Part shown: positions 1 to 64,000 of the stretch, one piece after another
Layout of the letters: each line of letters starts with the position of its first letter
How positions within the stretch are numbered: position 1 is the stretch's first letter
Source of the DNA: Candidatus Omnitrophota bacterium
GTDB taxonomy: Bacteria > Omnitrophota > Gorgyraeia > Gygaellales > Profunditerraquicolaceae
Assembly (NCBI GenBank): GCA_028715415.1
Contig: JAQURX010000010.1
Coordinates: 3,668 to 67,667 of the forward strand
Reading direction: 5' to 3'
DNA length: 64,000 nucleotides
Program-made: the position numbers and the translations under genes
The notes under the pieces: model-generated
What the model was told of the DNA's origin: nothing
What the model saw: the letters and a program-made list of their open reading frames with translations, nothing else
The model's database searches: none

Positions 1-1238
1 TCAATAAAAAATATTTTACCCGGCTCTAACCTTCCAGAAACTTTAATGTTGGCAGGGTCAATATCTAAAACCCCGACTTCAGAAGCCATAACCACAAAAT
101 CATCATTTGTAACAATGTAACGGGCGGGACGCAATCCGTTTCTATCAAGGATTGCACCGATATTTTTCCCGTCAGTAAAAGCAATCGCAGCCGGGCCATC
201 CCAAGGCTCAATAAAACAGGCATGATATTTATAAAAATCCCTCAGCTCCTTACTCATATGCAAATCGTGTTCCCATGCTACGGGAATAAGCATCATCATG
301 ACATGTTCGAGCGGCCTTCCCGACAAAACCAGTAGTTCAAAGAAATTGTCAATTGCCGCAGAATCACTTCCGCCTTCAACTATAACCGGCTTAAGCTTCT
401 CTATATCGGTCCCAAATAATTCACTTGAAAGCAGGCGTTCCCGGGCACTGACTCCATTTACATTTCCACGCAAAGTATTAATCTCACCGTTGTGTGCTAA
501 AAATCTAAAAGGCTGTGCCAAATTCCAAGTAGGAAAAGTGTTGGTTGAATAACGCGAATGCACAAGGCACATGGCACTTTTCATAGATTCATCTTTAAGA
601 TCAAGAAAGAAATTATCAATCTGCCCGGGCATAAGCAAACCTTTGTAGGATAACGTACGGCAGGAAATATTAGTAATGTAAAAAGATTTCTTTTGCTTTA
701 ATTCAGATTCAAAAATTATCCTCTCAACCTGTTTTCTGATAACATAAAGCTTCCTTTCAAAATCTAATTCATCTTTTATGCTTTCATTCTTACCGATAAA
801 GATATGTTCAAAAACCGGCTGGGTGCTTTTTGCCCCCTCTCCGATATCAGAATCGTTTATCGGCAGAGTACGCCAACCCAGTAATATTTGATTCTGTTCT
901 TCAATAACATTCTCAAATGTTTCTTTACAGAATTTACGTTCCTCATCATCCTGAGGCAGGAATATTAACCCGCTGCCATAAGAAGCTAAATCCGGCAAAT
1001 CAATATTATTCTCCTGCGCTACTTTCTTAAAAAAGCCGTGAGGAATCTGGATTAAAATCCCTGCCCCGTCTCCGGTCTTTGGGTCAGAACCAACAGCCCC
1101 GCGATGCGATAAACGGTGTAAAACCTCAACGCCCTGTTTTATGATGGCGTTGGATTTATCTCCTTTAATATTGCAAACAAACCCCACTCCGCAAGAATCA
1201 TGTTCAAAGATAGGGTCATACAAACCTTGAGCTTTCAT
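1..1238 (-). CDS. gltB: Glutamate synthase large subunit, N-terminal glutamine amidotransferase domain (partial; gene runs off the window start)
   Basis: Minus-strand translation from ATG (complement of 1236-1238) gives MKAQGLYDPIFEHDSCGVGFVCNIKGDKSNA...GDGAGILIQIPHGFF, the conserved GltB N-terminus with the catalytic Cys. No stop before coordinate 1, so it is absent from the ORF track. Confidence 0.75.
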   Translation of the reverse strand, partial: MKAQGLYDPIFEHDSCGVGFVCNIKGDKSNAIIKQGVEVLHRLSHRGAVGSDPKTGDGAGILIQIPHGFFKKVAQENNIDLPDLASYGSGLIFLPQDDEERKFCKETFENVIEEQNQILLGWRTLPINDSDIGEGAKSTQPVFEHIFIGKNESIKDELDFERKLYVIRKQVERIIFESELKQKKSFYITNISCRTLSYKGLLMPGQIDNFFLDLKDESMKSAMCLVHSRYSTNTFPTWNLAQPFRFLAHNGEINTLRGNVNGVSARERLLSSELFGTDIEKLKPVIVEGGSDSAAIDNFFELLVLSGRPLEHVMMMLIPVAWEHDLHMSKELRDFYKYHACFIEPWDGPAAIAFTDGKNIGAILDRNGLRPARYIVTNDDFVVMASEVGVLDIDPANIKVSGRLEPGKIFFI

Positions 1239-1483
1239 AGCTTTACCTCGCTTATAGAAATACCCAGCTTCTTAATCTTTGCGCGCAGGGTATTTCTGTT
1301 TATGCCCAATAATCTAGCAGCCTTCTTCTGATTTCCAAAAGTAACAATTAACGTATTCTTAATTAACGACTTCTCTAGCGAATCTAGCATAATATGATAA
1401 ATCTTTCCTTCCTGCTCCTTAAGGAACATCCTGTCTAATTCTTTAAGTGCTCTTTCGATTTCTTGTGCATTAACGTCTGTCAT
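1235..1483 (-). CDS. Small Fis-family DNA-binding protein (C-terminal HTH as in NtrC/Fis)
   Basis: 82 aa; C-terminal KKAARLLGINRNTLRAKIKKLGI is a Fis/NtrC-type HTH. Start and stop overlap with gltB. Confidence 0.5.
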   Translation of the reverse strand: MTDVNAQEIERALKELDRMFLKEQEGKIYHIMLDSLEKSLIKNTLIVTFGNQKKAARLLGINRNTLRAKIKKLGISISEVKL

Positions 1484-1540
1484 TTTTCGCCCAAAGATTA
1501 GTCACTCTTGTTTATAAAAAATACCTGCTATCCTTAATGC

Positions 1541-1562
1541 ATGGGCGGTTTAAACCGCCCAT
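1541..1562 (-). other. Perfect 22-nt palindrome ATGGGCGGTTTAAACCGCCCAT 11 nt downstream of the glnN stop; stem-loop without adjacent T-tract (possible terminator or stability/regulator site)
   Basis: Direct reading of the inverted repeat; no canonical U-run on either strand. Confidence 0.35.
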
Positions 1563-1572
1563 ATTACCTGTG

Positions 1573-3780
1573 TTAATCTACAAACAACATCTCCCTGTAT
1601 TTAGGTAAATCCCAAGCATCGTCTGAAACAACAGCCTCCAGAGCATCCACATGTTTTCTGATATGTTCCATTAAAGGCTTAAGTTCCTCAAAGTATAGCT
1701 TAGCCCGGCTTTCATTATTAAGCTCTTTGGCTTGTTCAAGCAATTTCACCATCTCACCAGCATTGCGCCTGACATAATAGATCTTCTCAACAACATCACT
1801 ATAATGGGATTTCTTGTCATTAAGCGCGCCTAAATCAACCTTAAGGCCTTCTGACTTCTTTAGATTAACAAGTTCCTTAAGCGTGCGAGCAAGAAGTAAC
1901 TCATATTTATATCCTGCAGGGACAACTGAAGCATTAACCATCTCATTTAAAGTATTTGCCTCAATCTCCAAAGTAAGGTTATACATATGCACCCAAATAT
2001 GGTAGCGGGCAATAAGCTCTTCTTTTGAATAAACTTTATACTTTTCAAAAAGAGCTATATTCTTGCCTTGAGTTAAAACCTCTAATGCTTGGTAGGTTGC
2101 CGCGATATTAGGAAGCCCTCTCTTTTTAGCTTCTTTAACCCACTCCGGAGAATAGTTATTCCCTTCAAAACGGATATCTTTAGTTTCTTTAACAATCGCA
2201 CTAATTACTTTTAAAACCGAGGAATTAAAATCTTTTCCTGTTGAGGTGACCTTTTTAATCTCACTTGCCACATAATCAAGGCTCTCAGCAATAATAGTAT
2301 TAATTACTGCGATAGGTGTTGAAATATTCTGCGATGAACCAACTGCCCTAAATTCAAACTTTGCCCCAGTAAATGCAAAAGGTGAGGTGCGATTCCTATC
2401 AGTTGAATCTTTGTTGAACTTAGGCAGCCTTGCAATACCTAAATCAATAATATCGCGCTTTGAAACTTTGGTCTTTGCTCCCTTTTCAAGCATCTCCAAG
2501 ACTTTAGTCAACTGCTCTCCTAAGAAAACACTGATAATTGCCGGAGGCGCTTCATTGGCACCCAAGCGATGTTCGTTTCCTGCTAAAGCAACTGAAGAAC
2601 GCAATAAATCTCCGTGAATGTATACTGCCCGCAAAACCGCTGCTAACACAGCTAAGAATTGTAAATTATCTTCAGGGGTCTGCCCGGGATTAAGCAAGTT
2701 ATTCCCTTTATCATCAGCCAATGACCAGTTAAGATGCTTTCCGCTCCCATTGATTCCGGCAAATGGTTTCTCATGAAGCAAGCAAACTAGATTGTGCCGC
2801 AGAGCTACTTTCTTTAATAATTCCATAAGAAGCTGATTATGGTCCGCAGCAAGATTAGATTCCTCAAAGATTGGAGCGAATTCATACTGATGAGGGGCTA
2901 CTTCATTATGCCTTGTCATTACCGGGATACCTAATTTGTAGGCTTCTTCGGCAACTTCAAACATAAAATTAACTACGCGTTCTTTGATTGTGCCGAAATA
3001 CTGATCTTCTAATTGCTGGCCCTTGGGGGATGGGGCACCGACTAAAGTACGCCCTGCCATAACCAAATCTTGACGTAAATTATAATAATGTTTATCAATC
3101 AAAAAATATTCCTGTTCCGGACCACAGGTAGAAAATACTTTTTTAATATCCTTATGGCCGAAAAGCTTTAACAAACCAACTGCTGCCTTATTTAGTGCTT
3201 CGTCAGAACGGATGAGTGGTAATTTCTTATCAAGAGCAGCACCATGATATGAGATAAAAATCGTAGGGATACAAAGTGTTTTACCTAATGTGCTTTCAAT
3301 GATAAATGCGGGGCTTGAAGGATCCCATGCAGTGTATCCTCTTGCTTCGAATGTTGCACGGATACCACCTGAAGGAAAACTTGAAGCATCGGGCTCGCCT
3401 TGGATTAACTTCGACCCAGAAAACTTCTCAATCACCTTGCCATTATCTACAAAAGAAATGAAACTATCGTGCTTTTCTGCTGTTAACCCGGTCATCGGCT
3501 GGAACCAATGGGTGTAATATGTTGCGCCCTTAGACATCGCCCATTCTTTCATCGCATCGGCAATCTCATTTGCCTGCTGCAAACTAATAATAACACCCTC
3601 GGACATCCAGGATTTGAATGCATCAAAAGTATTCTTTGAGATATGCTTACGCATCGTCTCAACACTAAACGTATTCTCGCCAAAATAGCTGGAGACTTTT
3701 TTAGAATGATTATTCTTATCTAAGTCTATATTTTTAATTTTAAATAAAACTTCCTGCCTTATACTCATTTTTCCCTCCAA
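1573..3780 (-). CDS. glnN: Glutamine synthetase type III (GSIII)
   Basis: 735 aa, the size typical of GSIII (about 730 aa) rather than GSI (about 470 aa); GS catalytic-domain motifs present; immediately downstream of PII and Amt. Confidence 0.85.
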   Translation of the reverse strand: MEGKMSIRQEVLFKIKNIDLDKNNHSKKVSSYFGENTFSVETMRKHISKNTFDAFKSWMSEGVIISLQQANEIADAMKEWAMSKGATYYTHWFQPMTGLTAEKHDSFISFVDNGKVIEKFSGSKLIQGEPDASSFPSGGIRATFEARGYTAWDPSSPAFIIESTLGKTLCIPTIFISYHGAALDKKLPLIRSDEALNKAAVGLLKLFGHKDIKKVFSTCGPEQEYFLIDKHYYNLRQDLVMAGRTLVGAPSPKGQQLEDQYFGTIKERVVNFMFEVAEEAYKLGIPVMTRHNEVAPHQYEFAPIFEESNLAADHNQLLMELLKKVALRHNLVCLLHEKPFAGINGSGKHLNWSLADDKGNNLLNPGQTPEDNLQFLAVLAAVLRAVYIHGDLLRSSVALAGNEHRLGANEAPPAIISVFLGEQLTKVLEMLEKGAKTKVSKRDIIDLGIARLPKFNKDSTDRNRTSPFAFTGAKFEFRAVGSSQNISTPIAVINTIIAESLDYVASEIKKVTSTGKDFNSSVLKVISAIVKETKDIRFEGNNYSPEWVKEAKKRGLPNIAATYQALEVLTQGKNIALFEKYKVYSKEELIARYHIWVHMYNLTLEIEANTLNEMVNASVVPAGYKYELLLARTLKELVNLKKSEGLKVDLGALNDKKSHYSDVVEKIYYVRRNAGEMVKLLEQAKELNNESRAKLYFEELKPLMEHIRKHVDALEAVVSDDAWDLPKYREMLFVD

Positions 3781-3794
3781 AAGAAATTAAGTTG

Positions 3795-4136
3795 TTAACC
3801 AATTGCCAAACTTCCGCGCTCTTCTGTCCGTATGCGTACGCACTCTTTTAAATCCAAAACAAAAATCTTACCATCACCTGTTTCCCCGGTCTTTGCTCCT
3901 TTGATAATTGCCTTGATCGTCGGCTCTACATAGTTATCATTTACGGCAATCTCAAGACGAATTTTACGCAAAAGATTCCCGGTCTCCTTTGCTCCACGGT
4001 AAATCTCGGTTACTCCCTTTTGACGGCCGTGCCCCAACACTTCATTAACCGTAATAAGATTTACCTCTGCATTATATAATTCTTCTTTTACTTCTTCTAA
4101 TTTGTCCGGCTGAATAATCGCTATAATTAATTTCAT
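3795..4136 (-). CDS. glnB: Nitrogen regulatory protein P-II
   Basis: 113 aa, [20 protein letters not shown]...GDGKIFV, PII family signature; sits between amt and glnN. Confidence 0.9.
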
Positions 4137-4164
4137 ATTAACCTCCAGATATTTCTAAATAAAA

Positions 4165-5394
4165 CTACTCTAAAACCGTATAAGCTCTCTCACGGTGCTG
4201 AGTTAAGTCCAAACCCATTAACTCCGATTTCTCATCAACCCTGACACCGATAAATAAATCAACTATTTTGTAAATTACTACTGTAAGGACCCCTGTAAAA
4301 ACTATCGTAATCCCGACTGCTGCTAATTGCACAAAGAATTGCTTAGGGTTCCCAAAGAATAATCCATTTGCTCCTGCTGCATTTACTGCTTTTGAGGCAA
4401 ACAAACCTGTTGCTAAAGCGCCCCAAATACCCCCTACACAATGCACGCCAAAAGCATCCAATGAATCATCATACCCAAATTTAGGTTTTACTACAGTAAC
4501 GGCAATAAAACAAAACACACTTACTAACAACCCGATTATTATCGCAGGAATAACACTGACAAAACCCGCAGCCGGAGTAATCGCAACTAACCCGGCAACT
4601 GCTCCAGAACACAAACCAAATATTGTCGGCTTTCCATTATGCATCCATTCAATCAGCGCCCAGCTTAAACCCGCAGCTGCAGCCGCAGTATTCGTAACTA
4701 CAAATGCATTTACTGCTAAACCATTTGCCGCAAGCGAGCTGCCCGCATTAAATCCGAACCAACCAAACCATAATAAACCCGTCCCCAAGACTACAAAAGG
4801 CATGTTATGAGGAGTTGGGATATTCTTTTCTAAATTAGTCCTCTTGCCCAATACAATTGCGGTTATAATTGCTGCAATCCCGGCATTAATATGCACAACT
4901 GTGCCTCCGGCAAAATCAAGCGCACCTATATTACGCAAGAAACCTCCCACTCCCCAGACCCAATGGCAAAGCGGAGCATAAACAAATGTCGCCCAGAGAA
5001 GAGTAAAAACCAAAAATGCGGAAAATTTCATCCTCTCGGCAAAAGCACCGATTATTAAAGCAGGAGTTATAATTGCAAACATACACTGGAAAATCATAAA
5101 TGCCTGATGAGGAATTGTCCCAGCGTAATCTGCATACGGCTCTAAGCCTACCCCGCGTAAACCTGCCCAGGCAAATCCTCCCCAGAAAGCTTTCGCAGGA
5201 GCAAAAGAAAGGCTATACCCAATTAACACCCAGTGGATACTCAATACACACATAACGATAAAACATTGCATCAAAACGCTAAGCACATTTTTACGCCTGA
5301 CCATCCCGCCATAGAAAAACGCTAAAGCCGGGGTCATAAGTAAGACTAAAGCTGACGATATTAAAACCCATGCTGTATCTCCGGAATTTATCAT
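4165..5394 (-). CDS. amt: Ammonium transporter (Amt/MEP family)
   Basis: 409 aa polytopic membrane protein with Amt-family conserved stretches (DFAGGTVVHINAG, GAVAGLVAITPAAGFV). Confidence 0.9.
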   Translation of the reverse strand: MINSGDTAWVLISSALVLLMTPALAFFYGGMVRRKNVLSVLMQCFIVMCVLSIHWVLIGYSLSFAPAKAFWGGFAWAGLRGVGLEPYADYAGTIPHQAFMIFQCMFAIITPALIIGAFAERMKFSAFLVFTLLWATFVYAPLCHWVWGVGGFLRNIGALDFAGGTVVHINAGIAAIITAIVLGKRTNLEKNIPTPHNMPFVVLGTGLLWFGWFGFNAGSSLAANGLAVNAFVVTNTAAAAAGLSWALIEWMHNGKPTIFGLCSGAVAGLVAITPAAGFVSVIPAIIIGLLVSVFCFIAVTVVKPKFGYDDSLDAFGVHCVGGIWGALATGLFASKAVNAAGANGLFFGNPKQFFVQLAAVGITIVFTGVLTVVIYKIVDLFIGVRVDEKSELMGLDLTQHRERAYTVLE

Positions 5395-5407
5395 TTAATT
5401 TCTCCCT

Positions 5408-6217
5408 TCAAAAATTTATATCTAACTGAAAAGTTATAGTATCAGTCAGGTTTTTATTATTGTAAATATCATACGCAACGAGCGCTGAAATATCTTTTGT
5501 GAAACTCCAGGCAAACCCTGCGTTTAAGGCGCCATAAGCAGATTGCGATCCCTGATAATCAACACATAGCCACAATTTATCACTAATCTCTGACATGGTG
5601 CGCTCCCAACCAATCATTGGGCCGGTATTATCGCGTAAGCTATTCTTATCCCTAAGCAGCTTGCCATTACCTGAAAAATAGCCTCCGGAGACCCTGCCTA
5701 AGTTCACCTTACCTATATTAAGAGTTTTGGCAATCCTGCCATACCAAACATTATTGTTGGTCCGGTTCGCTCTTGTGCCCATATCATAGGAACCAATAGC
5801 AACTGCAGGCATATTCTTAAAATAGGCGTCTTCCGGAACACCAAGTTTAAAATGGAAATACCAGGGAGTTGAATCATAAAAAGAACCTAAACCCTTCTTA
5901 TAATCAAACCCTGTTTCAGCCATAATCTTGCCTAATGGCTTCCAAACCTTTCCCAAAAGGTTATCTTCCGGCTTATCTGATAATAAACTAAAGACCGGGC
6001 CCCAATCTTGCAGGCAATAATTATGCTGATCATAGTTATCCGCGTTAGTCCCCTTTGAAGTGGTAGGAACATAAATATCATAACCCAAATGAATCTTCTT
6101 ATAAGGCTGAATATCCGTAGATGGAGCCCAAATAAGAGTTGTAGGCGTAGCATACAACAAGTTAACCCCTAAAACACAAAATATAAAACATATTAAAGCA
6201 ATTCTTATTTTCTTCAT
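5408..6217 (-). CDS. Outer-membrane beta-barrel (porin-like) protein, first gene of the amt-glnB-glnN operon
   Basis: Signal peptide (MKKIRIALICFIFCVLGVNLLYA), alternating amphipathic beta-strand pattern, C-terminal Phe (…QLDINF). The likely start is the ATG at 6217; the ORF-track start at 6229 is a GTG. Confidence 0.5.
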   Translation of the reverse strand: MKKIRIALICFIFCVLGVNLLYATPTTLIWAPSTDIQPYKKIHLGYDIYVPTTSKGTNADNYDQHNYCLQDWGPVFSLLSDKPEDNLLGKVWKPLGKIMAETGFDYKKGLGSFYDSTPWYFHFKLGVPEDAYFKNMPAVAIGSYDMGTRANRTNNNVWYGRIAKTLNIGKVNLGRVSGGYFSGNGKLLRDKNSLRDNTGPMIGWERTMSEISDKLWLCVDYQGSQSAYGALNAGFAWSFTKDISALVAYDIYNNKNLTDTITFQLDINF

Positions 6218-6245
6218 GGTTCTATTCACCCTTCCTGCGCCTCAA

Positions 6246-6389
6246 TAAAAAAGAGACGCTTCCACCTTAAAAAGGTTTAAGACGTCTCTGTCTTTAACAC
6301 TAAAAAAGCCCTTCCCAAAGCACTCATTGCTCTGAAAAGGGCATCATTGTCCTTAAAAAAGAAAAAGCCCCAAATTATTTTTTGGGGCT
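6246..6389 (-). terminator. Three tandem hairpin+T-tract structures on the minus strand in the leader of the porin-amt-glnB-glnN operon
   Basis: T1 AGCCCC..GGGGCT (6366-6389) followed by TTTTTCTTTTTT; T2 GCCCTT..AAGGGC (6308-6343) followed by T6; T3 AGAGACG..CGTCTCT (6252-6289) followed by T6, ending about 30 nt upstream of the porin start codon. Confidence 0.5.
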
Positions 6390-6420
6390 TCTCTGCCTAT
6401 TTGACATCACTGTCAAAATA

Positions 6421-6448
6421 AGTATAACATTTTCTCTTTTTTTGTCAA
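6421..6448 (-). promoter_or_regulatory. Sigma70-like promoter TTGACA-16 nt-TATACT (minus strand)
   Basis: Complement of 6443-6448 is TTGACA and complement of 6421-6426 is TATACT, 16-nt spacer. Located between the small membrane-protein gene and the terminator-rich leader. Confidence 0.45.
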
Positions 6449-6481
6449 GTATTATTTTTTAAATTGTAGTTTCAAAGGACT

Positions 6482-6700
6482 TCATTCTTTGGCTATTGCA
6501 AGAGTGATTATACCTGCGAGAACCAAAAATGGCCCTGTGCAACCTTTAATAACCAGCCATGAATGCTGCCACCAAAGCCTACCAAGAAGTAAATAAGCAG
6601 CTAACCCTAAGAAAACTAAACCTAAAATAACCTTAGACATTGTACCCATTGCATTTTTACATTCACATTTCTTCTCTTCCTGTTTTACTTCATCTGCCAT
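6482..6700 (-). CDS. Small two-TM membrane protein, unknown function
   Basis: 72 aa, N-terminal CECK motif followed by two hydrophobic helices. Confidence 0.35.
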   Translation of the reverse strand: MADEVKQEEKKCECKNAMGTMSKVILGLVFLGLAAYLLLGRLWWQHSWLVIKGCTGPFLVLAGIITLAIAKE

Positions 6701-6713
6701 ATTACCACCTCCT

Positions 6714-7625
6714 TTAACTTGGTTTACTTTTCCATCTACGGTGAATCCAACCCCATTCAGCAGGGTATTTTCTTATATACAGTTCAATCACATTTGTCAA
6801 TCTTTGGATATTTATAGCAATTGTTTCTTTGGAATCTTTCCCTTCTTCTAACTCTATAGGCTCATCAAAGATAATCTTATGCTTATTATCGTCTTTTCTC
6901 ACAATAAAGCAAGGCAATAAAACCGCCTGGGTGCGCTGTGCGAAAACAACCGGGCCGGTTGCTGTTGCTGCTTTAACCCCAAAGAAATCTACAAAAACCC
7001 CGGCAGTGCCAAAATTCTGGTCTATGGGAATAAACACAATCGCGTTATTGCGCAATTCCCTGATTGTTGAATCAACACAAACATTGCGCGGCTGGCTATA
7101 AATTGTTTTAACGTTGTATTTTTTGCGCTTATCCAAAAAGATTTTTTCAACGCGTTCATCGCGCATTGGCCGCATGATCCCAGAAACATCATAGCCTTCC
7201 TGGCTTAATCGGGCTAAAAGCAAAGGAAAATTCCCAAAATGAGCACTCACCAAGATTACTCCCTTACCGCGGGAAAGAGCCTGGTCAAGATTCTTTAAAT
7301 TCTCAAACCCAACGCTATTTCTTAATAGTTCTGGCTTATCCATCATAAACATAAGCTCAATAGCTGATTTAGCCATAAGGTTAAAACTATCTTCTGCGAT
7401 CTTCTCTAATTCCTGGTTAGGCTTATCCTCGCCAAAAGCGATCTTTAAGCTTTCTAAAGCAATCTTCTTTTGCTTTTTCGCAAAACGATAGGCTAATGAT
7501 GATAATCCACTGGCAAACCCGTAGATACAGCGTTTTGGGATGAATTTAATTGCCAAAGAGCAAAAAATTATTCCAAACCAGCCAAAAAACCGAGGGACGC
7601 TTTTTTTTATTTTTTTTAGATCCAT
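6714..7625 (-). CDS. Lipid A biosynthesis lauroyl/myristoyl acyltransferase family (LpxL/HtrB-like)
   Basis: 303 aa, N-terminal TM anchor, overall similarity to the Kdo2-lipid IVA late acyltransferase family (PF03279). Confidence 0.65.
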   Translation of the reverse strand: MDLKKIKKSVPRFFGWFGIIFCSLAIKFIPKRCIYGFASGLSSLAYRFAKKQKKIALESLKIAFGEDKPNQELEKIAEDSFNLMAKSAIELMFMMDKPELLRNSVGFENLKNLDQALSRGKGVILVSAHFGNFPLLLARLSQEGYDVSGIMRPMRDERVEKIFLDKRKKYNVKTIYSQPRNVCVDSTIRELRNNAIVFIPIDQNFGTAGVFVDFFGVKAATATGPVVFAQRTQAVLLPCFIVRKDDNKHKIIFDEPIELEEGKDSKETIAINIQRLTNVIELYIRKYPAEWGWIHRRWKSKPS

Positions 7626-7679
7626 TCAAGTTATTTCCTGAGAAATTATAACAAAATCAACTTTGCATTTCAATACTAT

Positions 7680-8162
7680 TTAGAGCTTATATCCGATCCT
7701 GCGCAACAAATCATGCCGGCATTTTCTGTCGTCACTTGACTCTACGCCTTTGGGCTTAAACCCATCAATTACGCCTATAATCCCTCTGCCCTGCTGGCTT
7801 TCAGCTATAATCACCTCAACAGGATTAGCTGAAGCACAATAAATTGAGCAAACTTCAGGGACATTCTTAATCGCATTTAATACATTTATAGGGTAGGCAT
7901 TTTTAATAAAAATAATAAACGCATGCCCGGTAGCAATTTCAAGAGCATTCTCTTCGGCAAGCGTTTTTAGCTCCGGGTCGTTTCCTTCACACCTTATCTT
8001 GCAATCACCGCTTGACTCAACAAAACCAAGCCCGAACTTTATTCCCGGAACATTCATTAAAACCTCATACAAATCTTCAACGGTTTTGATAAAATGGCTC
8101 TGCCCTAAGATAAAATTTAACTCATCCGGTTTCTTTATTTTAACAAGCTTTATCTCTACCAT
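7680..8162 (-). CDS. Conserved hypothetical protein (possibly adenosine-specific kinase / DUF355-like family)
   Basis: 160 aa soluble protein; family assignment from memory only, not verifiable here. Confidence 0.3.
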   Translation of the reverse strand: MVEIKLVKIKKPDELNFILGQSHFIKTVEDLYEVLMNVPGIKFGLGFVESSGDCKIRCEGNDPELKTLAEENALEIATGHAFIIFIKNAYPINVLNAIKNVPEVCSIYCASANPVEVIIAESQQGRGIIGVIDGFKPKGVESSDDRKCRHDLLRRIGYKL

Positions 8163-8171
8163 AAATTCCTC

Positions 8172-9578
8172 CTACTCAATTTCAATTTTCCTAAAGCCAG
8201 TTGAATCAAACGGCAAGTCTCCTCCGTAAATCTTAATCGCGCTTAAAAGAAAATCGGGATCTCCTAAAATTTTAAGGGGAATCTTCAAAGTCAGCTCTTT
8301 TGGCTTTAATTTCAATGATACGCTTTTTGAATTTATCCTTCTTCTTTTATCAAGCATGATGAGTTTTTCTCCTTTGATATGCGCTTCAATCTTTGGCATT
8401 TTTGCAAAAGGAGTTTTTGAATTATAACCAAACAAATATAGCAATAAATTAAACGAGCGGTTATTTTTTCCTAATTTCTCAACCCTGATCAGGAAATTCC
8501 CTTCGCTGACTGCGTAACTTACTTTTTCTCTCTCTCCGATATTAACCTTTTTTGCGGTTTCCATTTCATTAGATTCCGCGAACATCTCAATAAAATCAGA
8601 AAAAAACGGCTCTTTTATTTTTGATACAACGTCTCTCTTAAAATGTATTACAGGATAGTCGCCGAACAACTCGTTCTTGCGGACAAATGAAAACAAATAG
8701 AAGGCGCTTGACATTGTCTGGCTTTTGTAACATTTCATTGCCTGAATTTTTTTCTTCACTTGCCCGGGGGTCAAATCATCCCTAAGCCAATGAATCTGGC
8801 CATCCATAAACTTTTTCGGAGGCTCTAAATCTAAATCTGGATGTAAATGGCGCGGAAGAGGCCACCCAGAACAATGTACAAGATAAGGATAAACTTCCGG
8901 ATCAAAACCCTCTTTACCCAAGCCTCGAAGAACTATCTGTAGATACAAATAAAGGGATTTGTGATCTACATTCACATCAGCCGGATGCGAGACAAAAATC
9001 TTAGTTGGTTTATAATCAACGATTATCCTTCTTAAATCACTTAAAATATTCTGCCCTACATAAGGAGCCTTATAAGAAACGCTATCTTTGTAAGGCACTT
9101 CTGAGATACGGCACAGGACGCACCAGAAAGGCTTCTGTGGATCCCAATATTGATTTAAAATCGCGAATGTCCCAAAATCAGGATAGCCGAGGAAATAAAG
9201 GTCTTCCTTTTCTACCCCTAATATATTCATCGCCTTTATTGCTTCCTGCCTACGCACCTCTCCCATATAGATGAATGCCTTTCTACGGAAGACTAACCTT
9301 TTTTCATAAATAATAAAGGCGGCTTCATTATGATCGCCGTTAGTCAAATAAGCGATTTTAACCTGAGCACCCTGCGCTTTAGCCTGCTGGATTACTCCGC
9401 CGCAACCGATAGTTTCATCATCAGGATGAGGCGCTAAAATAAGGACACGATCCGTCTTATCAAATGGGCCTAATTCATGGAGCACCTGATTCTGCGGCTG
9501 AGGGATCAATTCAGGATAGCATTGATCTAGGCCTAAGATAATAAACAATAGGAGCATAAAGATTGATTTCTTAATCAT
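8172..9578 (-). CDS. Secreted PIG-L/LmbE-family deacetylase domain protein with about 220-aa C-terminal extension
   Basis: Signal peptide, then LILAPHPDDETIGCGGV...TNGDHN (PIG-L zinc-site motif HPDDE). Confidence 0.6.
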   Translation of the reverse strand: MIKKSIFMLLLFIILGLDQCYPELIPQPQNQVLHELGPFDKTDRVLILAPHPDDETIGCGGVIQQAKAQGAQVKIAYLTNGDHNEAAFIIYEKRLVFRRKAFIYMGEVRRQEAIKAMNILGVEKEDLYFLGYPDFGTFAILNQYWDPQKPFWCVLCRISEVPYKDSVSYKAPYVGQNILSDLRRIIVDYKPTKIFVSHPADVNVDHKSLYLYLQIVLRGLGKEGFDPEVYPYLVHCSGWPLPRHLHPDLDLEPPKKFMDGQIHWLRDDLTPGQVKKKIQAMKCYKSQTMSSAFYLFSFVRKNELFGDYPVIHFKRDVVSKIKEPFFSDFIEMFAESNEMETAKKVNIGEREKVSYAVSEGNFLIRVEKLGKNNRSFNLLLYLFGYNSKTPFAKMPKIEAHIKGEKLIMLDKRRRINSKSVSLKLKPKELTLKIPLKILGDPDFLLSAIKIYGGDLPFDSTGFRKIEIE

Positions 9579-9632
9579 AGTTGGTTAATTGTATCATACA
9601 TGTAAAATCAACTCAATATCTAATCTTAATGA

Positions 9633-9839
9633 GGCCACAACTTATGGAACGAGCGAAGCGAAGTGAACATAAGTTGTCTGGCCGAATTAATACCGCCGAG
9701 TGTGCAAAAATTATGGAACAGAATTTTTGCACTTCTTACGAGGCGGTATAAACTATATTGTAAGCCAGTGGGTCCTGCCGCCGAGCCACCCCGCCGTGCT
9801 CCCCCACTGCGCTTAGGCGGGGTGCCCCGTCTCGGCGTC
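9633..9839. ncRNA. GC-rich three-hairpin structured element (candidate ncRNA; identity and strand unknown)
   Basis: Hairpin A 9633-9683 (14-bp stem GGCCACAACTTATG/CATAAGTTGTctGGCC), hairpin B 9691-9748 (TACCGCC..GGCGGTA with inner GTGCAAAAATT/AATTTTTGCAC), hairpin C 9782-9839 (GCCGAG-CCACCCCGCC...GGCGGGGTG-CTCGGC). GC content far above the flanking DNA. Loops A and B share TTATGGAAC. Confidence 0.4.
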
Positions 9840-9871
9840 ACCCACTAAGCATATTTAATCATTAAAATCAT

Positions 9872-9899
9872 TTGAAATATCATTTAAATACTATATAAT
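9872..9899 (+). promoter_or_regulatory. Sigma70-like promoter TTGAAA-16 nt-TATAAT for the CDF transporter gene
   Basis: TTGAAA 9872-9877, TATAAT 9894-9899, ATG at 9907; very short leader without SD. Confidence 0.45.
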
Positions 9900-9906
9900 T
9901 ACTAAC

Positions 9907-10785
9907 ATGAACCCTCAAATTAACCTTCATTACGCATCAATCAGGCGAGTCCTTGTTTTTGTTTTGATTCTTAACTGGGCTGTCGCTTTTGCTAAGATTA
10001 TCTACGGCTATCTTACTTCCTGCGTTAGCATGACTGCAGACGGCTTCCATTCATTATCAGACGGAGCTTCTAATATCATCGGGATTATCGGTATTCAATT
10101 CGCCTGCCAGCCGCAAGATAAAGACCATCCCTACGGACATAAAAAATATGAAACTTTCTTTTCTTTGGGTATTTCCATGCTTTTATTCCTGCTTTCATTC
10201 AACCTGATAAAAGAAGGTATTGGCCGAATTAGCCATCCGGGGCTTCCAAGAATAGATGCATTGAGTTTCTCCGTCATGGTTCTTACCATGATAGTTAATA
10301 TCTGGGTTATGTGTTATGAAAAAAATAAAGGCAAAGAGTTACGCAGCGATATACTTATTTCGGATGCCTTACACACCAAAGCTGATATCTTCACTTCTTG
10401 CTCGGTAATCATAGCATTAATTGCAATTAAAATAGGCTATCCCATCCTTGACCCGATTATCACAATCCTAATTGCCTTATTTATTGCTTTTTCAGGATTT
10501 GAAATTGTTAAAGAGAGCTCCCGCGTTCTTTGCGATACAGCTGCAATTCTGGATGTAAAAAAGATTGAGGATATTGTTTTAAAGATAGACGGAGTTAAAG
10601 CTTGCCATAAAATACGTTCACGTGGAAGAGCGGATGATATTCACGTAGATTTACATGCACAGGTAAACCCTTCTATGCAGATGTCTGAATCACATAGGAT
10701 AAGTTTTGAAATTGAAGGCGCTATTAAGAAGGAAATCCCGGAAATTACCGATGTAGTTGTGCATATGGAACCCCTCAAAGGCTAA
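9907..10785 (+). CDS. Cation diffusion facilitator (CDF) family metal efflux transporter
   Basis: 292 aa, six TM helices with HSLSDG motif in TM2 and H/D-rich loops, C-terminal cytoplasmic domain. Confidence 0.85.
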   Translation: MNPQINLHYASIRRVLVFVLILNWAVAFAKIIYGYLTSCVSMTADGFHSLSDGASNIIGIIGIQFACQPQDKDHPYGHKKYETFFSLGISMLLFLLSFNLIKEGIGRISHPGLPRIDALSFSVMVLTMIVNIWVMCYEKNKGKELRSDILISDALHTKADIFTSCSVIIALIAIKIGYPILDPIITILIALFIAFSGFEIVKESSRVLCDTAAILDVKKIEDIVLKIDGVKACHKIRSRGRADDIHVDLHAQVNPSMQMSESHRISFEIEGAIKKEIPEITDVVVHMEPLKG

Positions 10786-10786
10786 T

Positions 10787-11929
10787 TTAAAGCCCTTTTA
10801 GCACAAACCAAAATCCAATACTAGAGATTACTCCCATCACCCCGCCGAAATAAAATGGAGCCTGGGCCCCAAGATATTTCCAAAGGATACCTGCAAATAT
10901 TGACGCAGGCAGCAAGGCAACCCCAACTAAAGTAGCATGCAAGCCAATCACTGTAGCACGCAGATTAGCAGGCGCAATGTCAGTAAGCAATGCTTTCTCT
11001 ACTCCTTCAGTAAAACCGATATACAAACCGTATACCGCAAATAAAGACCAGAGCGTATGAATCGAATTATTCATAGCAAAACCAAAATAAACAATGCCGT
11101 ACAAAAAATATCCTGCGACCAATATTTTTTTTCTCCCAATCTTATCCGACAATCGCGAAGCAGGATACGCAACTAAACCATAAACAATATTATAAGCAAG
11201 ATAAAGAAGGATGACGTGTGTAATTGTGCTGCCCATATTCTTCGCCCGTAGTAGTAAAAACTGGTTTGAAGAGTTCCCCAAAGTAAAAACAAATGAAAGT
11301 ATCAGAAATAATTTCAGCTTTTTATCCAAAGCATTCCATTTAAATTCAAGTTTCTTCTGTCCGGTAACTACCACAGATTTTTTTTCTCTTACAAAGAACA
11401 AAAAGAAAATTCCAAAGAAAGCGGGAATCAAAGAAAACAAAAATATGCTTCTTAGGTTTCCTTTGAATCTTGTTACCAGGTAATATGTCAAAGTAACACC
11501 GATAATAGCTCCAAAAGTATCCATTGCCCGGTGAAGGCCAAAGGCTTGCCCGCGTTTTGTCGCAATTGAACTATCCGCGATAAGCGCATCCCGGGGAGCA
11601 GTACGCACCCCTTTTCCAAATCTATCTATTAACCGAGCAGCTAAAACCCCTCCCCAGCTTGTTGATAAAAATAAAAATATTTTCCCTATTGTTGAACAAG
11701 AATAACCAAATATGGTAAAGGGTTTTCTTAGTTTTATCTTATCGGAGAAATAACCTGAGAATACCTTAAGCAGGCTTGCCAAACTCTCCGCTAAACCTTC
11801 AATAAAACCAAGTATTGCCGGGCTTGCACCGAGAGTTGTAACCAAAAACACTGGCAAAATAGGATAAACCATCTCGGTTGAGATGTCCGTGAGTAAACTC
11901 GTTATCCCCAATAAAAAAATATTAAACAT
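10787..11929 (-). CDS. MFS transporter
   Basis: 380 aa, 12 predicted TM segments, MFS-type loop between TM2 and TM3 (GxLaDRxGrk-like: LIDRFGKG). Confidence 0.7.
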   Translation of the reverse strand: MFNIFLLGITSLLTDISTEMVYPILPVFLVTTLGASPAILGFIEGLAESLASLLKVFSGYFSDKIKLRKPFTIFGYSCSTIGKIFLFLSTSWGGVLAARLIDRFGKGVRTAPRDALIADSSIATKRGQAFGLHRAMDTFGAIIGVTLTYYLVTRFKGNLRSIFLFSLIPAFFGIFFLFFVREKKSVVVTGQKKLEFKWNALDKKLKLFLILSFVFTLGNSSNQFLLLRAKNMGSTITHVILLYLAYNIVYGLVAYPASRLSDKIGRKKILVAGYFLYGIVYFGFAMNNSIHTLWSLFAVYGLYIGFTEGVEKALLTDIAPANLRATVIGLHATLVGVALLPASIFAGILWKYLGAQAPFYFGGVMGVISSIGFWFVLKGL

Positions 11930-11937
11930 ACTTTTAT

Positions 11938-12426
11938 TTACTGAAGAAATTGCAGCGGGTCCTGAGGGATACCGTCTTTTCTTACCTCAAAATGCAGATG
12001 CGGGAGGATGTCTCTATAATTGGCATTCCCTGTTTTCCCAACCTTTCCTATAACTTGCCCTTGCCGAATAAACTGCCCTTTAAAAACAAGTATTTCTGAA
12101 AGGTGGCCATATATTGTAGTAATATTCCCTCGGTGACGGATTACAACATATTTACCCATTCCGCGATTTTGCTTCGCAGAAACAACTCTCCCCCAACGGC
12201 TGGAGAAAATAGGAGTACCTACTTCTGCCAAAAGATCAATCCCGTTATGCAACCTATTTCCGCTGCGGTTTGCGGCAAAATGTCCTTCTCCGTGGTTGTC
12301 ACAACGGATAACAATGCCATTCTCATATTTAATAGGACAAACAAAATTACTGCTGCCCAGAAAATAAACGGTTGCTAAAAGATAAATTGGCAAAATAATA
12401 ACTAATATAAGTAATATTTTTTTCAT
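11938..12426 (-). CDS. M23 family metallopeptidase (LytM domain)
   Basis: HxxxD...HxH-type motifs (LHNGIDL; HLHFEV), signal/TM at the N-terminus. Likely start ATG at 12426, overlapping the lnt stop as ATGA. Confidence 0.75.
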   Translation of the reverse strand: MKKILLILVIILPIYLLATVYFLGSSNFVCPIKYENGIVIRCDNHGEGHFAANRSGNRLHNGIDLLAEVGTPIFSSRWGRVVSAKQNRGMGKYVVIRHRGNITTIYGHLSEILVFKGQFIRQGQVIGKVGKTGNANYRDILPHLHFEVRKDGIPQDPLQFLQ

Positions 12427-13958
12427 GGTTTCTTTAAAATTATTATACCACATAGTGCAAGAAATAGGCAAACAGCGGGGAAAAAATCTCCAAAGCGGAC
12501 ATACAAACGCAAAGATTTAACGAGAGAATCAGTAATTCGTGTATCTACACCGCTAATAAATATGTCCTGACCATTTTTGTTATGTACAGTGGAAACTATT
12601 CTTCCATAAGGATCAATAAAAGCCGACACCCCGGTATTGGTTGAACGCACTAAAGCCACACGGTTTTCAACGGCTCTAAAAACGGAGGCTTGTAAATGCT
12701 GGTAAGGGGCAGAGGTCTCTTTATACCAGGCATCATTTGTAATATTAATTAAAAAGCTTGCGCCCTTTTTAACAAACTCTCTTGAGAGCTCGGGAAACAA
12801 ATCTTCAAAACAAATCAAAACTCCGAAATCTGTCGGCTTATTCTTAAGAAGCCTGAATAAAATAAACTCTTTTCCCTGCTTAATCTCCCCGATAGGAGCA
12901 ACGGTTTCTAAAAACGGGAATACGTCTTTTAAGGGGATATACTCACCAAAAGGAACACGGTGCAGTTTATCGTAAAACCCTATTACTTTCCCGTCAACAA
13001 TATAGGCGGCAGAATTAAAATAGTCTTCACCATCTTTTCTTACAGCCCCTACTACTAAAGGTACTTTATTATTTTGACTAATCAAGAGAGTCTCTTTAAG
13101 CACATCTTCATCCTCTCCTAAAACTCCCGGACAGGAAGCTTCTGGCCAGATAATTAAATCTGGTTTTTCTTTAGCAGCCTCTGAAGTTAATTTACTATAT
13201 GTTTCAAAAATATACCCTTGGGCAGAAACATCCCACTTTAACTCCTGGGGAATATTTGGTTGTACAACAGAAATCTTTATCGGCTCAAGAGTATTTATTC
13301 TAACATGAATAAATAAATGAAAAAATCCATACAATAAAGTTGAAACTAAAAATAACCCTAATATAACTGCTGTTATTTTTAATCTTGCCCAGAAGGCAGT
13401 TTTTATGGACCAGATTATTTCTACTAATCCCACGTTAACCATCATTACTAAAAATGAAACTCCCCAAACTCCAAAAATATCGGCAATCTGGATAACGGGG
13501 AGATTTAGATACTGCGAATATCCGAGAAGGGCCCAGGGAAAACCCGTTAAAGCATAACTGCGGATGTATTCAAGCAAAACCCAGATTGAAGAGATAAGTA
13601 TTAAGCCGTATGGTTTTGATTTTCTTGTGAAAGGCCGGATAAGCAGGCCAAAAAAAGCAAAATACAAGGATAGATATAGGACAAGGACAATTGTTCCCAA
13701 TAAAGTTACATGTACCAACCAATAGATTATTCCCGACCAGAAAATTATCCCGGTTAGAAGAAATAAAAGAAAGGCTTGTTTGTTGGTCTTATCTTTTAGA
13801 GAAAAAAATACAGGGACAAAAGCAAACCAGGCTAGAAAATACCAGTTAGTGCGGGGAAAAGAAAGAATTAACAATACAGCCGACAAAAGACATAAGAATA
13901 CGTCTTTTATCTTGAAACCTGAAACTTGAAACTTGGAACTTCTTACGCGCCGCAGCAT
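12423..13958 (-). CDS. lnt: Apolipoprotein N-acyltransferase
   Basis: 511 aa, N-terminal multi-TM domain plus C-terminal CN-hydrolase domain with the catalytic Cys context ([10 protein letters not shown]). Confidence 0.85.
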
Positions 13959-16864
13959 TTCTTATATTTTTTTCCAGATCCGCACGGGCATGGATCATTA
14001 CGCCCAACTTTAGGTTGATTTGATTGAACTGGTTTTCTTGCAGGAGGAGCCTCATTAGTGCTTTCAACTTGCCCTTGCTGCTGGGCTCTTTGCGAAGAAT
14101 CAAACTTTTGCACCTCGGGGTGGGATAATTCCTGCGACACAGAACTAAATACTCCTCTCATCCTTTCTTGTCTGGGAGGCTGAAGCTTAAATATTAATTC
14201 TACCGATTCTTCTTCAATACCGGAAATCATCAGGCTGAACATTTCGTATGCTTCGCGTTTATATTCAACCAATGGATCACGCTGGCCATAAGCACGTAAC
14301 CCAATACCCTCTCTCAAATAATCCATTGCATACAAATGATCCTTCCATCTGCTGTCAATTATTTGCAAGAATACCATGCGTTCAAGATGGCGCATCAAAT
14401 CAGTGCCGATTGATTTTTCTTTTTCTTGATAGAGGGTTTCCAGGCTTTGGTACAATTCATCTTTAATTTCTTCATTGCCCTTGGTTTCCAATTTCTTCAC
14501 ATCAAATTCAACGCCAAACCTTAAACGTAAATCATCCGTTAATCCAACAATGTTTAGCTCTCCCGAATGGCTTAAATGAGAATTAAAAAGAGCTTCAACA
14601 ACTCCATTAAGTATATCTAATATCTCATCTTTTAAAGACGCTCCAGCTAAAATATCTTTACGCCTGCGGTAGATAATCTCTCTTTGCTTATTCATTACGT
14701 TATCATATTCCAACAGCTGTTTTCTTATTTCAAAATTATGCTGTTCAACGCGCCTTTGGGCAATTTCAATTGAACCGGTAACCCATGAATGTTCGATAAC
14801 CTGGCCATTCTCAAGCCCAAGTTTATCCATAAGCCCGGCAATCCTGTCAGAGCCGAATAAACGCATAAGTTCATCACCCAGAGAAACATAAAATCTTGAT
14901 GAACCCGGGTCTCCCTGTCGGCCGCTTCTTCCACGCAGCTGATTATCAATGCGCCGCGCCTCATGGCGTTCAGTCCCTAAAACATGCAGCCCACCAACTT
15001 CCACTACTTTTTTATGCTCAGCTTCAGTTTCTTTTTTGTATTTTTCCAAGAGAAGTTTATATTCTTCCTGATAATTAGGCTCATTGGGGCTTAATTTCTG
15101 CTTTAATAAATTCTTAGCCATAAATTCCGGATTTCCGCCTAAAAGAATATCGGTTCCGCGGCCAGCCATGTTTGTAGCAATTGTAACCTGCTTATATCGC
15201 CCGGCCTGTGCTACGATATGGGCTTCCATTTCGTGATATTTCGCATTTAAAACCTGATGCGCGATACCACGGCGCTTAAGCATCTCTGAAAGCATCTCTG
15301 ATTTTTCTATTGAAATCGTCCCAACAAGAACAGGCTTACCGACATTATAAAGTTCAACAATTTCTTCAACTACAGCTTCAAATTTCTCTTTTTCGGTTTT
15401 ATAAACCCTATCCGGGTAATTAGCGCGGATTAGTTTTTTATTGGTAGGTATTACTACAACGTCCAGATGATATATATTTTCAAATTCGGTTGATTCGGTA
15501 AAAGCAGTCCCGGTCATACCCGCTAATTTTTCATACATTCTAAAATAATTCTGAAAAGTAATCGTTGCGAGGGTCTGGTTTTCGCGTTCAATCTTAATCC
15601 CTTCTTTTGATTCAACCGCTTGATGCAAACCATCTGACCAGCGCCGTCCGGGCATGAGGCGGCCGGTAAACTCATCAACAATAACCACCTGCCCTTCTTT
15701 TACAACGTAATCAACATCACGCTCAAAAAATTCTTTTGCCCTTAGCGCCTGGATAGTGTGGTGCCTGAATTCTATTGTTTCAATGTTATGCAAACTCTCA
15801 ATACCCCAAAGCTTTGAAGCCTTGATTTCTCCTTCTTCTGTCAAAGCAACAGTCTGGGCTTTTTCATCAGCCTTATAATCATAACCCTTATCTAAATCCT
15901 CGCCTTTATACTTAGCGTTAATCTCATCCTTTTCGGTAACCCTTCTGCCTTTTAGCTGGTCGGCAATCCTTTTTGCGGTGGAATATTTATCAGTAGCCTC
16001 TTCGGCAGGGCCTGAAATGATTAAAGGAGTCCTTGCCTCATCAATCAAAATAGAATCAACTTCATCAACAATTGCAAAATAAAAAGGCCTCTGCACCAAA
16101 TCATTTAAATCATACTTCATGTTATCGCGCAGATAATCAAAACCGAATTCATTATTTGTCCCGTAGGTTATATCGCAATTATAAGCAAGCTTTCTTTCCT
16201 CATCAGACATATCATGCTGAATAACGCCAACGCTTAAACCGAAGAATTCATAAATTGGGCCCATCCACTCCCGGTCGCGCCGCGCAAGATAATCATTAAC
16301 TGTAACTATATGAACACCCTTGCCAAGCAAAGCGTTTAAGTAAGCAGGAAGCGTGGCTACAAGAGTCTTACCTTCTCCGGTAGACATTTCTGCAATACGC
16401 CCCTCATGTAATATAACTCCACCTGCAACCTGTGAATCAAAATGCCTAAGCCCGATAGTGCGTTTTGAAGCTTCCCGGACAACCGCGAAAGCCTTAGGCA
16501 AAATCTCCTCAAAGACTTTATTCCTTTCATTCCTTAATTTTTCTTTTGACTTCTCTTTATCTTCGGGAATTGCGGCGGAAAGTACGGATTCTTGCAACTC
16601 TATTATACGCTGCTCAATTTCTTTTGATTTTTGTTCAATGAAATTCTTAAATTCTAAAGTCGTAGCTTTTAATTCCTCATCGGAAAGAATACTTATTTTC
16701 TGCTCCCAGGAATTAACCTGATCCACAATTTTTGCAACCTCAACCATCTTATCCATTGAAGGGCTCGGCATATCCGGATGAAGCACTATCTTTACCGAAG
16801 GATACCTTTTGGTTATTACAGCTTGTTTTTGTTTAAGAATAGTATTTCTGATTAATCTTAGCAT
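13943..16864 (-). CDS. secA: Preprotein translocase ATPase SecA
   Basis: 973 aa, DEAD-like motor motifs, C-terminal zinc finger [15 protein letters not shown]. Confidence 0.95.
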
Positions 16865-16868
16865 TTTT

Positions 16869-17973
16869 TTACCTTAAAGTTTTTTGCATTTTTAAATACG
16901 CTTCAATAAATTCATCTATGCCGCCGTCTAACACTTTGTTGCCATCCCCTGTCTCAAAATCCGTACGATGGTCTTTTACCATAGTATAAGGATGCAATAC
17001 GTAAGAACGAATCTGGCTGCCCCATTCTATTCTTTTCTTAAGAGCGCCATACTGCTTTTGCAACTCTTCTTCTTTCTTCTGCCTCTCCTGCTCATAAATG
17101 CGTGCTTTTAAAATTTTTAAGGCAGTTTGTTTATTTTGATGCTGGGAGCGCTCATTCTGGCATTGCGCAACAATACCAGTTGGAATATGTGTAATTCTAA
17201 CGGCTGAATCCGTAGTATTAACGCTCTGTCCGCCGGCACCCTTTGACCGATACACATCAATACGTAAATCAGTTTCTACCAATTTTATATCTATCCCTTC
17301 CTCTACTTCGGGGATAACATCTACTGAAGCAAAAGAAGTGTGCCTTCTCTTATTTGCGTCAAACGGAGAAATCCGCACAAGCCTATGCACGCCGCGCTCG
17401 GCCTTAAGATAACCATAGGCGTATTCTCCTTCAATTAAAAATGTAATATTTTTAATACCGGCTTCTTCGCCATGAAGGATATCTATTGTCCTGACACTAT
17501 AGCCGTGCCTTTCGGCAAAACGGCTGTACATCCGGCTAAGCATATTTACCCAGTCACATGCTTCTGTGCCGCCCGCTCCGGCATTGATACTTAAAATTGC
17601 ATTACTTATATCAAATTCTTCCCCCAAAAGAACATTAAATTCCATTTTATCAAGCTCTTTTGAAAGAATCTCTATATTATTATTTATATCGGAGATTAAT
17701 TCCTGGTCTTCAGAGTTAAGGATTCCGGTAAGCTCTTGTAACTCATGGAATTTCTTTGAGGCTATCTCCCATGGTTCAACGCTAAACTTTAAAACTTTAA
17801 GTTGTTTTACTACCTTGTTTGCTGAATCCTGATTATCCCAGAAACCGGGCTGCACCATCCGGTTTGATAATTCTTCAATCTGTTTCTTTTTATTTTCAAT
17901 GTCAAAGATAACCTCTTAAACTCTGCAAATGGGTATCTATCGATTTAATTTTTGATTTTATCTCTTCTAACAT
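16869..17973 (-). CDS. prfB: Peptide chain release factor 2, with programmed +1 ribosomal frameshift
   Basis: Frame 0: [23 protein letters not shown] then TGA (AGAGGT TAT CTT TGA C, complement of 17901-17917), the canonical RF2 SD-like/CUU UGA C recoding site. The +1 frame continues [23 protein letters not shown]... into the 329-aa ORF carrying SPF and GGQ motifs. Confidence 0.9.
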
Positions 17974-17988
17974 TATGCCTCCAAAGTT

Positions 17989-19074
17989 TTAAGTCTTTCT
18001 AATTCCTTTTAGAGCTAGGACAAACTCATCCTTATTATCCGCGGTCTTCATCGCATCTTCTTCGCTGATTTTCCCTTCCCTTACCAATTTAATTAGCGAC
18101 TGATTGAATGACTGCATCCCGTAAACAGCGCCTTCCTCAATATACTGGGGAATCTCCCAGACTTTTCCTTCCCTGATCAAGCGGCTTATCGTCGGGGTCA
18201 AAAGCATAACTTCGTAAGCTGGAATACGCCCTATCCCATCTTTAGCAGGGACAAGCCTTAACGAAATTACACCCTTTAACAATTGAGCAAGTTGATTTCT
18301 CATTTCCTGATGCTGGTGAGGCTGGAAAAAATTAATAATTCTTTCTACGCTTTGAGAAGCATTCACGGTGTGCAAAGTGCTTAAGACCAATACCCCAGTT
18401 TCTGCGGCATTCATCCCAGCAAACATAGTTTCATAATCTCTGATATTACTGATGTACATAACATCGGGGCTTTGCAAAGTAAAAGCGCGAAGGGCTACCG
18501 CATATGACTCAACATCAAGGCTAATCTCTCTCTGGTTAATTATTGATTTCTTGTCTTTAAAAGTAAATTCTATCGGCTCTTCAACAGTTAAAACATGTTT
18601 AAAAGCATTGACGTTAATGTATTCAATCATACTTGCAATCGTCGTAGATTTGCCGCTTCCCATGCTTCCCGTTAAAAGAACCAAACCACGGGACTCCATA
18701 GACAATTTTCTTAAAACTTCAAACGGAAGGTTTAATTCTTCAAATGATTTTATTGAATTATTTATGTTTCTTACAACGATTGAAGGCCAGTTTCTCTGCA
18801 TAAATATATCAACACGGAACCTGCGGTCAAATTCCGGCAAGTAGATTGCAAAATCAATATCCAGCTTTCTCTTGAATCTTTCTCTCTGTTCAGGGGTAGT
18901 CAACTCTTCTACGGCCCTCATTACATCGTCAACGCTAAGAATAGTATTCTCAATTATCTCAACCCTTGCATCAACTCTGATGCGGGGGCTTCCTCCTGCG
19001 CGAAAGAAGATATCAGAACCATTGCGCTCTACCATTATTTTTAGTAATTCTTTTATTTTCATTTTTTCCTCCAA
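17989..19074 (-). CDS. pilT: PilT-family twitching-motility ATPase
   Basis: 361 aa, Walker A GSMGSGKST, PilT/PilU family architecture; no pilB/pilC nearby. Confidence 0.75.
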   Translation of the reverse strand: MEEKMKIKELLKIMVERNGSDIFFRAGGSPRIRVDARVEIIENTILSVDDVMRAVEELTTPEQRERFKRKLDIDFAIYLPEFDRRFRVDIFMQRNWPSIVVRNINNSIKSFEELNLPFEVLRKLSMESRGLVLLTGSMGSGKSTTIASMIEYINVNAFKHVLTVEEPIEFTFKDKKSIINQREISLDVESYAVALRAFTLQSPDVMYISNIRDYETMFAGMNAAETGVLVLSTLHTVNASQSVERIINFFQPHQHQEMRNQLAQLLKGVISLRLVPAKDGIGRIPAYEVMLLTPTISRLIREGKVWEIPQYIEEGAVYGMQSFNQSLIKLVREGKISEEDAMKTADNKDEFVLALKGIRKT

Positions 19075-19081
19075 AGGGACA

Positions 19082-20572
19082 TTATACCACTTTCCTTATT
19101 TTTTCCGTAACATTAAATTGCATGTATTTTGCCATCATAAGCCTCGTCTGAGCATCTAAAGCAGGAGTTGAGCCTAAAATTATAATAATAATCGGCACCA
19201 GCGCCCATTCTATAACCATTATGATATTCTTAGTCCAGCTTATTTCTTTTGGCCTTGGCGGAAGCGTAGTCCTACTTAATACTATCCAGGCAAGGCTGGT
19301 TGCAAGAGTAAAGTTCAAAAGAAGCCCGGTTATCTTTGGAAGATTATAACCGATTGCCATCTGGCTAAAGAATTTTCCTCCCAATAAAAGAGGTAAAGGC
19401 GCTATAAGTATAAGAACAATTGCCCAGATTGCCCAGGTAACATGGCCTTCTAAAAGGTGAAACGACCTTCTTATCTTTTTCATTAAAGGCATTTCCCTAT
19501 CTTTAATAAAACCCATAACAACAAATGGGAAATTCTCAACTCCCCACGCCCATCTTCTTTTCTGCTTATATTGAATCATAATCGTCTTAAAGAAACTATT
19601 GGAATAAGCCACATCCATGGAAACAGTCAAATAAAGCGGGACGACATGGTAATTTCCCTTATAAAAAAGAAATGCCTTCCAATAGATTACAGAATCATCG
19701 CTTATCATATCGACCGGCCAGTAATCGATATCGACCAAAGTCTTAAAACTCATGCTATGGCTGGAAAAAGTTACAAATTTCTCAAGGCGCATACTTTCAA
19801 TAAGCTGAGAGAATGAAGAGCTGATTTCAACTAAACGCGCGAAAGAAGGCGCTTGCCAAATATTATTGTTGTAAACCGGCATCGGCTGATAACTTGCCTG
19901 ATGGGGGAGCGGATTAGTAAGAAAATGATATGTTAAGCAACCAAAGTATTCTTTTTCAACACAGGTATCCGCGTCAAAACAGGAAACTATGACAAATTCA
20001 TCTTTAATGCCTTTTGTGTTTAAAAACATTTTGGCATGTTTCGCCGCCCATGTAGCGTTTGCCCCTTTTGTACGGGTTTCTCCAGGGATACCATCGGGAT
20101 GGCTTGTAGAAATCAAAGCAAAAAAGTGTTTTTTGAATTCGTGTTCTAAGATATCAGCGTTAACCTTTGAATCTTTGTTGCGTTCTTCAAAAGCCAAAAC
20201 CACAATCATTTTATCCAAGGGATAATTGGAATTCTTTAATGCTTCCAGGGAGGTACGTAATATTTCCGGGGTCTCTTTGTAAATAGGAAAAATTACCAAA
20301 TGGTACATTTTCTCCCATTTTTTGTCCTTGGTCAATTGCTGGCAAGGCTTGAGCCAATTCTTGTCTTTTTCCACTCTTAGCTTACGGTAAGCCATAAGCA
20401 AGAGAGTGGTAAGATAAGATGTGCGGATGATCCAATAGAAATCAAATACAATAATAGATATAGCACAGGCAACCGGCTTAAAAACAGCCAGGAAAAGAAA
20501 AAACACAATAATACTCCACGATAAAGCTCCGGGGATAATTTCCAATATTCTTTTTGTCCTATCAACTTCCAT
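19082..20572 (-). CDS. Membrane-embedded processive family-2 glycosyltransferase (cellulose/chitin/hyaluronan-synthase-like)
   Basis: 496 aa, N- and C-terminal TM clusters, DxD-like (CFDADT) and Q(Q/R)xRW motif (QYKQKRRWAWG). Confidence 0.65.
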   Translation of the reverse strand: MEVDRTKRILEIIPGALSWSIIVFFLFLAVFKPVACAISIIVFDFYWIIRTSYLTTLLLMAYRKLRVEKDKNWLKPCQQLTKDKKWEKMYHLVIFPIYKETPEILRTSLEALKNSNYPLDKMIVVLAFEERNKDSKVNADILEHEFKKHFFALISTSHPDGIPGETRTKGANATWAAKHAKMFLNTKGIKDEFVIVSCFDADTCVEKEYFGCLTYHFLTNPLPHQASYQPMPVYNNNIWQAPSFARLVEISSSFSQLIESMRLEKFVTFSSHSMSFKTLVDIDYWPVDMISDDSVIYWKAFLFYKGNYHVVPLYLTVSMDVAYSNSFFKTIMIQYKQKRRWAWGVENFPFVVMGFIKDREMPLMKKIRRSFHLLEGHVTWAIWAIVLILIAPLPLLLGGKFFSQMAIGYNLPKITGLLLNFTLATSLAWIVLSRTTLPPRPKEISWTKNIIMVIEWALVPIIIIILGSTPALDAQTRLMMAKYMQFNVTEKIRKVV

Positions 20573-21507
20573 TACTTTTCCTTCGGTTTGATTAAGTTAA
20601 TAAACGGTGAAGATTTCGGGTTTAAATCCAATTTATAGACATTATCGTAAAGCCTGTCGTCTTCCGCTTTCTGGGAATCTATGAAGTAAAGGACATCATT
20701 GCGTTCATCATAAAAGCTGGAAACATTCCTTTTGTTAAGAGTGATTAAAGTAACAGGAGCGGCCGCTGCCTTTGCCTCAAGGACTTCGATATTCTTATCT
20801 GTTACCAGGATAAAATGGTAGCTATCCGAATGCCAGAATAAATCGATAATCCTTTGGTTTTCATTTTCGATTATAATTTCAGGATCGGTATAATAATCTT
20901 TATTACGCACCGCAAGAAGAGAAACAGCCACCTGGCGGTAATCAAAACATAATACTTTCTCCCTGTCCGGGGAGATTTTCCATTTCTTGGGATTTTTTAC
21001 AGTATCCGGCAAAATACCTATTTCGGTAAAATGCCCGCCGTCAAGGTCAGAGATGTAAATTAAATTATCCGTATCCGAAGAATAATAAATCTTCTCCTTC
21101 TCTTTATCCAACCAGAACGAAGAAATACTGTCTTTATTAAGCTGCTTTATGTTTGAACGCAAGGGAAAGAATATTATCTTTTCAAGACGGGAAACCTTTC
21201 CGGCATCTACGTTTATTTCGCCAAACCAATCATAATATTTTTCGAGGCTAAGCCTGACATTGTAATTACCCGGCAATAATTCTTGAATTGTTGCAGGTGT
21301 TTTTTCATTTAATAATCTATTATCAAAATAAATACTCGCCCCTGATGGTTGAGTCTTTATTACGATTAACCCGGTTTTGGTAAATTTTAAAGTCTTGGTA
21401 TTGAATTTATACCCTAAGGCAAAAGATAATATAAGCGGCAAGCCCGCTACAAAAATAAAAACGCTTACATAAAATAAAACTGCCCTTATTCTTTGCTCTG
21501 CAGACAC
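20572..21507 (-). CDS. PEGA-domain membrane-anchored protein
   Basis: N-terminal TM, PEGA-like segment (IKTQPSGASIYFDN...TPATIQELLPGNYNVRL), beta-rich C-terminus. Confidence 0.45.
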   Translation of the reverse strand: MSAEQRIRAVLFYVSVFIFVAGLPLILSFALGYKFNTKTLKFTKTGLIVIKTQPSGASIYFDNRLLNEKTPATIQELLPGNYNVRLSLEKYYDWFGEINVDAGKVSRLEKIIFFPLRSNIKQLNKDSISSFWLDKEKEKIYYSSDTDNLIYISDLDGGHFTEIGILPDTVKNPKKWKISPDREKVLCFDYRQVAVSLLAVRNKDYYTDPEIIIENENQRIIDLFWHSDSYHFILVTDKNIEVLEAKAAAAPVTLITLNKRNVSSFYDERNDVLYFIDSQKAEDDRLYDNVYKLDLNPKSSPFINLIKPKEK

Positions 21508-21764
21508 TCTACGATTTTCCTTTCTAAATCCAAAATCTTCTTTTTATTCTTAACTCCCCAGCGATACCCGCCAATCTTTCCGGAAGAAGCAACTACCCGA
21601 TGGCAAGGGATAATTACGGGGAATTGATTTTTATTTAAAATTTGCCCAACTGCGCGGCTTGCCTTTGGCCTGCCGGCTTTTGTTGCAACTTGCTTGTAGG
21701 TGCGCACTTCTCCGACAGGAATATTTAAAACCGCTTTGAAAACTTTTCTTTGAAATTCAGTCAT
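21486..21764 (-). CDS. ogt: Methylated-DNA-[protein]-cysteine S-methyltransferase (C-terminal active domain only)
   Basis: 92 aa with active-site PCHRV and the DNA-binding wing. Confidence 0.7.
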   Translation of the reverse strand: MTEFQRKVFKAVLNIPVGEVRTYKQVATKAGRPKASRAVGQILNKNQFPVIIPCHRVVASSGKIGGYRWGVKNKKKILDLERKIVECLQSKE

Positions 21765-23000
21765 TTATTTGCCAATTACTTTCTTTCTTCTTAACACGTG
21801 ATGATAGGCAACAGCAAACCTGTGCGCTTCATCTCTTACACGTCTTATTAAATTTAACGCAGGCGTATCTGACTTTAATTTAATAGGAAAAACCTTGTAT
21901 CTAGTATATATATTTTCCCTGTCTTTAGCAATACTCATTAGAGGTATATTTAACCTCAAATTACTTAACTGAGAATCGGCTACGGCAAGATGTGCCTTGC
22001 CTCCATCTATAAGGATTAAATCCGGAAGAGGTAATTTCTCCTGAATGAGGCGTGAATAACGCCTATATACAATCTCTTTAATCATTCCGTAATCGTCAAC
22101 CCCTTTTACCGTCTTAATGCGAAACCTTCGGTAATTGCTTTTATCGGGAGTGCCTTTATAAAAACTAACCATCGACCCACATGCCTCTTTACCTGAAATA
22201 TTTGAAATATCAAAAGCCTCTATTCTCTCAGGAGCTGTTTCTAATTTCAGCAGGTTTTTTAAATCATCCAATTCAAACTGGCGGGAATTTCCTGCCTGAA
22301 TTGATCCTAACGAACTTAATGCGTTTATCTGGTCGCGCAATTGGGCTGCCTCTTCATATTTATGCTCTTTAGAACAAATATTCATCTGCCTTGAGAGCTT
22401 CTTAACCAATTCCTCTGCCCGGCCTTCGAGGATCAAACGGATATTATTAACGGTCTTGGCATAATCACTTTTGCTAATTTTTCCGATGCAAGGCGCAGGA
22501 GACAAACCGATCCTGTAATAAATACAAGCTCTCTTCGGTAATTTTCTGCAGGTTCGATAAGGAAAACATTTTCTTAGAATTTCTAACGCTGCTTTTAATA
22601 ATGCAGCACCCGTATAAGGCCCTAGGTAAATTGCACCGTCATTCTCTTTTTTTCTTGTGATATAAATTGCGGGGAATTCTTCATTTGTAATCTTAACCAT
22701 GGGGAAACTTTTATCATCGCGCAGCAAAACATTGTATTTAGGTTTAAACTGATGCACGAGGCTTGCCTCAAGCAATAAAGCCAAGCTTTCCGTTGGTGTC
22801 AGCCTATATTCGATGTCTGCGACATTTGACATGAGGGCTACTGTCTTTGAAGAAAGGTCTCGCCCCAAATAATTGCTTACTCTTTTTCTTAATGAATTGG
22901 CTTTACCGATATAAATAATCTTTCCGGAGCTATCTTTCATAAGATATACCCCCGGCGCATCCGGCAAACCAGCTATTTTTTGTTTAAGAGTCATACTCAT
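21765..23000 (-). CDS. uvrC: Excinuclease ABC subunit C homologue lacking the C-terminal (HhH)2 domain
   Basis: GIY-YIG N-terminus (GVYLMKDSSGKIIYIGKANSLRKR), UvrC RNaseH-like endonuclease region (LILIDGGKAHL...RDEAHRFA); 411 aa versus about 600 aa for canonical UvrC. Confidence 0.7.
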   Translation of the reverse strand: MSMTLKQKIAGLPDAPGVYLMKDSSGKIIYIGKANSLRKRVSNYLGRDLSSKTVALMSNVADIEYRLTPTESLALLLEASLVHQFKPKYNVLLRDDKSFPMVKITNEEFPAIYITRKKENDGAIYLGPYTGAALLKAALEILRKCFPYRTCRKLPKRACIYYRIGLSPAPCIGKISKSDYAKTVNNIRLILEGRAEELVKKLSRQMNICSKEHKYEEAAQLRDQINALSSLGSIQAGNSRQFELDDLKNLLKLETAPERIEAFDISNISGKEACGSMVSFYKGTPDKSNYRRFRIKTVKGVDDYGMIKEIVYRRYSRLIQEKLPLPDLILIDGGKAHLAVADSQLSNLRLNIPLMSIAKDRENIYTRYKVFPIKLKSDTPALNLIRRVRDEAHRFAVAYHHVLRRKKVIGK

Positions 23001-23037
23001 CTTATTACGGTTTCGCGTCTGTCTTGTCTTTTGTTTT

Positions 23038-23156
23038 CTCGGGGACGCTTATTTTGCCCCTGCGAGGCAAAATTTCGCTCCCCTGCGGTGCCTCGCTCTG
23101 CCTACATTCTATTTAGCGGGGCAACCGTGCCCGCTCGGCATCCTCGGAGGCCCCGA
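23038..23156. other. GC-rich structured intergenic element with mutually exclusive hairpins (candidate regulatory RNA/ncRNA)
   Basis: H1 ATTTTGCC-cctgcga-GGCAAAAT (23051-23073) competes with H2 GCGAGGC...GCCTCGC (23062-23096); H3 AGCGGGGcaaccgtGCCCGCT (23115-23135); outer CTCGGGG/CCCCGAt closure. GC content far above the flanks. Confidence 0.35.
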
Positions 23157-23208
23157 TAAAACAAAAGCCAAACCATCCGCTGAAAACAATTACTTATAAC
23201 TTTATAAT

Positions 23209-24741
23209 TTAATGAAGTGCCCTTAAATCATCTTCTACAGTCTTAGCTTTAAGAATAAATCCACTCTGAAGATACAGCATCTTTGATTTTTTATATGCTT
23301 CTTTTGCCGAAACAATATCACCAGTTATTTTATCAAGAGTTCCAATAATACGATAAATACCCGGATCTTCAGGATTAATCTCTGTAGCTTTTTTTAAATA
23401 AGACGTAGATTTCTCAAAATCAGTATCTGCATATACTAAGCTTAAAGAAAGAAGAGCATTTATATAATCGGGATTCAACTGTAGTGCTTTCTCAAAATAT
23501 TCTATTCCTTGCTGCTTTTTTCCTATATTTACAAGGCCATTGCCCAGCATTACCATTAAATCAACAGCATTTGGCATTAAATCTAATGATTTTTTTAAGT
23601 AAGTTATGCCTTTTTCTGAATCATCTAAACGCAAATACAAATCTCCAAGATTAGCATAAACGGCTGGATCGGTGGGATTAATTTGCATTGCCTTTTCATA
23701 ATAATCCTTAGCCTGTAAAAGTTGATCCAAATATACAGATAATAAGCCAAGAGTGTTATAGACATCTACATTTTTAGGGTTTATTTCAATAACTTTCTTG
23801 AGAAGCTCTACCGACTGTTTAAAATCATCTCGAAACATACATCTTTCTGCCTCTGAATAATAATAATCTGCCCGGCTTACAGTCTCTACAAATTGTTGGA
23901 TACTCATTTTGGAAGTAGTGGTAATCAAAGGCTTAATTGTATTAATCGCAAGAGCAAAATTTAAGTTTTGCCCCCCCTGCATCAAAAAAGTTACAATTCC
24001 TAGAACTTCACCTTTAGAATTTATAAGCGGCCCACCACTATTCCCCGGAGAAATAGGTGCACTAAACTGTAAATATTTTAATTTGTTATATTCTCGCACT
24101 CCCGAAAGTAATCCATCTGAAAAAGTATATTCCAAACCCAAAGGATTTCCGATTACATATATTTTATCCCCTATGTACGCAGAATCTGAATTGCCCAAAA
24201 GAATAGTGGGTAAATCATCTGCTTCTATCTTAAATATACAAATATCAAATCTGGCATCATAATATATTATTCCAGTGACAGGGTAGCTTTTACCATTTTT
24301 AAATTTAACATTTATCTCTTTGGATAACTTAGTCACATGAAAATTAGTTACAACTATACCTTTGGGATCTACTACAAAACCACTTCCTAGGTATTCTTCT
24401 CCAGCTAATGTTTTATTAGTAATGTAGACAACGGCCGGGCTTATGCTTTCGAAGATATCACGAGGGGAATTTTGGGATAGGGATTCTTTGGCTTTAGAAA
24501 TAGAGTTCCCATCAATACTCTTAATATCATTTAGAAAATAGGGCACCTGCACTCCATAGAAATCCACCTTTATATATTTATCTGTTCTTTCAACTATTTT
24601 TCCTTCTACTGTCTTTCCTGATTTAAGGACGATGGTTTCAGCAAAAACGAGGCTTGAAAAACATAAGCTAAATAGTAATATTAAGCTTAACAATCTTCCA
24701 TTCTTCATCTTCCTCTCCTTAATTAACAATAAAACCTTCAA
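23209..24741 (-). CDS. Secreted trypsin-like serine protease (S1) fused to C-terminal TPR repeats
   Basis: Catalytic triad context GSGFVVDPKGIVVTNFHV / DICIFKI / GNSGGPLINSKGEVLGI; about 200-aa TPR region at the C-terminus; signal peptide at the second Met. Confidence 0.75.
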   Translation of the reverse strand: MKVLLLIKERKMKNGRLLSLILLFSLCFSSLVFAETIVLKSGKTVEGKIVERTDKYIKVDFYGVQVPYFLNDIKSIDGNSISKAKESLSQNSPRDIFESISPAVVYITNKTLAGEEYLGSGFVVDPKGIVVTNFHVTKLSKEINVKFKNGKSYPVTGIIYYDARFDICIFKIEADDLPTILLGNSDSAYIGDKIYVIGNPLGLEYTFSDGLLSGVREYNKLKYLQFSAPISPGNSGGPLINSKGEVLGIVTFLMQGGQNLNFALAINTIKPLITTTSKMSIQQFVETVSRADYYYSEAERCMFRDDFKQSVELLKKVIEINPKNVDVYNTLGLLSVYLDQLLQAKDYYEKAMQINPTDPAVYANLGDLYLRLDDSEKGITYLKKSLDLMPNAVDLMVMLGNGLVNIGKKQQGIEYFEKALQLNPDYINALLSLSLVYADTDFEKSTSYLKKATEINPEDPGIYRIIGTLDKITGDIVSAKEAYKKSKMLYLQSGFILKAKTVEDDLRALH

Positions 24742-24744
24742 GAA

Positions 24745-25023
24745 TTAAATAATCTCCGCTGTTTCTGAAGCATTGTCTTCATCCCGAAAAAATTGAATAT
24801 CTACTATCTGTCCCTGCTTTATTGAATTAACAAAATTATTAATATGAAAATGGCAATCCCCATCTTTCTTTAAAAGATTCTCAAGGTAATTGATTAATTT
24901 TAATACATCATTCTTCTTTAGGCTTATTGAGCCTGAATACGCTGGAAGTTCGTGTTCTTTTGATTTCCCCATACCGCTATTTATAGTTATTTGCATTCCA
25001 AGCTCCTTTTCTTTAACACCCAC
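24745..25023 (-). CDS. Hypothetical protein
   Basis: 92-aa ORF overlapping the murJ start; no recognisable motif. Confidence 0.25.
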   Translation of the reverse strand: MGVKEKELGMQITINSGMGKSKEHELPAYSGSISLKKNDVLKLINYLENLLKKDGDCHFHINNFVNSIKQGQIVDIQFFRDEDNASETAEII

Positions 25024-26579
25024 CTATACAAATCGCGCATTTCGGAAACACGAAAGATAAAACAAAAAACAATGTAAGAAATAAACCCGAGCAGCAAAAT
25101 AATCCCTAAGTTAACAAACCTGCCCACATAACCAACACAACAGACAAAATTATATTTAGAAATAAAAACGCAAACTACGCCCATGCAAATACTAGCTGCT
25201 AATATCTTAATCAGCGAATTAATCACCCTTGCAATCTCAAAATCTCCCAGCTTCTTTTTTAACAAAACTACCATCAGAACAAAAGTTACAGTTCCGGAAA
25301 TTGAGGTTGCTAAAGCAATGCCTGCGATCTTTAATGGATACATAAATACAAAATTAAGAATAATATTTAAAATAAGTGCCAAAAATGCTAGCTTCATCGG
25401 AGTAACCGTATCTTTTAATGCAAAGAAGCAAGATTGCAGCACTTTTGTTGCTCCATATGCAAATAATCCAATGCTAAAATAGAAAAGCGCATCGGCAGTA
25501 AGTATTGAAGAGGCTGTGTCAAACCTTCCTCCCTGAAAAATACTTGTAACAATAATTTTAGATAATGACATAAACGCAGCTGAAGCAGGTATTAGCACAA
25601 ATGCAATTGCACGCAAGCCCCACGAAAGCGTTTTTCTCAATTTACTTAAATCATCCTCTAAAGCTTGCACAGAAAATGTAGGCAATATCGCCTGAGAAAG
25701 CGCAAAACTAAAAATCCCTAATGGAAACTGAATCAATCTATATGAAAAATATAACACTGCAACTCCGCCATCGCCTACAATCCAAGCCAGAGAGCCGAAG
25801 ATTGAATCTACAAAATTATTTAGCTGATAAATACCGGAACTAAAAACCCGTGGCACCATCAACTTACCGATAGTTTTAGCTGCCGGATGTTTAAAGCGCT
25901 TAAATAAATTGAGCCGAAAACCTTTTTTGTATAAAACCGGGATCTGTATAGCTAGCTGTAAAACTCCGCCAACCAAAACACCAAGAGCCAAACCTTTTAT
26001 CCCCTCTCCAAAGAGAAGCGCAAAGACAATTATGGAAATATTTAACAAACATGGAGCAAAAGCAGGCACAGCAAAATGCTTGAGCGAGTTTAATATGCCC
26101 ATGGAGTATGCGGCAAGGCTGATTAAGAGAATATATGGAAAGATAATCCTGTTTAATCTAATTGTAACTTCCAACTTATCAGGAAACGCAATAAATCCCG
26201 GAGCAATCAAACGCACAATCACAGGAGAGAATATAATTCCCAGGATTGTAATTAAGGAGACAACCACCAAAAGCAGATTTAAAACCACGTTTGCCAGCTC
26301 CCAAAACTCCTCCTTGGTGTGCTTTGCATTATATTCGCTAAAAACAGGCACAATCGCGGCATTGCTCGCACCCTCTCCAACCAAATCCCTGAATAAATTG
26401 GGTATTTTAAAGGCAATAACGAATGCCTGAGCATAGATATAAACGCCAAAAAGCCGGGCAATGATGATATCCCGGATAAATCCAAGCACTCTTGAGCAAA
26501 AAGTAGCAAAGCCAATGACTCCTGCTGACTTTGCTATTGCCTTGTGCTCCTTATGATGGCTGGTTTTGTCTGTTGACAT
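24987..26579 (-). CDS. murJ: Lipid II flippase MurJ (MviN)
   Basis: 530 aa, 14 TM; N-terminal RDIIIARLFG...NLFRDL..EGA..AA.VPV MurJ signature. Confidence 0.85.
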   Translation of the reverse strand: MSTDKTSHHKEHKAIAKSAGVIGFATFCSRVLGFIRDIIIARLFGVYIYAQAFVIAFKIPNLFRDLVGEGASNAAIVPVFSEYNAKHTKEEFWELANVVLNLLLVVVSLITILGIIFSPVIVRLIAPGFIAFPDKLEVTIRLNRIIFPYILLISLAAYSMGILNSLKHFAVPAFAPCLLNISIIVFALLFGEGIKGLALGVLVGGVLQLAIQIPVLYKKGFRLNLFKRFKHPAAKTIGKLMVPRVFSSGIYQLNNFVDSIFGSLAWIVGDGGVAVLYFSYRLIQFPLGIFSFALSQAILPTFSVQALEDDLSKLRKTLSWGLRAIAFVLIPASAAFMSLSKIIVTSIFQGGRFDTASSILTADALFYFSIGLFAYGATKVLQSCFFALKDTVTPMKLAFLALILNIILNFVFMYPLKIAGIALATSISGTVTFVLMVVLLKKKLGDFEIARVINSLIKILAASICMGVVCVFISKYNFVCCVGYVGRFVNLGIILLLGFISYIVFCFIFRVSEMRDLYRWVLKKRSLECK

Positions 26580-26651
26580 AGTATGGTAAATATGGTATAA
26601 ATCTTAAGTTCAGATTGCCCGGTTTAACATGGGCTTATAAAGGAGAAAAAA

Positions 26652-26915
26652 ATGCCAAGACGCGCAACATCTATCAGAACAACCCGCGTTAACAAGAAAA
26701 AACACTTAAAAAACCTGAAAGTTAAGACTCAGTTGAAGAAAACTTTGAAAAAATTTCAATCACTGATTTCTGCTAAGCAAATTAGCGAAGCAAAAGCGCT
26801 TTTAGGAAAAGTGTTCTCTCAACTTGATAAAGCGGCAAAGAAACAAATCATCCATTCAAAGACAGCCGACCGCAAAAAATCCCGCTTAATGAAGCGAGTC
26901 AGCAAAACAGCATAA
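26652..26915 (+). CDS. rpsT: 30S ribosomal protein S20
   Basis: 87 aa, highly basic; S20 conserved core; AAAGGAG RBS 8 nt upstream. Confidence 0.9.
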   Translation: MPRRATSIRTTRVNKKKHLKNLKVKTQLKKTLKKFQSLISAKQISEAKALLGKVFSQLDKAAKKQIIHSKTADRKKSRLMKRVSKTA

Positions 26916-27536
26916 ACTAATTACAAGTTTTTCTAAAGCAAAGGCAGGCTTAAGCCTGCCTTTCTTTATGTCTTTATCACATTCAACTAAAAGTGAAAGC
27001 CGCCTTTGCGTTTCTTGAGGCTTTAAAGAACTTTTTTCCCACGCGTAACGAAGCCCTCCTAAAATCCACTCTGGCCTCTGCCCGTCTTTTAAAAGCTGGC
27101 TTAACACCCTGATAGCGGCATCCGGTTTCTTAAGTTCAATGGAACGACTTAGGGTAAAAGTGTCTACTTTAAGCTCTTCTTGAAACCTTTTTACTTTTGC
27201 GAACCGCGAAAGCTGATTCAAGAAAATATCTTTACTATCAAACTTCTCTACATCTAAAACAAAAATAATATTATCGTCCTGTTTTTTTGCGTAGATAAGG
27301 ATAAAATCCTTAATTTCATCTTTCAGCTTTCCCGCATCTTTAATTACAATAAGCCGTTTAGCGCCTTTTGTAGGAAGGCATAATATTTTTTCCTGTAAAC
27401 CCTTTAGTGTTAACTCTCTGGCGTATAATATATCAAGGTTAAATTGTTCGATTTCTTTGGCGAGGGATTCCTGCTTTAGCCTTTTAAGCTGTATGTCTTT
27501 GGAAAGATTGTCATGGCCGACAAAAAGATAAACCAT
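26886..27536 (-). CDS. holA: DNA polymerase III delta subunit-like protein (short)
   Basis: 216 aa; N-terminal region resembles the HolA clamp-loader delta N-domain; lptE-holA synteny as in many proteobacteria. The 3' end overlaps rpsT convergently by about 30 nt. Confidence 0.45.
   Translation of the reverse strand: MVYLFVGHDNLSKDIQLKRLKQESLAKEIEQFNLDILYARELTLKGLQEKILCLPTKGAKRLIVIKDAGKLKDEIKDFILIYAKKQDDNIIFVLDVEKFDSKDIFLNQLSRFAKVKRFQEELKVDTFTLSRSIELKKPDAAIRVLSQLLKDGQRPEWILGGLRYAWEKSSLKPQETQRRLSLLVECDKDIKKGRLKPAFALEKLVISLCCFADSLH
26943..26969 (+). terminator. Rho-independent terminator of rpsT (GGCAGGCTTAAGCCTGCC + TTTCTTTAT); palindromic, so potentially bidirectional
   Basis: Perfect 8-bp GC-rich stem with 2-nt loop followed by a T-rich run; lies inside the C-terminal tail of the convergent holA-like ORF. 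Confidence 0.7.
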
Positions 27537-27554
27537 AAAGATAACTGATAAAAT

Positions 27555-28115
27555 TTACCACTCTTCAACCGTGCGCTCAACCACTCTGCGCGCAAGATCG
27601 GCTAAAGCATTATTAATAGCGGTGGCTTCCGAGATTGATTGGGTGCCTGTTACGAAATATTCAGTCAAGCCGGTAAAGTTATTCTCCTGCCAGACTATTT
27701 TATTTTCTTTTTTATCCAACAAGGTAAGGTTAACAATTAAATTCACCCTATACTGTGTTACATCGTCATTATCATTATATGTTAAAGGATCCTTACGAAA
27801 CTCCATAAGTTCCCCTTTTAAAACTAAATCCGCCGAGTCATCAACTTTAACCGGCCTAAGATTACCGTCAAAAAGGTACTTGTCGGAAACAGCATTTGTA
27901 ATATCGGTTTCCATCCCCGGACGATAAAGCCTGTATTTAGTCGCCACATATTCTTCTTTAGTAAAATCTATCCTATTGATAAACGGAGTTATATAAATAG
28001 TTTTGTATTTATTGGAAATCATAGAGCGCGTCGTGTATCCGCAGCCGATAAAAGAGAAAGCGCATATAACAAATAATAAACAACAGATTAATTTCTTTAA
28101 GCCGATTTTAATCAT
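27555..28115 (-). CDS. lptE: LptE-like LPS-assembly lipoprotein
   Basis: 186 aa, signal peptide with lipobox-like FIGC; position immediately upstream of holA matches the conserved lptE-holA arrangement. Confidence 0.45.
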   Translation of the reverse strand: MIKIGLKKLICCLLFVICAFSFIGCGYTTRSMISNKYKTIYITPFINRIDFTKEEYVATKYRLYRPGMETDITNAVSDKYLFDGNLRPVKVDDSADLVLKGELMEFRKDPLTYNDNDDVTQYRVNLIVNLTLLDKKENKIVWQENNFTGLTEYFVTGTQSISEATAINNALADLARRVVERTVEEW

Positions 28116-29074
28116 TTTTTCTTCTCCAATGTGCGTAATTTTTCTTGCGCTTTCGCGGCAAATGTACTATCAGAATAATTAGTTATTACTTCATTATAAT
28201 AAATCTTTGCAGATTCAAATTGTTTTTGCTTTTCGTAAAAGCGGCCGATATTGAAGTTGGCTTCTGCCTCTTCTTCTCTGATTGCAGATATGCTTTTCTC
28301 AGCTTTATCCGATAGAATTGCCTCAGGATGCTCTTTCACGAATTCTTCAAACTTCTGCTTTGCTTCTTCGGTTGCTCCCTGATCATAATCAGCTCCGCGC
28401 GAAACTGCCTGACGACAGACAGCAATTTGGAATTTAGACGGCTCCGACCATTCGCTATCAGGATAATTTGAAATAACCTTATTAAAAGCATCCTCTGCTT
28501 CAAAATATCTCTTTAATTCCTTTAAAACTAAGCCAAGTTTATACTGTGCTTTGGGAGCAAGCGGCCCATAAGTAGAATTCTCAATTACTCTTGTAAATAT
28601 TTCTATTGAGGGGTTCTCAACCGGCAACGTTAACCCCATAGCCTTACGTTTCTCTCCCGACATAAACAACTCGCCGATTTTGTATTCACGCTCGTTTATT
28701 TCTTTTATTCTTTCTGAGAAAGGATACTTATCAATTACCTTCTGATAAGCTAAATATGCTTCGTAGGGCCTGCCTGTTTCTTCCGCAATCCGGCCTAGAT
28801 AAAACTGGCTTTCTGAAGCTTCAAAAGATTTAGGATAAGCTTTAAGCAGCTTTTTAAATTCTTTTTCCGCCTCATCATAGCTTTTTAACTCAAAAAAGTC
28901 CCTGGAAAAGGCAAATTGCTCTTTTGGAGTAGGTTTTACAGAAGATTTTGGGTTAATCCACTTTTTGCTTTTAGGCGTCCAGATCCAATAGGCATGCGCC
29001 TGGCTCGTGGTAAGCACAAAAACAACCAAAAATATTAATAAAAGCTTGCGTCTCATAGGGTTTAACTTTAACAT
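28112..29074 (-). CDS. Secreted TPR-repeat protein (BamD/YbgF-like architecture)
   Basis: Signal peptide, multiple TPR-like helical repeats (YxxAxxxYxxVIxxYP pattern). Confidence 0.55.
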   Translation of the reverse strand: MLKLNPMRRKLLLIFLVVFVLTTSQAHAYWIWTPKSKKWINPKSSVKPTPKEQFAFSRDFFELKSYDEAEKEFKKLLKAYPKSFEASESQFYLGRIAEETGRPYEAYLAYQKVIDKYPFSERIKEINEREYKIGELFMSGEKRKAMGLTLPVENPSIEIFTRVIENSTYGPLAPKAQYKLGLVLKELKRYFEAEDAFNKVISNYPDSEWSEPSKFQIAVCRQAVSRGADYDQGATEEAKQKFEEFVKEHPEAILSDKAEKSISAIREEEAEANFNIGRFYEKQKQFESAKIYYNEVITNYSDSTFAAKAQEKLRTLEKKK

Positions 29075-29109
29075 AAATTTGGGAATTTGTCAACGGAAGG
29101 TAATAAAAA

Positions 29110-29172
29110 AGAGGCGTCTATTTGATAGGCCAAGTTATCACCGATTGATAAACTTAGGCTGGAGACGCCCCT
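29110..29172 (-). terminator. Long imperfect hairpin + T-tract downstream of the giant gene (also T-run on the plus strand; likely bidirectional terminator)
   Basis: GAGGCGTCT...GGAGACGCC stem closing 29112-29168, followed by TTTTTT on plus and TCTTTTTTATT on minus. Confidence 0.45.
29140..29154. repeat. 15-bp element ACCGATTGATAAACT, 3'-UTR copy of an inverted repeat that flanks the giant gene
   Basis: Exact reverse complement of 33712-33726. Confidence 0.8.
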
Positions 29173-29175
29173 TTT

Positions 29176-32100
29176 TTAAATTCTTTTTCCCAATAAAGCT
29201 ACTCTTAAATCCTGCTCCGAAACTGCTGAATCAATAACTACCAGAATATCCTTAAGGCCTGAATCTGTGGCACAGCACCGCTCTTCTTCCATCCTTAAGA
29301 TATCCGCAATACAAGAGATTACTTTATCAATGTCTCTGTCAATATTACCTTTGTAACAGGAAGCCTGGAGGTATTCCTTGATCCTGTCAGATGAAGGAAC
29401 TATGCCTGAATTAACCAGATTCTCTATTTCCCTCCATTCTGAATTAAGGTTTATATCATTAAGCCTGCTTGCGGATGGATTACCAATGTTAACGCTTAGG
29501 CTGCTTATGGCTTGAGTAACTATTGGTAGATGACGAAAATCGATTCCGCCGAAACTTTTAGTAGCCTGTATAAGCTTTGCTTCAGGGACAACATTTCTTT
29601 CCAATTCTGGACTTTCAATAATTTTTGATTTTTGGCTCAATAAACTAACGACCCTTTTGCTGCCATCTTTCTCTTTATCTGAATACCAATCTGAACTATT
29701 CAATATTCTTTTTGCCTCTTTCAGGACAATCTTCTTAGAATTAGAAGATAACCGCTCCAAAATAAGTTCTGCCTGCTGGCCAACAATATCTAATGGACAA
29801 GCCTGAGCTATGATCAAAATATCTACCAAATTACTTCCCAACTTTGTTTTCTCAAGCTCTACTTCACCTTTTCTTGCCAATTCATACAATTCATCAAACG
29901 TTCTGCTATTATTTACGCTCCAAAAAATTCCTTCGATTGCTCTCCTGTCATCGCGCCCTGCTTCTTCTTCCCATAAATCTCTTGAAAGATACACTTCAAC
30001 AATAGCCCCCAATCCAAGATATGCTAAAGGAGTACCGTTCTTCCTTTCTTCCTCAAAGATACGATCCCAAAATCCTTTAGCTTGCGGCAATATTGCCTTC
30101 ACTACAATTTTCTGAGCACCAATCTTCTGAGCATACTCTCTTGCTGCAGACCAAAGGCCTCGGCCAATTCCCTTATCTCTGAATCTTGAAAAAACCAAAA
30201 TATCAAAAACACTCAAATAAACTCTATCCCCATATACTTCCTTAACACAAGTAATAAAACCGGCGACTTCCCCATTTTCCAAATAAACAAGATATTCATT
30301 ATTCGGATTGCCAAAAGCTTCTTGAAGTTTTTCATAAGACTTTTTTTCCGTTTCTTTATTTACCATTGCAAGATAAGAAGCAATCTGACGAATATATAAT
30401 TCATTACCTCTCACTGGCCAAACATTACCTGTTTTCTTCCTCGCAACATCCTCCTTTTGCTCTACCCTAAGAATATCCTCCATTTGCCTTGCCAATTCAT
30501 GAGCATCTTCTGGTGATATCTCCGAATGCATTTCAGCAACCCACTTAGCCATCGCTTCATGGCCAAGCCCAGCTAATATCAAACGTAAGTCATTGTTATG
30601 CCCTGCCAAATACTGATCACCTATGAATATTCTGTTACCAAGCCTTACGGGCCCGTTGATAGACCTACCGTCTAATCTTTTCATAAAAGGCTCGGCTACA
30701 ACTATTACTTCAGCGCCATTAATCCTTCCCGGGCCAAATTTATCTTCCAGCTCTTTAACTATATCCTTAGGCAAAGCTATACGCCTGGCTCCGCTTGAAT
30801 CTGCTAATCTTTGTATTGCCTCAACATCTTCTCTTGTAACATCACCTTCCAGAGCATGATCTTCATTTTTATTAGTAGGCGTAACTTTTAAACCAATGAC
30901 TGCTTTTGTCTGGCCTCCTCGAAGATCATTCTTCCCTTTGTTATATCTACTTTCTATCTCTGTAGCAAACCGATTAAAAGTGCTATAAGGAACTTCATCC
31001 TGCTGGAAATCACTCCTTAACTCATTTAACACCTCAACCGATATTCTAAAAATCCGGTCCCAATTTACGCCTTGAGGGTTACTACGGATTATCCTTGCAA
31101 GCGCTGCTCTGCCAGGAGTATGGGTATCTTCAATGCTCTTATCATTAGGCTTATTTTCCCAATTGGCAGAATGCTTTTCATATTTTGAATTAGCTGTTAT
31201 TCTTTTAACGGCATCATTGAATAAATTATTATCGCCTATTATGGATCTTAAAGATTTAAATCCATAAATATCGCATAAAAATTCATGCATAGCAGCCATG
31301 TTTTGATTAGTTAAGGTCTGATTAAATCCTTTGGAATAAAGCAATTTATGCATTGCTTCATGCGCAAAAGACCAAAAAGTTTGGTAGGAATAACCTATCC
31401 TATTTAATCCCATTACACCGACAGAATAAGCTCCTTCTATATACGCATTAAGCCGGAATGAAGACGCTGCCTTCAACAACATTGTCGTTTCTCCGCTCTC
31501 TTTAGGCAAAAGAGGCTCCGAATTCATAAGGATTGCGAACATTAGAAAATATGATTGTAATTTTGGCTCTCCAGCCAATACCAAGTCTTCGCGCAAAATA
31601 TTCTGTATTTTATTGCTTCCGCTTTCCCTGAAGAATTTTTCTGCTAAATATTGCCAATCTTCTCCTTTAATGATTTTATTTATTTCTGTTAAGTTTTGGT
31701 CTAAAAGCAAACAGGTTAATCCCAAAGCATAAGCTCTTAATTCAACAGGCATTGATTTATCTTGCCTTATACTATCTATGAATTTACGATCGTTTCTTAA
31801 GTGATACAAAATAAGATATCCGAAATCAGGGTGTTGTTTAATAAATTCTTTTGCTCCCCGGCTTTCATTTTTTGACAGAATATTAACGACTTGTTTTTGC
31901 AGGCTAATATCTGGAGTCAATAAGCCTACTAGTTTTTCTCTTTGATGGGGATAATTGTACAAAAGATTATGCAGCGCTAATGCAGACCTACGCCACAATA
32001 CACTATCTTTAGATGTCGATTTATAAGTATCTACTAGGGCATTTATCGCGAAAACATAGCCATTCTCCGCAAACCATTCAAGATGAGAATACGGAAGCCG

Positions 32101-33699
32101 TCCGAGATCTTCAACTGTAACGCCTTCTTCTTCTAACTTCACCAATGCACTAAATAACCTCTCAAAAGCATGGACCACCGGAGAGCTTTCATATTTGAAG
32201 GCAAATGTATCTGGATACTTAACCAAACGAAATAGTAAATCTAAAGCTATGTATCTTATTCTTTCCTGCTCCTTATTGGTCGTTTTGGAACGGATAATTT
32301 GTTCAAGCTTGGGGATTAATTGAAAAACTTGCCTTAACGCAGCAGGATCATTTTGAGCCTTGATTCCAAGATTAATCAGATCCTTTGCGAAAAGCTCCTT
32401 CTTATTTATCGATGGCGCAGGTTTGCTTGCAGGTATTGCTGCTAGCGCCGTAATCTTAGGTGGCTCTTCCAAAACCTTTACTTTAAACTCTGGCTGGGCA
32501 GCGCCGGATGCTTCTGTTAAAGATAACAATACCAACAAAGGAAATAAAAACTTTTTTCCTTTCCTGAAGATTTCGGATATTGTTCCGTTGGATGGGGACA
32601 AAGTTATGCGAGCCCCTGTTTTAGGATCAGTAAAAGTCTCTGCGCCAAAAGGGGGCATATTTGGCGCGATCCCGCTAATACCCCCCGAGAAATAACTCCT
32701 TATTACCTGCCCGTAGAGTGTATTTACCGAATCTTTAATATTGTATTCACCGTCTTTGAATGATTTCTGGTAAGCTTCGAAATAAGTAGATTTTGACCAG
32801 GATTCTTTGGAAGCAAGGTTTGAAGTAATAACATTCCTATCTATCAGCTTGGAATACGGATTATTTTGGCTGGAAAATCTCGACTTAAACCACTGCGCCA
32901 TGATAAGAGAATAATAAACCTGTCTTAACTGGGCATAGCGCTTTGAAGTATTAATCTCTTTGGTTAACTTTGGGATAATCAAATCCCTGATCAATTGGGA
33001 TGCGTATTCATTTAATTCTTTTAGCCTGTCATCCTTAAAGTTATAAGTTGCTGAATTCTTAAGATAATCCTGTTCCAAGCAAACCTTAAGAGTTGCCTTG
33101 TAGATATAAGCTGAGTCTTTAGTCTCACGGATAATAATCTCATCGGGAATTATCCAAGGGCGGGTTAATGTTGGGATAGTAACTTCCTCTGAACCAAAAA
33201 GCTCCCCTGCTTTTTTGTAAAGTTTGTCCCAATACTCTTTTCCTTCAGGTGTCTGTGGAGAAGTAAATCGTGCAGTATCCTTTTTAAGCTCAACGTCTGA
33301 AGCAAGCATGATCTTGCCGATTTCGGTCTGAGCAAGGTTGTCATCAATAATATCGTCTTCGGCGTCAGGACGCAGATTCACCCAGAAGCTCTCATTAGGA
33401 AGGGTTAATCCGATAAGAAAATAATCTAAAAGTATTTTACCTGAATCCTCTAACTCCTGATTGGAATGATCTTTAAGGCTTCCTTTATCAACGAGTATAT
33501 TAAAATTGTTGTTTAGGCTGTCGAAGGAAAGATATCTTAAGTGCAGGGGACGATAAACATCAGGAATTAACGTATTGCGCAATAAAGACAGACTCCCGGC
33601 AATGTCCAGCTGTCCGGCTACCTGGGCAAAACCGGATTGCTCAAATATAAGCAAAAAACAAAGCAAAAAAGCGAGTATTCTAGTAAGTTTTGTCTGCAT
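29176..33699 (-). CDS. Giant secreted multidomain protein (1507 aa) with embedded GNAT acetyltransferase domain and HExxH motif; function unknown
   Basis: Signal peptide MQTKLTRILAFLLCFLLIFEQSGFA; internal hydrophobic helix FLFPLLVLLSLTEASGAA; helical-repeat region; SFAHEAMHKLL...AAMHEF (HExxH + downstream E); GNAT motif A FRDKGIGRGLWSAAREYA with preceding beta-strand block; long C-terminal region with no recognisable motif. Confidence 0.8.
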   Translation of the reverse strand: MQTKLTRILAFLLCFLLIFEQSGFAQVAGQLDIAGSLSLLRNTLIPDVYRPLHLRYLSFDSLNNNFNILVDKGSLKDHSNQELEDSGKILLDYFLIGLTLPNESFWVNLRPDAEDDIIDDNLAQTEIGKIMLASDVELKKDTARFTSPQTPEGKEYWDKLYKKAGELFGSEEVTIPTLTRPWIIPDEIIIRETKDSAYIYKATLKVCLEQDYLKNSATYNFKDDRLKELNEYASQLIRDLIIPKLTKEINTSKRYAQLRQVYYSLIMAQWFKSRFSSQNNPYSKLIDRNVITSNLASKESWSKSTYFEAYQKSFKDGEYNIKDSVNTLYGQVIRSYFSGGISGIAPNMPPFGAETFTDPKTGARITLSPSNGTISEIFRKGKKFLFPLLVLLSLTEASGAAQPEFKVKVLEEPPKITALAAIPASKPAPSINKKELFAKDLINLGIKAQNDPAALRQVFQLIPKLEQIIRSKTTNKEQERIRYIALDLLFRLVKYPDTFAFKYESSPVVHAFERLFSALVKLEEEGVTVEDLGRLPYSHLEWFAENGYVFAINALVDTYKSTSKDSVLWRRSALALHNLLYNYPHQREKLVGLLTPDISLQKQVVNILSKNESRGAKEFIKQHPDFGYLILYHLRNDRKFIDSIRQDKSMPVELRAYALGLTCLLLDQNLTEINKIIKGEDWQYLAEKFFRESGSNKIQNILREDLVLAGEPKLQSYFLMFAILMNSEPLLPKESGETTMLLKAASSFRLNAYIEGAYSVGVMGLNRIGYSYQTFWSFAHEAMHKLLYSKGFNQTLTNQNMAAMHEFLCDIYGFKSLRSIIGDNNLFNDAVKRITANSKYEKHSANWENKPNDKSIEDTHTPGRAALARIIRSNPQGVNWDRIFRISVEVLNELRSDFQQDEVPYSTFNRFATEIESRYNKGKNDLRGGQTKAVIGLKVTPTNKNEDHALEGDVTREDVEAIQRLADSSGARRIALPKDIVKELEDKFGPGRINGAEVIVVAEPFMKRLDGRSINGPVRLGNRIFIGDQYLAGHNNDLRLILAGLGHEAMAKWVAEMHSEISPEDAHELARQMEDILRVEQKEDVARKKTGNVWPVRGNELYIRQIASYLAMVNKETEKKSYEKLQEAFGNPNNEYLVYLENGEVAGFITCVKEVYGDRVYLSVFDILVFSRFRDKGIGRGLWSAAREYAQKIGAQKIVVKAILPQAKGFWDRIFEEERKNGTPLAYLGLGAIVEVYLSRDLWEEEAGRDDRRAIEGIFWSVNNSRTFDELYELARKGEVELEKTKLGSNLVDILIIAQACPLDIVGQQAELILERLSSNSKKIVLKEAKRILNSSDWYSDKEKDGSKRVVSLLSQKSKIIESPELERNVVPEAKLIQATKSFGGIDFRHLPIVTQAISSLSVNIGNPSASRLNDINLNSEWREIENLVNSGIVPSSDRIKEYLQASCYKGNIDRDIDKVISCIADILRMEEERCCATDSGLKDILVVIDSAVSEQDLRVALLGKRI

Positions 33700-33711
33700 T
33701 TTGAAACGAAC

Positions 33712-33726
33712 AGTTTATCAATCGGT
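33712..33726. repeat. 15-bp element AGTTTATCAATCGGT, 5'-UTR copy (12 nt upstream of the giant-gene ATG) of the flanking inverted repeat
   Basis: Reverse complement equals 29140-29154. Confidence 0.8.
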
Positions 33727-33794
33727 AATATAAATATATATTATTAATAATATATTACAATGCGATATCAGGGGGTTTTTGAAAGGGTTTTCTT

Positions 33795-35204
33795 TTAAAA
33801 ACTAATCCATGCTGCAGGCAGGTTTGAAAGGAAAATGTTGACTTTCAATAACATATTTACCAACAATTCGAGGACTGGAGCAAACGGTATAACATTAAGA
33901 AAACCAATGGCTTGTGTAAAAATAAGGCCGAATCCGCACAGAGTAATTAATGTGGCTAAAGGCACTACAAAAATATTTGCCAGGACAGTTATAGGAGAAA
34001 ATATCCTAAAGTTAGCAAGGATAATCCCAGCAGTGCCAATCCAGGCAGAAAACGAAACAAGCAGGTTATCAACAATATACCGGCCTGCGGGAAATTTGAG
34101 CTTCTCTATCCTGATCAACTTTTTTAATCTAGGGTATAAGAAAATAATCGCGAATACGCTGGCAAATGACAATTGAAAGCCGATATCAAATAATTGCAAG
34201 GGATTTAGCGATAAGATAAACAAAGCTGCCAGGCTTAATGAGTAATAAACATCGGGCTCTCTTTTAATAAGATAACCCGACAGAAAAAATATCGCCATAA
34301 TTGTCGCCCTTAAGACCGGATTGCTTGCCCCAGTCATAAAACAATAGGTAATAACAAAAAGGATTGTAAAGACTATCCTTGGCTTTCGCTTCAACCTTAA
34401 TAATTTTAAAAGCAAATTCGTAATAAAAGCCACTATTCCTACATTAAAACCGCTTACCACTAACACATGCACGGTGCCGGTTTTCATCATAACATTGTTG
34501 ATCAATGGGGGAACATTTCTTTTTTCTCCTAAAACCATGGCGCTTGTAATGCCGGCTGACAAATTAGAAAGATGGTTTCTAATCGTGCTTTGTGCCTTAT
34601 CCTTAAGCCAATAACTAAATCTTTTAAAACTTGCATTACTAGATTTTATTCTTTGAGGAGGAAATCTCACAGACAGGATTTCATAAACTCCCTGGTTAGA
34701 CAAATATCTCTTATAACTTTGCCTTCCGGATTGGGTATAATCCGTCGGGTAATGGATATTCCCGGTTAACAGCAATTCCTCTCCATAAATATAGGCATCA
34801 GTGCTTTCAAAACGAACAAAAATTTTTCCACAACAGTCAAATCCATGTTTTCCAAATTGTAACTGTTTAGTTTCAAAAATAAACGACTGACTATTATTTC
34901 CGACATTTGGCTCGCTTGCGATATTTCCTTTAATCCTAAAATATTGCTCTGAGTCAGATCAGGTGAATCTTGAAATGTGGCATTTAGGCAGGATTTGATA
35001 ATTCTTAAAATGAAGAAACCCAAGAATAATTACGATAAAGCATAATAAAATATCAAAATAACCTTTGTGTTTGGTCAATCGCCACGCAAAGAAAAGAATA
35101 AACAAGAGGACTATTGCAAAATAAATAAACCCAAACTCCAGCCTGCTTGCAATTAACACGCCTAAACAAAAACAAAGAATTAGTATGCACAAAGGACGTT
35201 TCAT
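33795..35204 (-). pseudogene. comEC: ComEC/Rec2 DNA-uptake channel (short form without metallo-beta-lactamase domain) interrupted by one in-frame TGA
   Basis: A single reading frame from ATG 35204 gives N-terminal TMs (MKRPLCILILCFCLGVL...), then TGA at 34959-34961 (...KCHISRFT*SDSEQYFRIKGNIASEPNVGN...), then the OB-fold and competence domain (GTVHVLVVSGFNVGIV) to 33795. The ORF track splits it into 81-aa and 326-aa pieces. Confidence 0.65.
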
Positions 35205-35530
35205 TGCACGAAGAATATTTCTTTGAGTTTCTCATAACGCTTATCGCCTATGCCTTTTACTAATTTCAGGCTTTCTAAAGATTCAAATGGCCCATTCTTT
35301 TCCCGAAATAGGATTATTTCTTTGCATAATTTTGGCCGGATTAGTTTTGTACAAAGTAAGTCGTTTAAGCTTGCCTTATTTAAATCTAATTTGCAGATCT
35401 TCTCATTAACATTCAGAATCTTCGCACTAGCCGGATGTATCTTATAAAGAAAATTAATTCCTATCCCTAAGAATGAGACAGCAATAAGAAAAACAACCAC
35501 CTTGCGTTCTTCATTAGTAAAATTAAACAA
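35201..35530 (-). CDS. comEA: ComEA-family DNA-binding competence protein (HhH)
   Basis: N-terminal TM, DLNKASLNDLL...VKGIGDKRYEKLKE helix-hairpin-helix; 4-nt overlap with comEC. Confidence 0.75.
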   Translation of the reverse strand: MFNFTNEERKVVVFLIAVSFLGIGINFLYKIHPASAKILNVNEKICKLDLNKASLNDLLCTKLIRPKLCKEIILFREKNGPFESLESLKLVKGIGDKRYEKLKEIFFVQ

Positions 35531-35597
35531 ATTTCCCTCCTCTCTCCAAAGTTCCTACATCAATAGACGAAAAAAGAGGCAAAATCTAACATAAAAA

Positions 35598-35657
35598 CTT
35601 GGGGACGGTTCTATTTTTTTTAAAACTTTAGTCCTAAAAAAATATAACCGTCCCCGG
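35598..35657 (-). terminator. Stem-loop (GGGGACGGTT/AACCGTCCCC, 10-bp stem, about 35-nt AT-rich loop) + T-run immediately after the leuS stop
   Basis: Inverted repeat read directly; TTTTT two nt after the 3' arm on the minus strand. Confidence 0.4.
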
Positions 35658-35660
35658 TTT

Positions 35661-38057
35661 CTAAACTACTATATTGACGAGCTTTTTGGGGATAATAATG
35701 AAATTTCTGATGGGCTTGTCTTTAATCCAAGGAGCTAATTTTGCATCATTAAGCACTAATTCTTTAAGTTTGTCGTCGCTTATCTCCAGAGGAACCTCGA
35801 TTTTTGACCTAAGCTTTCCACAAACTTGAATTACTATAGTTACATTTTCTTCAACTAACATCTTAGGGTCATATTTTGGCCAATTAGCCTTAAAAATGCT
35901 TTCTTTGTTACCCAGCTCTTGCCAAAGCTCTTCGCAGAAATGCGGAGCAATAGGAGCAAGCATAAGAATCAACGCCTTATAAACTTCTTTATCTGCGCCT
36001 TGAAGATAAATCGCATTAGTTAATTCCATTAGACCCGCGATTGCAGTATTGAATTTAAAATCTTGAACATCTTCTGTTACTTTTTTAATTGTTTTATGCA
36101 GAATCCGCATAAGTTCAGGGGAAGCTTTTTCTTTAAGGTTCTCTTGAATGCGCCAGACACGGTTTAGGAATTTATTTGCTCCCTCAGTCCCGCGTTCCTC
36201 CCATTCAAGCTCTGTTTCCGGAGGAGCGGCAAACAAAATAAACAAACGCAAAGTATCAGCACCGTATTTACTGATAATTGAATCCGGGTCAACAATGTTC
36301 CCCCGCGACTTAGACATAACCTCGCCGTCTTTTAAAACCATTCCTTGTGTCAAAAGTTTCTTAAACGGCTCGGAGAAATCTATCATTCCTAAATCTTTAA
36401 AAAATTTGGTAAAAAACCGGGAATATAACAAATGTAAAATGGCATGTTCAATGCCGCCTATATATTGATCAACCGGCATCCAGTATTTCGCTTCATTTTT
36501 ATCAAAAGGAGATTCGTTAGATTTAGGCGAACAGAACCTTAAAAAATACCATGAGGAATCAAAGAAGGTTGCCATAGTATCGGTTTCTCGACGAGCTCCC
36601 CCATTACATTTAGGGCATTTAACCTCAACAAATTCTTTTACTTTGCCAAGCGGGCTTCCCCCTTCTCCGGTAAAAGGCGCATCCGCAGGAAGAGAAACCG
36701 GCAAATCTTCATAGGGCACCGGGACAACTCCGCACTTTGGGCAATAGATCATAGGAATCGGTGTCCCCCAATAACGCTGGCGCGAAATCAGCCAGTCACG
36801 CAGCCTCCAATGCGTTACAATCTTTCCAATCTCCTCTTTCTCCATCCACTCGGCAATCTTTGTTTTTGCTTCTTCATTCTTTAACCCATCAAATTTTCCA
36901 GAGTTAACCTGAACTCCATCGCCTTCATAAGCCTCATTCATGGTTTCAGGTTTCAGGTTGCAGGTTTCAGGATTGATAACTACTCTCATCGACAGCTTAT
37001 GCTCTTTTGCAAACAAAAAGTCGCGCTGATCATGAGTCGGGACAGCCATTATTGCTCCAGTCCCATATTCCATTAAAACGTAATCCGCAATCCAGATCGG
37101 GATAGTTTCATTATTCACCGGGTTTATCGCATAACTTCCGGTAAACACACCTTCTTTCTTAACATCAGAAGATGAACGGACTACTTTGCTTTCCTTAAGA
37201 ACTTTTTCAATAAAACCTAATGCTTCTTTTTCTTGAGGCTTACCTTTAATAATATCTTTGACTAACGGATGCTCAGGAGCCAAGACAATGTAAGTTGCAC
37301 CAAAAATCGTATCTACTCTTGTAGTAAATACCGGAATTGTTTTTCCGTTTTCTTTTAAACGGAAATATATTTCAACGCCTGAGCTCTTCCCGATCCAATT
37401 ATTCTGCATACTAATAACTCTCTCAGGCCATTCTTTTAACTGGGCTAAGTCTTCCAAAAGCCTTTCTTTGTAATCCGTAATCTTTAAATACCACTGTTCC
37501 AGGTCTTTCTGCTCTACTTTTGAATGGCACCTCCAACATCCGCCTTCAATAACTTCTTCGTTGGCAAGTGTCGTTTCGCAAGAAGGGCACCAATTAACCG
37601 AGGATTTCTTTTTGTAAGCCAACCCCTTTTCAAACATTTTTAAGAATATCCACTGGTTCCACTTATAATAATCCGCGTCGCAGGTTGAGACTTCTCTATC
37701 CCAATCGTAAGAAAAACCCATCTTTTTTAATTCTTCACGCATATCATCAATGCATTTATGCGTCCAGATATCAGGCTTAGTCTTATTCTTTATAGCAGCA
37801 TTCTCTGCCGGCTGGCCAAAAGCGTCAAAACCCATAGGATGCATGACACTAAAACCTTGCATCCTTTTAAAACGGGCTGCTACATCGCCAATCGTATAAT
37901 TACGCACATGCCCCATGTGGATTTTTCCCGATGGGTATGGAAACATCTCTAATAAATAATACTTTGGCTTTTGTGTTTCGGTTTTAGCGCTAAAGATTTG
38001 TTCTTTAAGCCATAAATCCTGCCATTTTTTTTCTATTTCCTTGAAAGAATAAATCAT
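35661..38057 (-). CDS. leuS: Leucyl-tRNA synthetase
   Basis: 798 aa; HMGHVRNY (HIGH) and KMSKSRGN (KMSKS) class I motifs; CP1 editing domain. Confidence 0.95.
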   Translation of the reverse strand: MIYSFKEIEKKWQDLWLKEQIFSAKTETQKPKYYLLEMFPYPSGKIHMGHVRNYTIGDVAARFKRMQGFSVMHPMGFDAFGQPAENAAIKNKTKPDIWTHKCIDDMREELKKMGFSYDWDREVSTCDADYYKWNQWIFLKMFEKGLAYKKKSSVNWCPSCETTLANEEVIEGGCWRCHSKVEQKDLEQWYLKITDYKERLLEDLAQLKEWPERVISMQNNWIGKSSGVEIYFRLKENGKTIPVFTTRVDTIFGATYIVLAPEHPLVKDIIKGKPQEKEALGFIEKVLKESKVVRSSSDVKKEGVFTGSYAINPVNNETIPIWIADYVLMEYGTGAIMAVPTHDQRDFLFAKEHKLSMRVVINPETCNLKPETMNEAYEGDGVQVNSGKFDGLKNEEAKTKIAEWMEKEEIGKIVTHWRLRDWLISRQRYWGTPIPMIYCPKCGVVPVPYEDLPVSLPADAPFTGEGGSPLGKVKEFVEVKCPKCNGGARRETDTMATFFDSSWYFLRFCSPKSNESPFDKNEAKYWMPVDQYIGGIEHAILHLLYSRFFTKFFKDLGMIDFSEPFKKLLTQGMVLKDGEVMSKSRGNIVDPDSIISKYGADTLRLFILFAAPPETELEWEERGTEGANKFLNRVWRIQENLKEKASPELMRILHKTIKKVTEDVQDFKFNTAIAGLMELTNAIYLQGADKEVYKALILMLAPIAPHFCEELWQELGNKESIFKANWPKYDPKMLVEENVTIVIQVCGKLRSKIEVPLEISDDKLKELVLNDAKLAPWIKDKPIRNFIIIPKKLVNIVV

Positions 38058-38452
38058 TCTTTAATCTTCCTCTGTGGAATTAATGAAATCAATGTTGAAA
38101 TCCCGCGTAAAAGAGTTTCCGGAGCACAAGGCTTGGTAATATAAAGCTCTGCTTCCAAATCGTATGATTTTTTTATTGATTCCAAGTCACTTTTTGCACT
38201 CACAATAACTGCGGGGATCCATTTTGTTACATCTTTGCTTCTTAAAGCTTTCAACACCTCAAAGCCGTTTAACTTTGGCATAATTAAATCAAGAATAATT
38301 ACATCGGGATTATTTTCTTTTACCTTTACCAATGCCTCTTCCCCGTCGTAAGCTGAAATTACGTCATATCCTGCTTCTTTGATAATCTTACTTAATACCT
38401 CAACTACATCCTTTTCATCGTCAACAATTAAAACTTTGGATATGTAGCCCAT
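38054..38452 (-). CDS. Stand-alone response-regulator receiver domain (CheY-like)
   Basis: 132 aa, KVLIVDDE...DVIILDLIMPKLNGFEVL, conserved phospho-acceptor Asp context; 4-nt overlap with leuS. Confidence 0.8.
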   Translation of the reverse strand: MGYISKVLIVDDEKDVVEVLSKIIKEAGYDVISAYDGEEALVKVKENNPDVIILDLIMPKLNGFEVLKALRSKDVTKWIPAVIVSAKSDLESIKKSYDLEAELYITKPCAPETLLRGISTLISLIPQRKIKE

Positions 38453-38465
38453 TAGTTCTCCTTGT

Positions 38466-39308
38466 TTAAGCCCTTAGATGTCTTACAATTTTAAGATTCA
38501 TTTCGTCGGCGTGCTCACTGTCTTTCGGAGTTTCAAGAATAAAGGGAATCTTTTTTAATTTTGGGTGATTAATGATTCTTTCCATCCCTTTCATCCCAAT
38601 TGAACCTTTTCCTATGTGCGCGTGCAGATCGCGATGCGAACCTAATTCAGCAGGAGTATCATTTAGATGAATTAATTTAACCAGATCTAACCCAACTAAA
38701 TTATCAATTTCATCCAACATCTCTTCTAAGCCGTTTTTTGTAGAAATATCATAACCCGCAACATAAGCATGAGCTGTATCAAGACAGAGCCCAACGCGTT
38801 CTTTTTGCTTTAAGTTATCTATAACTTCTTTTTGATGGCTGAATTTATAGCCAAGCCAGGAACCTGACCCGGAAGTATTTTCCAGCAATATCCCGACAGA
38901 GCTTTCTTTTGTTTTCTCTAAAATCCTGTTTAATGCGGTAATTAATCTCTTTAAGCCGGACTTCTCCGATGTCTGCTTATGGCTACCCATATGAGTGACT
39001 ATATAATCCGCTTTTAAAAGCGAGGCTTCATGCATATCTTCCACATAGGCCTTCATGGATGCACGATAAAGCACGTAGTCCGGGGAAGCAAGGTTAAGCA
39101 AATAAGGGATATGGATAAAAATCGGCTTTATCCCTGAATTCTGGGCGCGCTTGACAAATTCCGCGACATCTTCCTGCCCAATTTGATTCTCACGCCACCT
39201 TTGAGGATTACGGGAGAATACCTGCATAGTATTGCAGCCAAGCTCTTCTGCGCGAGCAATAGCTTCGTAAATCTTACCCGCTCCGGAAACGTGTACTCCT
39301 AAAAGCAT
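38466..39308 (-). CDS. nfo: Endonuclease IV (AP endonuclease family 2)
   Basis: 280 aa TIM-barrel, metal-ligand His/Glu/Asp pattern of Nfo (HIPYLLNL, HLND, HAHIG). Confidence 0.85.
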   Translation of the reverse strand: MLLGVHVSGAGKIYEAIARAEELGCNTMQVFSRNPQRWRENQIGQEDVAEFVKRAQNSGIKPIFIHIPYLLNLASPDYVLYRASMKAYVEDMHEASLLKADYIVTHMGSHKQTSEKSGLKRLITALNRILEKTKESSVGILLENTSGSGSWLGYKFSHQKEVIDNLKQKERVGLCLDTAHAYVAGYDISTKNGLEEMLDEIDNLVGLDLVKLIHLNDTPAELGSHRDLHAHIGKGSIGMKGMERIINHPKLKKIPFILETPKDSEHADEMNLKIVRHLRA

Positions 39309-39406
39309 TTATATTCCTAACGCTAAATTGGCTGCAAATAATAGCTTTGCCGCCTATGTTTGAATACAATATTATACACCTAGCCGCCGTTCGGTCAAGG
39401 TTATAG

Positions 39407-39436
39407 TTGACAAGGTTAAACGGCGTATGTTATATT
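39407..39436 (+). promoter_or_regulatory. Sigma70-like promoter TTGACA-18 nt-TATATT for the tRNA operon
   Basis: TTGACA 39407-39412, TATATT 39431-39436, tRNA-Ala begins at 39459. Confidence 0.5.
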
Positions 39437-39458
39437 TATAGGGCTATTAAGGTTTTTT

Positions 39459-39531
39459 GGGGCTGTAGCTCAGCTGGGAGAGCACTTGCATGGCATGCAA
39501 GGGGTCAGGAGTTCAATCCTCCTCAGCTCCA
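39459..39531 (+). tRNA. tRNA-Ala (anticodon GGC)
   Basis: Cloverleaf folded by hand: acceptor GGGGCTG/CAGCTCC with the G3:U70 Ala identity pair, anticodon loop atGGCat, TTCAATC T-loop, 73 nt, CCA not encoded. Confidence 0.85.
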
Positions 39532-39620
39532 CAAAATTTTTCGGACAACGAAAAATTTTGTGGCACTGAAGCGAGCGTTAAACGGCGCGACAAGCGCCGT
39601 AGCGAGCGGGAGTGCCACAA
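39529..39620 (+). other. Highly structured inter-tRNA spacer: 14-bp hairpin CACAAAATTTTTCG-gacaa-CGAAAAATTTTGTG plus GC-rich nested hairpin (GTGGCACT...AGTGCCAC enclosing ACGGCGC-gacaa-GCGCCGT); both apical loops GACAA
   Basis: Inverted repeats read directly from the sequence. Confidence 0.4.
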
Positions 39621-39631
39621 ATTATTCTTTC

Positions 39632-39714
39632 GCCGGAGTGGCGGAATGGCAGACGCAGCAGCCTCAAAAGCTGCCGAGGGCAACCTCATGGGGGTTCAAG
39701 TCCCTTCTCCGGCA
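39632..39714 (+). tRNA. tRNA-Leu (anticodon CAA), class II with long variable arm
   Basis: Acceptor GCCGGAG/CTCCGGC, anticodon loop ctCAAaa, 16-nt variable arm CGAGGGCAACCTCATG, discriminator A; 83 nt. Confidence 0.8.
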
Positions 39715-39720
39715 TTTTTT

Positions 39721-40404
39721 ATGAATAAAACTAAGCGCATTCAATGGACGCATGAACTCGCTTACGCTGTTGGCCTCATCACCACTGACGGGAATTTATC
39801 CCCAGACAAAAGACATATTCAATTTACAACTACAGACCACCAACTCGCCGAACAGTTCAATAGATGCTTAAACATTAACAGCAAAATCCAATTAACCCCT
39901 CCCTCTGGCTTTGGTAAAAAATCTGCATATAGAATTAATTTTAGCAATGTAAAACTATACAGGTGGCTTGAACAAATCGGCTTAAAACCAAGAAAAACAC
40001 ATTCTCTGGGAATAATAAAAACTCCTAAGAAATACTTTCCTGATTTTTTAAGAGGACATTTGGATGGCGATGGTTCAATATTTACCTATAAAGATAAATA
40101 TATGAACTACAAAAGACGCCGTTATACATACTCGCGCACATATACGGCATTTAATTCTAGTTCTTTTAAACACATCAATTGGATCAGAAATAATTTAAGG
40201 AAAGAATTAAATATTAAAGGGGCTTTAAATTCTTGGCTAAAACCGGAAAGAACTGTACCATTGTGGACACTAAGATTTGCTAAAAAAGACTCGTTTAAAT
40301 TATTACGCTGGCTCTACTATAAACCCAATCTATCATGTTTATCCCGCAAAAGAGAAATTGCTGAACAATTTCTAAAAAGCATTCATAAGAATATTAGAAT
40401 TTAA
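39721..40404 (+). CDS. Free-standing double-motif LAGLIDADG homing-endonuclease-family protein
   Basis: MNKTKRIQWTHELAYAVGLITTDGNL (motif 1) and FLRGHLDGDGSI (motif 2) about 100 aa apart, the single-chain LAGLIDADG architecture. ATG at 39721 is 7 nt after the tRNA-Leu 3' end. The ORF-track entry 39490..40404 is an artefactual upstream extension across the tRNAs. Confidence 0.8.
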   Translation: MNKTKRIQWTHELAYAVGLITTDGNLSPDKRHIQFTTTDHQLAEQFNRCLNINSKIQLTPPSGFGKKSAYRINFSNVKLYRWLEQIGLKPRKTHSLGIIKTPKKYFPDFLRGHLDGDGSIFTYKDKYMNYKRRRYTYSRTYTAFNSSSFKHINWIRNNLRKELNIKGALNSWLKPERTVPLWTLRFAKKDSFKLLRWLYYKPNLSCLSRKREIAEQFLKSIHKNIRI

Positions 40405-40435
40405 AAGCAGGTAGAATAATTACAATCCCGTTTTT

Positions 40436-41089
40436 TTACGACTTAATATCGGTGGAAGGCTGACGATGGTTCAAATAAGGAGATATTTTCTTCAAAATCC
40501 GCTGGGCAATAAGTTTATAACCATTGCCGTTTGGATGCAGAAAATCGCTTTTCATAGAAGGATTGGTAATAATTCCACTCATGATAGAAGGAACAAAAAT
40601 TGCCCCGTTATCTTTGGCAATTTTAAAATAAGCAGGACGGTATTCTTTCATTAACATCCCGGCGCTTACATCAACAATCGCAACCATAGCGCCTTTCTCT
40701 TGAATTCTCTCTACCATCTGCTTTATATTATTTACAGTTAGCTCCGGAGAAACCTTCCTCAAGAAATCATTCCCACCAAACTCAATAATAACTAACAAAG
40801 GATTCCTTGATAACACATCCGAATCAAGCCGTTTTAAAGCCTCAGTAGTCGTATCGCCGTCAATCCCAGCGTTAATCACTGAGAAATTGATCATCTTGGA
40901 AAGATGCACCGGGTAAGCTTCATCTGAAGTAACGCCATATCCATAGGTGATACTATCTCCAAAACAAATTATGTTTTTCCCGTTCGAACTTACATTCTTG
41001 ATTTCTTTCTTTTCACAGGCGGATAAACCAAAAACACAATAACCTAATAAAGCTATTACCAAAACTAGAATTTTATTTTTTCTGGACAT
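40436..41089 (-). CDS. SGNH/GDSL hydrolase lipoprotein (TesA/arylesterase-like)
   Basis: Lipobox LSAC; block I IICFGDSITYG, block III GGNDF, block V DFLHPNGNGY. Confidence 0.75.
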   Translation of the reverse strand: MSRKNKILVLVIALLGYCVFGLSACEKKEIKNVSSNGKNIICFGDSITYGYGVTSDEAYPVHLSKMINFSVINAGIDGDTTTEALKRLDSDVLSRNPLLVIIEFGGNDFLRKVSPELTVNNIKQMVERIQEKGAMVAIVDVSAGMLMKEYRPAYFKIAKDNGAIFVPSIMSGIITNPSMKSDFLHPNGNGYKLIAQRILKKISPYLNHRQPSTDIKS

Positions 41090-42113
41090 GTCTTAACCTT
41101 AGTTGCCCGCAGGCTGCATCAATATCCTCCCCACGGGATTTCCTTAAAGTAACATTGACTTGCGCATTTTTTAAAAAATCCTGAAAGATCAGAATCTCAG
41201 ATTTACTTGGCGGCTCTATGCCTAATTCCTTAACAGGATTGGCCGGGATAAGATTAACCTTACAATCTATTCCCTCTAATAGTGTAACCAATTTTTGGGC
41301 ATTTTGCAAATCAGAATTTAATCCCTTGATTAAAACATACTCAAAAGTTATTTGCCGGTTAGTCTTTGCATTATACTCTCTTACCGCTTTCATCAGGTCT
41401 TTAAGCGGGTATTTCTTATTTATCGGCATTAAGCTTGAGCGTATTTTATCATCCGCAGCATGCAAAGAAACAGATAATTCAAACTGGAGATTTTCATCTT
41501 GGAGTTTTTTAATCCCCGGGATAAACCCGCTGGTTGAGATTGTAATTCTGCGCGCCCCTATGTTAAGGCTGTAAGAAGCATTGATTATTCTTATTGCTTT
41601 TAAGACATTTTCGTAGTTATCTAAAGGCTCCCCTGTGCCCATAAAAACAATATGAGTTAGTTTATTTTCAGAAGAGCTGTCTTTTATGCAAAGGATCTCA
41701 TCAATAATCTCAGAGACACTTAAATTCCTTTTAAACCCCAATAGGCCGCTTGCGCAAAAACGGCAGCCAAACTTACACCCGACTTGCGATGAAACACAGC
41801 CTGTTACCCTGTCGGAAACAGGAATTATGACGCCCTCAACAACACTTTTATCGCTTAGCTCAAAAAGAAGTTTTTTTGTCCCGTCGCTTGATTCCAAACA
41901 TTGAACCAGGTCCAAAGAGGAAACAGAAAACTCTTTATTTAATTTTTCCCTTAGATCCTGAGAAAGATCGCTCATTTTAAGAAAGTCTCTCAGGCCTCTC
42001 TGGTATATCCAACGAAAAACCTGCTTTGCGTGAAAAGCAGGTTTCCCCCATTTCTTAAAAACATCCTCTAATTCTTCTAAATTTAAATCTTTAACATCAG
42101 GCATATTGATCAA
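41073..42113 (-). CDS. rlmN: Radical SAM 23S rRNA/tRNA adenine C2-methyltransferase RlmN
   Basis: 346 aa, CxxxCxxC cluster GCKFGCRFC, RlmN N-terminal HAKQVFRWIYQ motif, conserved C-terminal Cys. Confidence 0.8.
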   Translation of the reverse strand: MINMPDVKDLNLEELEDVFKKWGKPAFHAKQVFRWIYQRGLRDFLKMSDLSQDLREKLNKEFSVSSLDLVQCLESSDGTKKLLFELSDKSVVEGVIIPVSDRVTGCVSSQVGCKFGCRFCASGLLGFKRNLSVSEIIDEILCIKDSSSENKLTHIVFMGTGEPLDNYENVLKAIRIINASYSLNIGARRITISTSGFIPGIKKLQDENLQFELSVSLHAADDKIRSSLMPINKKYPLKDLMKAVREYNAKTNRQITFEYVLIKGLNSDLQNAQKLVTLLEGIDCKVNLIPANPVKELGIEPPSKSEILIFQDFLKNAQVNVTLRKSRGEDIDAACGQLRLRHVQKK

Positions 42114-43669
42114 CTAATCTTTTGGCTCTCTTGGCAGCTGCGCTTAAGGCTTTCTTTATCAATCTTTCCAACTCTATTTTTGGGAAGCGTAGACGAAAAT
42201 TCAAAATAATGCGGAATCTTAAAATGCGCCAAATGCTGTTTTAAAAATGATCGCATCTCATCATCGGCTAGCTCCTCTCCTTCTTTTGGAGTAATAAAAG
42301 CCTTTGGGACTTCCCCTCTTAATTTATCCGGAATACCGATTACCGCGGCTTCCTTTACTTTCGGATGGCGCTGGATAACTTCTTCCAACTCTGGAGCAAA
42401 TACAATTTCCCCTGCAACTTTAATCATCTCTTTGATTCTACCGACGATAGAATACCTTCCGCCCTTATCCCGCTTAACCACATCTCCGGTCTTAAACCAA
42501 CCGTCAGCAGTCAAAACGCTTTTAGTTAATTCGGGCTCTTTGTAATAACCGGATGTGACAGCTTTTCCTTTTATCCAAAGCTCGCCTTCTAATTCACCCT
42601 TTAGCTCATTACCATCAAGATCTACAATTTTAACTTCGGTCCCAGGAGGAAACTTACCGGTATGCTCAATTTCTCTTGTATTTGTACCGGTAGGTAAAAA
42701 AGTATTGGGGGCTGCGGTTTCAGTCATCCCCCAGCCATTTAAAAGGTAAGCATTAGGACAGACCTTATGGAACCTCTCAAGTAAAACAGGAGAAGACGGG
42801 GCGCCAAAAACAACCGCGTATCTTAAAGAAGAAAGGTCAAATTTATCGTAATCTTTAAGCGATAATACCGCCACATACATTGAAGGAACAATACAAAAAA
42901 TCGTCAATTTATATTTTTCAATGTTCTTAAGAAAATCTAATGGTTGGAAACGCTCCATTAAAACCAGCGTCGTGCCAAAATAAAGCATAAAAAGCATATA
43001 ATCAAGCCCGCCGACGTGAGAAAAAGGAACCCCCGCGCAAAGAAAGCTATCTTTTTCGCTTACCTTTAAGAAATATTCTAGAGTTTTAATTGGATTACCG
43101 AGATGTCCGTAATTAAGCATTACTCCTTTAGGATGCCCGGTTGAGCCTGAAGTATAAAAAATTGCTGATTCGTCTAGTTCATCTATTTTTTCGTTAACTA
43201 TGTTTCCTTGCTTATTAAGCAATTCATTCCAAGATAAAAAGGCTTCTTGCGTAGGATTGAAAACTACAATTTTCTGAAGCTTCGGGCATTTAGACTTTAG
43301 ATTATTAAAATCCAGCCCTCTTCTCTCCTGTGCGATAAGAACCTTGGTATCGCTATGATTAATGAAATTAATAATTTCTTCCTCAGTAAGCATAAAATCT
43401 AAAGGAACACATACACCGCGTAAAACAAATACCCCGAGAAAGCTATAGATATACTCCGGGATATTTGGAAGAAAAATTGCTATCTTTTCGCCCTTTAAAA
43501 CACCAAGCGAAGATAAGCCCTTTGCAACCTGCAAAGAAAAATCATTTAGCTGCTTATAAGTGATAACCACACCTTCGGATGAAACTTCCTGAGTATGGGA
43601 TTTAAAGATAATTGCCGGTTTGTTCGGAAATAACTTTACATCTTTTTCAAGAGCTTGTGCAAAATTCAT
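42110..43669 (-). CDS. AMP-dependent acyl-CoA synthetase/ligase
   Basis: 519 aa, AMP-binding signature IFYTSGSTGHPKGVM, adenylation core motifs. Confidence 0.8.
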   Translation of the reverse strand: MNFAQALEKDVKLFPNKPAIIFKSHTQEVSSEGVVITYKQLNDFSLQVAKGLSSLGVLKGEKIAIFLPNIPEYIYSFLGVFVLRGVCVPLDFMLTEEEIINFINHSDTKVLIAQERRGLDFNNLKSKCPKLQKIVVFNPTQEAFLSWNELLNKQGNIVNEKIDELDESAIFYTSGSTGHPKGVMLNYGHLGNPIKTLEYFLKVSEKDSFLCAGVPFSHVGGLDYMLFMLYFGTTLVLMERFQPLDFLKNIEKYKLTIFCIVPSMYVAVLSLKDYDKFDLSSLRYAVVFGAPSSPVLLERFHKVCPNAYLLNGWGMTETAAPNTFLPTGTNTREIEHTGKFPPGTEVKIVDLDGNELKGELEGELWIKGKAVTSGYYKEPELTKSVLTADGWFKTGDVVKRDKGGRYSIVGRIKEMIKVAGEIVFAPELEEVIQRHPKVKEAAVIGIPDKLRGEVPKAFITPKEGEELADDEMRSFLKQHLAHFKIPHYFEFSSTLPKNRVGKIDKESLKRSCQESQKIS

Positions 43670-43684
43670 AATCCCTCCCGATAC

Positions 43685-45181
43685 CTAAAAACCGTACCAA
43701 TAATTAATTAAAGGTTTCTCACCTTGAGCTTTATCTTGAATTACATTTTTAATCCGGGTGTATTCTAAAAAGCCTTCTTTTCCTAATTCTTTCCCAAAGC
43801 CACTCTGCTTAAACCCGCCATAAGGAACTTCATTAAAAAACATCCCGTAAGTATTAACCCAGATTGTTCCTGCATTTATTTTACCGGCTAATTCGCTTGC
43901 TTTTATTTCATCTTTTGCCCAGATACAACCTGCAAGTGCAAAATTAGAAGCGTTAGCAAGCTCTACCGCCTCGGAAATGCTTGAGAATTTGCTTATGCAG
44001 GCAACCGGCCCAAAAACTTCTTCCTTAAAGATTTGCATCTGAGGCGAAACTTCAGTAATTACAGTAGGTTCAAAGAAAAATCCTGCTTTCAAAGCTTCAT
44101 CCTGCGGGATTTTGCCGCCACAAAGCACCTTTGCGCCTTCTTGCTTTGCTTTCTCCACAAAACCAATTACTTTATTTCTCTGTGACTCAGAAATTAAAGG
44201 CCCCATTTGAGTTTCAAAATCACTGCCAACCTCAAGCTTTATTCGTTTCGCTTTTTCAACAAAATCATTTATGAATTTATCGTATATGCTATCCTGAACA
44301 AAAATTCGCGACATCGCAGTACACATCTGGCCTTGATTTAAAAATATAGAACACAACGACCCATTAACCGCTAATTCAATATCGGCGTCGGACAAAACTA
44401 TGCTTGCTGACTTTCCGCCTAATTCCATTATTGCTTTTTTTACATTTACCGAAGAATATTCTGCAATCTGCCTGCCAACCTCATTACTTCCGGTAAAAGA
44501 AATCATATCAACACGCTTATCAGAACAAAGTAGTTTTCCTAATTTCTCTCCGCTCCCATTTATAATGTTTACAACTCCTTTGGGAAAGCTAGCTGCATGA
44601 ATAATTTTAGCTAAATATAGCGCTGTTAATGGAGTCAGGCTTGAAGGCTTTAGGATAACGGTGTTTCCCGCGGCAAGTGCCTGGGCTAATTTCCATGAAG
44701 CAATTAATAAAGGATAATTCCACGGTACAATAAGGACTACTACACCAACAGGTTCCCGGGTAAGCCGGCTGTCGGATTTTGAAATCTGAGTATTAATTGA
44801 AATTTTTTCCTCACTGAGGAATTTTCCAAAATTATTAGCAAAATAATTAAAAGTTTCTGCTGCTGACGGGATATCCATAAAAGTAGATTCTTTTATTGGC
44901 TTTCCATTATTTAGAGTTTCAAGTTGAGCAAATTCTGCAGCATTATCAAGAATGCCTTGTGAAATCTTTAAAATATAGTTTTTGCGTTCTTCCAAAGAAA
45001 TCTTCGGCCAAGTCCCTTTATCAAAAGCCTCTCTTGCGCCTGCTAAAGCCAATTCAACATCCTGTTCAGAAGCAACCGGAACTTCAGCAATGATTTCTTG
45101 TGAAGCAGGATTAATTATTTTTTGCTTTGCCTGCGAATCTTTAAACTCACCGTTAATATAAAGAAGGTATTTTTCTTGCAT
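43685..45181 (-). CDS. NAD(P)-dependent aldehyde dehydrogenase
   Basis: 498 aa; ELGGKSA catalytic-Glu motif, FTGSNEVGRQIA, catalytic Cys region QGQMCTAMSR. Confidence 0.85.
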   Translation of the reverse strand: MQEKYLLYINGEFKDSQAKQKIINPASQEIIAEVPVASEQDVELALAGAREAFDKGTWPKISLEERKNYILKISQGILDNAAEFAQLETLNNGKPIKESTFMDIPSAAETFNYFANNFGKFLSEEKISINTQISKSDSRLTREPVGVVVLIVPWNYPLLIASWKLAQALAAGNTVILKPSSLTPLTALYLAKIIHAASFPKGVVNIINGSGEKLGKLLCSDKRVDMISFTGSNEVGRQIAEYSSVNVKKAIMELGGKSASIVLSDADIELAVNGSLCSIFLNQGQMCTAMSRIFVQDSIYDKFINDFVEKAKRIKLEVGSDFETQMGPLISESQRNKVIGFVEKAKQEGAKVLCGGKIPQDEALKAGFFFEPTVITEVSPQMQIFKEEVFGPVACISKFSSISEAVELANASNFALAGCIWAKDEIKASELAGKINAGTIWVNTYGMFFNEVPYGGFKQSGFGKELGKEGFLEYTRIKNVIQDKAQGEKPLINYWYGF

Positions 45182-45183
45182 AA

Positions 45184-46185
45184 TTATTTAAACCTAACCA
45201 TAGTAAATAATTTAAACAACCTGCTAAAAGGAACATACCATTTGGAAAGTTGCCCCAATTGCCCGGATAATTTCATTTTGCCCTGAGTTACTGCGACGAA
45301 TGAATCGAGTTTGCCTAAAAAAACCTGCTCCCAAATATCTTTTGGAGCGCTGATAATAAAAGGGGCATCGGCATCGCTATCTAATCTGATAATCCTGCCT
45401 TTTTCAAAATTAAATTTATAAACAGCATCTGTTCCATCAAGCTTTATAGCAAGCTTTACAGTTAAATCAAGCTCCTTGCCTTTTGTTGCAATGAATTCAT
45501 CCTTATTAACCAAATCTACAATTGCCTGGATATGTTCTCTGGAAAACATTGGATACGCAGTTTCATGTTTAGTTAAATTATCCTTTAAAGCATTATCCAA
45601 ATCATCAAGCACATCTTTTTTAAATAACCTTGCTACAGCGGCAACCCTGATTGCTTCTTCTAAAGCCTCAGTCAAGCTAAGCGCATCTTCAAATTTTTCC
45701 CCAATAGCAATTGAGCCGTGATTCTTAAGCACGACGAGATTATTTGTCTTTAAGGCTTCAATTACCGGCTGAGGATTTGTTACAGTGGGAGTCTCCTGTG
45801 GAATTACCGGGACATCTCCTAAATAAAATTTGGTTTCAAAAGTTAAGGCTTTAAGCGATGAACAGACCGCAAAATAACCATTAATTATAGGTGGATGCGC
45901 ATGGATTACAACTTTTGCAGAAGAATTTTTATAAACTAAGCTGTGTAAAGGAAGTTCTGAACTAGGCTTAATACCCCCCTCAACTGTTCCGGAATTTAGA
46001 TCAACCTTAACTATATCAGCATCTTTCAACTGGCCTAAAGAAGTCCCAGTTGCAGTAATTAAAATTGATTCGTTATCAATGCGGCAGCTTAAGTTTCCCG
46101 ATTTTGCTACAGTCAAACCGACTTCATAAAGCCTCTTTCCAACCTTGATTATCTGCTCCTTTAAAACCTTTTCATTATCAGACAT
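45184..46185 (-). CDS. Class II aldolase/adducin-family protein fused to C-terminal SCP2-like domain
   Basis: N-terminal about 200 aa with metal-binding HAHPP...H pattern of fuculose-1-P aldolase/MtnB family; C-terminal about 120 aa ends TQGKMKLSGQLGQLSKW (SCP2 sterol-carrier-like). Confidence 0.6.
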   Translation of the reverse strand: MSDNEKVLKEQIIKVGKRLYEVGLTVAKSGNLSCRIDNESILITATGTSLGQLKDADIVKVDLNSGTVEGGIKPSSELPLHSLVYKNSSAKVVIHAHPPIINGYFAVCSSLKALTFETKFYLGDVPVIPQETPTVTNPQPVIEALKTNNLVVLKNHGSIAIGEKFEDALSLTEALEEAIRVAAVARLFKKDVLDDLDNALKDNLTKHETAYPMFSREHIQAIVDLVNKDEFIATKGKELDLTVKLAIKLDGTDAVYKFNFEKGRIIRLDSDADAPFIISAPKDIWEQVFLGKLDSFVAVTQGKMKLSGQLGQLSKWYVPFSRLFKLFTMVRFK

Positions 46186-46186
46186 T

Positions 46187-47122
46187 TTATACCTCTAAAT
46201 AAATGTGCTCTGCGATTAATTCATTTGGCGTTATATCAAAAGCCGGATAATATGCCTTTGCGTTTTTTGGAGCAAGGCAAAGCCCCTGAAATTCCAATAA
46301 TTCTTTATCAGGCCTTATTTCAATCTTAATGTCATTTCCTGTTTTTGCGTGGGATGGCGGCGGGCACAACACATAAAAAGGAATATTAAAGTGTTTGGCA
46401 AGTAAAGCAATTTGAAAGGTCCCGATTTTATTAGCGATGTCACCGTTTTGGGCTAAATTATCCGCGCCGACTAATACTTTACTGATTTTTCCCTCAAACA
46501 TTACCTGCGCAACCATATTATCTGTAATGATTGTTACAGGAAATTTTGCTTTCTGCAGCTCCCATGCTGTTAAACGCGAACCCTGAAGATACGGCCTGGT
46601 TTCAGTAACAAAAAAACTTACTTTTTTATTTTCCGCCCTGCAATATTCTCCGATTAGAGGAAGCAGCCCGCTGACATTGCAATGCGTAAGGATTACATCA
46701 CCGTCATTTAGCAGTTTGCTTGCTTTCTCCGCCTGAAGTATGCGTTTATTTTTCAGGCCTTCTAAAAAACCTAAGATGCATTTCTCTAACGGCATGTTTT
46801 TTTCAGCCCAACCTAACACCATGTCAGTTAAGAATTTAAATGACAGTGTCGGACGGGTAGCATTAATCGCCTCTGCAATTTTCTTTAAATCTGGCATTAA
46901 ATCTTTCTTACCCTTACTCTTGTTGATCTCAAGCAAAAAGATGTAAAAAACCAGGATTACCTGCCCAACAGCACGCGTTTTCATCTCTTTTATTGCCCTA
47001 CATGCCTGCTTGTAAGTTGTTGCCTTGATATATTTAACTTTATGAGGCAGCAAAGTTTCATCAAGAATATAAATTGCATTGTCTTTGAAACGGATCGGCC
47101 AGAAAAGTTCTGAGAATTCCAT
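46187..47122 (-). CDS. mtnA: MtnA/eIF-2B-family sugar-phosphate isomerase (methylthioribose-1-P or 5-deoxyribose-1-P isomerase)
   Basis: 311 aa, ILTHCNVSG and VGADNLAQNGDIANKIGTFQIALLAKHFNIPFYVLCP, the conserved core of the MtnA/e2B2 family. Confidence 0.65.
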   Translation of the reverse strand: MEFSELFWPIRFKDNAIYILDETLLPHKVKYIKATTYKQACRAIKEMKTRAVGQVILVFYIFLLEINKSKGKKDLMPDLKKIAEAINATRPTLSFKFLTDMVLGWAEKNMPLEKCILGFLEGLKNKRILQAEKASKLLNDGDVILTHCNVSGLLPLIGEYCRAENKKVSFFVTETRPYLQGSRLTAWELQKAKFPVTIITDNMVAQVMFEGKISKVLVGADNLAQNGDIANKIGTFQIALLAKHFNIPFYVLCPPPSHAKTGNDIKIEIRPDKELLEFQGLCLAPKNAKAYYPAFDITPNELIAEHIYLEV

Positions 47123-47128
47123 AATTAA

Positions 47129-47596
47129 TTATTCACCTTTCGGTTGGGTTGCTTGTAGCTTCTCTTTTTCATTCTTACGGATATCCTGATAATATTTTAT
47201 CTGCTCGGGGAACCTTAAATCGTCCTTGTTTAAATATCTGAAAAAGCAGATTAGAATGATATTAGACATATCCTCATTTTCATAAATCCCTAAGCCGTTA
47301 AAATATTTCTTTAATGGAGAATTATCAGGTTCAATCCATTTTCTGATCATCCATTGGCCAATTCCAAGGTGGAATTTAGCGAGAATTTGGTCATCTGCGG
47401 TCTTCCTGATATCAGACATTTCTTCATCAGAAAGATTTTTCTTTAAAGCATCAAAACATTCATCGATACTTCTTGGGATTTTTGACTGCTTTTTTACAGA
47501 TGCAACTGACTCTTCTTGGCCGTTTTTCCCTTCCGCTGCAAAGCTTAAACTATAAATTGCTAAAGCAACGACGAAGATAGAAAATTTTCTCAGCAT
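47129..47596 (-). CDS. Secreted hypothetical protein
   Basis: 155 aa, signal peptide, no recognisable motif. Confidence 0.3.
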   Translation of the reverse strand: MLRKFSIFVVALAIYSLSFAAEGKNGQEESVASVKKQSKIPRSIDECFDALKKNLSDEEMSDIRKTADDQILAKFHLGIGQWMIRKWIEPDNSPLKKYFNGLGIYENEDMSNIILICFFRYLNKDDLRFPEQIKYYQDIRKNEKEKLQATQPKGE

Positions 47597-47609
47597 ACCT
47601 CTCCTCCGA

Positions 47610-48359
47610 TTATTTTCCTTCTAATTTCTTAACTGTTTCAAGAGCAATTGTAATCAAGTTCGACTCTGCCATGTAATACATCGGATTCATAAATCCCATT
47701 TCACCGGTAATAACATTATCGCTTACTGCCAAAATTGACCCGGCCTTTACTTTGTAAGTCTGGGCGATAGTTAAAAGCGTTGAAGAAACCATATCTACTG
47801 CCATAGCTCCTTCTTTACGTTTTGCTTCAACTATTTCTCTTGTTTCGCGTAAAAGCGCATCAGTTGTCCATGCTGTGCCGCGGTGTACATTTAATCCCAT
47901 GCCTTTTGCGATTTCAAACATGGTATCGGAAATCTTCTTATCCGCAACTGTCTTAAAATCTTTATCAACATAATAAGGCGTTACCCCGTCGCCGCGGATA
48001 ACTTTATCAACAATAAATAAATCTCCAACCTTAATATTCTCATCAAGCGCACCGCAAGTTCCAATACGGATAATATTCTGAATTCCGGCATTACACATAA
48101 CTTCTGAAGTAATTGATGTATCAGTTGAGAACCTTCCTCCGTTAATTCCGGTGATTTTAATCCCTTGATACATGCCGGTATACATTGTGTATTCCATAAA
48201 AGAGAAATTCTTTACCGGATTCTCAATTTTCTTCATTAAGACTTCTAACCTATCCTTTGGCCCGGGAACAATTGCATATTTCCCCACATCCTGTGGACGA
48301 AGCTGCACCATTTGTGTTAAATCCTTGCCTGTCATGTGAATCTCTTTTTGCATTTGCAT
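47610..48359 (-). CDS. PNP/UDP-family nucleoside phosphorylase (candidate MTA/5'-deoxyadenosine phosphorylase)
   Basis: About 240 aa, RIGTCGAL and MVSSTLLTIAQ blocks align with the DeoD/Udp/MtnN phosphorylase fold (RVGSCGA, EMEAAG equivalents). Confidence 0.6.
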   Translation of the reverse strand: MQMQKEIHMTGKDLTQMVQLRPQDVGKYAIVPGPKDRLEVLMKKIENPVKNFSFMEYTMYTGMYQGIKITGINGGRFSTDTSITSEVMCNAGIQNIIRIGTCGALDENIKVGDLFIVDKVIRGDGVTPYYVDKDFKTVADKKISDTMFEIAKGMGLNVHRGTAWTTDALLRETREIVEAKRKEGAMAVDMVSSTLLTIAQTYKVKAGSILAVSDNVITGEMGFMNPMYYMAESNLITIALETVKKLEGK

Positions 48360-48410
48360 TTCTTTCTCCCTTTTTGATTGTTAATAAATCTATATTTTGT
48401 TTAAATATAA

Positions 48411-48851
48411 TTACTTTTTAGCTTCGTATGGTTCAAAATGTAAATATTCTGATTCTAAAGGTGCTAACTTCGGTTCACCTACTCCAAATATTTCATATAA
48501 ACCTTGGGAGTTCTCTGGAGGCACTGTCGGATTCTTACACCAACCAACAGTAAATTTTAATATTTTAACTTGATTATTTCCACCTTTAATCCATTCTCTA
48601 ACCACAAAGGTAAAAGTTGCAAAATCTTTGTTTAATGGATCTGTTTTAAAATTATGTTCTATATTCTCAATTGTCCCCACTGCTATCCAATCAGAAACTT
48701 GCAGGCATTTTTCTTCAGAATATTTACCAGAAACATTCCCTCCGTAAATAGGAAGGTTTTTCTCACAAACCACCCCTTTATATTCGCAATCTTTGGTGGC
48801 AAAAGCATAAACTGGCAATAAGAATAGAACTACGAGTAGGTATTTTTTCAT
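48411..48851 (-). CDS. Secreted Cys-containing hypothetical protein
   Basis: 146 aa, signal peptide MKKYLLVVLFLLPVYAFA. Confidence 0.3.
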   Translation of the reverse strand: MKKYLLVVLFLLPVYAFATKDCEYKGVVCEKNLPIYGGNVSGKYSEEKCLQVSDWIAVGTIENIEHNFKTDPLNKDFATFTFVVREWIKGGNNQVKILKFTVGWCKNPTVPPENSQGLYEIFGVGEPKLAPLESEYLHFEPYEAKK

Positions 48852-48857
48852 TTATTA

Positions 48858-49766
48858 TTATCTAAACATTCCTTCTAAATTTCCACCCAAGATATCAGCT
48901 TTGTCTTCCTCGCTAATATCTAAATTCTTTACCGCAGCAATACCTGCGGAGAAATCTTTTTTTGCCGGCCAGTCGCTGCCCCACAATAAATGCTTAGGCC
49001 CTAGTAAATCAAGCGCCAATAAAAAATTAGTTTTAACTTTATCACCGCTTGTATCTACATAAATATTCTTTAAAAAGTCAGTAGGATTTCCTTTTAGATC
49101 CTTTACAAAATTTATCCCGCGCAGCATTTGATAAGTTGTGTCAAACCTGTGCTGTAAAAATGGGATTGCTCCTCCAAAATGCGCAAAAATGAATTTTACC
49201 TTGGGAAAATCGCGCAATATATCAGACATTAAAAGCTTGCCAATACACATCGTAGTATCAAAAACATATTCGATTACCGGAGTAAGCAAAGGATCGTTAA
49301 CCCTTTCAAATCCAATAGGATTAACTATCTGGGAATGCACAAAAATCGGCAGATTCTGCTCCTGGGCCTGCCTATATATAGGTAAGAACATAGGGTCATC
49401 CAGATACATCCCATTGTAGCTTGAAGCAAGAGAAATTGCCCTAAACCCAAGCTCTCCGGTAACCCTGGTTAATTCATCCTGAAGATTCTTGGCACTATCA
49501 ACCGGTAATACAGCAGCACCAATAAACTTATCAGGGTAACGCTTTAAAATCTTAGCTACATTATCATTAAAGAGCCGAGCTACAAGAGAAATACTTCCTA
49601 GCTTTAAATGTGCATCAGAAGTCGGATAACTTAACACCGCTTTATCAATCCCAGCTTCCCCCATCAACTTAACTTGAGACTCGATATCCCCCCAAGCTTT
49701 AGAGAAAAAATGGGCGTTCGTTATTATCTCATCCGGCAACCAATGTGAGTGCGCGTCAATTATCAT
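48858..49766 (-). CDS. Amidohydrolase-2 (ACMSD-like) family metal-dependent hydrolase/decarboxylase
   Basis: 302 aa, MIIDAHSHW N-terminal metal-binding motif typical of PF04909. Confidence 0.65.
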   Translation of the reverse strand: MIIDAHSHWLPDEIITNAHFFSKAWGDIESQVKLMGEAGIDKAVLSYPTSDAHLKLGSISLVARLFNDNVAKILKRYPDKFIGAAVLPVDSAKNLQDELTRVTGELGFRAISLASSYNGMYLDDPMFLPIYRQAQEQNLPIFVHSQIVNPIGFERVNDPLLTPVIEYVFDTTMCIGKLLMSDILRDFPKVKFIFAHFGGAIPFLQHRFDTTYQMLRGINFVKDLKGNPTDFLKNIYVDTSGDKVKTNFLLALDLLGPKHLLWGSDWPAKKDFSAGIAAVKNLDISEEDKADILGGNLEGMFR

Positions 49767-50224
49767 TAATGCTCCGTACTCTTTAAAATTCTTTCTGTCA
49801 TTTCAATTTCATAGAGAAACTTTATTTCCGCTAAAACTTTTTTCCCGAATTCTTTTACAATTACGCTTTCAATTGCCTTTAACTTTAAAACCAGAAAATA
49901 ATACTCTGGCCTAAGCCTGGCCCCATCAAATTTTAAATTATTTCCCTCAACCAGTTTATTCTGGATATAAACTTTAAACTCATCAATATATTTCTGAGCA
50001 AGCTTTGGCTTATCCAGCTTATTTAAATCTTTTAAGATAATCTTATCAATTTCAACCTGCGTAAACTTGCGTTCAATTTTATCAAGCGCTTCTTTTGTTG
50101 TTTTGTAGAACCACACTAAGTAGCGTTTCTTTAAGTTTTTCGTATCGAGCTTGTCCACAGTTGCCTCCTGCTTTATTGTGCCATTCCTGCGCAAATTGTC
50201 ATCCCTGCGAAAGCAGGGATCCAC
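49766..50224 (-). CDS. Hypothetical protein (annotated N-terminus reads through an intergenic palindromic repeat; the real start is probably internal)
   Basis: 152-aa ORF; its first about 10 codons are encoded by the hairpin repeat at 50198-50221. Confidence 0.3.
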   Translation of the reverse strand: MDPCFRRDDNLRRNGTIKQEATVDKLDTKNLKKRYLVWFYKTTKEALDKIERKFTQVEIDKIILKDLNKLDKPKLAQKYIDEFKVYIQNKLVEGNNLKFDGARLRPEYYFLVLKLKAIESVIVKEFGKKVLAEIKFLYEIEMTERILKSTEH

Positions 50225-50259
50225 TACATCGTGTAGATTCCCGCTTTCGCGGGAATGAC
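50198..50259. repeat. Pair of inverted 24-nt hairpin motifs (GTCATCCCTGCGAAAGCAGGGATC / GATTCCCGCTTTCGCGGGAATGAC), REP/BIME-like
   Basis: Each unit is a 7-bp GC stem with GAAA-type loop. Unit 2 is the near reverse complement of unit 1 (2 mismatches), separated by the 14-nt segment cactacatcgtgta (50222-50235, internally taca..tgta). Confidence 0.6.
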
Positions 50260-50267
50260 AGCCTTTT

Positions 50268-51044
50268 TCATTTATTCGGATGTTCCTGCTTAAACGGAAT
50301 TACCGGAGCTGTCCAGGGAGTCTGCTGATTGATAATCGCAATCTCCAAAGGGCAAACATTCGCGGGAACAGTTAAAGCAAATTTTACTGCATTTTCAATT
50401 GCTTCGGTAGACATAAGCCTTGAGGCATCCCCGGTAATTTCTTTTAATTTACCGGTTAAATCAGTGTCTGTTACCCCCGGCAATAAAGATGTAACCTTAA
50501 TCCCATGATCACGCACCTCCCAGAATAAACCTTTTAGGAAAGCACGCAGCCCAACTTTTAATGAACTATAGACGATAAAATTTCTTGGCAAAGGATCGCA
50601 AAGTGTTGAACCTGAAACCATATTAATAATTGCGCCTGACTTAGCCTTAATCATATCATTAATGACTAAGCGAATTAACCGCACATATCCTAAATAATTA
50701 GTGTGCGCTAATCTTTCAAAATCTTCTATCGGTTGATCCTGAAAAGGATATTGGCTGGATACACCTGCGTTATTGATCAAAATATCGATTTTGCCAAATT
50801 TCTCTTTAGTTTTATTTACTAAATTATCCAAATCCTCTAACTTTGTGACATCACAGGCGATTGGCAATACCTCAACATTATATTTCTTTGCAATCTCATC
50901 TGCAGTTTCTTTTAACGGTTCAATTTGGCGCGCGGCAATAGCAACATTTACGCCTAAACTCGCTACTGTTGAAGCTAATGCCTTGCCAATCCCGCGGCTA
51001 GCTCCTGTTACAATCGCTACCTTACCTTTTAAATTATCACTCAT
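50268..51044 (-). CDS. Short-chain dehydrogenase/reductase (SDR), candidate ketoreductase
   Basis: KVAIVTGASRGIGK Rossmann motif, NNAG, catalytic YxxxK (YSSLK); likely start at MSDNL (51044). Confidence 0.8.
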   Translation of the reverse strand: MSDNLKGKVAIVTGASRGIGKALASTVASLGVNVAIAARQIEPLKETADEIAKKYNVEVLPIACDVTKLEDLDNLVNKTKEKFGKIDILINNAGVSSQYPFQDQPIEDFERLAHTNYLGYVRLIRLVINDMIKAKSGAIINMVSGSTLCDPLPRNFIVYSSLKVGLRAFLKGLFWEVRDHGIKVTSLLPGVTDTDLTGKLKEITGDASRLMSTEAIENAVKFALTVPANVCPLEIAIINQQTPWTAPVIPFKQEHPNK

Positions 51045-52164
51045 TACTCCTCCCTGGTTTAATCGGTGAAACAAAAAGCAATATTATTAATCCCAAACAA
51101 AAAATAATAAAACCAAAAGTAAAACTTTTTTGTAAAATTATGCCGCTTAATGCAGCTCCTAAGCCACCGGATACAAAACGCACGCTGCTATTTAAACTTG
51201 CCGCCTCATTTATAGAATCCCGCGGCAGGTCAGTAAGCATAGTTGATAGGCCTGCGTGGTTAAAAGTCCAGCCCAAACCCCAGATAACCATAATTATAGC
51301 AAAGACAAAAAGCGGAAGATGGAAAATCAAAAGAAAAATACTTAAAATCATTAAAATAATTCCTAAATCCACTGTCTTTACTCTGCCAAGCTTATCTGCA
51401 AGGTCTCCTCCGATAACCTCACCAAAAACTCCGCTTAAGCTTGTCAAAGTAATGAGCATACTGATTAAGAATTGCCCAAAACAAAACTTGGTTGAGAAAT
51501 AAACCCCTAACCACTGCTGAACCCCATGGTAAATTAAGCTGATAAAGAAGATATAAGTAAAAATTGCGAATATCTTTTTATCTCTTAAAACATCAAGGTA
51601 ATTTACCTTAAATTTAGTTAGATCACTTTTAAAACTAGGCAAATAAAAAAACATTACAATGCTCAAAATAAATCCAATTATCGCAGGAAGTATAAAGATA
51701 AGTCGCCAATAAATTATTCCGCTTAAAAATAACCCGGCAAGCGAAGCGACAAAGGTTGCGCCAAAAAATATTCCTACAAATTTTCCGCGTTTATCCGGCT
51801 CCATGTGCTTTGCTATTAAAACAAGCCCGAGGGGGATAACGGAAGCGCCGAAAAAACCCATTAAGAATCTTGCTAAGAAAAGAGTTTTAATATTTGCAGC
51901 AAAACCTGCTAAAAGATTAGCAACAGAGAAGAAAAAGATGGAAATCAACTCTACTTTTCTTGCATCTACCGCCCTGATTAATGGCCCGTATAAAAGTGCA
52001 GCTAAGCCATAAGGCAGCATATACATCCAGATAATCTTACCAGCTATAAACTGAGAAAGAACAAATTCATGGGCAATTGAAGGCACTATAGCTGCGCTTG
52101 CAGCGACATTAAACGAAAGAACAGCACCTTCTAAACAAAGGATGATAAAAGTAAATTTCTTCAC
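51037..52164 (-). CDS. MFS transporter (candidate exporter of the cluster product)
   Basis: 375 aa, 12 TM, MFS loop signature. Confidence 0.7.
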   Translation of the reverse strand: MKKFTFIILCLEGAVLSFNVAASAAIVPSIAHEFVLSQFIAGKIIWMYMLPYGLAALLYGPLIRAVDARKVELISIFFFSVANLLAGFAANIKTLFLARFLMGFFGASVIPLGLVLIAKHMEPDKRGKFVGIFFGATFVASLAGLFLSGIIYWRLIFILPAIIGFILSIVMFFYLPSFKSDLTKFKVNYLDVLRDKKIFAIFTYIFFISLIYHGVQQWLGVYFSTKFCFGQFLISMLITLTSLSGVFGEVIGGDLADKLGRVKTVDLGIILMILSIFLLIFHLPLFVFAIIMVIWGLGWTFNHAGLSTMLTDLPRDSINEAASLNSSVRFVSGGLGAALSGIILQKSFTFGFIIFCLGLIILLFVSPIKPGRSNE

Positions 52165-52604
52165 TTACTACTAGCTTCTCGCTCAATTACCTTTTTAAAT
52201 ATCTCTAAGTTTTCTTTGGAATGCTTATTAATAAACCCTTCCACCTGCTCGTCGTTAAACTTAGCTTTATCATCCATCTCAAAGTGTTGAATCCAAGTCA
52301 ACTCTATCCCCTGAGGTTTCGGCGTATAAAGCCAGATAATCTTCATGTATTTAAAAGGGAATTTCGGCTCATGCCTTTCGGCATAGGCAAAATACTTATC
52401 TTTAAAAAGCAGCCTCCAGGATACCCAGGATTTATCTTCATCATCAGTTAAACGGAAGGTAATTTTGTTATCTTTCTTCTCAACTACCTCTGCCTTTTTA
52501 TATTCTCCGCCGAATAGCTCAGTCCAGCGCGGGATATCATTAGAAATATCAAAAATTAATTCATAAGGTGCGTTAATAATTATGGAATTACAAGTATGCC
52601 CCAT
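52161..52604 (-). CDS. SRPBCC-superfamily protein (polyketide cyclase/aromatase TcmN-like fold)
   Basis: 147 aa, size and hydrophobic-pocket pattern of Polyketide_cyc2/START-like proteins. Confidence 0.5.
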   Translation of the reverse strand: MGHTCNSIIINAPYELIFDISNDIPRWTELFGGEYKKAEVVEKKDNKITFRLTDDEDKSWVSWRLLFKDKYFAYAERHEPKFPFKYMKIIWLYTPKPQGIELTWIQHFEMDDKAKFNDEQVEGFINKHSKENLEIFKKVIEREASSK

Positions 52605-52619
52605 TTTATTTCTCCTTTT

Positions 52620-52937
52620 TTACTCTTTCCCGAATAAGCTTAATAAAATTGCCAAGTCTTTCTTTGCGCTTAATGAATGAGGCGCATTTTTTGGCATAAA
52701 AATAAAAACCCCCGGCTTCATTTTAATCTTCTTTCCATTTAAAACAAAAATCCCTTCTCCTTTTAACACGGTAACTGCTGCTTCGCGGGTAGATGTATGC
52801 TCGGAGATATCGCTTCCTTTTGCTAAACACATCAAAGTATAATTAGAAGTGGGAGTCTTGACCAAAACTTTGCTGAAAATCCCTTCTTTGGGGAATTCCA
52901 TCATTTTTTCTAACTCTTTGAATATAGAATTTATCAT
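52620..52937 (-). CDS. Cupin-2 domain protein (TcmJ-like)
   Basis: 105 aa, two cupin motifs (G(X)5H..E...G and PxxxxH: ISEHTSTREAAVTVLKGEG...PKNAPHS). Confidence 0.6.
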   Translation of the reverse strand: MINSIFKELEKMMEFPKEGIFSKVLVKTPTSNYTLMCLAKGSDISEHTSTREAAVTVLKGEGIFVLNGKKIKMKPGVFIFMPKNAPHSLSAKKDLAILLSLFGKE

Positions 52938-52938
52938 T

Positions 52939-53736
52939 TTATATAATTGCTACAACTCTTGACCAGGCAGCTCCTGTATTTTTAATCTTTACCGGGAAAC
53001 AAATGATTTTAAATCCGGAGGAAGGCAGCTTTTCTAAATTTGCTAACCTTTCAATATGGATAAATTCTCTCTTGCGGCCGTAAAAATGCGCTGGATACAA
53101 ATACTTGATGTCTTTCTTCTCTAAGAATTCCTTAAGCATAAATCTATAAGGCCTATCTATCCCCATTGTATCTACCCCGAAGATTTTAATACCTCTATCT
53201 AAGAGATAATCAATCGCAGAAATATCAACCCCGGGATAGTCTGAGAAATATTTCGGCCCACCATATAACTTATCCGCCCCCGTATGCAGAATTACAATAT
53301 CCAATGGCTTTAATTTATAATTTACCTTTGCAAGGCCTGCTTCAATATCAGAAGCAGCAATAGTTTCGTTTGGTTTTTTATGAGTTAAATCAAGTTTTAC
53401 CCCATCTTGATAACAATATTCAAGGGGGATTTCTTCTGCAGTTTTTGCTGGGCGATTCTCTGAACGAGAACCGTAATGAAATGAATAATCAAGGTGAGTG
53501 CCGATATGAACCGGAGAATGCACAACTTCTAAAGAAAGAAACTCTTCATCCGGAAGGTCTTCTTTTTTTAAGATGCGTTTCCCTAAAGCATATTTAATCT
53601 TGCCTAAAAGAGTCTTGCCCATGATAACGCGGTTAAACTTCTCTACACCTGCCGAGTGAGTTACGCGTTCAATAGCTACTTTGTGTACTTCAAAAGCTTT
53701 ATCGTCTATAGGAAGGCTTAAGTCAATTATTTGCAT
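52939..53736 (-). CDS. Putative cyclase family protein (PF04199, kynurenine-formamidase-like fold)
   Basis: 265 aa with HSPVHIGTHLDYSFHYG (HxGTHxDxPxH) metal-binding motif. Confidence 0.65.
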   Translation of the reverse strand: MQIIDLSLPIDDKAFEVHKVAIERVTHSAGVEKFNRVIMGKTLLGKIKYALGKRILKKEDLPDEEFLSLEVVHSPVHIGTHLDYSFHYGSRSENRPAKTAEEIPLEYCYQDGVKLDLTHKKPNETIAASDIEAGLAKVNYKLKPLDIVILHTGADKLYGGPKYFSDYPGVDISAIDYLLDRGIKIFGVDTMGIDRPYRFMLKEFLEKKDIKYLYPAHFYGRKREFIHIERLANLEKLPSSGFKIICFPVKIKNTGAAWSRVVAII

Positions 53737-53758
53737 AGAGAATACCCCTACAAAAAGA

Positions 53759-54004
53759 TTACGCCTTGATCAGTTTAGACTCAACCACTTTCACAATATC
53801 ATTTATAGTTGAAGATTTTGTGATTTCCTTAGGGCTTAATTTTGTACTGAATTCTTTTTCAAGCGCAATAACCGTTTCTACCATTTCCGTTGAGTCAACG
53901 CCAATACTCTCTAATAAACTTAAATCATCTCTTAATTCTTCTGGCCTTACTTTTAAGAGTTTTACAAGGCAGTCTTTAATTTTTTGTTTTGTATCCATTA
54001 TCAT
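53759..54004 (-). CDS. Acyl carrier protein
   Basis: About 80 aa from MIMDTKQK; phosphopantetheine-attachment context LESIGVDSTEMVETV (DS motif) in a four-helix-sized protein. Confidence 0.7.
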   Translation of the reverse strand: MIMDTKQKIKDCLVKLLKVRPEELRDDLSLLESIGVDSTEMVETVIALEKEFSTKLSPKEITKSSTINDIVKVVESKLIKA

Positions 54005-54008
54005 CTCC

Positions 54009-55469
54009 TTATATCTGCACTTCACCCTTTGTCGCTGCTGCTTCCCATTTATTAATTCCATTCATAACATCCTGAAAGCAAAGCTTAGCAAGCGGGTCAA
54101 AATTACTTTCCATAATCCGGTTGATTCTTCCGGGTTTTGAGAAAAATTCACGCATGCACCATGAACCAAGGCGCCCTAAATCTTCTGTAGTTAAATGGTC
54201 GGTTGGAATAACCGGATGCAGAAAATCCCAAGTACTGAAATCAACCTTCTTTGGATCCATCCAATTCTTCTTTAAAGCAATCCTCCACATTGGTGAATTC
54301 GGAGCAGGCGTAACGTAACCCACCCACATAATATCCGGATCCACTGCGTCGGTAAATTCAAACCGCTTCTTAATAATCTCCTCAGTATCATAATCAAAAC
54401 CCATCATAATATCGGCAACTATCGCAATATCCTGCTTACGCAAAATTTCAATCGTCTTTTGAATCTGGTCTATTGTGATACCTTTTGCTATTCTTTTAAG
54501 CTCTGACTGCGTTGTAACCTCTATACCAAATACGCCCATAAACAACCCTGTCTCTTTCATTAAAGGAAGGACTGATTCGCAATTAACCCAGTCAATTGCA
54601 CGCCCTAAAGATACCCATTTAATTGGGTTATTCGCTGCTTTTTTAAGCTCGCAGAATTTCTGCACTCTCTTGGGATCCACGTTAAAATTGTCATCCTGGA
54701 TAACTACAACCTTAACCCCGTATTTTTTATGCAAAAGATTAAGCTCTTCCATGACTCTTTCCGGGCTCTTTGCGCGCCACTTTAAGAAATCAGACGGTGA
54801 ACGCGGGTCAAACTGGTCCCATTCATAACAAAATGTGCACGCTGAAGGACAGCCTCGGGAAGTCACCATATCCACAAACGGCTTCCAATAAGTATGCCCC
54901 ACATATTTATCCATTGGAAATAAATCATAGGCGGGAAGTGGTAATTTATCCAAATCTTCCATGAGCGGCTTATGCGGGCCCATTACAATCTCACCATCAA
55001 TACGAGAAGTTACACCGCCCACATCTTTTAAACTTTTCTTTTTATCTATTGCCTCAATTAAATCTCCGAAAGATTCCTCTTCTCCCATTACTACAAAATC
55101 AACTGCCGGATTCTCTTCTAAAGTTGGTACTGGCATGGCCGAATACCACAAGCCGCCAAAGATTATCTTTGTTTTAGGTAATGCCTTTTTAATTTTTTGT
55201 GCTGCCTCTTTAAAATGCCTTAATACGCCGTATCCGCCATAACCATGCAACTGTTCACCCATTACAACAACATCAGGATTCTTCTCTTTAACCTGTTCAA
55301 CTAATTCATCCATGGGTGTTTGAAATGCTTTCCCGTCGATAACTGCAACATCGGTATAGCCTCTCTCGCGGACATATGCTGCCCAATGCGCATAGAGCTG
55401 ATTTGGGGACCTGTGGATTCCGTGCGTTGCCCATGCGCCTACCTTAGGCATTACAAATAGAATTTTCAT
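54009..55469 (-). CDS. Cobalamin-binding (class B) radical SAM enzyme
   Basis: N-terminal B12-binding Rossmann-like domain (MKILFVMPK...), radical SAM CPSACTFC (CxxxCxxC); 486 aa. Confidence 0.8.
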   Translation of the reverse strand: MKILFVMPKVGAWATHGIHRSPNQLYAHWAAYVRERGYTDVAVIDGKAFQTPMDELVEQVKEKNPDVVVMGEQLHGYGGYGVLRHFKEAAQKIKKALPKTKIIFGGLWYSAMPVPTLEENPAVDFVVMGEEESFGDLIEAIDKKKSLKDVGGVTSRIDGEIVMGPHKPLMEDLDKLPLPAYDLFPMDKYVGHTYWKPFVDMVTSRGCPSACTFCYEWDQFDPRSPSDFLKWRAKSPERVMEELNLLHKKYGVKVVVIQDDNFNVDPKRVQKFCELKKAANNPIKWVSLGRAIDWVNCESVLPLMKETGLFMGVFGIEVTTQSELKRIAKGITIDQIQKTIEILRKQDIAIVADIMMGFDYDTEEIIKKRFEFTDAVDPDIMWVGYVTPAPNSPMWRIALKKNWMDPKKVDFSTWDFLHPVIPTDHLTTEDLGRLGSWCMREFFSKPGRINRIMESNFDPLAKLCFQDVMNGINKWEAAATKGEVQI

Positions 55470-56704
55470 TACTTATCTCCTTTCTCAACTATCAATACTG
55501 AGTTTATTCCGCCTCTACCGCGGGAAATTATCATCGCCTTATTTATATTATGCGTTCTTGCTTCCTTTTGAACAAAATTTAAACCATCAACAGCAGGATT
55601 CTCTAAATTTGTTGTTGGAGGAACTAACTTATTTTCCATTGCAAGAAGTGTAATAATCATGTCTATTGCCCCGCTTGCTCCAAGTAAATTTCCGAAGCTT
55701 GACTTTGGGCAGCTTACGGGAATCTTTGCCGCATGCGCTCCAAATACACTTTTTATTGCAGCAATCTCAGAATTATCCCAGATATCCACAGCCAAACCAT
55801 CTAAACTGATGTAATCAATCCCCTCTGGATTAACCTTTGCATCAGCTAACGCTATATTAATCGCCCGGGCTAACTGTTTACCGTCGCGATCGGGATTAAT
55901 CCTGTCACGCCCGTCGCATGAAGTCCCATAACCGCTGATAAACCCTAAAACATTCACTCCTCTTTGCTTGGCCCGCTCAACACTTTCCATCACAACTATA
56001 CCAGCACCCTCTCCAATAACAAATCCGTCGCGTTTTTTATCAAACGGCCTATATGCTGATTCCGGATGTTCATTATTTCTTGAAAGCGCGCCGTATGTAT
56101 TACAGCAAAGCAGCGAATAAGGAGTAACGGGGGCTTCCATGCCTCCGGCTAAAATCATATTAAGTTTATTTTTGCTTAAAACTTTGCGCGCATAGCCTAA
56201 TGCCATTAAAGATCCGGCCCTATCAGCAACAACAGTTTTAGAAAATCCCTTTATCCCATAATAAATTGAAACCTGTCCTTGGGGTGCTGCGGGAAACCAT
56301 GCCGAAGCCATATAAGGAGAAACTCCCTCGCGGCCTTCAATATACAAATCGCGTAATTCTGTTTCAGCATAAAGCCAGCCGCCGATAGCGTTACCTAAGA
56401 ATATCCCAACCAATTTTGGATCTTCGTTTTTTATATCGATCTTCGCATCAAGAAGAGCTAACTCAGAAGCAATCAAGGCCATGTGAGAAAATGCGTCTAT
56501 CTTTTTAAGAAGCCGTTCTGAAACATGGCTGTATTTTTCCAAATCATCAATCTGTCCTGCAATATGCGAAGGGTACCTCGAAGCATCAAAACGCGTAATA
56601 TTCTTTATAAAGTTTCTTCCTGCCTTAACATTTGCCCAAAACTGCCGCTTTCCTATCCCGGAAGGAGCCACAACACCTATACCGGTTATTGCAATCTTAT
56701 CCAT
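55469..56704 (-). CDS. Ketosynthase-like protein lacking the Cys/His/His triad (chain-length-factor/KS-beta-like)
   Basis: Thiolase-fold KS N- and C-domains, but active-site positions read TVVADRAGSLMAL (no Cys), TSCDGRD and ISLDGLAVD (no His). Overlaps the upstream KS gene by 8 nt. Confidence 0.8.
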   Translation of the reverse strand: MDKIAITGIGVVAPSGIGKRQFWANVKAGRNFIKNITRFDASRYPSHIAGQIDDLEKYSHVSERLLKKIDAFSHMALIASELALLDAKIDIKNEDPKLVGIFLGNAIGGWLYAETELRDLYIEGREGVSPYMASAWFPAAPQGQVSIYYGIKGFSKTVVADRAGSLMALGYARKVLSKNKLNMILAGGMEAPVTPYSLLCCNTYGALSRNNEHPESAYRPFDKKRDGFVIGEGAGIVVMESVERAKQRGVNVLGFISGYGTSCDGRDRINPDRDGKQLARAINIALADAKVNPEGIDYISLDGLAVDIWDNSEIAAIKSVFGAHAAKIPVSCPKSSFGNLLGASGAIDMIITLLAMENKLVPPTTNLENPAVDGLNFVQKEARTHNINKAMIISRGRGGINSVLIVEKGDK

Positions 56705-57959
56705 TGTATCTCCTTAAAATTAAAGACGAATGAATCCCAGAAAAACCGCTACTTGTTTTAAGTATTGTGTTTACTTTTTTAGCCCTTGCAACATTAGGTA
56801 TATAATCCAAGTCGCATAAGGGGTCTTTTTCTTCCTGATTTATCGTAGGAGGAAGAATATTCTTCTCAAAAATCATACAACATATGGTAAATTCCACTGC
56901 ATTTGCCGCAGCCAAAGGATGTCCGATCATTGATTTAAGAGAACTAATCGGAAGTTTATAAGCATAATCACCGAAAATTGTTTTATATGCATTGGTTTCA
57001 AAGATATCATTCATACGAGTTGAGGAACCATGTGCATTGATATAATCTATTTCACTGGGCTTCATCCCAGCATCTTTAAATGCAAGATCAATGCAGCTGC
57101 TCATAGCCCCTCCATCCGAAGGAAGGTCTGTCATATGAAAAGCATTGCAGCTTGTGCCAAAACCCATTACTTCTGCATAAATACGCGCATTTCTTTTTAG
57201 GGCATGATTTAATTCTTCCAAAACCAATATCCCAGCGCCTTCAGAAAGGACAAACCCGTTACGCTTATTATCAAACGGCCGAGAAGCTTTTTCCGGATTC
57301 TCGTTATTAACTGCCAAAACATTAACTACATCAAAAGCGCCAAATGTAATTGGCGTAAGGGGCGCTTCTGCAGCGCCACAAATCATGATATCCTGCTCTC
57401 CATCCTGAATAGTCTCAAGGCCAAAACCCATTGAGTCTGTCCCGGCAGTACACCCTGTAGATAGAGTATTACAAATTCCTTTTAATCCATACCGGGCGCT
57501 AATCTCGATTGAGGGAGTATTAAACATCGCGGCATCATACAAATCAGGGCGGACCCTTGAAGGATCAATGGGATTCTTACCGTCGTCGGTAACAAGGGCA
57601 AATTCCTCTTCCATGTATTTTGTCCCACAGATAGCATTAGCAAGGCAAACCCCGACTCTTTCCGGATCTTCCTTAGAAAAATCAAGGTTACTATCTTTTA
57701 TCGCCATGTCCCCTGCTGTTACTCCAAACTGCACATATCTATCCATGCGCACTGCTTCATCATGGGTAAGCCCCAGTTTAAAAGGATCAAAATCCCTTGC
57801 CTCGGCGGCAATCTTTGTATTAAAAACAGAGACATCAAAACTATCCACTAACCTAACTCCAGACTTTCCTCCCGACATCCCTTTCCAGGCATTTTCCTTA
57901 CCAATACCATTGGGAGAAATCACACCGATACCCGTAATAACAACTCTACGCTTAGACAT
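56697..57959 (-). CDS. Beta-ketoacyl synthase (KS-alpha/FabF-like, catalytically intact)
   Basis: Active-site Cys in LSTGCTAGTDSMG; His in AFHMTD and NAHGSSTRMND; KSMIGHPLAAA C-terminal motif. Confidence 0.85.
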   Translation of the reverse strand: MSKRRVVITGIGVISPNGIGKENAWKGMSGGKSGVRLVDSFDVSVFNTKIAAEARDFDPFKLGLTHDEAVRMDRYVQFGVTAGDMAIKDSNLDFSKEDPERVGVCLANAICGTKYMEEEFALVTDDGKNPIDPSRVRPDLYDAAMFNTPSIEISARYGLKGICNTLSTGCTAGTDSMGFGLETIQDGEQDIMICGAAEAPLTPITFGAFDVVNVLAVNNENPEKASRPFDNKRNGFVLSEGAGILVLEELNHALKRNARIYAEVMGFGTSCNAFHMTDLPSDGGAMSSCIDLAFKDAGMKPSEIDYINAHGSSTRMNDIFETNAYKTIFGDYAYKLPISSLKSMIGHPLAAANAVEFTICCMIFEKNILPPTINQEEKDPLCDLDYIPNVARAKKVNTILKTSSGFSGIHSSLILRRYNG

Positions 57960-58565
57960 CTATTTGTTCTCCTTATTATCTTCTATCCTTTTAACCTTAA
58001 ACACTATATTCCCACCATCAGGGCAAGTTACTGTATCTATTGAGTCAGGGTCTTGCATAAAGAAAAACTTCGCTCCAAAGTTAAGCGCAAATAGCGCAGG
58101 AAAAGCACAATGAAAAGCAGCCCCACAAAACCCGGGGATACATTTAAGGCCTGTTGTTTCCCATTTATCACCTATCTTATAACCGAATGTGCATTTTCCT
58201 TTTGCCTGCACAACTTCGATAACCATCTTCTTCGGATTCGGACCTTTAAAACTCGGGTCTTTCGCTACTGTTTCGACCTTCCCATCCTTATCTAGAATCT
58301 CAGCTTTAAATTCTAGCTTCCCCCCGTCGGGACAAGTAACCAAAAGAGACCTCTGATTATCACGAAAAGGGAATTTCGCCCCGAAACTCAATGCATAAAT
58401 TACCGGGAACAAAGCATGCGCCAGCCCTAAACAAAAAAATTTCGGCGGATGCGTAAAATCTTCCAAAATAAGCTCATCACCTTTTTTATACCCATGATAA
58501 CACTCCCCGTAAACATTCATAACCGTGAGTTTTAATCTTGGAAATGGAGTATTGACTTCAGGCAT
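57960..58565 (-). CDS. Tandem-duplicated Cys/His-rich domain protein, unknown function
   Basis: Two homologous about 95-aa halves: C..GYK.GD....C.G.AH/FH..FP...AL.FGAKF.F......VTCPDGG...FK. Possible metal- or redox-site protein. Confidence 0.4.
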   Translation of the reverse strand: MPEVNTPFPRLKLTVMNVYGECYHGYKKGDELILEDFTHPPKFFCLGLAHALFPVIYALSFGAKFPFRDNQRSLLVTCPDGGKLEFKAEILDKDGKVETVAKDPSFKGPNPKKMVIEVVQAKGKCTFGYKIGDKWETTGLKCIPGFCGAAFHCAFPALFALNFGAKFFFMQDPDSIDTVTCPDGGNIVFKVKRIEDNKENK

Positions 58566-58566
58566 A

Positions 58567-59571
58567 TTAACTAAATAATCCTTTCGTATTGTTTATTAAC
58601 TCTTCCTTGGTGAAAAATCTCTTTGTTTTCTCAACTTGATGCACCATTTCTACTAATTTTGAATTTAGTGGGGCGCGTAAACTATTAGTTTTTGCTAAAG
58701 CGACAAATTCACCATTGATATAATCAACCTCTGAAAGCTTGCCTCTTTTAATACTTTGTAATATTGAGCCGTATAAAGGCTCCTTGCTTAAATTAGCCAT
58801 TATTCCTGAGAAAATCTTCGCTGCCTCCGTTGTCGGCAATGAAATTAATTTAGTAAGCCGCTCCAGTGGAAAGTCCGGTAAGGAAGCCAAATTAATCCTT
58901 GAGCCAGATACTATTTTATGGCCTTCCTTCCATATGCCGATACTTATACTGCTTATCTCCGGGCTGGCAAAACACTCTTGCATGCTTAAGCCTAAAATCC
59001 CCGGGATACAATTATTGGCGTTAACGAAAATCTTTAAATATTTCATTGCTTTAATATCGTCTGTGGCTACTACCGGGAAAATATCGCCAAGCAAAACCTT
59101 TACTTTAGAAACAAGCTCGCTGTTTTTAATAAACGCGCTCCCGATAATCCAACTTCCTTCAAAATTATGCACGACCGTGCCTGCTTCTAAATTAGTCGAG
59201 CCAAACATTACTATGCTAGAAATGATTTTTTCTCCCGAAAGAATCCTTGCGGCGATATCTTCTGCTTGAACGCCGTTTTGAGTAATAACGATTACTGAAT
59301 TAGCGATAAATTCAAGGTTTTCTTTTATCGCACAGCTTAAATCCTGAGTTTTTGTAGCAAAGATTGCTATGTCCGGGCAAAAATTAAGCCTCGTATCGGT
59401 GTCAATTTTTAAATCAAACTCACCCCTTACCCCGCAAATCTTTAAGCCTTTATTTCTGATTGCCTCTACCGCCTCTTTATGGCCGACGAGAAATACATTT
59501 TTGTTTTTTGACTTTAAATACCCTGCCACTAAAGCGCCTATTGCCCCGGCGCCAATAACTGCTATTTTCAC
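58567..59571 (-). CDS. ApbA/PanE-family 2-dehydropantoate-reductase-like NAD(P)H oxidoreductase
   Basis: MKIAVIGAGAIGALVAGYL Rossmann N-terminus, ApbA N- and C-domain layout, 334 aa. Confidence 0.7.
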   Translation of the reverse strand: MKIAVIGAGAIGALVAGYLKSKNKNVFLVGHKEAVEAIRNKGLKICGVRGEFDLKIDTDTRLNFCPDIAIFATKTQDLSCAIKENLEFIANSVIVITQNGVQAEDIAARILSGEKIISSIVMFGSTNLEAGTVVHNFEGSWIIGSAFIKNSELVSKVKVLLGDIFPVVATDDIKAMKYLKIFVNANNCIPGILGLSMQECFASPEISSISIGIWKEGHKIVSGSRINLASLPDFPLERLTKLISLPTTEAAKIFSGIMANLSKEPLYGSILQSIKRGKLSEVDYINGEFVALAKTNSLRAPLNSKLVEMVHQVEKTKRFFTKEELINNTKGLFS

Positions 59572-59870
59572 TTCAAGTTCTCCCCATTCTTTCTTGCAAG
59601 CGGCTGGTTATTATTCTTTGGGAATCCGAATTTTTTGTAATCAAATCCTGTTTGTTCCAAAAGCCTAATCATCATACTGTAGAATGGCGAAGGCACATCA
59701 GAAAAAAAAGCACCAACTACATCCTGCTCTTCAACTAATGCAGATTTTCTCTTAACAGCATTGTTTTCCGCTTCCTTGACTACGGCCTCTTCGGTAATAT
59801 GACGATGAAAGACTGGTATCTTAGAAATCATAAGATTAAGCTTTTCTTGAGTTGTTTTATCCCAATTCAT
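59568..59870 (-). CDS. Hypothetical protein, first gene of the biosynthetic operon
   Basis: 100 aa; 4-nt overlap with the reductase gene. Confidence 0.3.
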   Translation of the reverse strand: MNWDKTTQEKLNLMISKIPVFHRHITEEAVVKEAENNAVKRKSALVEEQDVVGAFFSDVPSPFYSMMIRLLEQTGFDYKKFGFPKNNNQPLARKNGENLK

Positions 59871-60012
59871 AATCTAACTCCCTATATTGGTTAAAGTTAA
59901 CCCCTTGTTTTAAAATATAGTAAAATTTTACTAATCAAATTTTAGTATAGTATACCTTTAAATCAATTAAAGTCAAGAAGAAATTGAAGAAAATTTACTC
60001 TGGAAGTAAAAC

Positions 60013-60032
60013 GGACAGAATTAATTCTGTCC
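60013..60032. promoter_or_regulatory. Perfect 20-bp palindrome GGACAGAATTAATTCTGTCC in the divergent intergenic region (operator-like)
   Basis: Exact dyad symmetry read directly from the sequence. Confidence 0.4.
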
Positions 60033-60133
60033 CAAAAGATTAAATAATATCTCTTGATTTTTCTAATGATTTATGATAAAAATAACAAATGAAGAGGAGT
60101 TGATTTGTTCTTATTTTTAAATCTTAAAATTAA

Positions 60134-60159
60134 AGCCACGGAAAGCGTGGCTTTTTTAA
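60134..60159 (+). terminator. Canonical intrinsic terminator (GCCACG-gaaag-CGTGGC + TTTTTT) 10 nt upstream of the PilZ gene start codon: candidate attenuator
   Basis: Stem 60135-60151, T6 60152-60157, followed by GGAGG RBS and ATG at 60170. Confidence 0.55.
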
Positions 60160-60169
60160 TGGAGGCGAA

Positions 60170-60520
60170 ATGGAGAACTTAGGTAAATCAGAAAAAGATA
60201 ATAGGATTTTTGAAAGATTTGCTGCAAATTTCCCTCTTAAGTACCTTGACCTTGATTATAATAAAGAAGGCAGTGCAAAAACATTGGATATCAGCGCTAA
60301 TGGATTGGGGATAACTACGGATGAATGCCTACCTAAACACTCCAACCTTGAATTATGGCTACAGATACCCGATATGGGACAGCCGCTTTATGCCAGAGCA
60401 AAGGTAATCTGGTCGGATAAGTCAGGAACAAATGCGTGTAGGGCGGGAATTAAACTGGAAAAAGCTGACTTTCTAGGGCTTGCGCGAGTTCTTAGAATTA
60501 TCGGGACAAGAAGAAACTAA
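60170..60520 (+). CDS. PilZ-domain (c-di-GMP-binding) protein
   Basis: 116 aa; RIFER (RxxxR) and DISANGLGI (DxSxxG) PilZ signatures. Confidence 0.75.
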   Translation: MENLGKSEKDNRIFERFAANFPLKYLDLDYNKEGSAKTLDISANGLGITTDECLPKHSNLELWLQIPDMGQPLYARAKVIWSDKSGTNACRAGIKLEKADFLGLARVLRIIGTRRN

Positions 60521-60526
60521 CCTTAA

Positions 60527-61576
60527 CTATTCTTTTATATTCCATCCGCTTCTTCGTTTCTTGCCCACAATAATCAAATTAGCAACAACTGTGAATATTA
60601 CAGCTGCCTGAGTAAGGCTCATCAACGCGTCGAGAGAAGAATCATTGCTAACCATAATTGCACTTAGCCCCAAAGAAAATGTAATTACGTATATAAATAA
60701 TGTCGTCTCGCGTTGGGTAAAACCCAAGTCTACCAAGATATGATGAAAATGATCTTTGCCGCTATAATGCAGCCATTCATAAACACTTTTAACTTTACCC
60801 TCTTTGATTCGCATAACAGTTGTAAAAACCATATCAAATATCGGAACACCTAAAATTAATACCGGAATAGTAATCCTTGCAATATTATGTTCCGCCCAGA
60901 AACCACTAAGAGCAAAACCAGCGAGAATAAAGCCGAGCATGGTACTCCCTGCTTCTCCCAGAAAAATCTTATATTTTCCTTTATGAAAGTTATAAGGCAG
61001 GAAAGCAAAGCAAGTAGCAATTAAAATTACTGCTAACAGGCCTAAAGGATACTGGCTTGACTTATAAAGGATAACTCCAAAACAAATTAAATTTATTGCG
61101 GCACTTCCTGCCGCAAGCCCATCTAAGCCATCCAAATAGTTATACGCATTCGTGACTCCCACCAGCCAAATAATAGTAATAACAACTTCTAAAATATACT
61201 TCCATACCCCTAATGAATAAGGTAAAAAATTTATTTGGAGGCCCATCTTAATCACAAATAAAGAAATTATAACCTGACAAAGGAAGCGGAAACGGGCAGA
61301 AAGCGGCTTGATATCATTGATTAAGCCCAATATCAAGATTAATGTTGCCCCGATTAATAGAGGCATAAAAAAATGCAGTTTGGTTAAATTAAAAAACACG
61401 CCGATTATAAGCCCAAAATAAACTGCCACCCCTCCTAAGAGAGGCGTAGCAATTTTATGAATCTTCCTACCTCCGGGGATATCAAGTATATCAAATCGCA
61501 CTGCAATCGCCCTAAATATTGGCATGGAAAAATAAGTTGCCACAAAAGAAATTAAAAACGCTAATAATGTTTTCAT
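60527..61576 (-). CDS. Polyprenyl-phosphate sugar-1-phosphate transferase (WecA/MraY family, GT4)
   Basis: 349 aa, 10-11 TM helices, conserved WecA-family motifs (DGLDGLAAG). Confidence 0.8.
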   Translation of the reverse strand: MKTLLAFLISFVATYFSMPIFRAIAVRFDILDIPGGRKIHKIATPLLGGVAVYFGLIIGVFFNLTKLHFFMPLLIGATLILILGLINDIKPLSARFRFLCQVIISLFVIKMGLQINFLPYSLGVWKYILEVVITIIWLVGVTNAYNYLDGLDGLAAGSAAINLICFGVILYKSSQYPLGLLAVILIATCFAFLPYNFHKGKYKIFLGEAGSTMLGFILAGFALSGFWAEHNIARITIPVLILGVPIFDMVFTTVMRIKEGKVKSVYEWLHYSGKDHFHHILVDLGFTQRETTLFIYVITFSLGLSAIMVSNDSSLDALMSLTQAAVIFTVVANLIIVGKKRRSGWNIKE

Positions 61577-61578
61577 AT

Positions 61579-62196
61579 TTAACCTATCTGCCTTAATACG
61601 CGCAGGGCTTTAAAACCTTCCGCGTATTTTACTCTTCCCTGAAAACCACGAAAATTGGCGCAAGACTGGGCGCTTTCAAGGATGCTAAGATTTTCTATTT
61701 TAGTCCTATCAACCTGAGACACATGTATGCCCAATAGTTTTAGTTTGTCATTTAAAATATCTTTGATATCTACAAAAATATCCGGTTCAAAATGCACAGT
61801 CGTAGGAACTTCATAGAACAAGACTTCCTTAATATAGCGGGTGGCAGAGATACCTGCTAAGGACGCAGCGCGATGATCCTGATGGATATCTTCACCATAA
61901 TTTAAAAAAACAATATCCGGATTGGTCTTGCTTACAGCTTCTTCAATTCTTAATATCAAATCGTGGTTATCAACTAATTTCGTATCTTCAAAACCTCCCC
62001 AAAAAATCCCTTTTGCTCCAATGAATCTGGCGGCTTCCTCTTGCTCCTGCCTTCTTACTCTTGCTTCTCCGCCGAGATGACCGTCGGTGAGTGTTAACAA
62101 ATAAATATTATGCCCACTTCTGCTATATTTTAAAAGTGTACCGCCACAGCCAAATTCAACATCATCGGGATGCGCTCCTACTGCTAATATATTCAT
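61579..62196 (-). CDS. PIG-L/LmbE-family N-acetylglucosaminyl deacetylase
   Basis: 205 aa, AHPDDVEFGCGGT metal-binding motif. Confidence 0.8.
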   Translation of the reverse strand: MNILAVGAHPDDVEFGCGGTLLKYSRSGHNIYLLTLTDGHLGGEARVRRQEQEEAARFIGAKGIFWGGFEDTKLVDNHDLILRIEEAVSKTNPDIVFLNYGEDIHQDHRAASLAGISATRYIKEVLFYEVPTTVHFEPDIFVDIKDILNDKLKLLGIHVSQVDRTKIENLSILESAQSCANFRGFQGRVKYAEGFKALRVLRQIG

Positions 62197-62205
62197 GTTA
62201 ACTCC

Positions 62206-62901
62206 TTATTTAAAAAGTATGCTTTTTGCAGCCTTGCCCTCGTTAAAAAGTAAATCAATTGCAGCCATATGCGAGATAAAGCCTTTATTATCTTTCATAA
62301 AACACTGCTGATAAATCGGATGCTCAAATTCCTGATACCTAAGCTCAAGCCCTTCTTCAGCAAACTTCTTTTCATCCAAATAGTCTCTTCCGCCGGAACC
62401 CGAGAGATAAACCCTAGAATTAAGTTTCTTACAAATTTCAATAATTCTTTCGGTAGAAGCCTTAGTTGTGCCTATCTCTGATTCAAAACAAAGCGGAGTT
62501 TTTATACCGAATTCTTTTAGCAGGTATTTAATGATAAAAACATTCAAATCCAACAGCTTATCCCAATCTTTATTTAAGTAAACATCCTCAAAGAACGCTG
62601 AATAATCATTAAAAAATGGTGCATGTGCGTAAGAAAGCTTAATTGCCTTCCAATGATCGAGCTTCCAATTAACCGAGTTATCTATTTTTACGTCGCTGAT
62701 AAGCTGATTGCGTAAATTTTTCGTAACTACAGGCACTGTCAACCAGAGCCAATCTTTCTTAGTGCGGATTTTATTCCTATTCTCAAATTCCCTGTGTTTG
62801 TATTGTACTCTATCCAGGAATACAAAACAATCACTTTTTTTTATCTTATCCAAGTACCCTAACCAGGGAAGATATTGAGGCTGATGCACTGAAACAATCA
62901 T
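62206..62901 (-). CDS. WbqC-like family protein (O-antigen/glycan cluster associated)
   Basis: 231 aa, N-terminal HQPQYLPWLGYLDKI motif typical of PF08889. Confidence 0.65.
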   Translation of the reverse strand: MIVSVHQPQYLPWLGYLDKIKKSDCFVFLDRVQYKHREFENRNKIRTKKDWLWLTVPVVTKNLRNQLISDVKIDNSVNWKLDHWKAIKLSYAHAPFFNDYSAFFEDVYLNKDWDKLLDLNVFIIKYLLKEFGIKTPLCFESEIGTTKASTERIIEICKKLNSRVYLSGSGGRDYLDEKKFAEEGLELRYQEFEHPIYQQCFMKDNKGFISHMAAIDLLFNEGKAAKSILFK

Positions 62902-62903
62902 CT

Positions 62904-64000
62904 TTAAACCATCTCCTGATAAACAGATTCAATTTTTTCCATCATCTTCTTTGAAGAAAACTTATCATCTACCCATTTCTTTCCGTTTTCCGATAAACTT
63001 AATCTAAAATTGTCATCCTTTAGCAACCTTAATATTGCCGAGGATAGCTCTTGTATGTTTTTGGATGCAACAAGTACCCCGGTTTCATTATCCCTTACAA
63101 TCTCGGGGATACCTCCTACCTTTGTAGCAATTACAGGAACTCCCAAACCTTGGGCTTCCAACAAAACTCTCCCAATAGCCTCATTTAAAGAAGGCTGGAC
63201 CATAATATCTAAAAATGAAATTATCTCTTCAACATCATCGCGCCACCCTGTAAAAACTACCCTATTGTCTAAATTATTTTCTTTTACTATTCTCTCAAGT
63301 TTACTGCGCATAGAACCTTCCCCAACGATAATGAAACCTGCGCCATTGTCAATCTTTGAAACTTCAATCGCAGCCCTTACAAAATATTCAACGCCCTTAA
63401 CCACTTCAAGCCGGCAAACCATGCCCACTATTCTTTGATTATCCTTAAACCCAAACTTTATTTTCTTTTCCAGCGCCTTCTTAATATCAACATTCTTAAA
63501 TCCCATCTCAAGTCCAGACGGCACAACTTCAATCTTGCCTTCGCGGCTGACGCCAAACTCCAATAATTCTTTTTTTTCTAATTCGCTTAAAGCAAGGAAT
63601 TTATAAGTAAACATAGCTAGAAGACGCTCAATTAAAACAATCGATTTGCTGGCAAAGAAATTAAAATAACCGTAAAAGTTGCTTCCGTGAGGCATATGGA
63701 CAACATGCCGGATTCCAGAGAAATATGCGGCAAGCCTTCCCAAAGCCCCTGCTTTTGCAGTATGCGTGTGCACAATATCAAAATTTTCCTTTTTAAAAAT
63801 AGAGCAAAGACTGCAAAAGGCAGCTAAATCAAGAAAAAGATTAACGTTTCTCCTTAAAGACGAAACGGTAATTACTTTCCCCTTAAATTCTTTTAAAAAA
63901 TTTATAGTGGCAAAGGAAAAATGTTTAGTTGGCCCGGTAATCAATGTAACATCATACTTATCCGGGTTTAAAGACTGGCAAATAATCCTTACTATATCGG
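62904..64000 (-). CDS. Glycosyltransferase family 1 (GT4-type), N-terminus beyond window end
   Basis: C-terminal Glycos_transf_1 motifs (EAQGLGVPVIATKVGGIPEIV); the frame stays open upstream of the annotated TTG at 63944 to position 64000. Confidence 0.8.
   Translation of the reverse strand, partial: DIVRIICQSLNPDKYDVTLITGPTKHFSFATINFLKEFKGKVITVSSLRRNVNLFLDLAAFCSLCSIFKKENFDIVHTHTAKAGALGRLAAYFSGIRHVVHMPHGSNFYGYFNFFASKSIVLIERLLAMFTYKFLALSELEKKELLEFGVSREGKIEVVPSGLEMGFKNVDIKKALEKKIKFGFKDNQRIVGMVCRLEVVKGVEYFVRAAIEVSKIDNGAGFIIVGEGSMRSKLERIVKENNLDNRVVFTGWRDDVEEIISFLDIMVQPSLNEAIGRVLLEAQGLGVPVIATKVGGIPEIVRDNETGVLVASKNIQELSSAILRLLKDDNFRLSLSENGKKWVDDKFSSKKMMEKIESVYQEMV

Follow-up and report, generated by a model that had tools for sequence, protein, structure and literature searches.

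A probable arginine-type chain-length factor in a conserved clostrubin-like polyketide synthase operon of Omnitrophota

A ketosynthase-like protein that has lost the catalytic triad, encoded beside a ketosynthase (KS) in which the triad is intact, raises several questions. Is the fold complete and is the loss real? Is the protein a failing copy of its neighbour, or does it belong with the chain-length factors (CLF or KSβ) that partner the KSα of type II polyketide synthases (PKS)? If it is a CLF, how unusual is it, and what kind of pathway might the pair serve? We consider these issues for a gene on the minus strand, at 55469..56704 of a window of 64,000 nucleotides from a Candidatus Omnitrophota contig.

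The open reading frame is present and encodes 411 residues. As the initial annotation had it, the product is a KS-fold protein; PF00109 (2e-42) and PF02801 (5e-27) together span its whole length, indicating a complete fold, and the alignment with Listeria FabF (PDB code 3o04, E 3e-84) is nearly gap-free over residues 3-407. The actinorhodin (act) CLF, ActI-ORF2 (1tqy_B), and the act KS align with E values of 6e-76 and 8e-64, respectively, and by these scores FabF structures are marginally nearer than the act CLF. A more distant match by sequence (E 6e-56) is 6smo_B, which we take to be the CLF AntE. Against the FabF equivalog model TIGR03150 the protein reaches 376 bits, short of the cutoff of 494. 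An AlphaFold2 model calculated from a 29-sequence family alignment has moderate confidence (pLDDT 64.5). Comparison of this model with the PDB using Foldseek gives a TM score of 0.73 to FabF, with near-equal scores for FabF, act KS/CLF and AntDE, a result that confirms the fold and leaves CLF and FabF unseparated.

The FabF triad of C163, H303 (in NAHGTS) and H340 (in KSMTGH) served as the reference for the active site. In both the 3o04 alignment and MAFFT alignments the nucleophile column is occupied by R162, within the motif ADRAGS. The H303 column, in SLDGLAVD, holds D302 and the H340 column, in KSSFGNLLG, holds N339. A lysine, K334, is retained, the gate phenylalanine is replaced by R397, and the tunnel gate positions are W110, A113 and L117. 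Complete loss of the triad, with ADRAGS at the cysteine position, had been proposed from the sequence alone and is upheld, with one amendment. SLDGLAVD was rightly assigned to a catalytic histidine; SCDGRD, the second motif offered, was not, since it matches the DAYH motif that carries the non-triad His268 (3o04 numbering) and lies 105 residues from the cysteine column as against the 140 expected for the third triad position. It is N339 that completes the loss. The possibility of misassigned columns was checked by alignment to FabF and to act KS/CLF, and the nucleophile column contains R162, neither cysteine nor glutamine.

The protein groups with the CLFs and not with FabF. In a neighbour-joining tree, calculated without bootstrap values, all KS homologues lacking the cysteine fall in one clade, which includes the 411-residue protein, the act CLF, a Nocardia protein annotated as a CLF, a Ktedonobacter KS-family protein and the probable clostrubin CLF of Clostridium discussed below. 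It shares with the CLFs two derived features, the motif AWFPAAPQGQ and the aspartate in the H303 column. Common to it and the act CLF are a KS fold without the nucleophile, aspartate at the H303 position, the lysine kept, the second histidine lost and a gene placed downstream of KSα. At the four positions Q/D/K/R is found both in the act CLF and in the Nocardia protein annotated 'ketosynthase chain-length factor'; canonical CLFs thus lack both histidines too, and loss of the triad is normal for this family. The differences are that the act CLF has glutamine (Q161) where the Omnitrophota protein has arginine, arginine in place of asparagine in the H340 column, and gate residues F/T/F as opposed to W/A/L. 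Identity to act and other canonical actinobacterial CLFs is about 33-37%.

How strange, then, is the arginine? The glutamine that is the hallmark of canonical actinobacterial CLFs is absent from the 411-residue protein and arginine occupies that column, so the earlier remark that neither cysteine nor glutamine is present was accurate. The oddity was overstated. Among the 24 nearest non-Cys cluster representatives (50% identity), 14 have arginine at the nucleophile position, the probable clostrubin CLF of Clostridium among them, and 16 a basic residue, arginine or lysine; in the closest CLF clusters from outside the actinobacteria, arginine is the residue seen most often. In AntE, the CLF of the Photorhabdus anthraquinone (AQ-256) PKS, aspartate is reported at this position and there is no glutamine (PMC6638757, S2 Fig legend). 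AntE (PDB codes 6smo and 6smp) is, like the Omnitrophota protein, a non-actinobacterial CLF without glutamine and a structural neighbour of it, differing in that reported aspartate for arginine. Across the wider CLF clade the cysteine column contains R, K, Q, T, A, I or M, the H303 column D, E, A, H or N and the H340 column N, H, R, D or S, with the lysine corresponding to K334 retained in nearly all sequences. Arginine at the CLF nucleophile position goes unmentioned in the Ktedonobacter preprint, a 2026 preprint on KS/CLF evolution, a 2023 catalogue and a 2025 review in JBC, and KS-CLF pairs have already been listed for Candidatus Omnitrophica among other phyla (PMC10132072). Judged from its sequence, the 411-residue protein appears to be the usual non-catalytic CLF of a type II PKS, of a non-actinobacterial arginine kind, and largely ordinary. 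The finding itself changes little, a triad-less partner without glutamine being normal outside actinobacteria. The prevalence of arginine over glutamine in the nearest non-actinobacterial CLFs does bear on whether the CLF glutamine is needed for chain initiation.

The gene directly upstream (56697..57959, minus strand) encodes a KSα of 420 residues, with PF00109 and PF02801 over the full length and C170, H310, K342, H347 and F406 intact. The CLF start codon (ATG, 56704-56702) and the KS stop codon (TAA, 56699-56697) lie within an 8-nt overlap, ATGGATAA, at 56697-56704, as the initial annotation described, and a Shine-Dalgarno sequence, AAGGAG, at 56715-56710 precedes the start with a spacer of 5 nt; the junction as a whole occupies 56697..56715. 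Orthologous junctions are similarly tight (-8 to +3 nt) in 44 of the 56 loci analysed, with gaps of 13-152 nt in ten others. KS and CLF genes are adjacent in all loci that contain both and relatives include natural KS-CLF fusion proteins. This arrangement, with the placement in the tree and the derived CLF features, supports the earlier suggestion of a CLF-like, non-catalytic partner for the adjoining KS; the two would presumably form a heterodimer, with translation coupled to give stoichiometric amounts.

A triad that is entirely gone might also be expected of a decaying, non-functional duplicate of the neighbouring KS. The two proteins are only 32% identical, and the CLF sits in an old, separate clade. 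The reading frame, intact and of full length, is kept in 54 species and in over 120 database clusters, and the median pN of 0.147 against a saturated pS of 0.772 indicates strong purifying selection. A pseudogene is ruled out by these conservation data, and we put the chance of such decay as negligible.

Conservation of the pocket itself is strict. R162, D302, K334, N339 and R397 do not vary among 121 database homologues or among 54 species-level orthologues, whose identities go down to 62%, and the four replaced residues are unchanged in a representative labelled Deltaproteobacteria that is 58% identical. Such invariance, the occurrence of arginine or lysine in two thirds of the nearest non-Cys representatives and the near-universal lysine at position 334 would suit a neofunctionalised CLF, in which R162, D302, N339 and R397 together make up a new site, for ligand binding or for catalysis, and the protein is more than a passive scaffold. 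It might, for example, bind the malonyl carboxylate for priming, or dock the radical SAM enzyme of the operon or the acyl carrier protein (ACP). However, 38% of all columns in the CLF family alignment are invariant, which makes invariance of a buried pocket weak evidence, and the pocket positions vary freely in the wider CLF clade, as expected where there is no common chemistry. We therefore consider a new active site improbable; the invariant arginine pocket may possibly have a real binding role.

The gene context suggests an aromatic PKS. The conserved block, all on the minus strand, starts with a small DUF2621-like protein (59568..59870), followed by an ApbA/PanE-family NAD(P)H oxidoreductase in a conserved position (58567..59571) and a tandem TIGR04076-family protein of 201 residues (57960..58565), for which a search for a solved relative gave none and the literature held nothing functional. 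After KSα and the CLF comes a B12-binding radical SAM protein of 486 residues (54009..55469; PF02310 and PF04055), the start of which overlaps the CLF stop codon by 1 nt (TAATG), and for which BchE is the best NCBIfam match, below the cutoff. In most Omnitrophota loci this gene lies between those for the CLF and the ACP. The ACP (53759..54061), with a PP-binding domain and a DS motif, is listed as a frame of 100 residues; orthologues have 77-79, so that the true start is probably M20 or M22, giving about 79 residues. Next are a PF04199 'putative cyclase' of the OxyN-like polyketide cyclase family (52939..53736), a small cupin (Cupin_2, 52620..52937) found in a subset of orthologous clusters, an SRPBCC/Polyketide_cyc2 protein resembling the TcmN monodomain aromatase/cyclase (52161..52604), an MFS transporter (51037..52164), a probable exporter present in many orthologous clusters, a short-chain dehydrogenase (SDR) that is probably the polyketide ketoreductase (50268..51074), a conserved protein of 152 residues with no family match (49766..50224) and an Amidohydro_2 protein (48858..49766). 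The Amidohydro_2 family includes non-oxidative decarboxylases of aromatic acids. The dedicated ACP, the two aromatic polyketide cyclases and the SDR are syntenic across orthologues.

The closest named relative of the CLF is a protein of Clostridium beijerinckii and C. puniceum, the two known clostrubin producers (P0125 in our set), 44% identical, with arginine in an ADRAS motif and the lysine retained. ClrB of both species has been cited as the clostrubin CLF (PMC7693217), and P0125 is very probably this protein, as judged from the organisms and the locus rather than from an accession match. The two CLFs have the motif AWFPAAxQG in common and similar gates, W/G/L in Clostridium and W/A/L in Omnitrophota; the two histidine positions are occupied by E and H in the former, D and N in the latter. 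The KS directly upstream of the putative ClrB, a candidate ClrA, is 46% identical to the 420-residue KSα and is its sister in the tree. Seven components are shared by the two loci: KS, CLF, a TIGR04076-like reading frame, the PF04199 cyclase, the TcmN-like SRPBCC protein, Amidohydro_2 and ACP. The cyclases are 48% identical, and the tandem TIGR04076 protein is 45% identical to a 175-residue frame that follows the CLF gene in Clostridium. The Amidohydro_2 gene also occurs in the cluster labelled Deltaproteobacteria. The Clostridium cluster has neither the B12-radical SAM gene nor the ApbA-like reductase, and carries a FabH-like KSIII and phosphopantetheinyl transferases. In sum, the Omnitrophota operon encodes a type II PKS of clostrubin-like type, extended by a B12-radical SAM gene.

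That added gene, translationally coupled to the CLF, invites comparison with lipid biosynthesis. In the putative ladderane cluster of anammox bacteria amxFabF2 and amxFabFmut have been shown to form a KS/CLF-like heterodimer in which one partner has the triad fully mutated (preprint 10.64898/2026.05.19.726425), and antiSMASH 'ladderane' calls have been reported for Omnitrophota MAGs (PMC9902471). By analogy, the Omnitrophota pair might belong to a specialised fatty-acid or lipid pathway. As in the anammox cluster, a triad-less FabF homologue would tune chain length for a KS of the FAS type, with the B12-radical SAM enzyme remodelling the chain. Very high conservation across the phylum, an MMPL transporter beside the version labelled Deltaproteobacteria and a match of the radical SAM protein to TIGR04072, 'lipid biosynthesis B12-binding/radical SAM', are in keeping with this. 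The match is weak, at 72 bits where the cutoff is 360, and BchE scores higher (208 bits). The amxFabFmut system does resemble the present one in pairing a fully mutated protein with an adjoining intact KS, in a cluster that also has a B12-radical SAM enzyme and an ACP of its own. However, amxFabFmut has valine or threonine at the cysteine position, not arginine, its gene lies upstream of the KS whereas the Omnitrophota CLF gene lies downstream, and it occurs in a FAS-type context, with FabZ and a phytoene-desaturase homologue and no aromatic cyclases. Homologues of FabZ, enoyl reductase and phytoene desaturase are missing from the conserved block and from the whole 64-kb window; what the block does hold is aromatic-polyketide cyclases and the seven families common to the Clostridium locus. 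Overall similarity is also lower, with the chains of 9s5h, which we take to be the anammox pair, more distant from the CLF (6e-59 and 9e-51) than is the act CLF. Because of the gene content a ladderane-like pathway is ranked low, and we think it unlikely.

With a probability of roughly 85%, we read the 411-residue protein as the CLF of an 'ancestral', clostrubin-like, non-actinobacterial type II PKS, acting as the scaffold partner of KSα. Sequence features, conservation, phylogenetic placement and synteny are the data on which this reading stands; from them we infer that a heterodimer forms, that the arginine fills the pocket, how priming proceeds and what sort of product is made. The CLF would have no condensing activity of its own and would pair with the upstream KSα, in which C170, H310 and H347 would support iterative decarboxylative Claisen condensations on malonyl-ACP. 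As the second half of the dimer it would close the acyl tunnel at the interface and so set chain length, with W110, A113 and L117 as the gate. R162, D302, N339 and R397 may fill and stabilize the vestigial pocket, for instance through Arg-Asp salt bridges, and take no part in catalysis. Decarboxylative priming by the CLF in the manner of the glutamine type is unlikely since the glutamine is absent and both histidines are lost, and within the heterodimer it is then most likely the KS that carries out priming. The SDR would reduce the nascent poly-β-ketone, the two cyclases (TcmN-like and OxyN-like) would fold it, the Amidohydro_2 enzyme would probably decarboxylate it and the B12-radical SAM enzyme would modify it.

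The gene cluster is unusually well conserved across this uncultured phylum. Synteny of the operon extends to at least 50 Omnitrophota species and a lineage labelled Deltaproteobacteria, and is seen in the Omnitrophota loci L003-L067 and in L084. Identities in most loci are 79-88% for KS, 76-84% for CLF and 79-93% for the radical SAM protein, a level typical of housekeeping genes. A PKS of secondary metabolism would not typically be so conserved, nor have a B12-radical SAM gene and salvage genes linked to it. The arginine-type KS/CLF pair might lie at the heart of a pathway conserved in many Omnitrophota and in the lineage labelled Deltaproteobacteria, rather than of a dispensable antibiotic cluster, although we hold this to be a rather doubtful extension. 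The product could be an aromatic polyketide made in abundance, which the BchE-like B12-radical SAM enzyme would tailor under anaerobic conditions, perhaps into a redox carrier resembling a quinone or a constituent of the envelope, and a high flux could keep the genes for salvage of 5'-deoxyadenosine (phosphorylase, isomerase, class II aldolase and an aldehyde oxidizer) linked to the cluster. With dozens of uncultured Omnitrophota species sharing it, the cluster is a clearly delimited choice for expressing, in another host, a type II PKS of an anaerobic candidate phylum.

The Omnitrophota contig that carries one of the orthologous clusters also encodes a FabF of its own, in which the triad is intact. 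Sixteen further loci from the genome scan (L068-L083), in which identity to the KS exceeds that to the CLF, proved to be ordinary FabF genes and are left out of the CLF family; for two of them, L068 and L069, the C/H/K/H/F residues were checked. The cluster version labelled Deltaproteobacteria is flanked by the gene for an MMPL transporter.

The 411-residue protein encoded at 55469-56704 (minus strand), a putative chain-length factor (CLF), is matched end to end by the N- and C-terminal ketoacyl-synthase domains, as is the 420-residue ketosynthase (KS) encoded at 56697-57959 (minus strand). The initial annotation had the two genes overlapping by 8 nt and this is borne out by the codons. The junction reads AAGGAG-ATACA-ATGGATAA on the coding strand, with the CLF ATG at 56704-56702, the KS stop codon TAA at 56699-56697 and a strong Shine-Dalgarno sequence 5 nt 5′ of the ATG. 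In 56 orthologous loci with both gene ends readable the junction is −1 nt in 18, −8 nt in 14, −7 nt in one, −4 nt in two, 0 to +3 nt in nine, +13 to +152 nt in ten and an apparent −119 nt in two. Tight coupling is the rule, but it is not universal. Some relatives are single polypeptides of 812-869 residues with C/H/K/H/F in the N-terminal half and a C-terminal half lacking the cysteine; these are natural KS-CLF fusions and provide independent, if indirect, support for physical association of the two subunits. The CLF-like half of P0122, P0128, P0132, P0136 (database homologues of this type) and others carries Thr, Arg or Gly at the nucleophile position.

The active site of the KS is intact (Cys170, His310, Lys342, His347 and Phe406). 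Active-site columns of the CLF were assigned from a near-ungapped phmmer alignment to Listeria FabF (PDB code 3o04, E-value 3e-84) and several MAFFT alignments, all concordant. Cys163, the nucleophile of FabF, corresponds to Arg162 in the motif ADRAGS, and alignment with the actinorhodin CLF agrees; the earlier reading of neither Cys nor Gln at this position is correct. His303 of FabF (NAHGTS) corresponds to Asp302 (SLDGLAV) and His340 (KSMTGH) to Asn339 (KSSFGNLLG). The catalytic lysine is kept (Lys334) and Arg397 replaces the gate phenylalanine of the GFGG loop. One of the histidine positions had originally been placed at SCDGRD. That segment aligns with the DAYH motif (His268, 3o04 numbering), outside the triad, at a spacing of 105 residues from the nucleophile as opposed to approximately 140 for the triad, so this assignment was mistaken. 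The conclusion of complete triad loss still stands because the genuine third residue, now Asn339, is lost also.

Homologues of the CLF, 79-84% identical to it, make up over 120 database clusters. Many of these clusters have no source name; those that do are all from Candidatus Omnitrophica/Omnitrophota MAGs. None of the 121 sequences departs from Arg162, Asp302, Lys334, Asn339 or Arg397; of all 411 columns, 158 show no variation. When genomes representing species were scanned, 64 loci came up at 58-90% identity, mostly titled Omnitrophota, and in 54 full-length orthologues, the most divergent being 62% identical, these five positions likewise never vary. The non-synonymous difference has a median of 0.147, as opposed to a saturated synonymous value of 0.772, indicative of strong purifying selection. 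A decaying pseudogene is excluded by the number of clusters, the invariant pocket residues and this selection. The invariance is also the one observation that points to a neofunctionalised pocket, a reading we consider very improbable. In the favoured reading Arg162, Asp302, Asn339 and Arg397 would all sit in what was once the active-site cavity, which they probably fill by making polar contacts.

Single-domain KS homologues lacking the cysteine came out of a full HMMER search against representatives of clusters at 50% identity. The 24 nearest have Arg (14), Lys, Gln, Thr, Ala (two each), Ile or Met (one each) in the nucleophile column. At the columns of Cys163, His303, Lys335 and His340 the homologue P0125 from Clostridium beijerinckii and C. 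puniceum (44% identical to the CLF) has R/E/K/H, the P0133 cluster of Ktedonobacter racemifer (39%, annotated only as a KS-family protein) R/H/K/H, P0143 of Archangium (38%) R/D/K/H and P0247 of Nocardia (37%, annotated ‘ketosynthase chain-length factor’) Q/D/K/R. The actinorhodin CLF, its sequence taken from the PDB alignment, is also Q/D/K/R. Canonical CLFs therefore lack both histidines too and share the Asp at His303; the sole departure of the Omnitrophota protein is Arg for Gln, and Arg is the majority residue among its nearest relatives. The rarity first implied for a CLF with neither triad nor Gln is thus not upheld. At the same position an Asp is reported for AntE of Photorhabdus (PMC6638757).

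In a neighbour-joining tree rooted on FabF and calculated without bootstraps, all sequences lacking the cysteine form one clade, which holds the Omnitrophota CLF, P0125, the Ktedonobacter protein and the Gln-type actinobacterial CLFs. The CLF is sister to a cluster from a Deltaproteobacteria-labelled MAG (58% identity) and the KS to the KS adjoining P0125. In PMC7693217 the ClrB proteins of the clostrubin producers C. beijerinckii and C. puniceum are handled as an ancestral clade of C20 CLFs; we infer that P0125 is ClrB and the KS upstream of it ClrA. Clade membership, the Asp at His303 and the conserved neighbouring KS support the CLF-like partner originally proposed and, on sequence grounds, the protein is a genuine, functional CLF belonging to a type II PKS of the non-actinobacterial, Arg-type kind. 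P0150, which comes from an unclassified MAG and falls in the CLF clade, keeps the nucleophilic Cys, with Ala at His303 and Met at the gate phenylalanine; it may be an intermediate stage in the evolution of CLFs or a reversion.

The residues of the CLF show that it cannot catalyse condensation itself, and its pairing with an intact KS is conserved. By analogy with what is established for the actinorhodin pair it would heterodimerise with the KS and close the acyl tunnel. The gate positions of the actinorhodin CLF, which from mutagenesis work on the act and tcm CLFs we take to be Phe109, Thr112 and Phe116, map to Trp110, Ala113 and Leu117, all invariant, when the numbering is shifted by 8 residues, which puts Gln161 in the right place as well. 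The putative ClrB has Trp, Gly and Leu; from this similarity the chain might, as a weak guess, be about as long as that of clostrubin. Decarboxylative priming by the CLF is unlikely since Gln and His are both absent; the KS subunit would probably prime, as shown for the anammox heterodimer (preprint 10.64898/2026.05.19.726425).

The pair belongs to a 14-gene minus-strand operon (approximately 59870 to 48858) encoding, in order, a DUF2621-like protein, an ApbA/PanE-type reductase, a tandem TIGR04076 protein (57960-58565, directly upstream of KS; 201 residues, two repeats with CPDGG motifs), KS, CLF, a B12-binding radical SAM enzyme (54009-55469), ACP, a PF04199 cyclase, a cupin, an SRPBCC (TcmN-like) cyclase, an MFS transporter, an SDR ketoreductase, a 152-residue protein with no assigned family and an Amidohydro_2 protein. 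The Clostridium locus (L001), by inference that of clostrubin, also has KS, CLF and ACP, together with PF04199 cyclase (48% identical), SRPBCC (40%) and Amidohydro_2 (34%) counterparts, and these common families make the operon core a clostrubin-like type II PKS. The TIGR04076 protein shares 45% identity with a 175-residue ORF directly downstream of the Clostridium CLF gene (L001 11260-11787). It belongs to no Pfam family, has no relative of solved structure and nothing functional on it was found in the literature searched; it is a candidate for an uncharacterised accessory protein of type II PKSs in anaerobes. A 196-residue protein with no family match is, judged by position, its likely counterpart in the Deltaproteobacteria-labelled MAG (L084). 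The whole block is syntenic in that MAG and in the Omnitrophota loci; in one of the latter (L003) an IS200-type Y1 transposase gene (12992-13654) separates the ACP gene from that of the cyclase, the cluster being otherwise syntenic. One Omnitrophota contig carries the orthologous cluster and, approximately 340 kb away, a normal FabF (C/H/K/H/F), so the pair is an extra system and not the fatty acid synthase of the cell. A catalogue from 2023 (PMC10132072) had already listed Candidatus Omnitrophica among the phyla possessing KS-CLF pairs. The CLF itself is of less interest than its surroundings: a cluster conserved at housekeeping level across Omnitrophota, the BchE-like radical SAM gene inserted in it and the salvage genes linked to it.

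The radical SAM gene is translationally coupled to that of the CLF by a 1-nt overlap (TAATG) with its own Shine-Dalgarno sequence. It is absent from the Clostridium cluster, and upstream of KS instead in deeper-branching Omnitrophota (L055-L057) and L084. Its highest-scoring family is not one of methyltransferases but the anaerobic cyclase BchE (208 bits, short of the cutoff), and the enzyme might carry out oxygen-independent polyketide tailoring. Its presence, with the antiSMASH ‘ladderane’ clusters reported in Omnitrophota MAGs (PMC9902471), could suggest a ladderane-like lipid pathway. However, FabZ and desaturase genes were not found in the conserved block or the window, aromatic cyclases are present, the radical SAM protein scores far under the TIGR04072 cutoff and the 9s5h chains, taken as the anammox pair, are more distant from the CLF than is the actinorhodin CLF; we regard such a pathway as most unlikely. 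The combination of KS, CLF, B12-radical SAM and ACP could itself trigger the antiSMASH rule, in which case the Omnitrophota calls would be misleading.

Adjoining the PKS block (42110-48359, minus strand) are genes for a PNP_UDP_1 phosphorylase, an IF-2B/MtnA-like isomerase, a class II aldolase fused to SCP2, an aldehyde dehydrogenase and an AMP-binding ligase. From the domain families the set would fit DHAP-shunt-type salvage of 5′-deoxyadenosine or MTA to acetaldehyde, acetate and acetyl-CoA. Its linkage to the PKS/radical SAM cluster is kept in Omnitrophota (L003 504-6653) and in the Deltaproteobacteria-labelled MAG (L084 18447-21242), where aldehyde:ferredoxin oxidoreductases take the place of the aldehyde dehydrogenase.

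The remaining genes of the window are housekeeping (SecA, RF, LeuRS, MurJ, GS-III, Amt and Lnt). In a 1507-residue protein (29176-33699, minus strand) a GNAT acetyltransferase near residues 1120-1210 is the sole recognised domain, the rest having no family match. Just past the end of the cluster region a 304-residue ORF (39490-40404, plus strand) has a LAGLIDADG-like homing-endonuclease domain; with a cation-efflux gene (9907-10785) and a PilZ gene (60170-60520) it is one of only three family-matched plus-strand genes in the window.

Follow-up and report, generated by a model that had tools for sequence, protein, structure and literature searches.

Organisation of the operon

Within the window, meaning the whole 64-kb stretch of DNA that was analysed, an operon of approximately 18 kb runs from 59870 to 42110 on a single strand (-), with neighbouring genes overlapping or separated by gaps of 51 nt or less. 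A candidate Sigma-70-like promoter (TTGACT-16-TATACT, 59949..59976, -) lies about 80 nt 5' of the first gene, identified only through a consensus scan in which promoter and terminator matches were no more numerous than in shuffled sequence. The first gene (59568..59870, -) encodes a small DUF2621-like protein whose PF11084 match is sub-threshold here (22.2 bits) and clear in the related locus L092. It is followed by an ApbA/PanE-family NAD(P)H oxidoreductase (58567..59571, -; PF02558 and PF08546) and a Cys-rich, tandem double TIGR04076 protein (57960..58565, -; NCBIfam TIGR04076, 100.7 bits over two stretches), for which a PDB sequence search yielded no relative.

The next two genes encode a ketosynthase pair. 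KS-alpha (56697..57959, -), an aromatic type II polyketide synthase (PKS) ketosynthase, matches AntD (6smo_B, 377.7 bits) and the actinorhodin KS (1tqy_A, 376.9 bits) in the PDB, compared to at most 354.7 bits for FabF, and the aligned residues of its Cys/His/His triad are intact. KS-beta, the CLF-like protein (55469..56704, -), contains the Pfam ketoacyl-synt N and C domains, and alignment with FabF (3o04) shows its triad positions changed from Cys to Arg, His to Asp and His to Asn. It carries Arg where a canonical CLF has Gln in place of the Cys, and it scores higher against FabF (286 bits) than against the act CLF (1tqy_B, 259 bits). By these residues KS-beta is a catalytically dead partner, and the KS pair described upstream of the radical SAM gene in an earlier note on this DNA holds as an intact-triad KS-alpha with a triad-less KS-beta.

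The radical SAM gene (54009..55469, -) is an open reading frame of 486 aa with an ATG start, as given by the ORF list and its translation, and AAAGGAGA, a Shine-Dalgarno-like sequence, lies 8 nt 5' of this ATG. At the junction gtaATG (TAATG), the KS-beta stop and the radical SAM start share one base, which is the 1-nt overlap with the CLF-like gene that had been described. The radical SAM stop is followed by GGAG and then by the start of the acyl carrier protein (ACP) gene (53759..53998, -; PF00550, 41.8 bits). With GGAG located 6 nt before the second ATG, a start at 53998 is likelier than the ORF-list start at 54061, and after this revision the ACP gene, as previously stated, lies directly 3' of the radical SAM gene with a gap of 10 nt. 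The resulting 79-aa protein, with orthologues of 77-82 aa, contains the phosphopantetheine-attachment serine of its GVDS motif in GVDSTEM.

Downstream of the ACP gene are a PF04199 'cyclase' family protein (52939..53736, -; 97.5 bits in Pfam) that is kept in all related operons, an optional Cupin_2 protein (52620..52937, -; Pfam, present in 10 fetched loci), an SRPBCC polyketide cyclase/aromatase-like protein (52161..52604, -; PF10604 and PF03364 above cut-off), an optional MFS transporter (51037..52164, -; PF07690) and an SDR/FabG-like ketoreductase (50268..51074, -; PF00106, PF08659 KR and NCBIfam 3-ketoacyl-ACP reductase models), the true start of which is probably an internal Met near 51044. 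A conserved 152-aa protein (49766..50224, -) has no family match and is present in 55 loci, and the Amidohydro_2 protein that follows (48858..49766, -; PF04909, 103 bits) is judging by its family, a candidate hydrolase or non-oxidative decarboxylase of aromatic acids. Pfam searches revealed neither FabZ- nor FabI-type genes in the operon, which also has no oxygenase gene.

The remainder of the operon encodes a sugar-phosphate module. The PNP_UDP_1 nucleoside phosphorylase (47610..48359, -; PF01048) is Udp/DeoD-like, with NCBIfam scores that are all below cut-off (uridine phosphorylase 121 bits, DeoD 99, HpnG 50.6), and is not MTAP-type (TIGR01694, 21.6 bits against a cut-off of 274.85). The MtnA-family sugar-1-phosphate isomerase (46187..47122, -) passes TIGR00524 (199.5 bits against 185.85) and falls below the equivalog TIGR00512 (230.4 bits against 279). 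Separated from it by 1 nt is a class II aldolase (45184..46185, -; PF00596, 129 bits) with a C-terminal SCP2-like domain (PF02036, 22.3 bits against 21.3), a domain also called in many of the aldolase orthologues and in a Methanoperedenaceae locus. In its AF2 model, the N-terminal domain resembles FucA and DrdA and is accompanied by an alpha/beta domain at residues 216-327; since the N-terminal domain swamped the Foldseek search with the whole model, the SCP2 call rests on Pfam and secondary-structure topology. An NAD(P)-dependent aldehyde dehydrogenase (ALDH; 43685..45181, -; PF00171, 558 bits) is found in 16 of the 19 loci with room for it. The last gene (42110..43669, -) encodes an AMP-forming acyl-CoA/acyl-ACP ligase, whose best match is the long-chain fatty acid CoA ligase model NF004837 (403 bits, cut-off 476) and whose orthologues stand at the head of the operon in L091 and L093 and at its tail in L004 and L095. 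The operon thus consists of an AntD/Act-like type II PKS and a chain of phosphorylase, MtnA-like isomerase, aldolase-SCP2, ALDH and ligase.

The radical SAM protein and its relatives

The protein encoded at 54009..55469 contains a B12-binding domain at residues 30-133 (PF02310, 43.8 bits against a cut-off of 32.1) and a Radical_SAM domain at residues 201-371 (PF04055, 74.3 bits against 29.5), both above their Pfam cut-offs. Its AF2 model (pLDDT 85.6) matches the partial TIM-barrel fold of radical SAM structures with a probability of 1.00, and profile and fold agree on the class B architecture of a B12-binding domain plus a radical SAM core that had been proposed. The CPSACTFC motif corresponds to C207-x3-C211-x2-C214 (CX3CX2C), with 3/3 cysteines invariant in an alignment of 10 sequences with identity down to 37%. 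There are 945 homologues at E<=1e-10, a number far beyond chance. Judged from sequence, this is a genuine, intact gene for a radical SAM enzyme of the cobalamin type, and cobalamin binding is predicted. No cobalamin genes and no cobalamin riboswitch were detected in the 64-kb window, a result with little bearing on the whole genome.

In order to place the protein among curated families, NCBIfam models were used, each judged at its own cut-off, and the cut-off of no NCBIfam family was reached. The top matches were BchE (TIGR02026, 207.7 bits against an equivalog cut-off of 481.35) and HpnJ (TIGR03471, 155.6 bits against 577.6), both aligning over almost the full length of the protein. As unrelated class B proteins of the outgroup score higher against the BchE model (P0131 and P0133, 279 and 318 bits), this top match is uninformative, and orthology to BchE or HpnJ was rejected on scores of less than half the cut-offs and on these outgroup values. 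No bch or chl genes occur in the window or the fetched loci, and no hpn (hopanoid) genes were seen around the radical SAM gene. The earlier note had regarded a housekeeping enzyme as best homologue as the outcome that would count against it; BchE and HpnJ are indeed the best curated matches, yet they lie far below cut-off with no bch or hopanoid genes nearby, which neither refutes nor supports its view.

The comparison with class B methylases bears out the note in part: the fold is shared, but no methylase family cut-off was reached, with PhpK at 108 bits against 600, HpnR at 98.9 against 650, the RiPP C-methylase model at 86 against 282, KedN5 at 75.8 against 700 and the TsrM-type model at 18.5 against 500. 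The AprD4 family model NF033070 (76.5 bits against 500) covers only residues 164-434, and the ladderane-type TIGR04072 reaches 71.8 bits against 360. By sequence, the best PDB match is AprD4 (E 4e-16, 19% identity), which is also the best by fold (TM 0.68). The model resembles AprD4, MgmA, TokK, OxsB, TsrM and CysS at identities of 14-19%; all six structures match alike (TM 0.62-0.69), and fold comparison was discarded as a guide to the chemistry. A 2026 review finds no structural feature that separates methylases from other class B enzymes, and neither the sequence nor the fold tells whether this enzyme is a methylase (PMC12931638).

In a library of representatives at 50% identity, only four full-length clusters were recovered at 349-544 bits, followed by generic class B proteins from about 260 bits. 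On these scores, the protein founds an orthologous family of its own, previously undescribed and sharply bounded. The family consists of two paralogous clades, with the window protein in clade I, clade II enzymes in loci L090 and L095, and both clades within one operon of L093; many related operons contain two paralogous radical SAM enzymes. A second radical SAM match at the start of L032 was set aside as unrelated (23% identity). A sharply bounded family in a fixed, information-rich gene context is tractable for experiment.

The operon, with about 17 core genes and the radical SAM enzyme as its most conserved protein, was found in 462 species-level genomes, and the best 80 of these 462 are almost all from uncultured Omnitrophota. 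Protein identity is 85-93% among the 80 Omnitrophota species genomes that match best, and Thermodesulfobacteriota, Candidatus Velamenicoccus and Candidatus Methanoperedenaceae carry related operons. The upstream gene order is identical in 58 of 58 loci; the phosphorylase, isomerase and aldolase genes lie downstream in 39 of the 44 loci with room for them, and the DUF2621-like gene is present in every locus with room (58/58). Both this conserved order and the close packing support a tight operon of radical SAM enzyme, KS pair and ACP. In L096, the DUF2621-like protein is fused to the radical SAM C-terminus, ApbA is fused to AFOR and TIGR04076 domains, and an Aminotran_4 gene occupies the usual place of the phosphorylase. 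The radical SAM, small protein and ApbA genes always share an operon and are contiguous in L005 and L092. In L090/L091 and L095, genes for the ligase, radical SAM enzyme, phosphorylase, isomerase, aldolase-SCP2 and ALDH are grouped with MMPL/DUF1329 export genes, with no KS gene in the DNA up to the contig or flank ends, and in L094 and L092 radical SAM and PKS genes are present with no phosphorylase trio in the available DNA. Neighbouring genes in the hosts, one of which is a Methanoperedenaceae archaeon, include CODH/ACS, hydrogenase maturation and Moco genes, and the hosts appear to be strict anaerobes. One related cluster is adjoined by an Xdh/Hcr-type molybdenum hydroxylase.

The placement between KS-beta and ACP had been taken to indicate an ACP-bound substrate. 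Orthologues or paralogues of the radical SAM gene, however, stand at the head of the operon in L092, L005 and L093, after the SDR gene in L096 and L093, and after the Amidohydro_2 gene in L094 and L092. Because the position of the gene is clade-specific, its location next to KS-beta and ACP carries no substrate information, and this line of evidence was rejected given the head or tail placements in L005, L092, L093, L094 and L096. Carrier-linked substrates for class B enzymes have a precedent in CysS and TokK, the solved structures of which hold pantetheinylated substrates. Overall, the observation made in the earlier note is confirmed, and its interpretation holds only in part.

Candidate chemistries of the enzyme

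Among methylation, O2-independent oxidation or cyclisation, and adenosylation, the favoured explanation is hydrogen-abstracting tailoring with 5'-deoxyadenosine disposal inside the operon. In this explanation, in which we place about even confidence, the class B-type radical SAM protein would be a core enzyme for tailoring in a pathway that makes aromatic type II polyketides independently of O2. What was observed is the architecture and fold of the protein, its place in the operon, its conservation and the fusions of genes, and each chemical step below is inferred. The CX3CX2C [4Fe-4S] cluster would, as expected from family membership, cleave SAM reductively, and the 5'-deoxyadenosyl radical would take a hydrogen from a non-nucleophilic position of a polyketide or primer made by KS-alpha, KS-beta, ACP, KR and the cyclases, with the N-terminal cobalamin domain completing the reaction. 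Methyl transfer from methylcobalamin would be the single most likely outcome by precedent, and an oxidation or the making of a C-C bond, in place of an oxygenase step, would be nearly as likely. The DUF2621-like protein is a probable physical partner of the radical SAM enzyme because it is fused to it in L096. Phosphorylase, MtnA-like isomerase, class II aldolase, ALDH and ligase would clear the inhibitory 5'-deoxyadenosine and return it as DHAP and an activated C2 acid. The combination of phosphorylase, MtnA and class II aldolase is a published route of 5'-deoxyadenosine disposal (PMC6079011), and as the trio accompanies either radical SAM clade (clade I in the window, clade II in L090 and L095), a 5'-deoxyadenosine by-product common to both clades fits.

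Several points weigh against the favoured explanation. Nothing separates methylation from the other chemistries, and there is no obvious need for a radical methylase, because the carbons of polyketides are as a rule nucleophiles that conventional SAM methyltransferases methylate. Cobalamin use is no more than predicted, given that AprD4, the best PDB match, binds no cobalamin. As for salvage, a pure 5-deoxyribulose-1-phosphate enzyme would not need an SCP2-like lipid-binding domain, the phosphorylase is Udp/DeoD-like, and L096 has Aminotran_4 in the phosphorylase place; in addition, no biosynthetic operon that contains a salvage pathway of its own is known to us.

A sub-case of the favoured explanation, and not an exclusive rival to it, is a BchE-like O2-independent oxidase or cyclase, which we place on the unlikely side and which would consume several SAM and use cobalamin to convert a methylene to a ketone or hydroxyl, taking the oxygen from water. 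Conversion of an anthrone to a quinone or closure of a ring C-C bond are examples, and would give anaerobes a quinone-type aromatic polyketide. BchE is known to replace the oxygenase AcsF. The apparently strict anaerobic hosts, an operon with no oxygenase gene, the closeness of KS-alpha to an anthraquinone synthase, the paired paralogous radical SAM enzymes of many operons and the one Xdh/Hcr-type molybdenum hydroxylase are all consistent with such a reaction, and the use of several SAM per turnover would explain why 5'-deoxyadenosine is disposed of in the operon. Precedent exists in BchE, a radical SAM enzyme with cobalamin that carries out a six-electron oxidation and forms a C-C bond without O2 (PMC13598231), although the BchE match here is generic (outgroups at 279-318 bits against 207.7) and quinone formation is only surmised. 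AprD4, as the best solved relative (E 4e-16, TM 0.68), points elsewhere, to a radical dehydratase with a vestigial B12-like domain, in which a hydroxyl adjacent to a radical centre would be eliminated and the NAD(P)H-dependent ApbA would reduce the ketone; the net effect would be deoxygenation of a diol or hydroxyketone, possibly of a sugar or nucleoside entering the phosphorylase, isomerase and aldolase chain. The shared operon of the radical SAM, small protein and ApbA genes, contiguous in L005 and L092, agrees with this, but an identity of 19%, a family score of 76.5 against 500 limited to residues 164-434, an N-terminal domain above the Pfam B12-binding cut-off, and the fusion of ApbA in L096 to AFOR and TIGR04076 rather than to the radical SAM enzyme make a dehydratase very unlikely.

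The SCP2 domain, fused to the aldolase in all clades including the archaeal locus, would find a use if the 5'-deoxyadenosyl radical were itself added to a hydrophobic substrate, at a double bond or a ring, to build a PKS primer. Such adenosylation is known from HpnH, which acts on diploptene, and from MqnE, which acts on its enolpyruvyl substrate. In the operon, the phosphorylase would then remove adenine, the MtnA-like isomerase would make a ketose-1-phosphate, the SCP2-guided aldolase would free DHAP and R-CH2-CHO, and ALDH and ligase would provide an activated acid for extension by KS-alpha and KS-beta. ALDH and a long-chain-like acyl-CoA ligase do come after the aldolase, the phosphorylase bears a weak resemblance to futalosine hydrolase and, at 50.6 bits, to HpnG, and the fluoroacetate route proceeds in the same manner from a 5'-X-5'-deoxyadenosine to X-CH2-CHO and X-CH2-COOH (cited in PMC6079011). 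Loci L090/L091 and L095 group the radical SAM gene with the trio, ligase and export genes with no KS in the available DNA, but the contigs or flanks of L090 and L095 end, making the absence of a PKS there uncertain, and L094 and L092 show the opposite, pairing the radical SAM gene with PKS genes and no trio in the available DNA. The occurrence of the trio with both clades, and of both clades in L093, is accounted for more simply by a common by-product, and there is no HpnH or MqnE family similarity among the NCBIfam matches. To our knowledge, adenosylating radical SAM enzymes lack a B12 domain. We consider this adenosylating route unlikely. In its fullest form, which is quite unlikely, the radical SAM enzyme and its DUF2621-like partner would adenosylate an unactivated hydrophobic substrate, and the ribose, trimmed to a C2 carboxyl handle, would prime the aromatic type II PKS. 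If true, a lipid or aryl tail would thereby be welded to a polyketide head group without O2, perhaps yielding an electron shuttle or redox lipid that resembles a quinone, and the pathway would be common to Omnitrophota, sulfate-reducer relatives and Methanoperedenaceae archaea.

The operon encodes an aromatic type II PKS in apparently strict anaerobes, where the usual oxygenase tailoring is impossible. The identity of 85-93% and the archaeal versions suggest that the product serves the physiology of its hosts, for example as an electron carrier, cofactor, pigment or lipid, and is not a sporadic antibiotic. The operon encodes a full sugar-phosphate pathway of the 5'-deoxyadenosine type, in which the aldolase has a lipid-binding domain; this pathway would be either the first dedicated by-product salvage in a biosynthetic operon or a new use of the adenosyl group of SAM as a building block, and either outcome would be relevant to radical SAM enzymologists and natural-product chemists.

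Comparison with known systems

Class B radical SAM enzymes comprise more than 80,000 sequences, few with a known reaction (PMC13598231). CysS and TokK/ThnK share with the window protein an N-terminal Rossmann B12 domain, a radical SAM barrel and a C-terminal helical domain, and TokK and CysS superpose on its model at TM 0.66-0.69 with an identity of only 17-19%. They differ in their carbapenem/NRPS context, as opposed to the type II PKS of the window, in which methyl transfer by the radical SAM enzyme is only a candidate reaction. BchE and HpnJ are class B enzymes that do not methylate and whose chemistry is anaerobic or independent of O2, but the window gene has no tetrapyrrole or hopanoid genes near it. 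The pairing of dehydratase and reductase in AprD4/AprD3 recalls the conserved NAD(P)H reductase ApbA of the operon; AprD4, however, uses no cobalamin and acts on an unrelated substrate class, whereas the N-terminal domain of the window protein passes the B12-binding model.

Among polyketide systems, Photorhabdus AntDEF and the Streptomyces actinorhodin PKS are the closest, with KS-alpha scoring 377 bits to both, and the window likewise encodes an inactive partner KS, an ACP, a KR, an SRPBCC aromatase-like protein and a PF04199 cyclase. Those clusters have no counterpart of its radical SAM, ApbA, TIGR04076 and sugar-phosphate genes, and the hosts of the window operon are anaerobes. The anammox 'ladderane' Cluster I (amxFabF2/amxFabFmut/amxACP) also combines a heterodimer of a KS and a dead KS with a dedicated ACP and radical SAM enzymes in anaerobes. 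KS-alpha scores only 289 bits against 9s5h_B, presumably the structure of the amxFabF heterodimer, compared to 377 to AntD and Act; the ladderane cluster has FabZ where the window has aromatic cyclases, and no phosphorylase or aldolase is mentioned for it. A ladderane-type cluster was rejected on the TIGR04072 score (71.8 against 360), KS-alpha similarity and gene content. Omnitrophota 'ladderane' clusters have appeared, unexplained, in surveys (PMC9902471), and may or may not be the window operon. A literature search yielded no description of the operon, only a catalogue naming Candidatus Omnitrophica among KS-CLF phyla, and turned up no characterised type II PKS in which a class B radical SAM enzyme takes part. 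The earlier statement that such an enzyme is uncommon in type II PKS-like pathways is borne out, the nearest published case being CoeI, a HemN-like class C radical SAM methylase of the coelulatin type II PKS, which makes an anthraquinone (PMC9714029). CoeI tailors an aromatic type II polyketide, the role proposed for the window enzyme too, but as a class C enzyme it uses two SAM, has no cobalamin domain and belongs to an actinomycete-type soil-metagenome cluster; the two architectures are unrelated.

The sugar-phosphate module most closely resembles the DHAP shunt for 5-deoxyribose salvage (MtnP or DrdK, MtnA/DrdI, Ald2/DrdA), whose three enzyme types recur here in unchanged order; the window aldolase domain resembles DrdA (6btd) and FucA, and the fluoroacetate pathway has an ALDH downstream, as here. 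The window module differs from the DHAP shunt in a phosphorylase that is Udp/DeoD-like and not MTAP-like, in an aldolase with an extra, atypical SCP2 domain, and in its location within a PKS operon, with which it travels across phyla.

Reading frame, domains and operon context

The radical SAM gene at 54009..55469 (minus strand) represents a new family of class B radical SAM enzymes and lies in a type II PKS operon of anaerobes that is itself new and widely conserved. According to the ORF list, it begins with an ATG start codon and encodes 486 aa. Pfam searches yielded a B12-binding domain (PF02310, residues 30-133, 43.8 bits against a cut-off of 32.1) and a Radical_SAM domain (PF04055, residues 201-371, 74.3 bits against 29.5), and the CPSACTFC motif corresponds to C207-x3-C211-x2-C214, with all three cysteines invariant in an alignment extending down to 37% identity. 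An AF2 model (pLDDT 85.6, pTM 0.87) displays the class B layout and matches AprD4, MgmA, TokK, OxsB, TsrM and CysS at TM 0.62-0.69 with 14-19% identity. The protein is a radical SAM superfamily member with class B architecture, as the earlier note had proposed from these same two domains, and is predicted to bind cobalamin.

The gene shares a single base with the KS-beta stop codon in TAATG, with AAAGGAGA 5′ of this junction, and downstream of its own stop codon come GGAG and the start of the ACP gene, confirming both the one-nucleotide overlap with the CLF-like gene and the directly downstream ACP noted previously. The ACP start is most likely 53998 rather than the 54061 of the ORF list; translation from 53998 gives 79 aa, and orthologues have 77-82 aa.

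From 59870 down to 42110, the ORF list shows only minus-strand genes, neighbours overlapping or lying apart by 51 nt at most. In order, they encode a small DUF2621-like protein, an ApbA/PanE reductase, a tandem TIGR04076 protein, KS-alpha, KS-beta, the radical SAM enzyme, the ACP, a PF04199 cyclase, a cupin, an SRPBCC cyclase-like protein, an MFS transporter, an SDR/ketoreductase, a 152-aa protein without family assignment, an Amidohydro_2 protein, a small lipoprotein-like ORF, a PNP_UDP_1 phosphorylase, a DUF6794 protein, an MtnA-family isomerase, a class II aldolase with C-terminal SCP2, an aldehyde dehydrogenase (ALDH) and an AMP-forming acyl ligase. KS-alpha retains its Cys/His/His triad and scores 377.7 bits with the anthraquinone synthase AntD (6smo_B) and 376.9 bits with the actinorhodin KS, both above any FabF. 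In KS-beta the triad residues are replaced by Arg, Asp and Asn; it is therefore a dead partner, though not a canonical Gln-type CLF. The previously described KS pair stands.

The tandem TIGR04076 protein (57960-58565, minus strand) ranks with the best-conserved proteins of the operon, at a median identity of 84%. Cys/His positions recur in it, both halves carry a TCPDGG motif, and a search for a solved relative found none; it may bind a metal or cluster. Flanking the phosphorylase gene, the 146-aa lipoprotein-like ORF (48411-48851, minus strand) and the 155-aa DUF6794 protein (47129-47596, minus strand) have signal-peptide-like N-termini and counterparts in none of the 89 compared loci, and are thus specific to the window genome.

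Outside the operon, the window holds housekeeping genes (LeuRS, RlmN, SecA, MurJ, LptE, Lnt, RF, UvrC, GS-III, Amt), and neither cobalamin genes nor a riboswitch were found within its 64 kb. Between minus-strand housekeeping genes, 39459-40404 (plus strand) carries tRNA-Ala(GGC), tRNA-Leu(CAA) and an ORF with a LAGLIDADG_3 homing-endonuclease-like domain, whose listed 5′ part, overlapping the tRNAs, is probably spurious. A 1507-aa protein (29176-33699, minus strand) has a GNAT acetyltransferase domain at about residues 1120-1210 as its sole recognisable domain, with no family match elsewhere along its length. A stand-alone PilZ-domain gene adjoins the operon (60170-60520, plus strand), and a second one is located within a few kb of the operon in the Omnitrophota locus L096 (20362-20712), which may be coincidence.

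Family assignment and distribution

Against curated models, the enzyme scored 207.7 bits for BchE (cut-off 481), 155.6 for HpnJ (578), 76.5 for AprD4 (500) and 71.8 for the ladderane-type TIGR04072 (360), with methylase families at 119 bits at most; it thus reached no curated family. Orthology with BchE or HpnJ was rejected on these scores, and because the BchE model gives 191-318 bits to unrelated class B proteins used as outgroups, BchE as top match is uninformative. In a representative library of 1.84 billion sequences, only four full-length clusters matched at 349-544 bits, followed by generic class B proteins at about 260 bits. In a distance tree the family forms two clades: clade I, comprising the window protein and a sister group at 47-56% identity, and clade II, at 36-44% identity with the window protein, which includes Candidatus Velamenicoccus archaeovorus, a Deferribacterota MAG and a Candidatus Methanoperedenaceae genome. 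The enzyme is outside every characterised class B family. As no structural feature sets non-methylating class B members apart from methylases (2026 review, PMC12931638), neither sequence nor fold names its reaction.

Homologues at 73-92% identity are numerous, the named ones being Candidatus Omnitrophota/Omnitrophica, and the window aldolase is 100% identical to a protein of an NCBI Omnitrophica MAG. When one genome per species was scanned, relatives turned up in 462 genomes; among the 80 best, almost all are Omnitrophota. The five upstream genes keep the same order in all 58 loci with enough upstream DNA, and of 44 loci whose downstream DNA was long enough, 39 carry the full set of phosphorylase, isomerase and aldolase, 4 carry part of it and 1 carries none, with ALDH next in 16 of 19. 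This operon is also present in a Thermodesulfobacteriota genome, where MarR and MMPL precede it and DUF1329/DUF1302 come after it, as well as in a Pseudomonadota-labelled MAG. The radical SAM enzyme is the most conserved operon protein in nearly all genomes, with a median identity of 90.5% compared to 84% for KS-alpha and 79% for KS-beta, a gap slightly inflated because loci were ranked on this protein.

Variant operons

Among the compared loci, a gene of the clade I sister group stands at the operon head in L005 and L092, directly 5′ of the small-protein gene and ApbA; another paralogue follows Amidohydro_2 in L092 and L094; L093 combines a clade II gene at the head, adjoining the phosphorylase, with a clade I gene at the tail; and in L096 (CP070797) the gene follows the SDR. 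Given this variation, placement between KS-beta and the ACP is no evidence for an ACP-bound substrate, which the earlier note had argued from the wedged position; its observations hold, and its interpretation is supported in part.

L096 has the small DUF2621-like protein joined to the C-terminus of the radical SAM enzyme, and a 1165-aa protein combines aldehyde:ferredoxin oxidoreductase, ApbA and the TIGR04076 tandem; these Rosetta-stone fusions (576-4073 and 10001-11728) mark two physical modules. The same operon has an Aminotran_4 gene in the phosphorylase's normal place.

The sugar-phosphate module tracks the radical SAM gene of either clade. L090/L091 read ligase, methyltransferase, radical SAM (II), phosphorylase, isomerase, aldolase-SCP2, ALDH, MMPL, DUF1329, and L095 (Methanoperedenaceae, LR991655) reads MMPL, radical SAM (II), phosphorylase, isomerase, aldolase-SCP2, ALDH, DUF1329/DUF1302, ligases, with no KS within 10 kb. 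As L093, of the same clade as L090, has PKS genes directly after, versions lacking a PKS are not proven. L095 is an archaeal genome (2.5-Mb record) carrying the module with MMPL, DUF1329 and DUF1302; the last two are usually tied to Gram-negative outer membranes, which suggests that the whole set was transferred from bacteria. In L092 (12370-21446), genes for a three-subunit Xdh/4-hydroxybenzoyl-CoA-reductase-type molybdenum enzyme and for Moco biosynthesis lie directly after the operon; the locus carries a pair of paralogous radical SAM genes, and the stretch covered lacks the phosphorylase trio.

Proposed chemistry and known systems

In the reading we favour, to which we give an even chance, the enzyme would abstract hydrogen to tailor an aromatic polyketide without O2, and the by-product would be removed and recycled by enzymes of the same operon. 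By precedent, methyl transfer would be the most likely single chemistry; oxygenase-replacing oxidation or cyclisation would be nearly as likely, since the hosts are anaerobes, the PKS is anthraquinone-synthase-like and radical methylation is not required at ordinary polyketide carbons. The window has a complete chain of phosphorylase, MtnA-like isomerase, class II aldolase, ALDH and ligase (42110-48359, minus strand), predicted to be co-transcribed with the PKS, and as the module accompanies either clade, the simplest reading is that it handles a product common to both, 5′-deoxyadenosine. Phosphorylase, MtnA and class II aldolase form the published route for disposal of 5′-deoxyadenosine (PMC6079011), and by work cited there the same logic plus an ALDH yields fluoroacetate from 5′-fluoro-5′-deoxyadenosine.

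Three features do not fit pure salvage and leave room for an unlikely alternative, in which the enzyme would adenosylate a hydrophobic substrate, in the manner of HpnH and MqnE, and the ribose would be cut back by the module to a two-carbon acid serving as PKS primer: the aldolase always has an SCP2-like lipid-binding domain at its C-terminus, for which an aldolase of plain 5-deoxyribose salvage would have no need; the phosphorylase is Udp/DeoD-like rather than MTAP-like; and the operon ligase resembles a long-chain acyl ligase. An AprD4/AprD3-like dehydratase-reductase pair of the radical SAM enzyme and ApbA is a minor possibility beside the favoured hydrogen-abstracting role.

No published description of the operon was found in the literature searched. 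A catalogue places Candidatus Omnitrophica among phyla with KS-CLF pairs, and a metagenome study reported unexplained 'ladderane' clusters in Omnitrophota (PMC9902471). The closest systems include CysS and TokK, class B enzymes acting on pantetheinyl substrates; BchE/HpnJ and AprD4; the Ant and Act type II PKSs; the anammox cluster, with its KS, dead KS, ACP and radical SAM enzyme; and CoeI, which acts in an anthraquinone pathway but is a class C, not class B, enzyme (PMC9714029).
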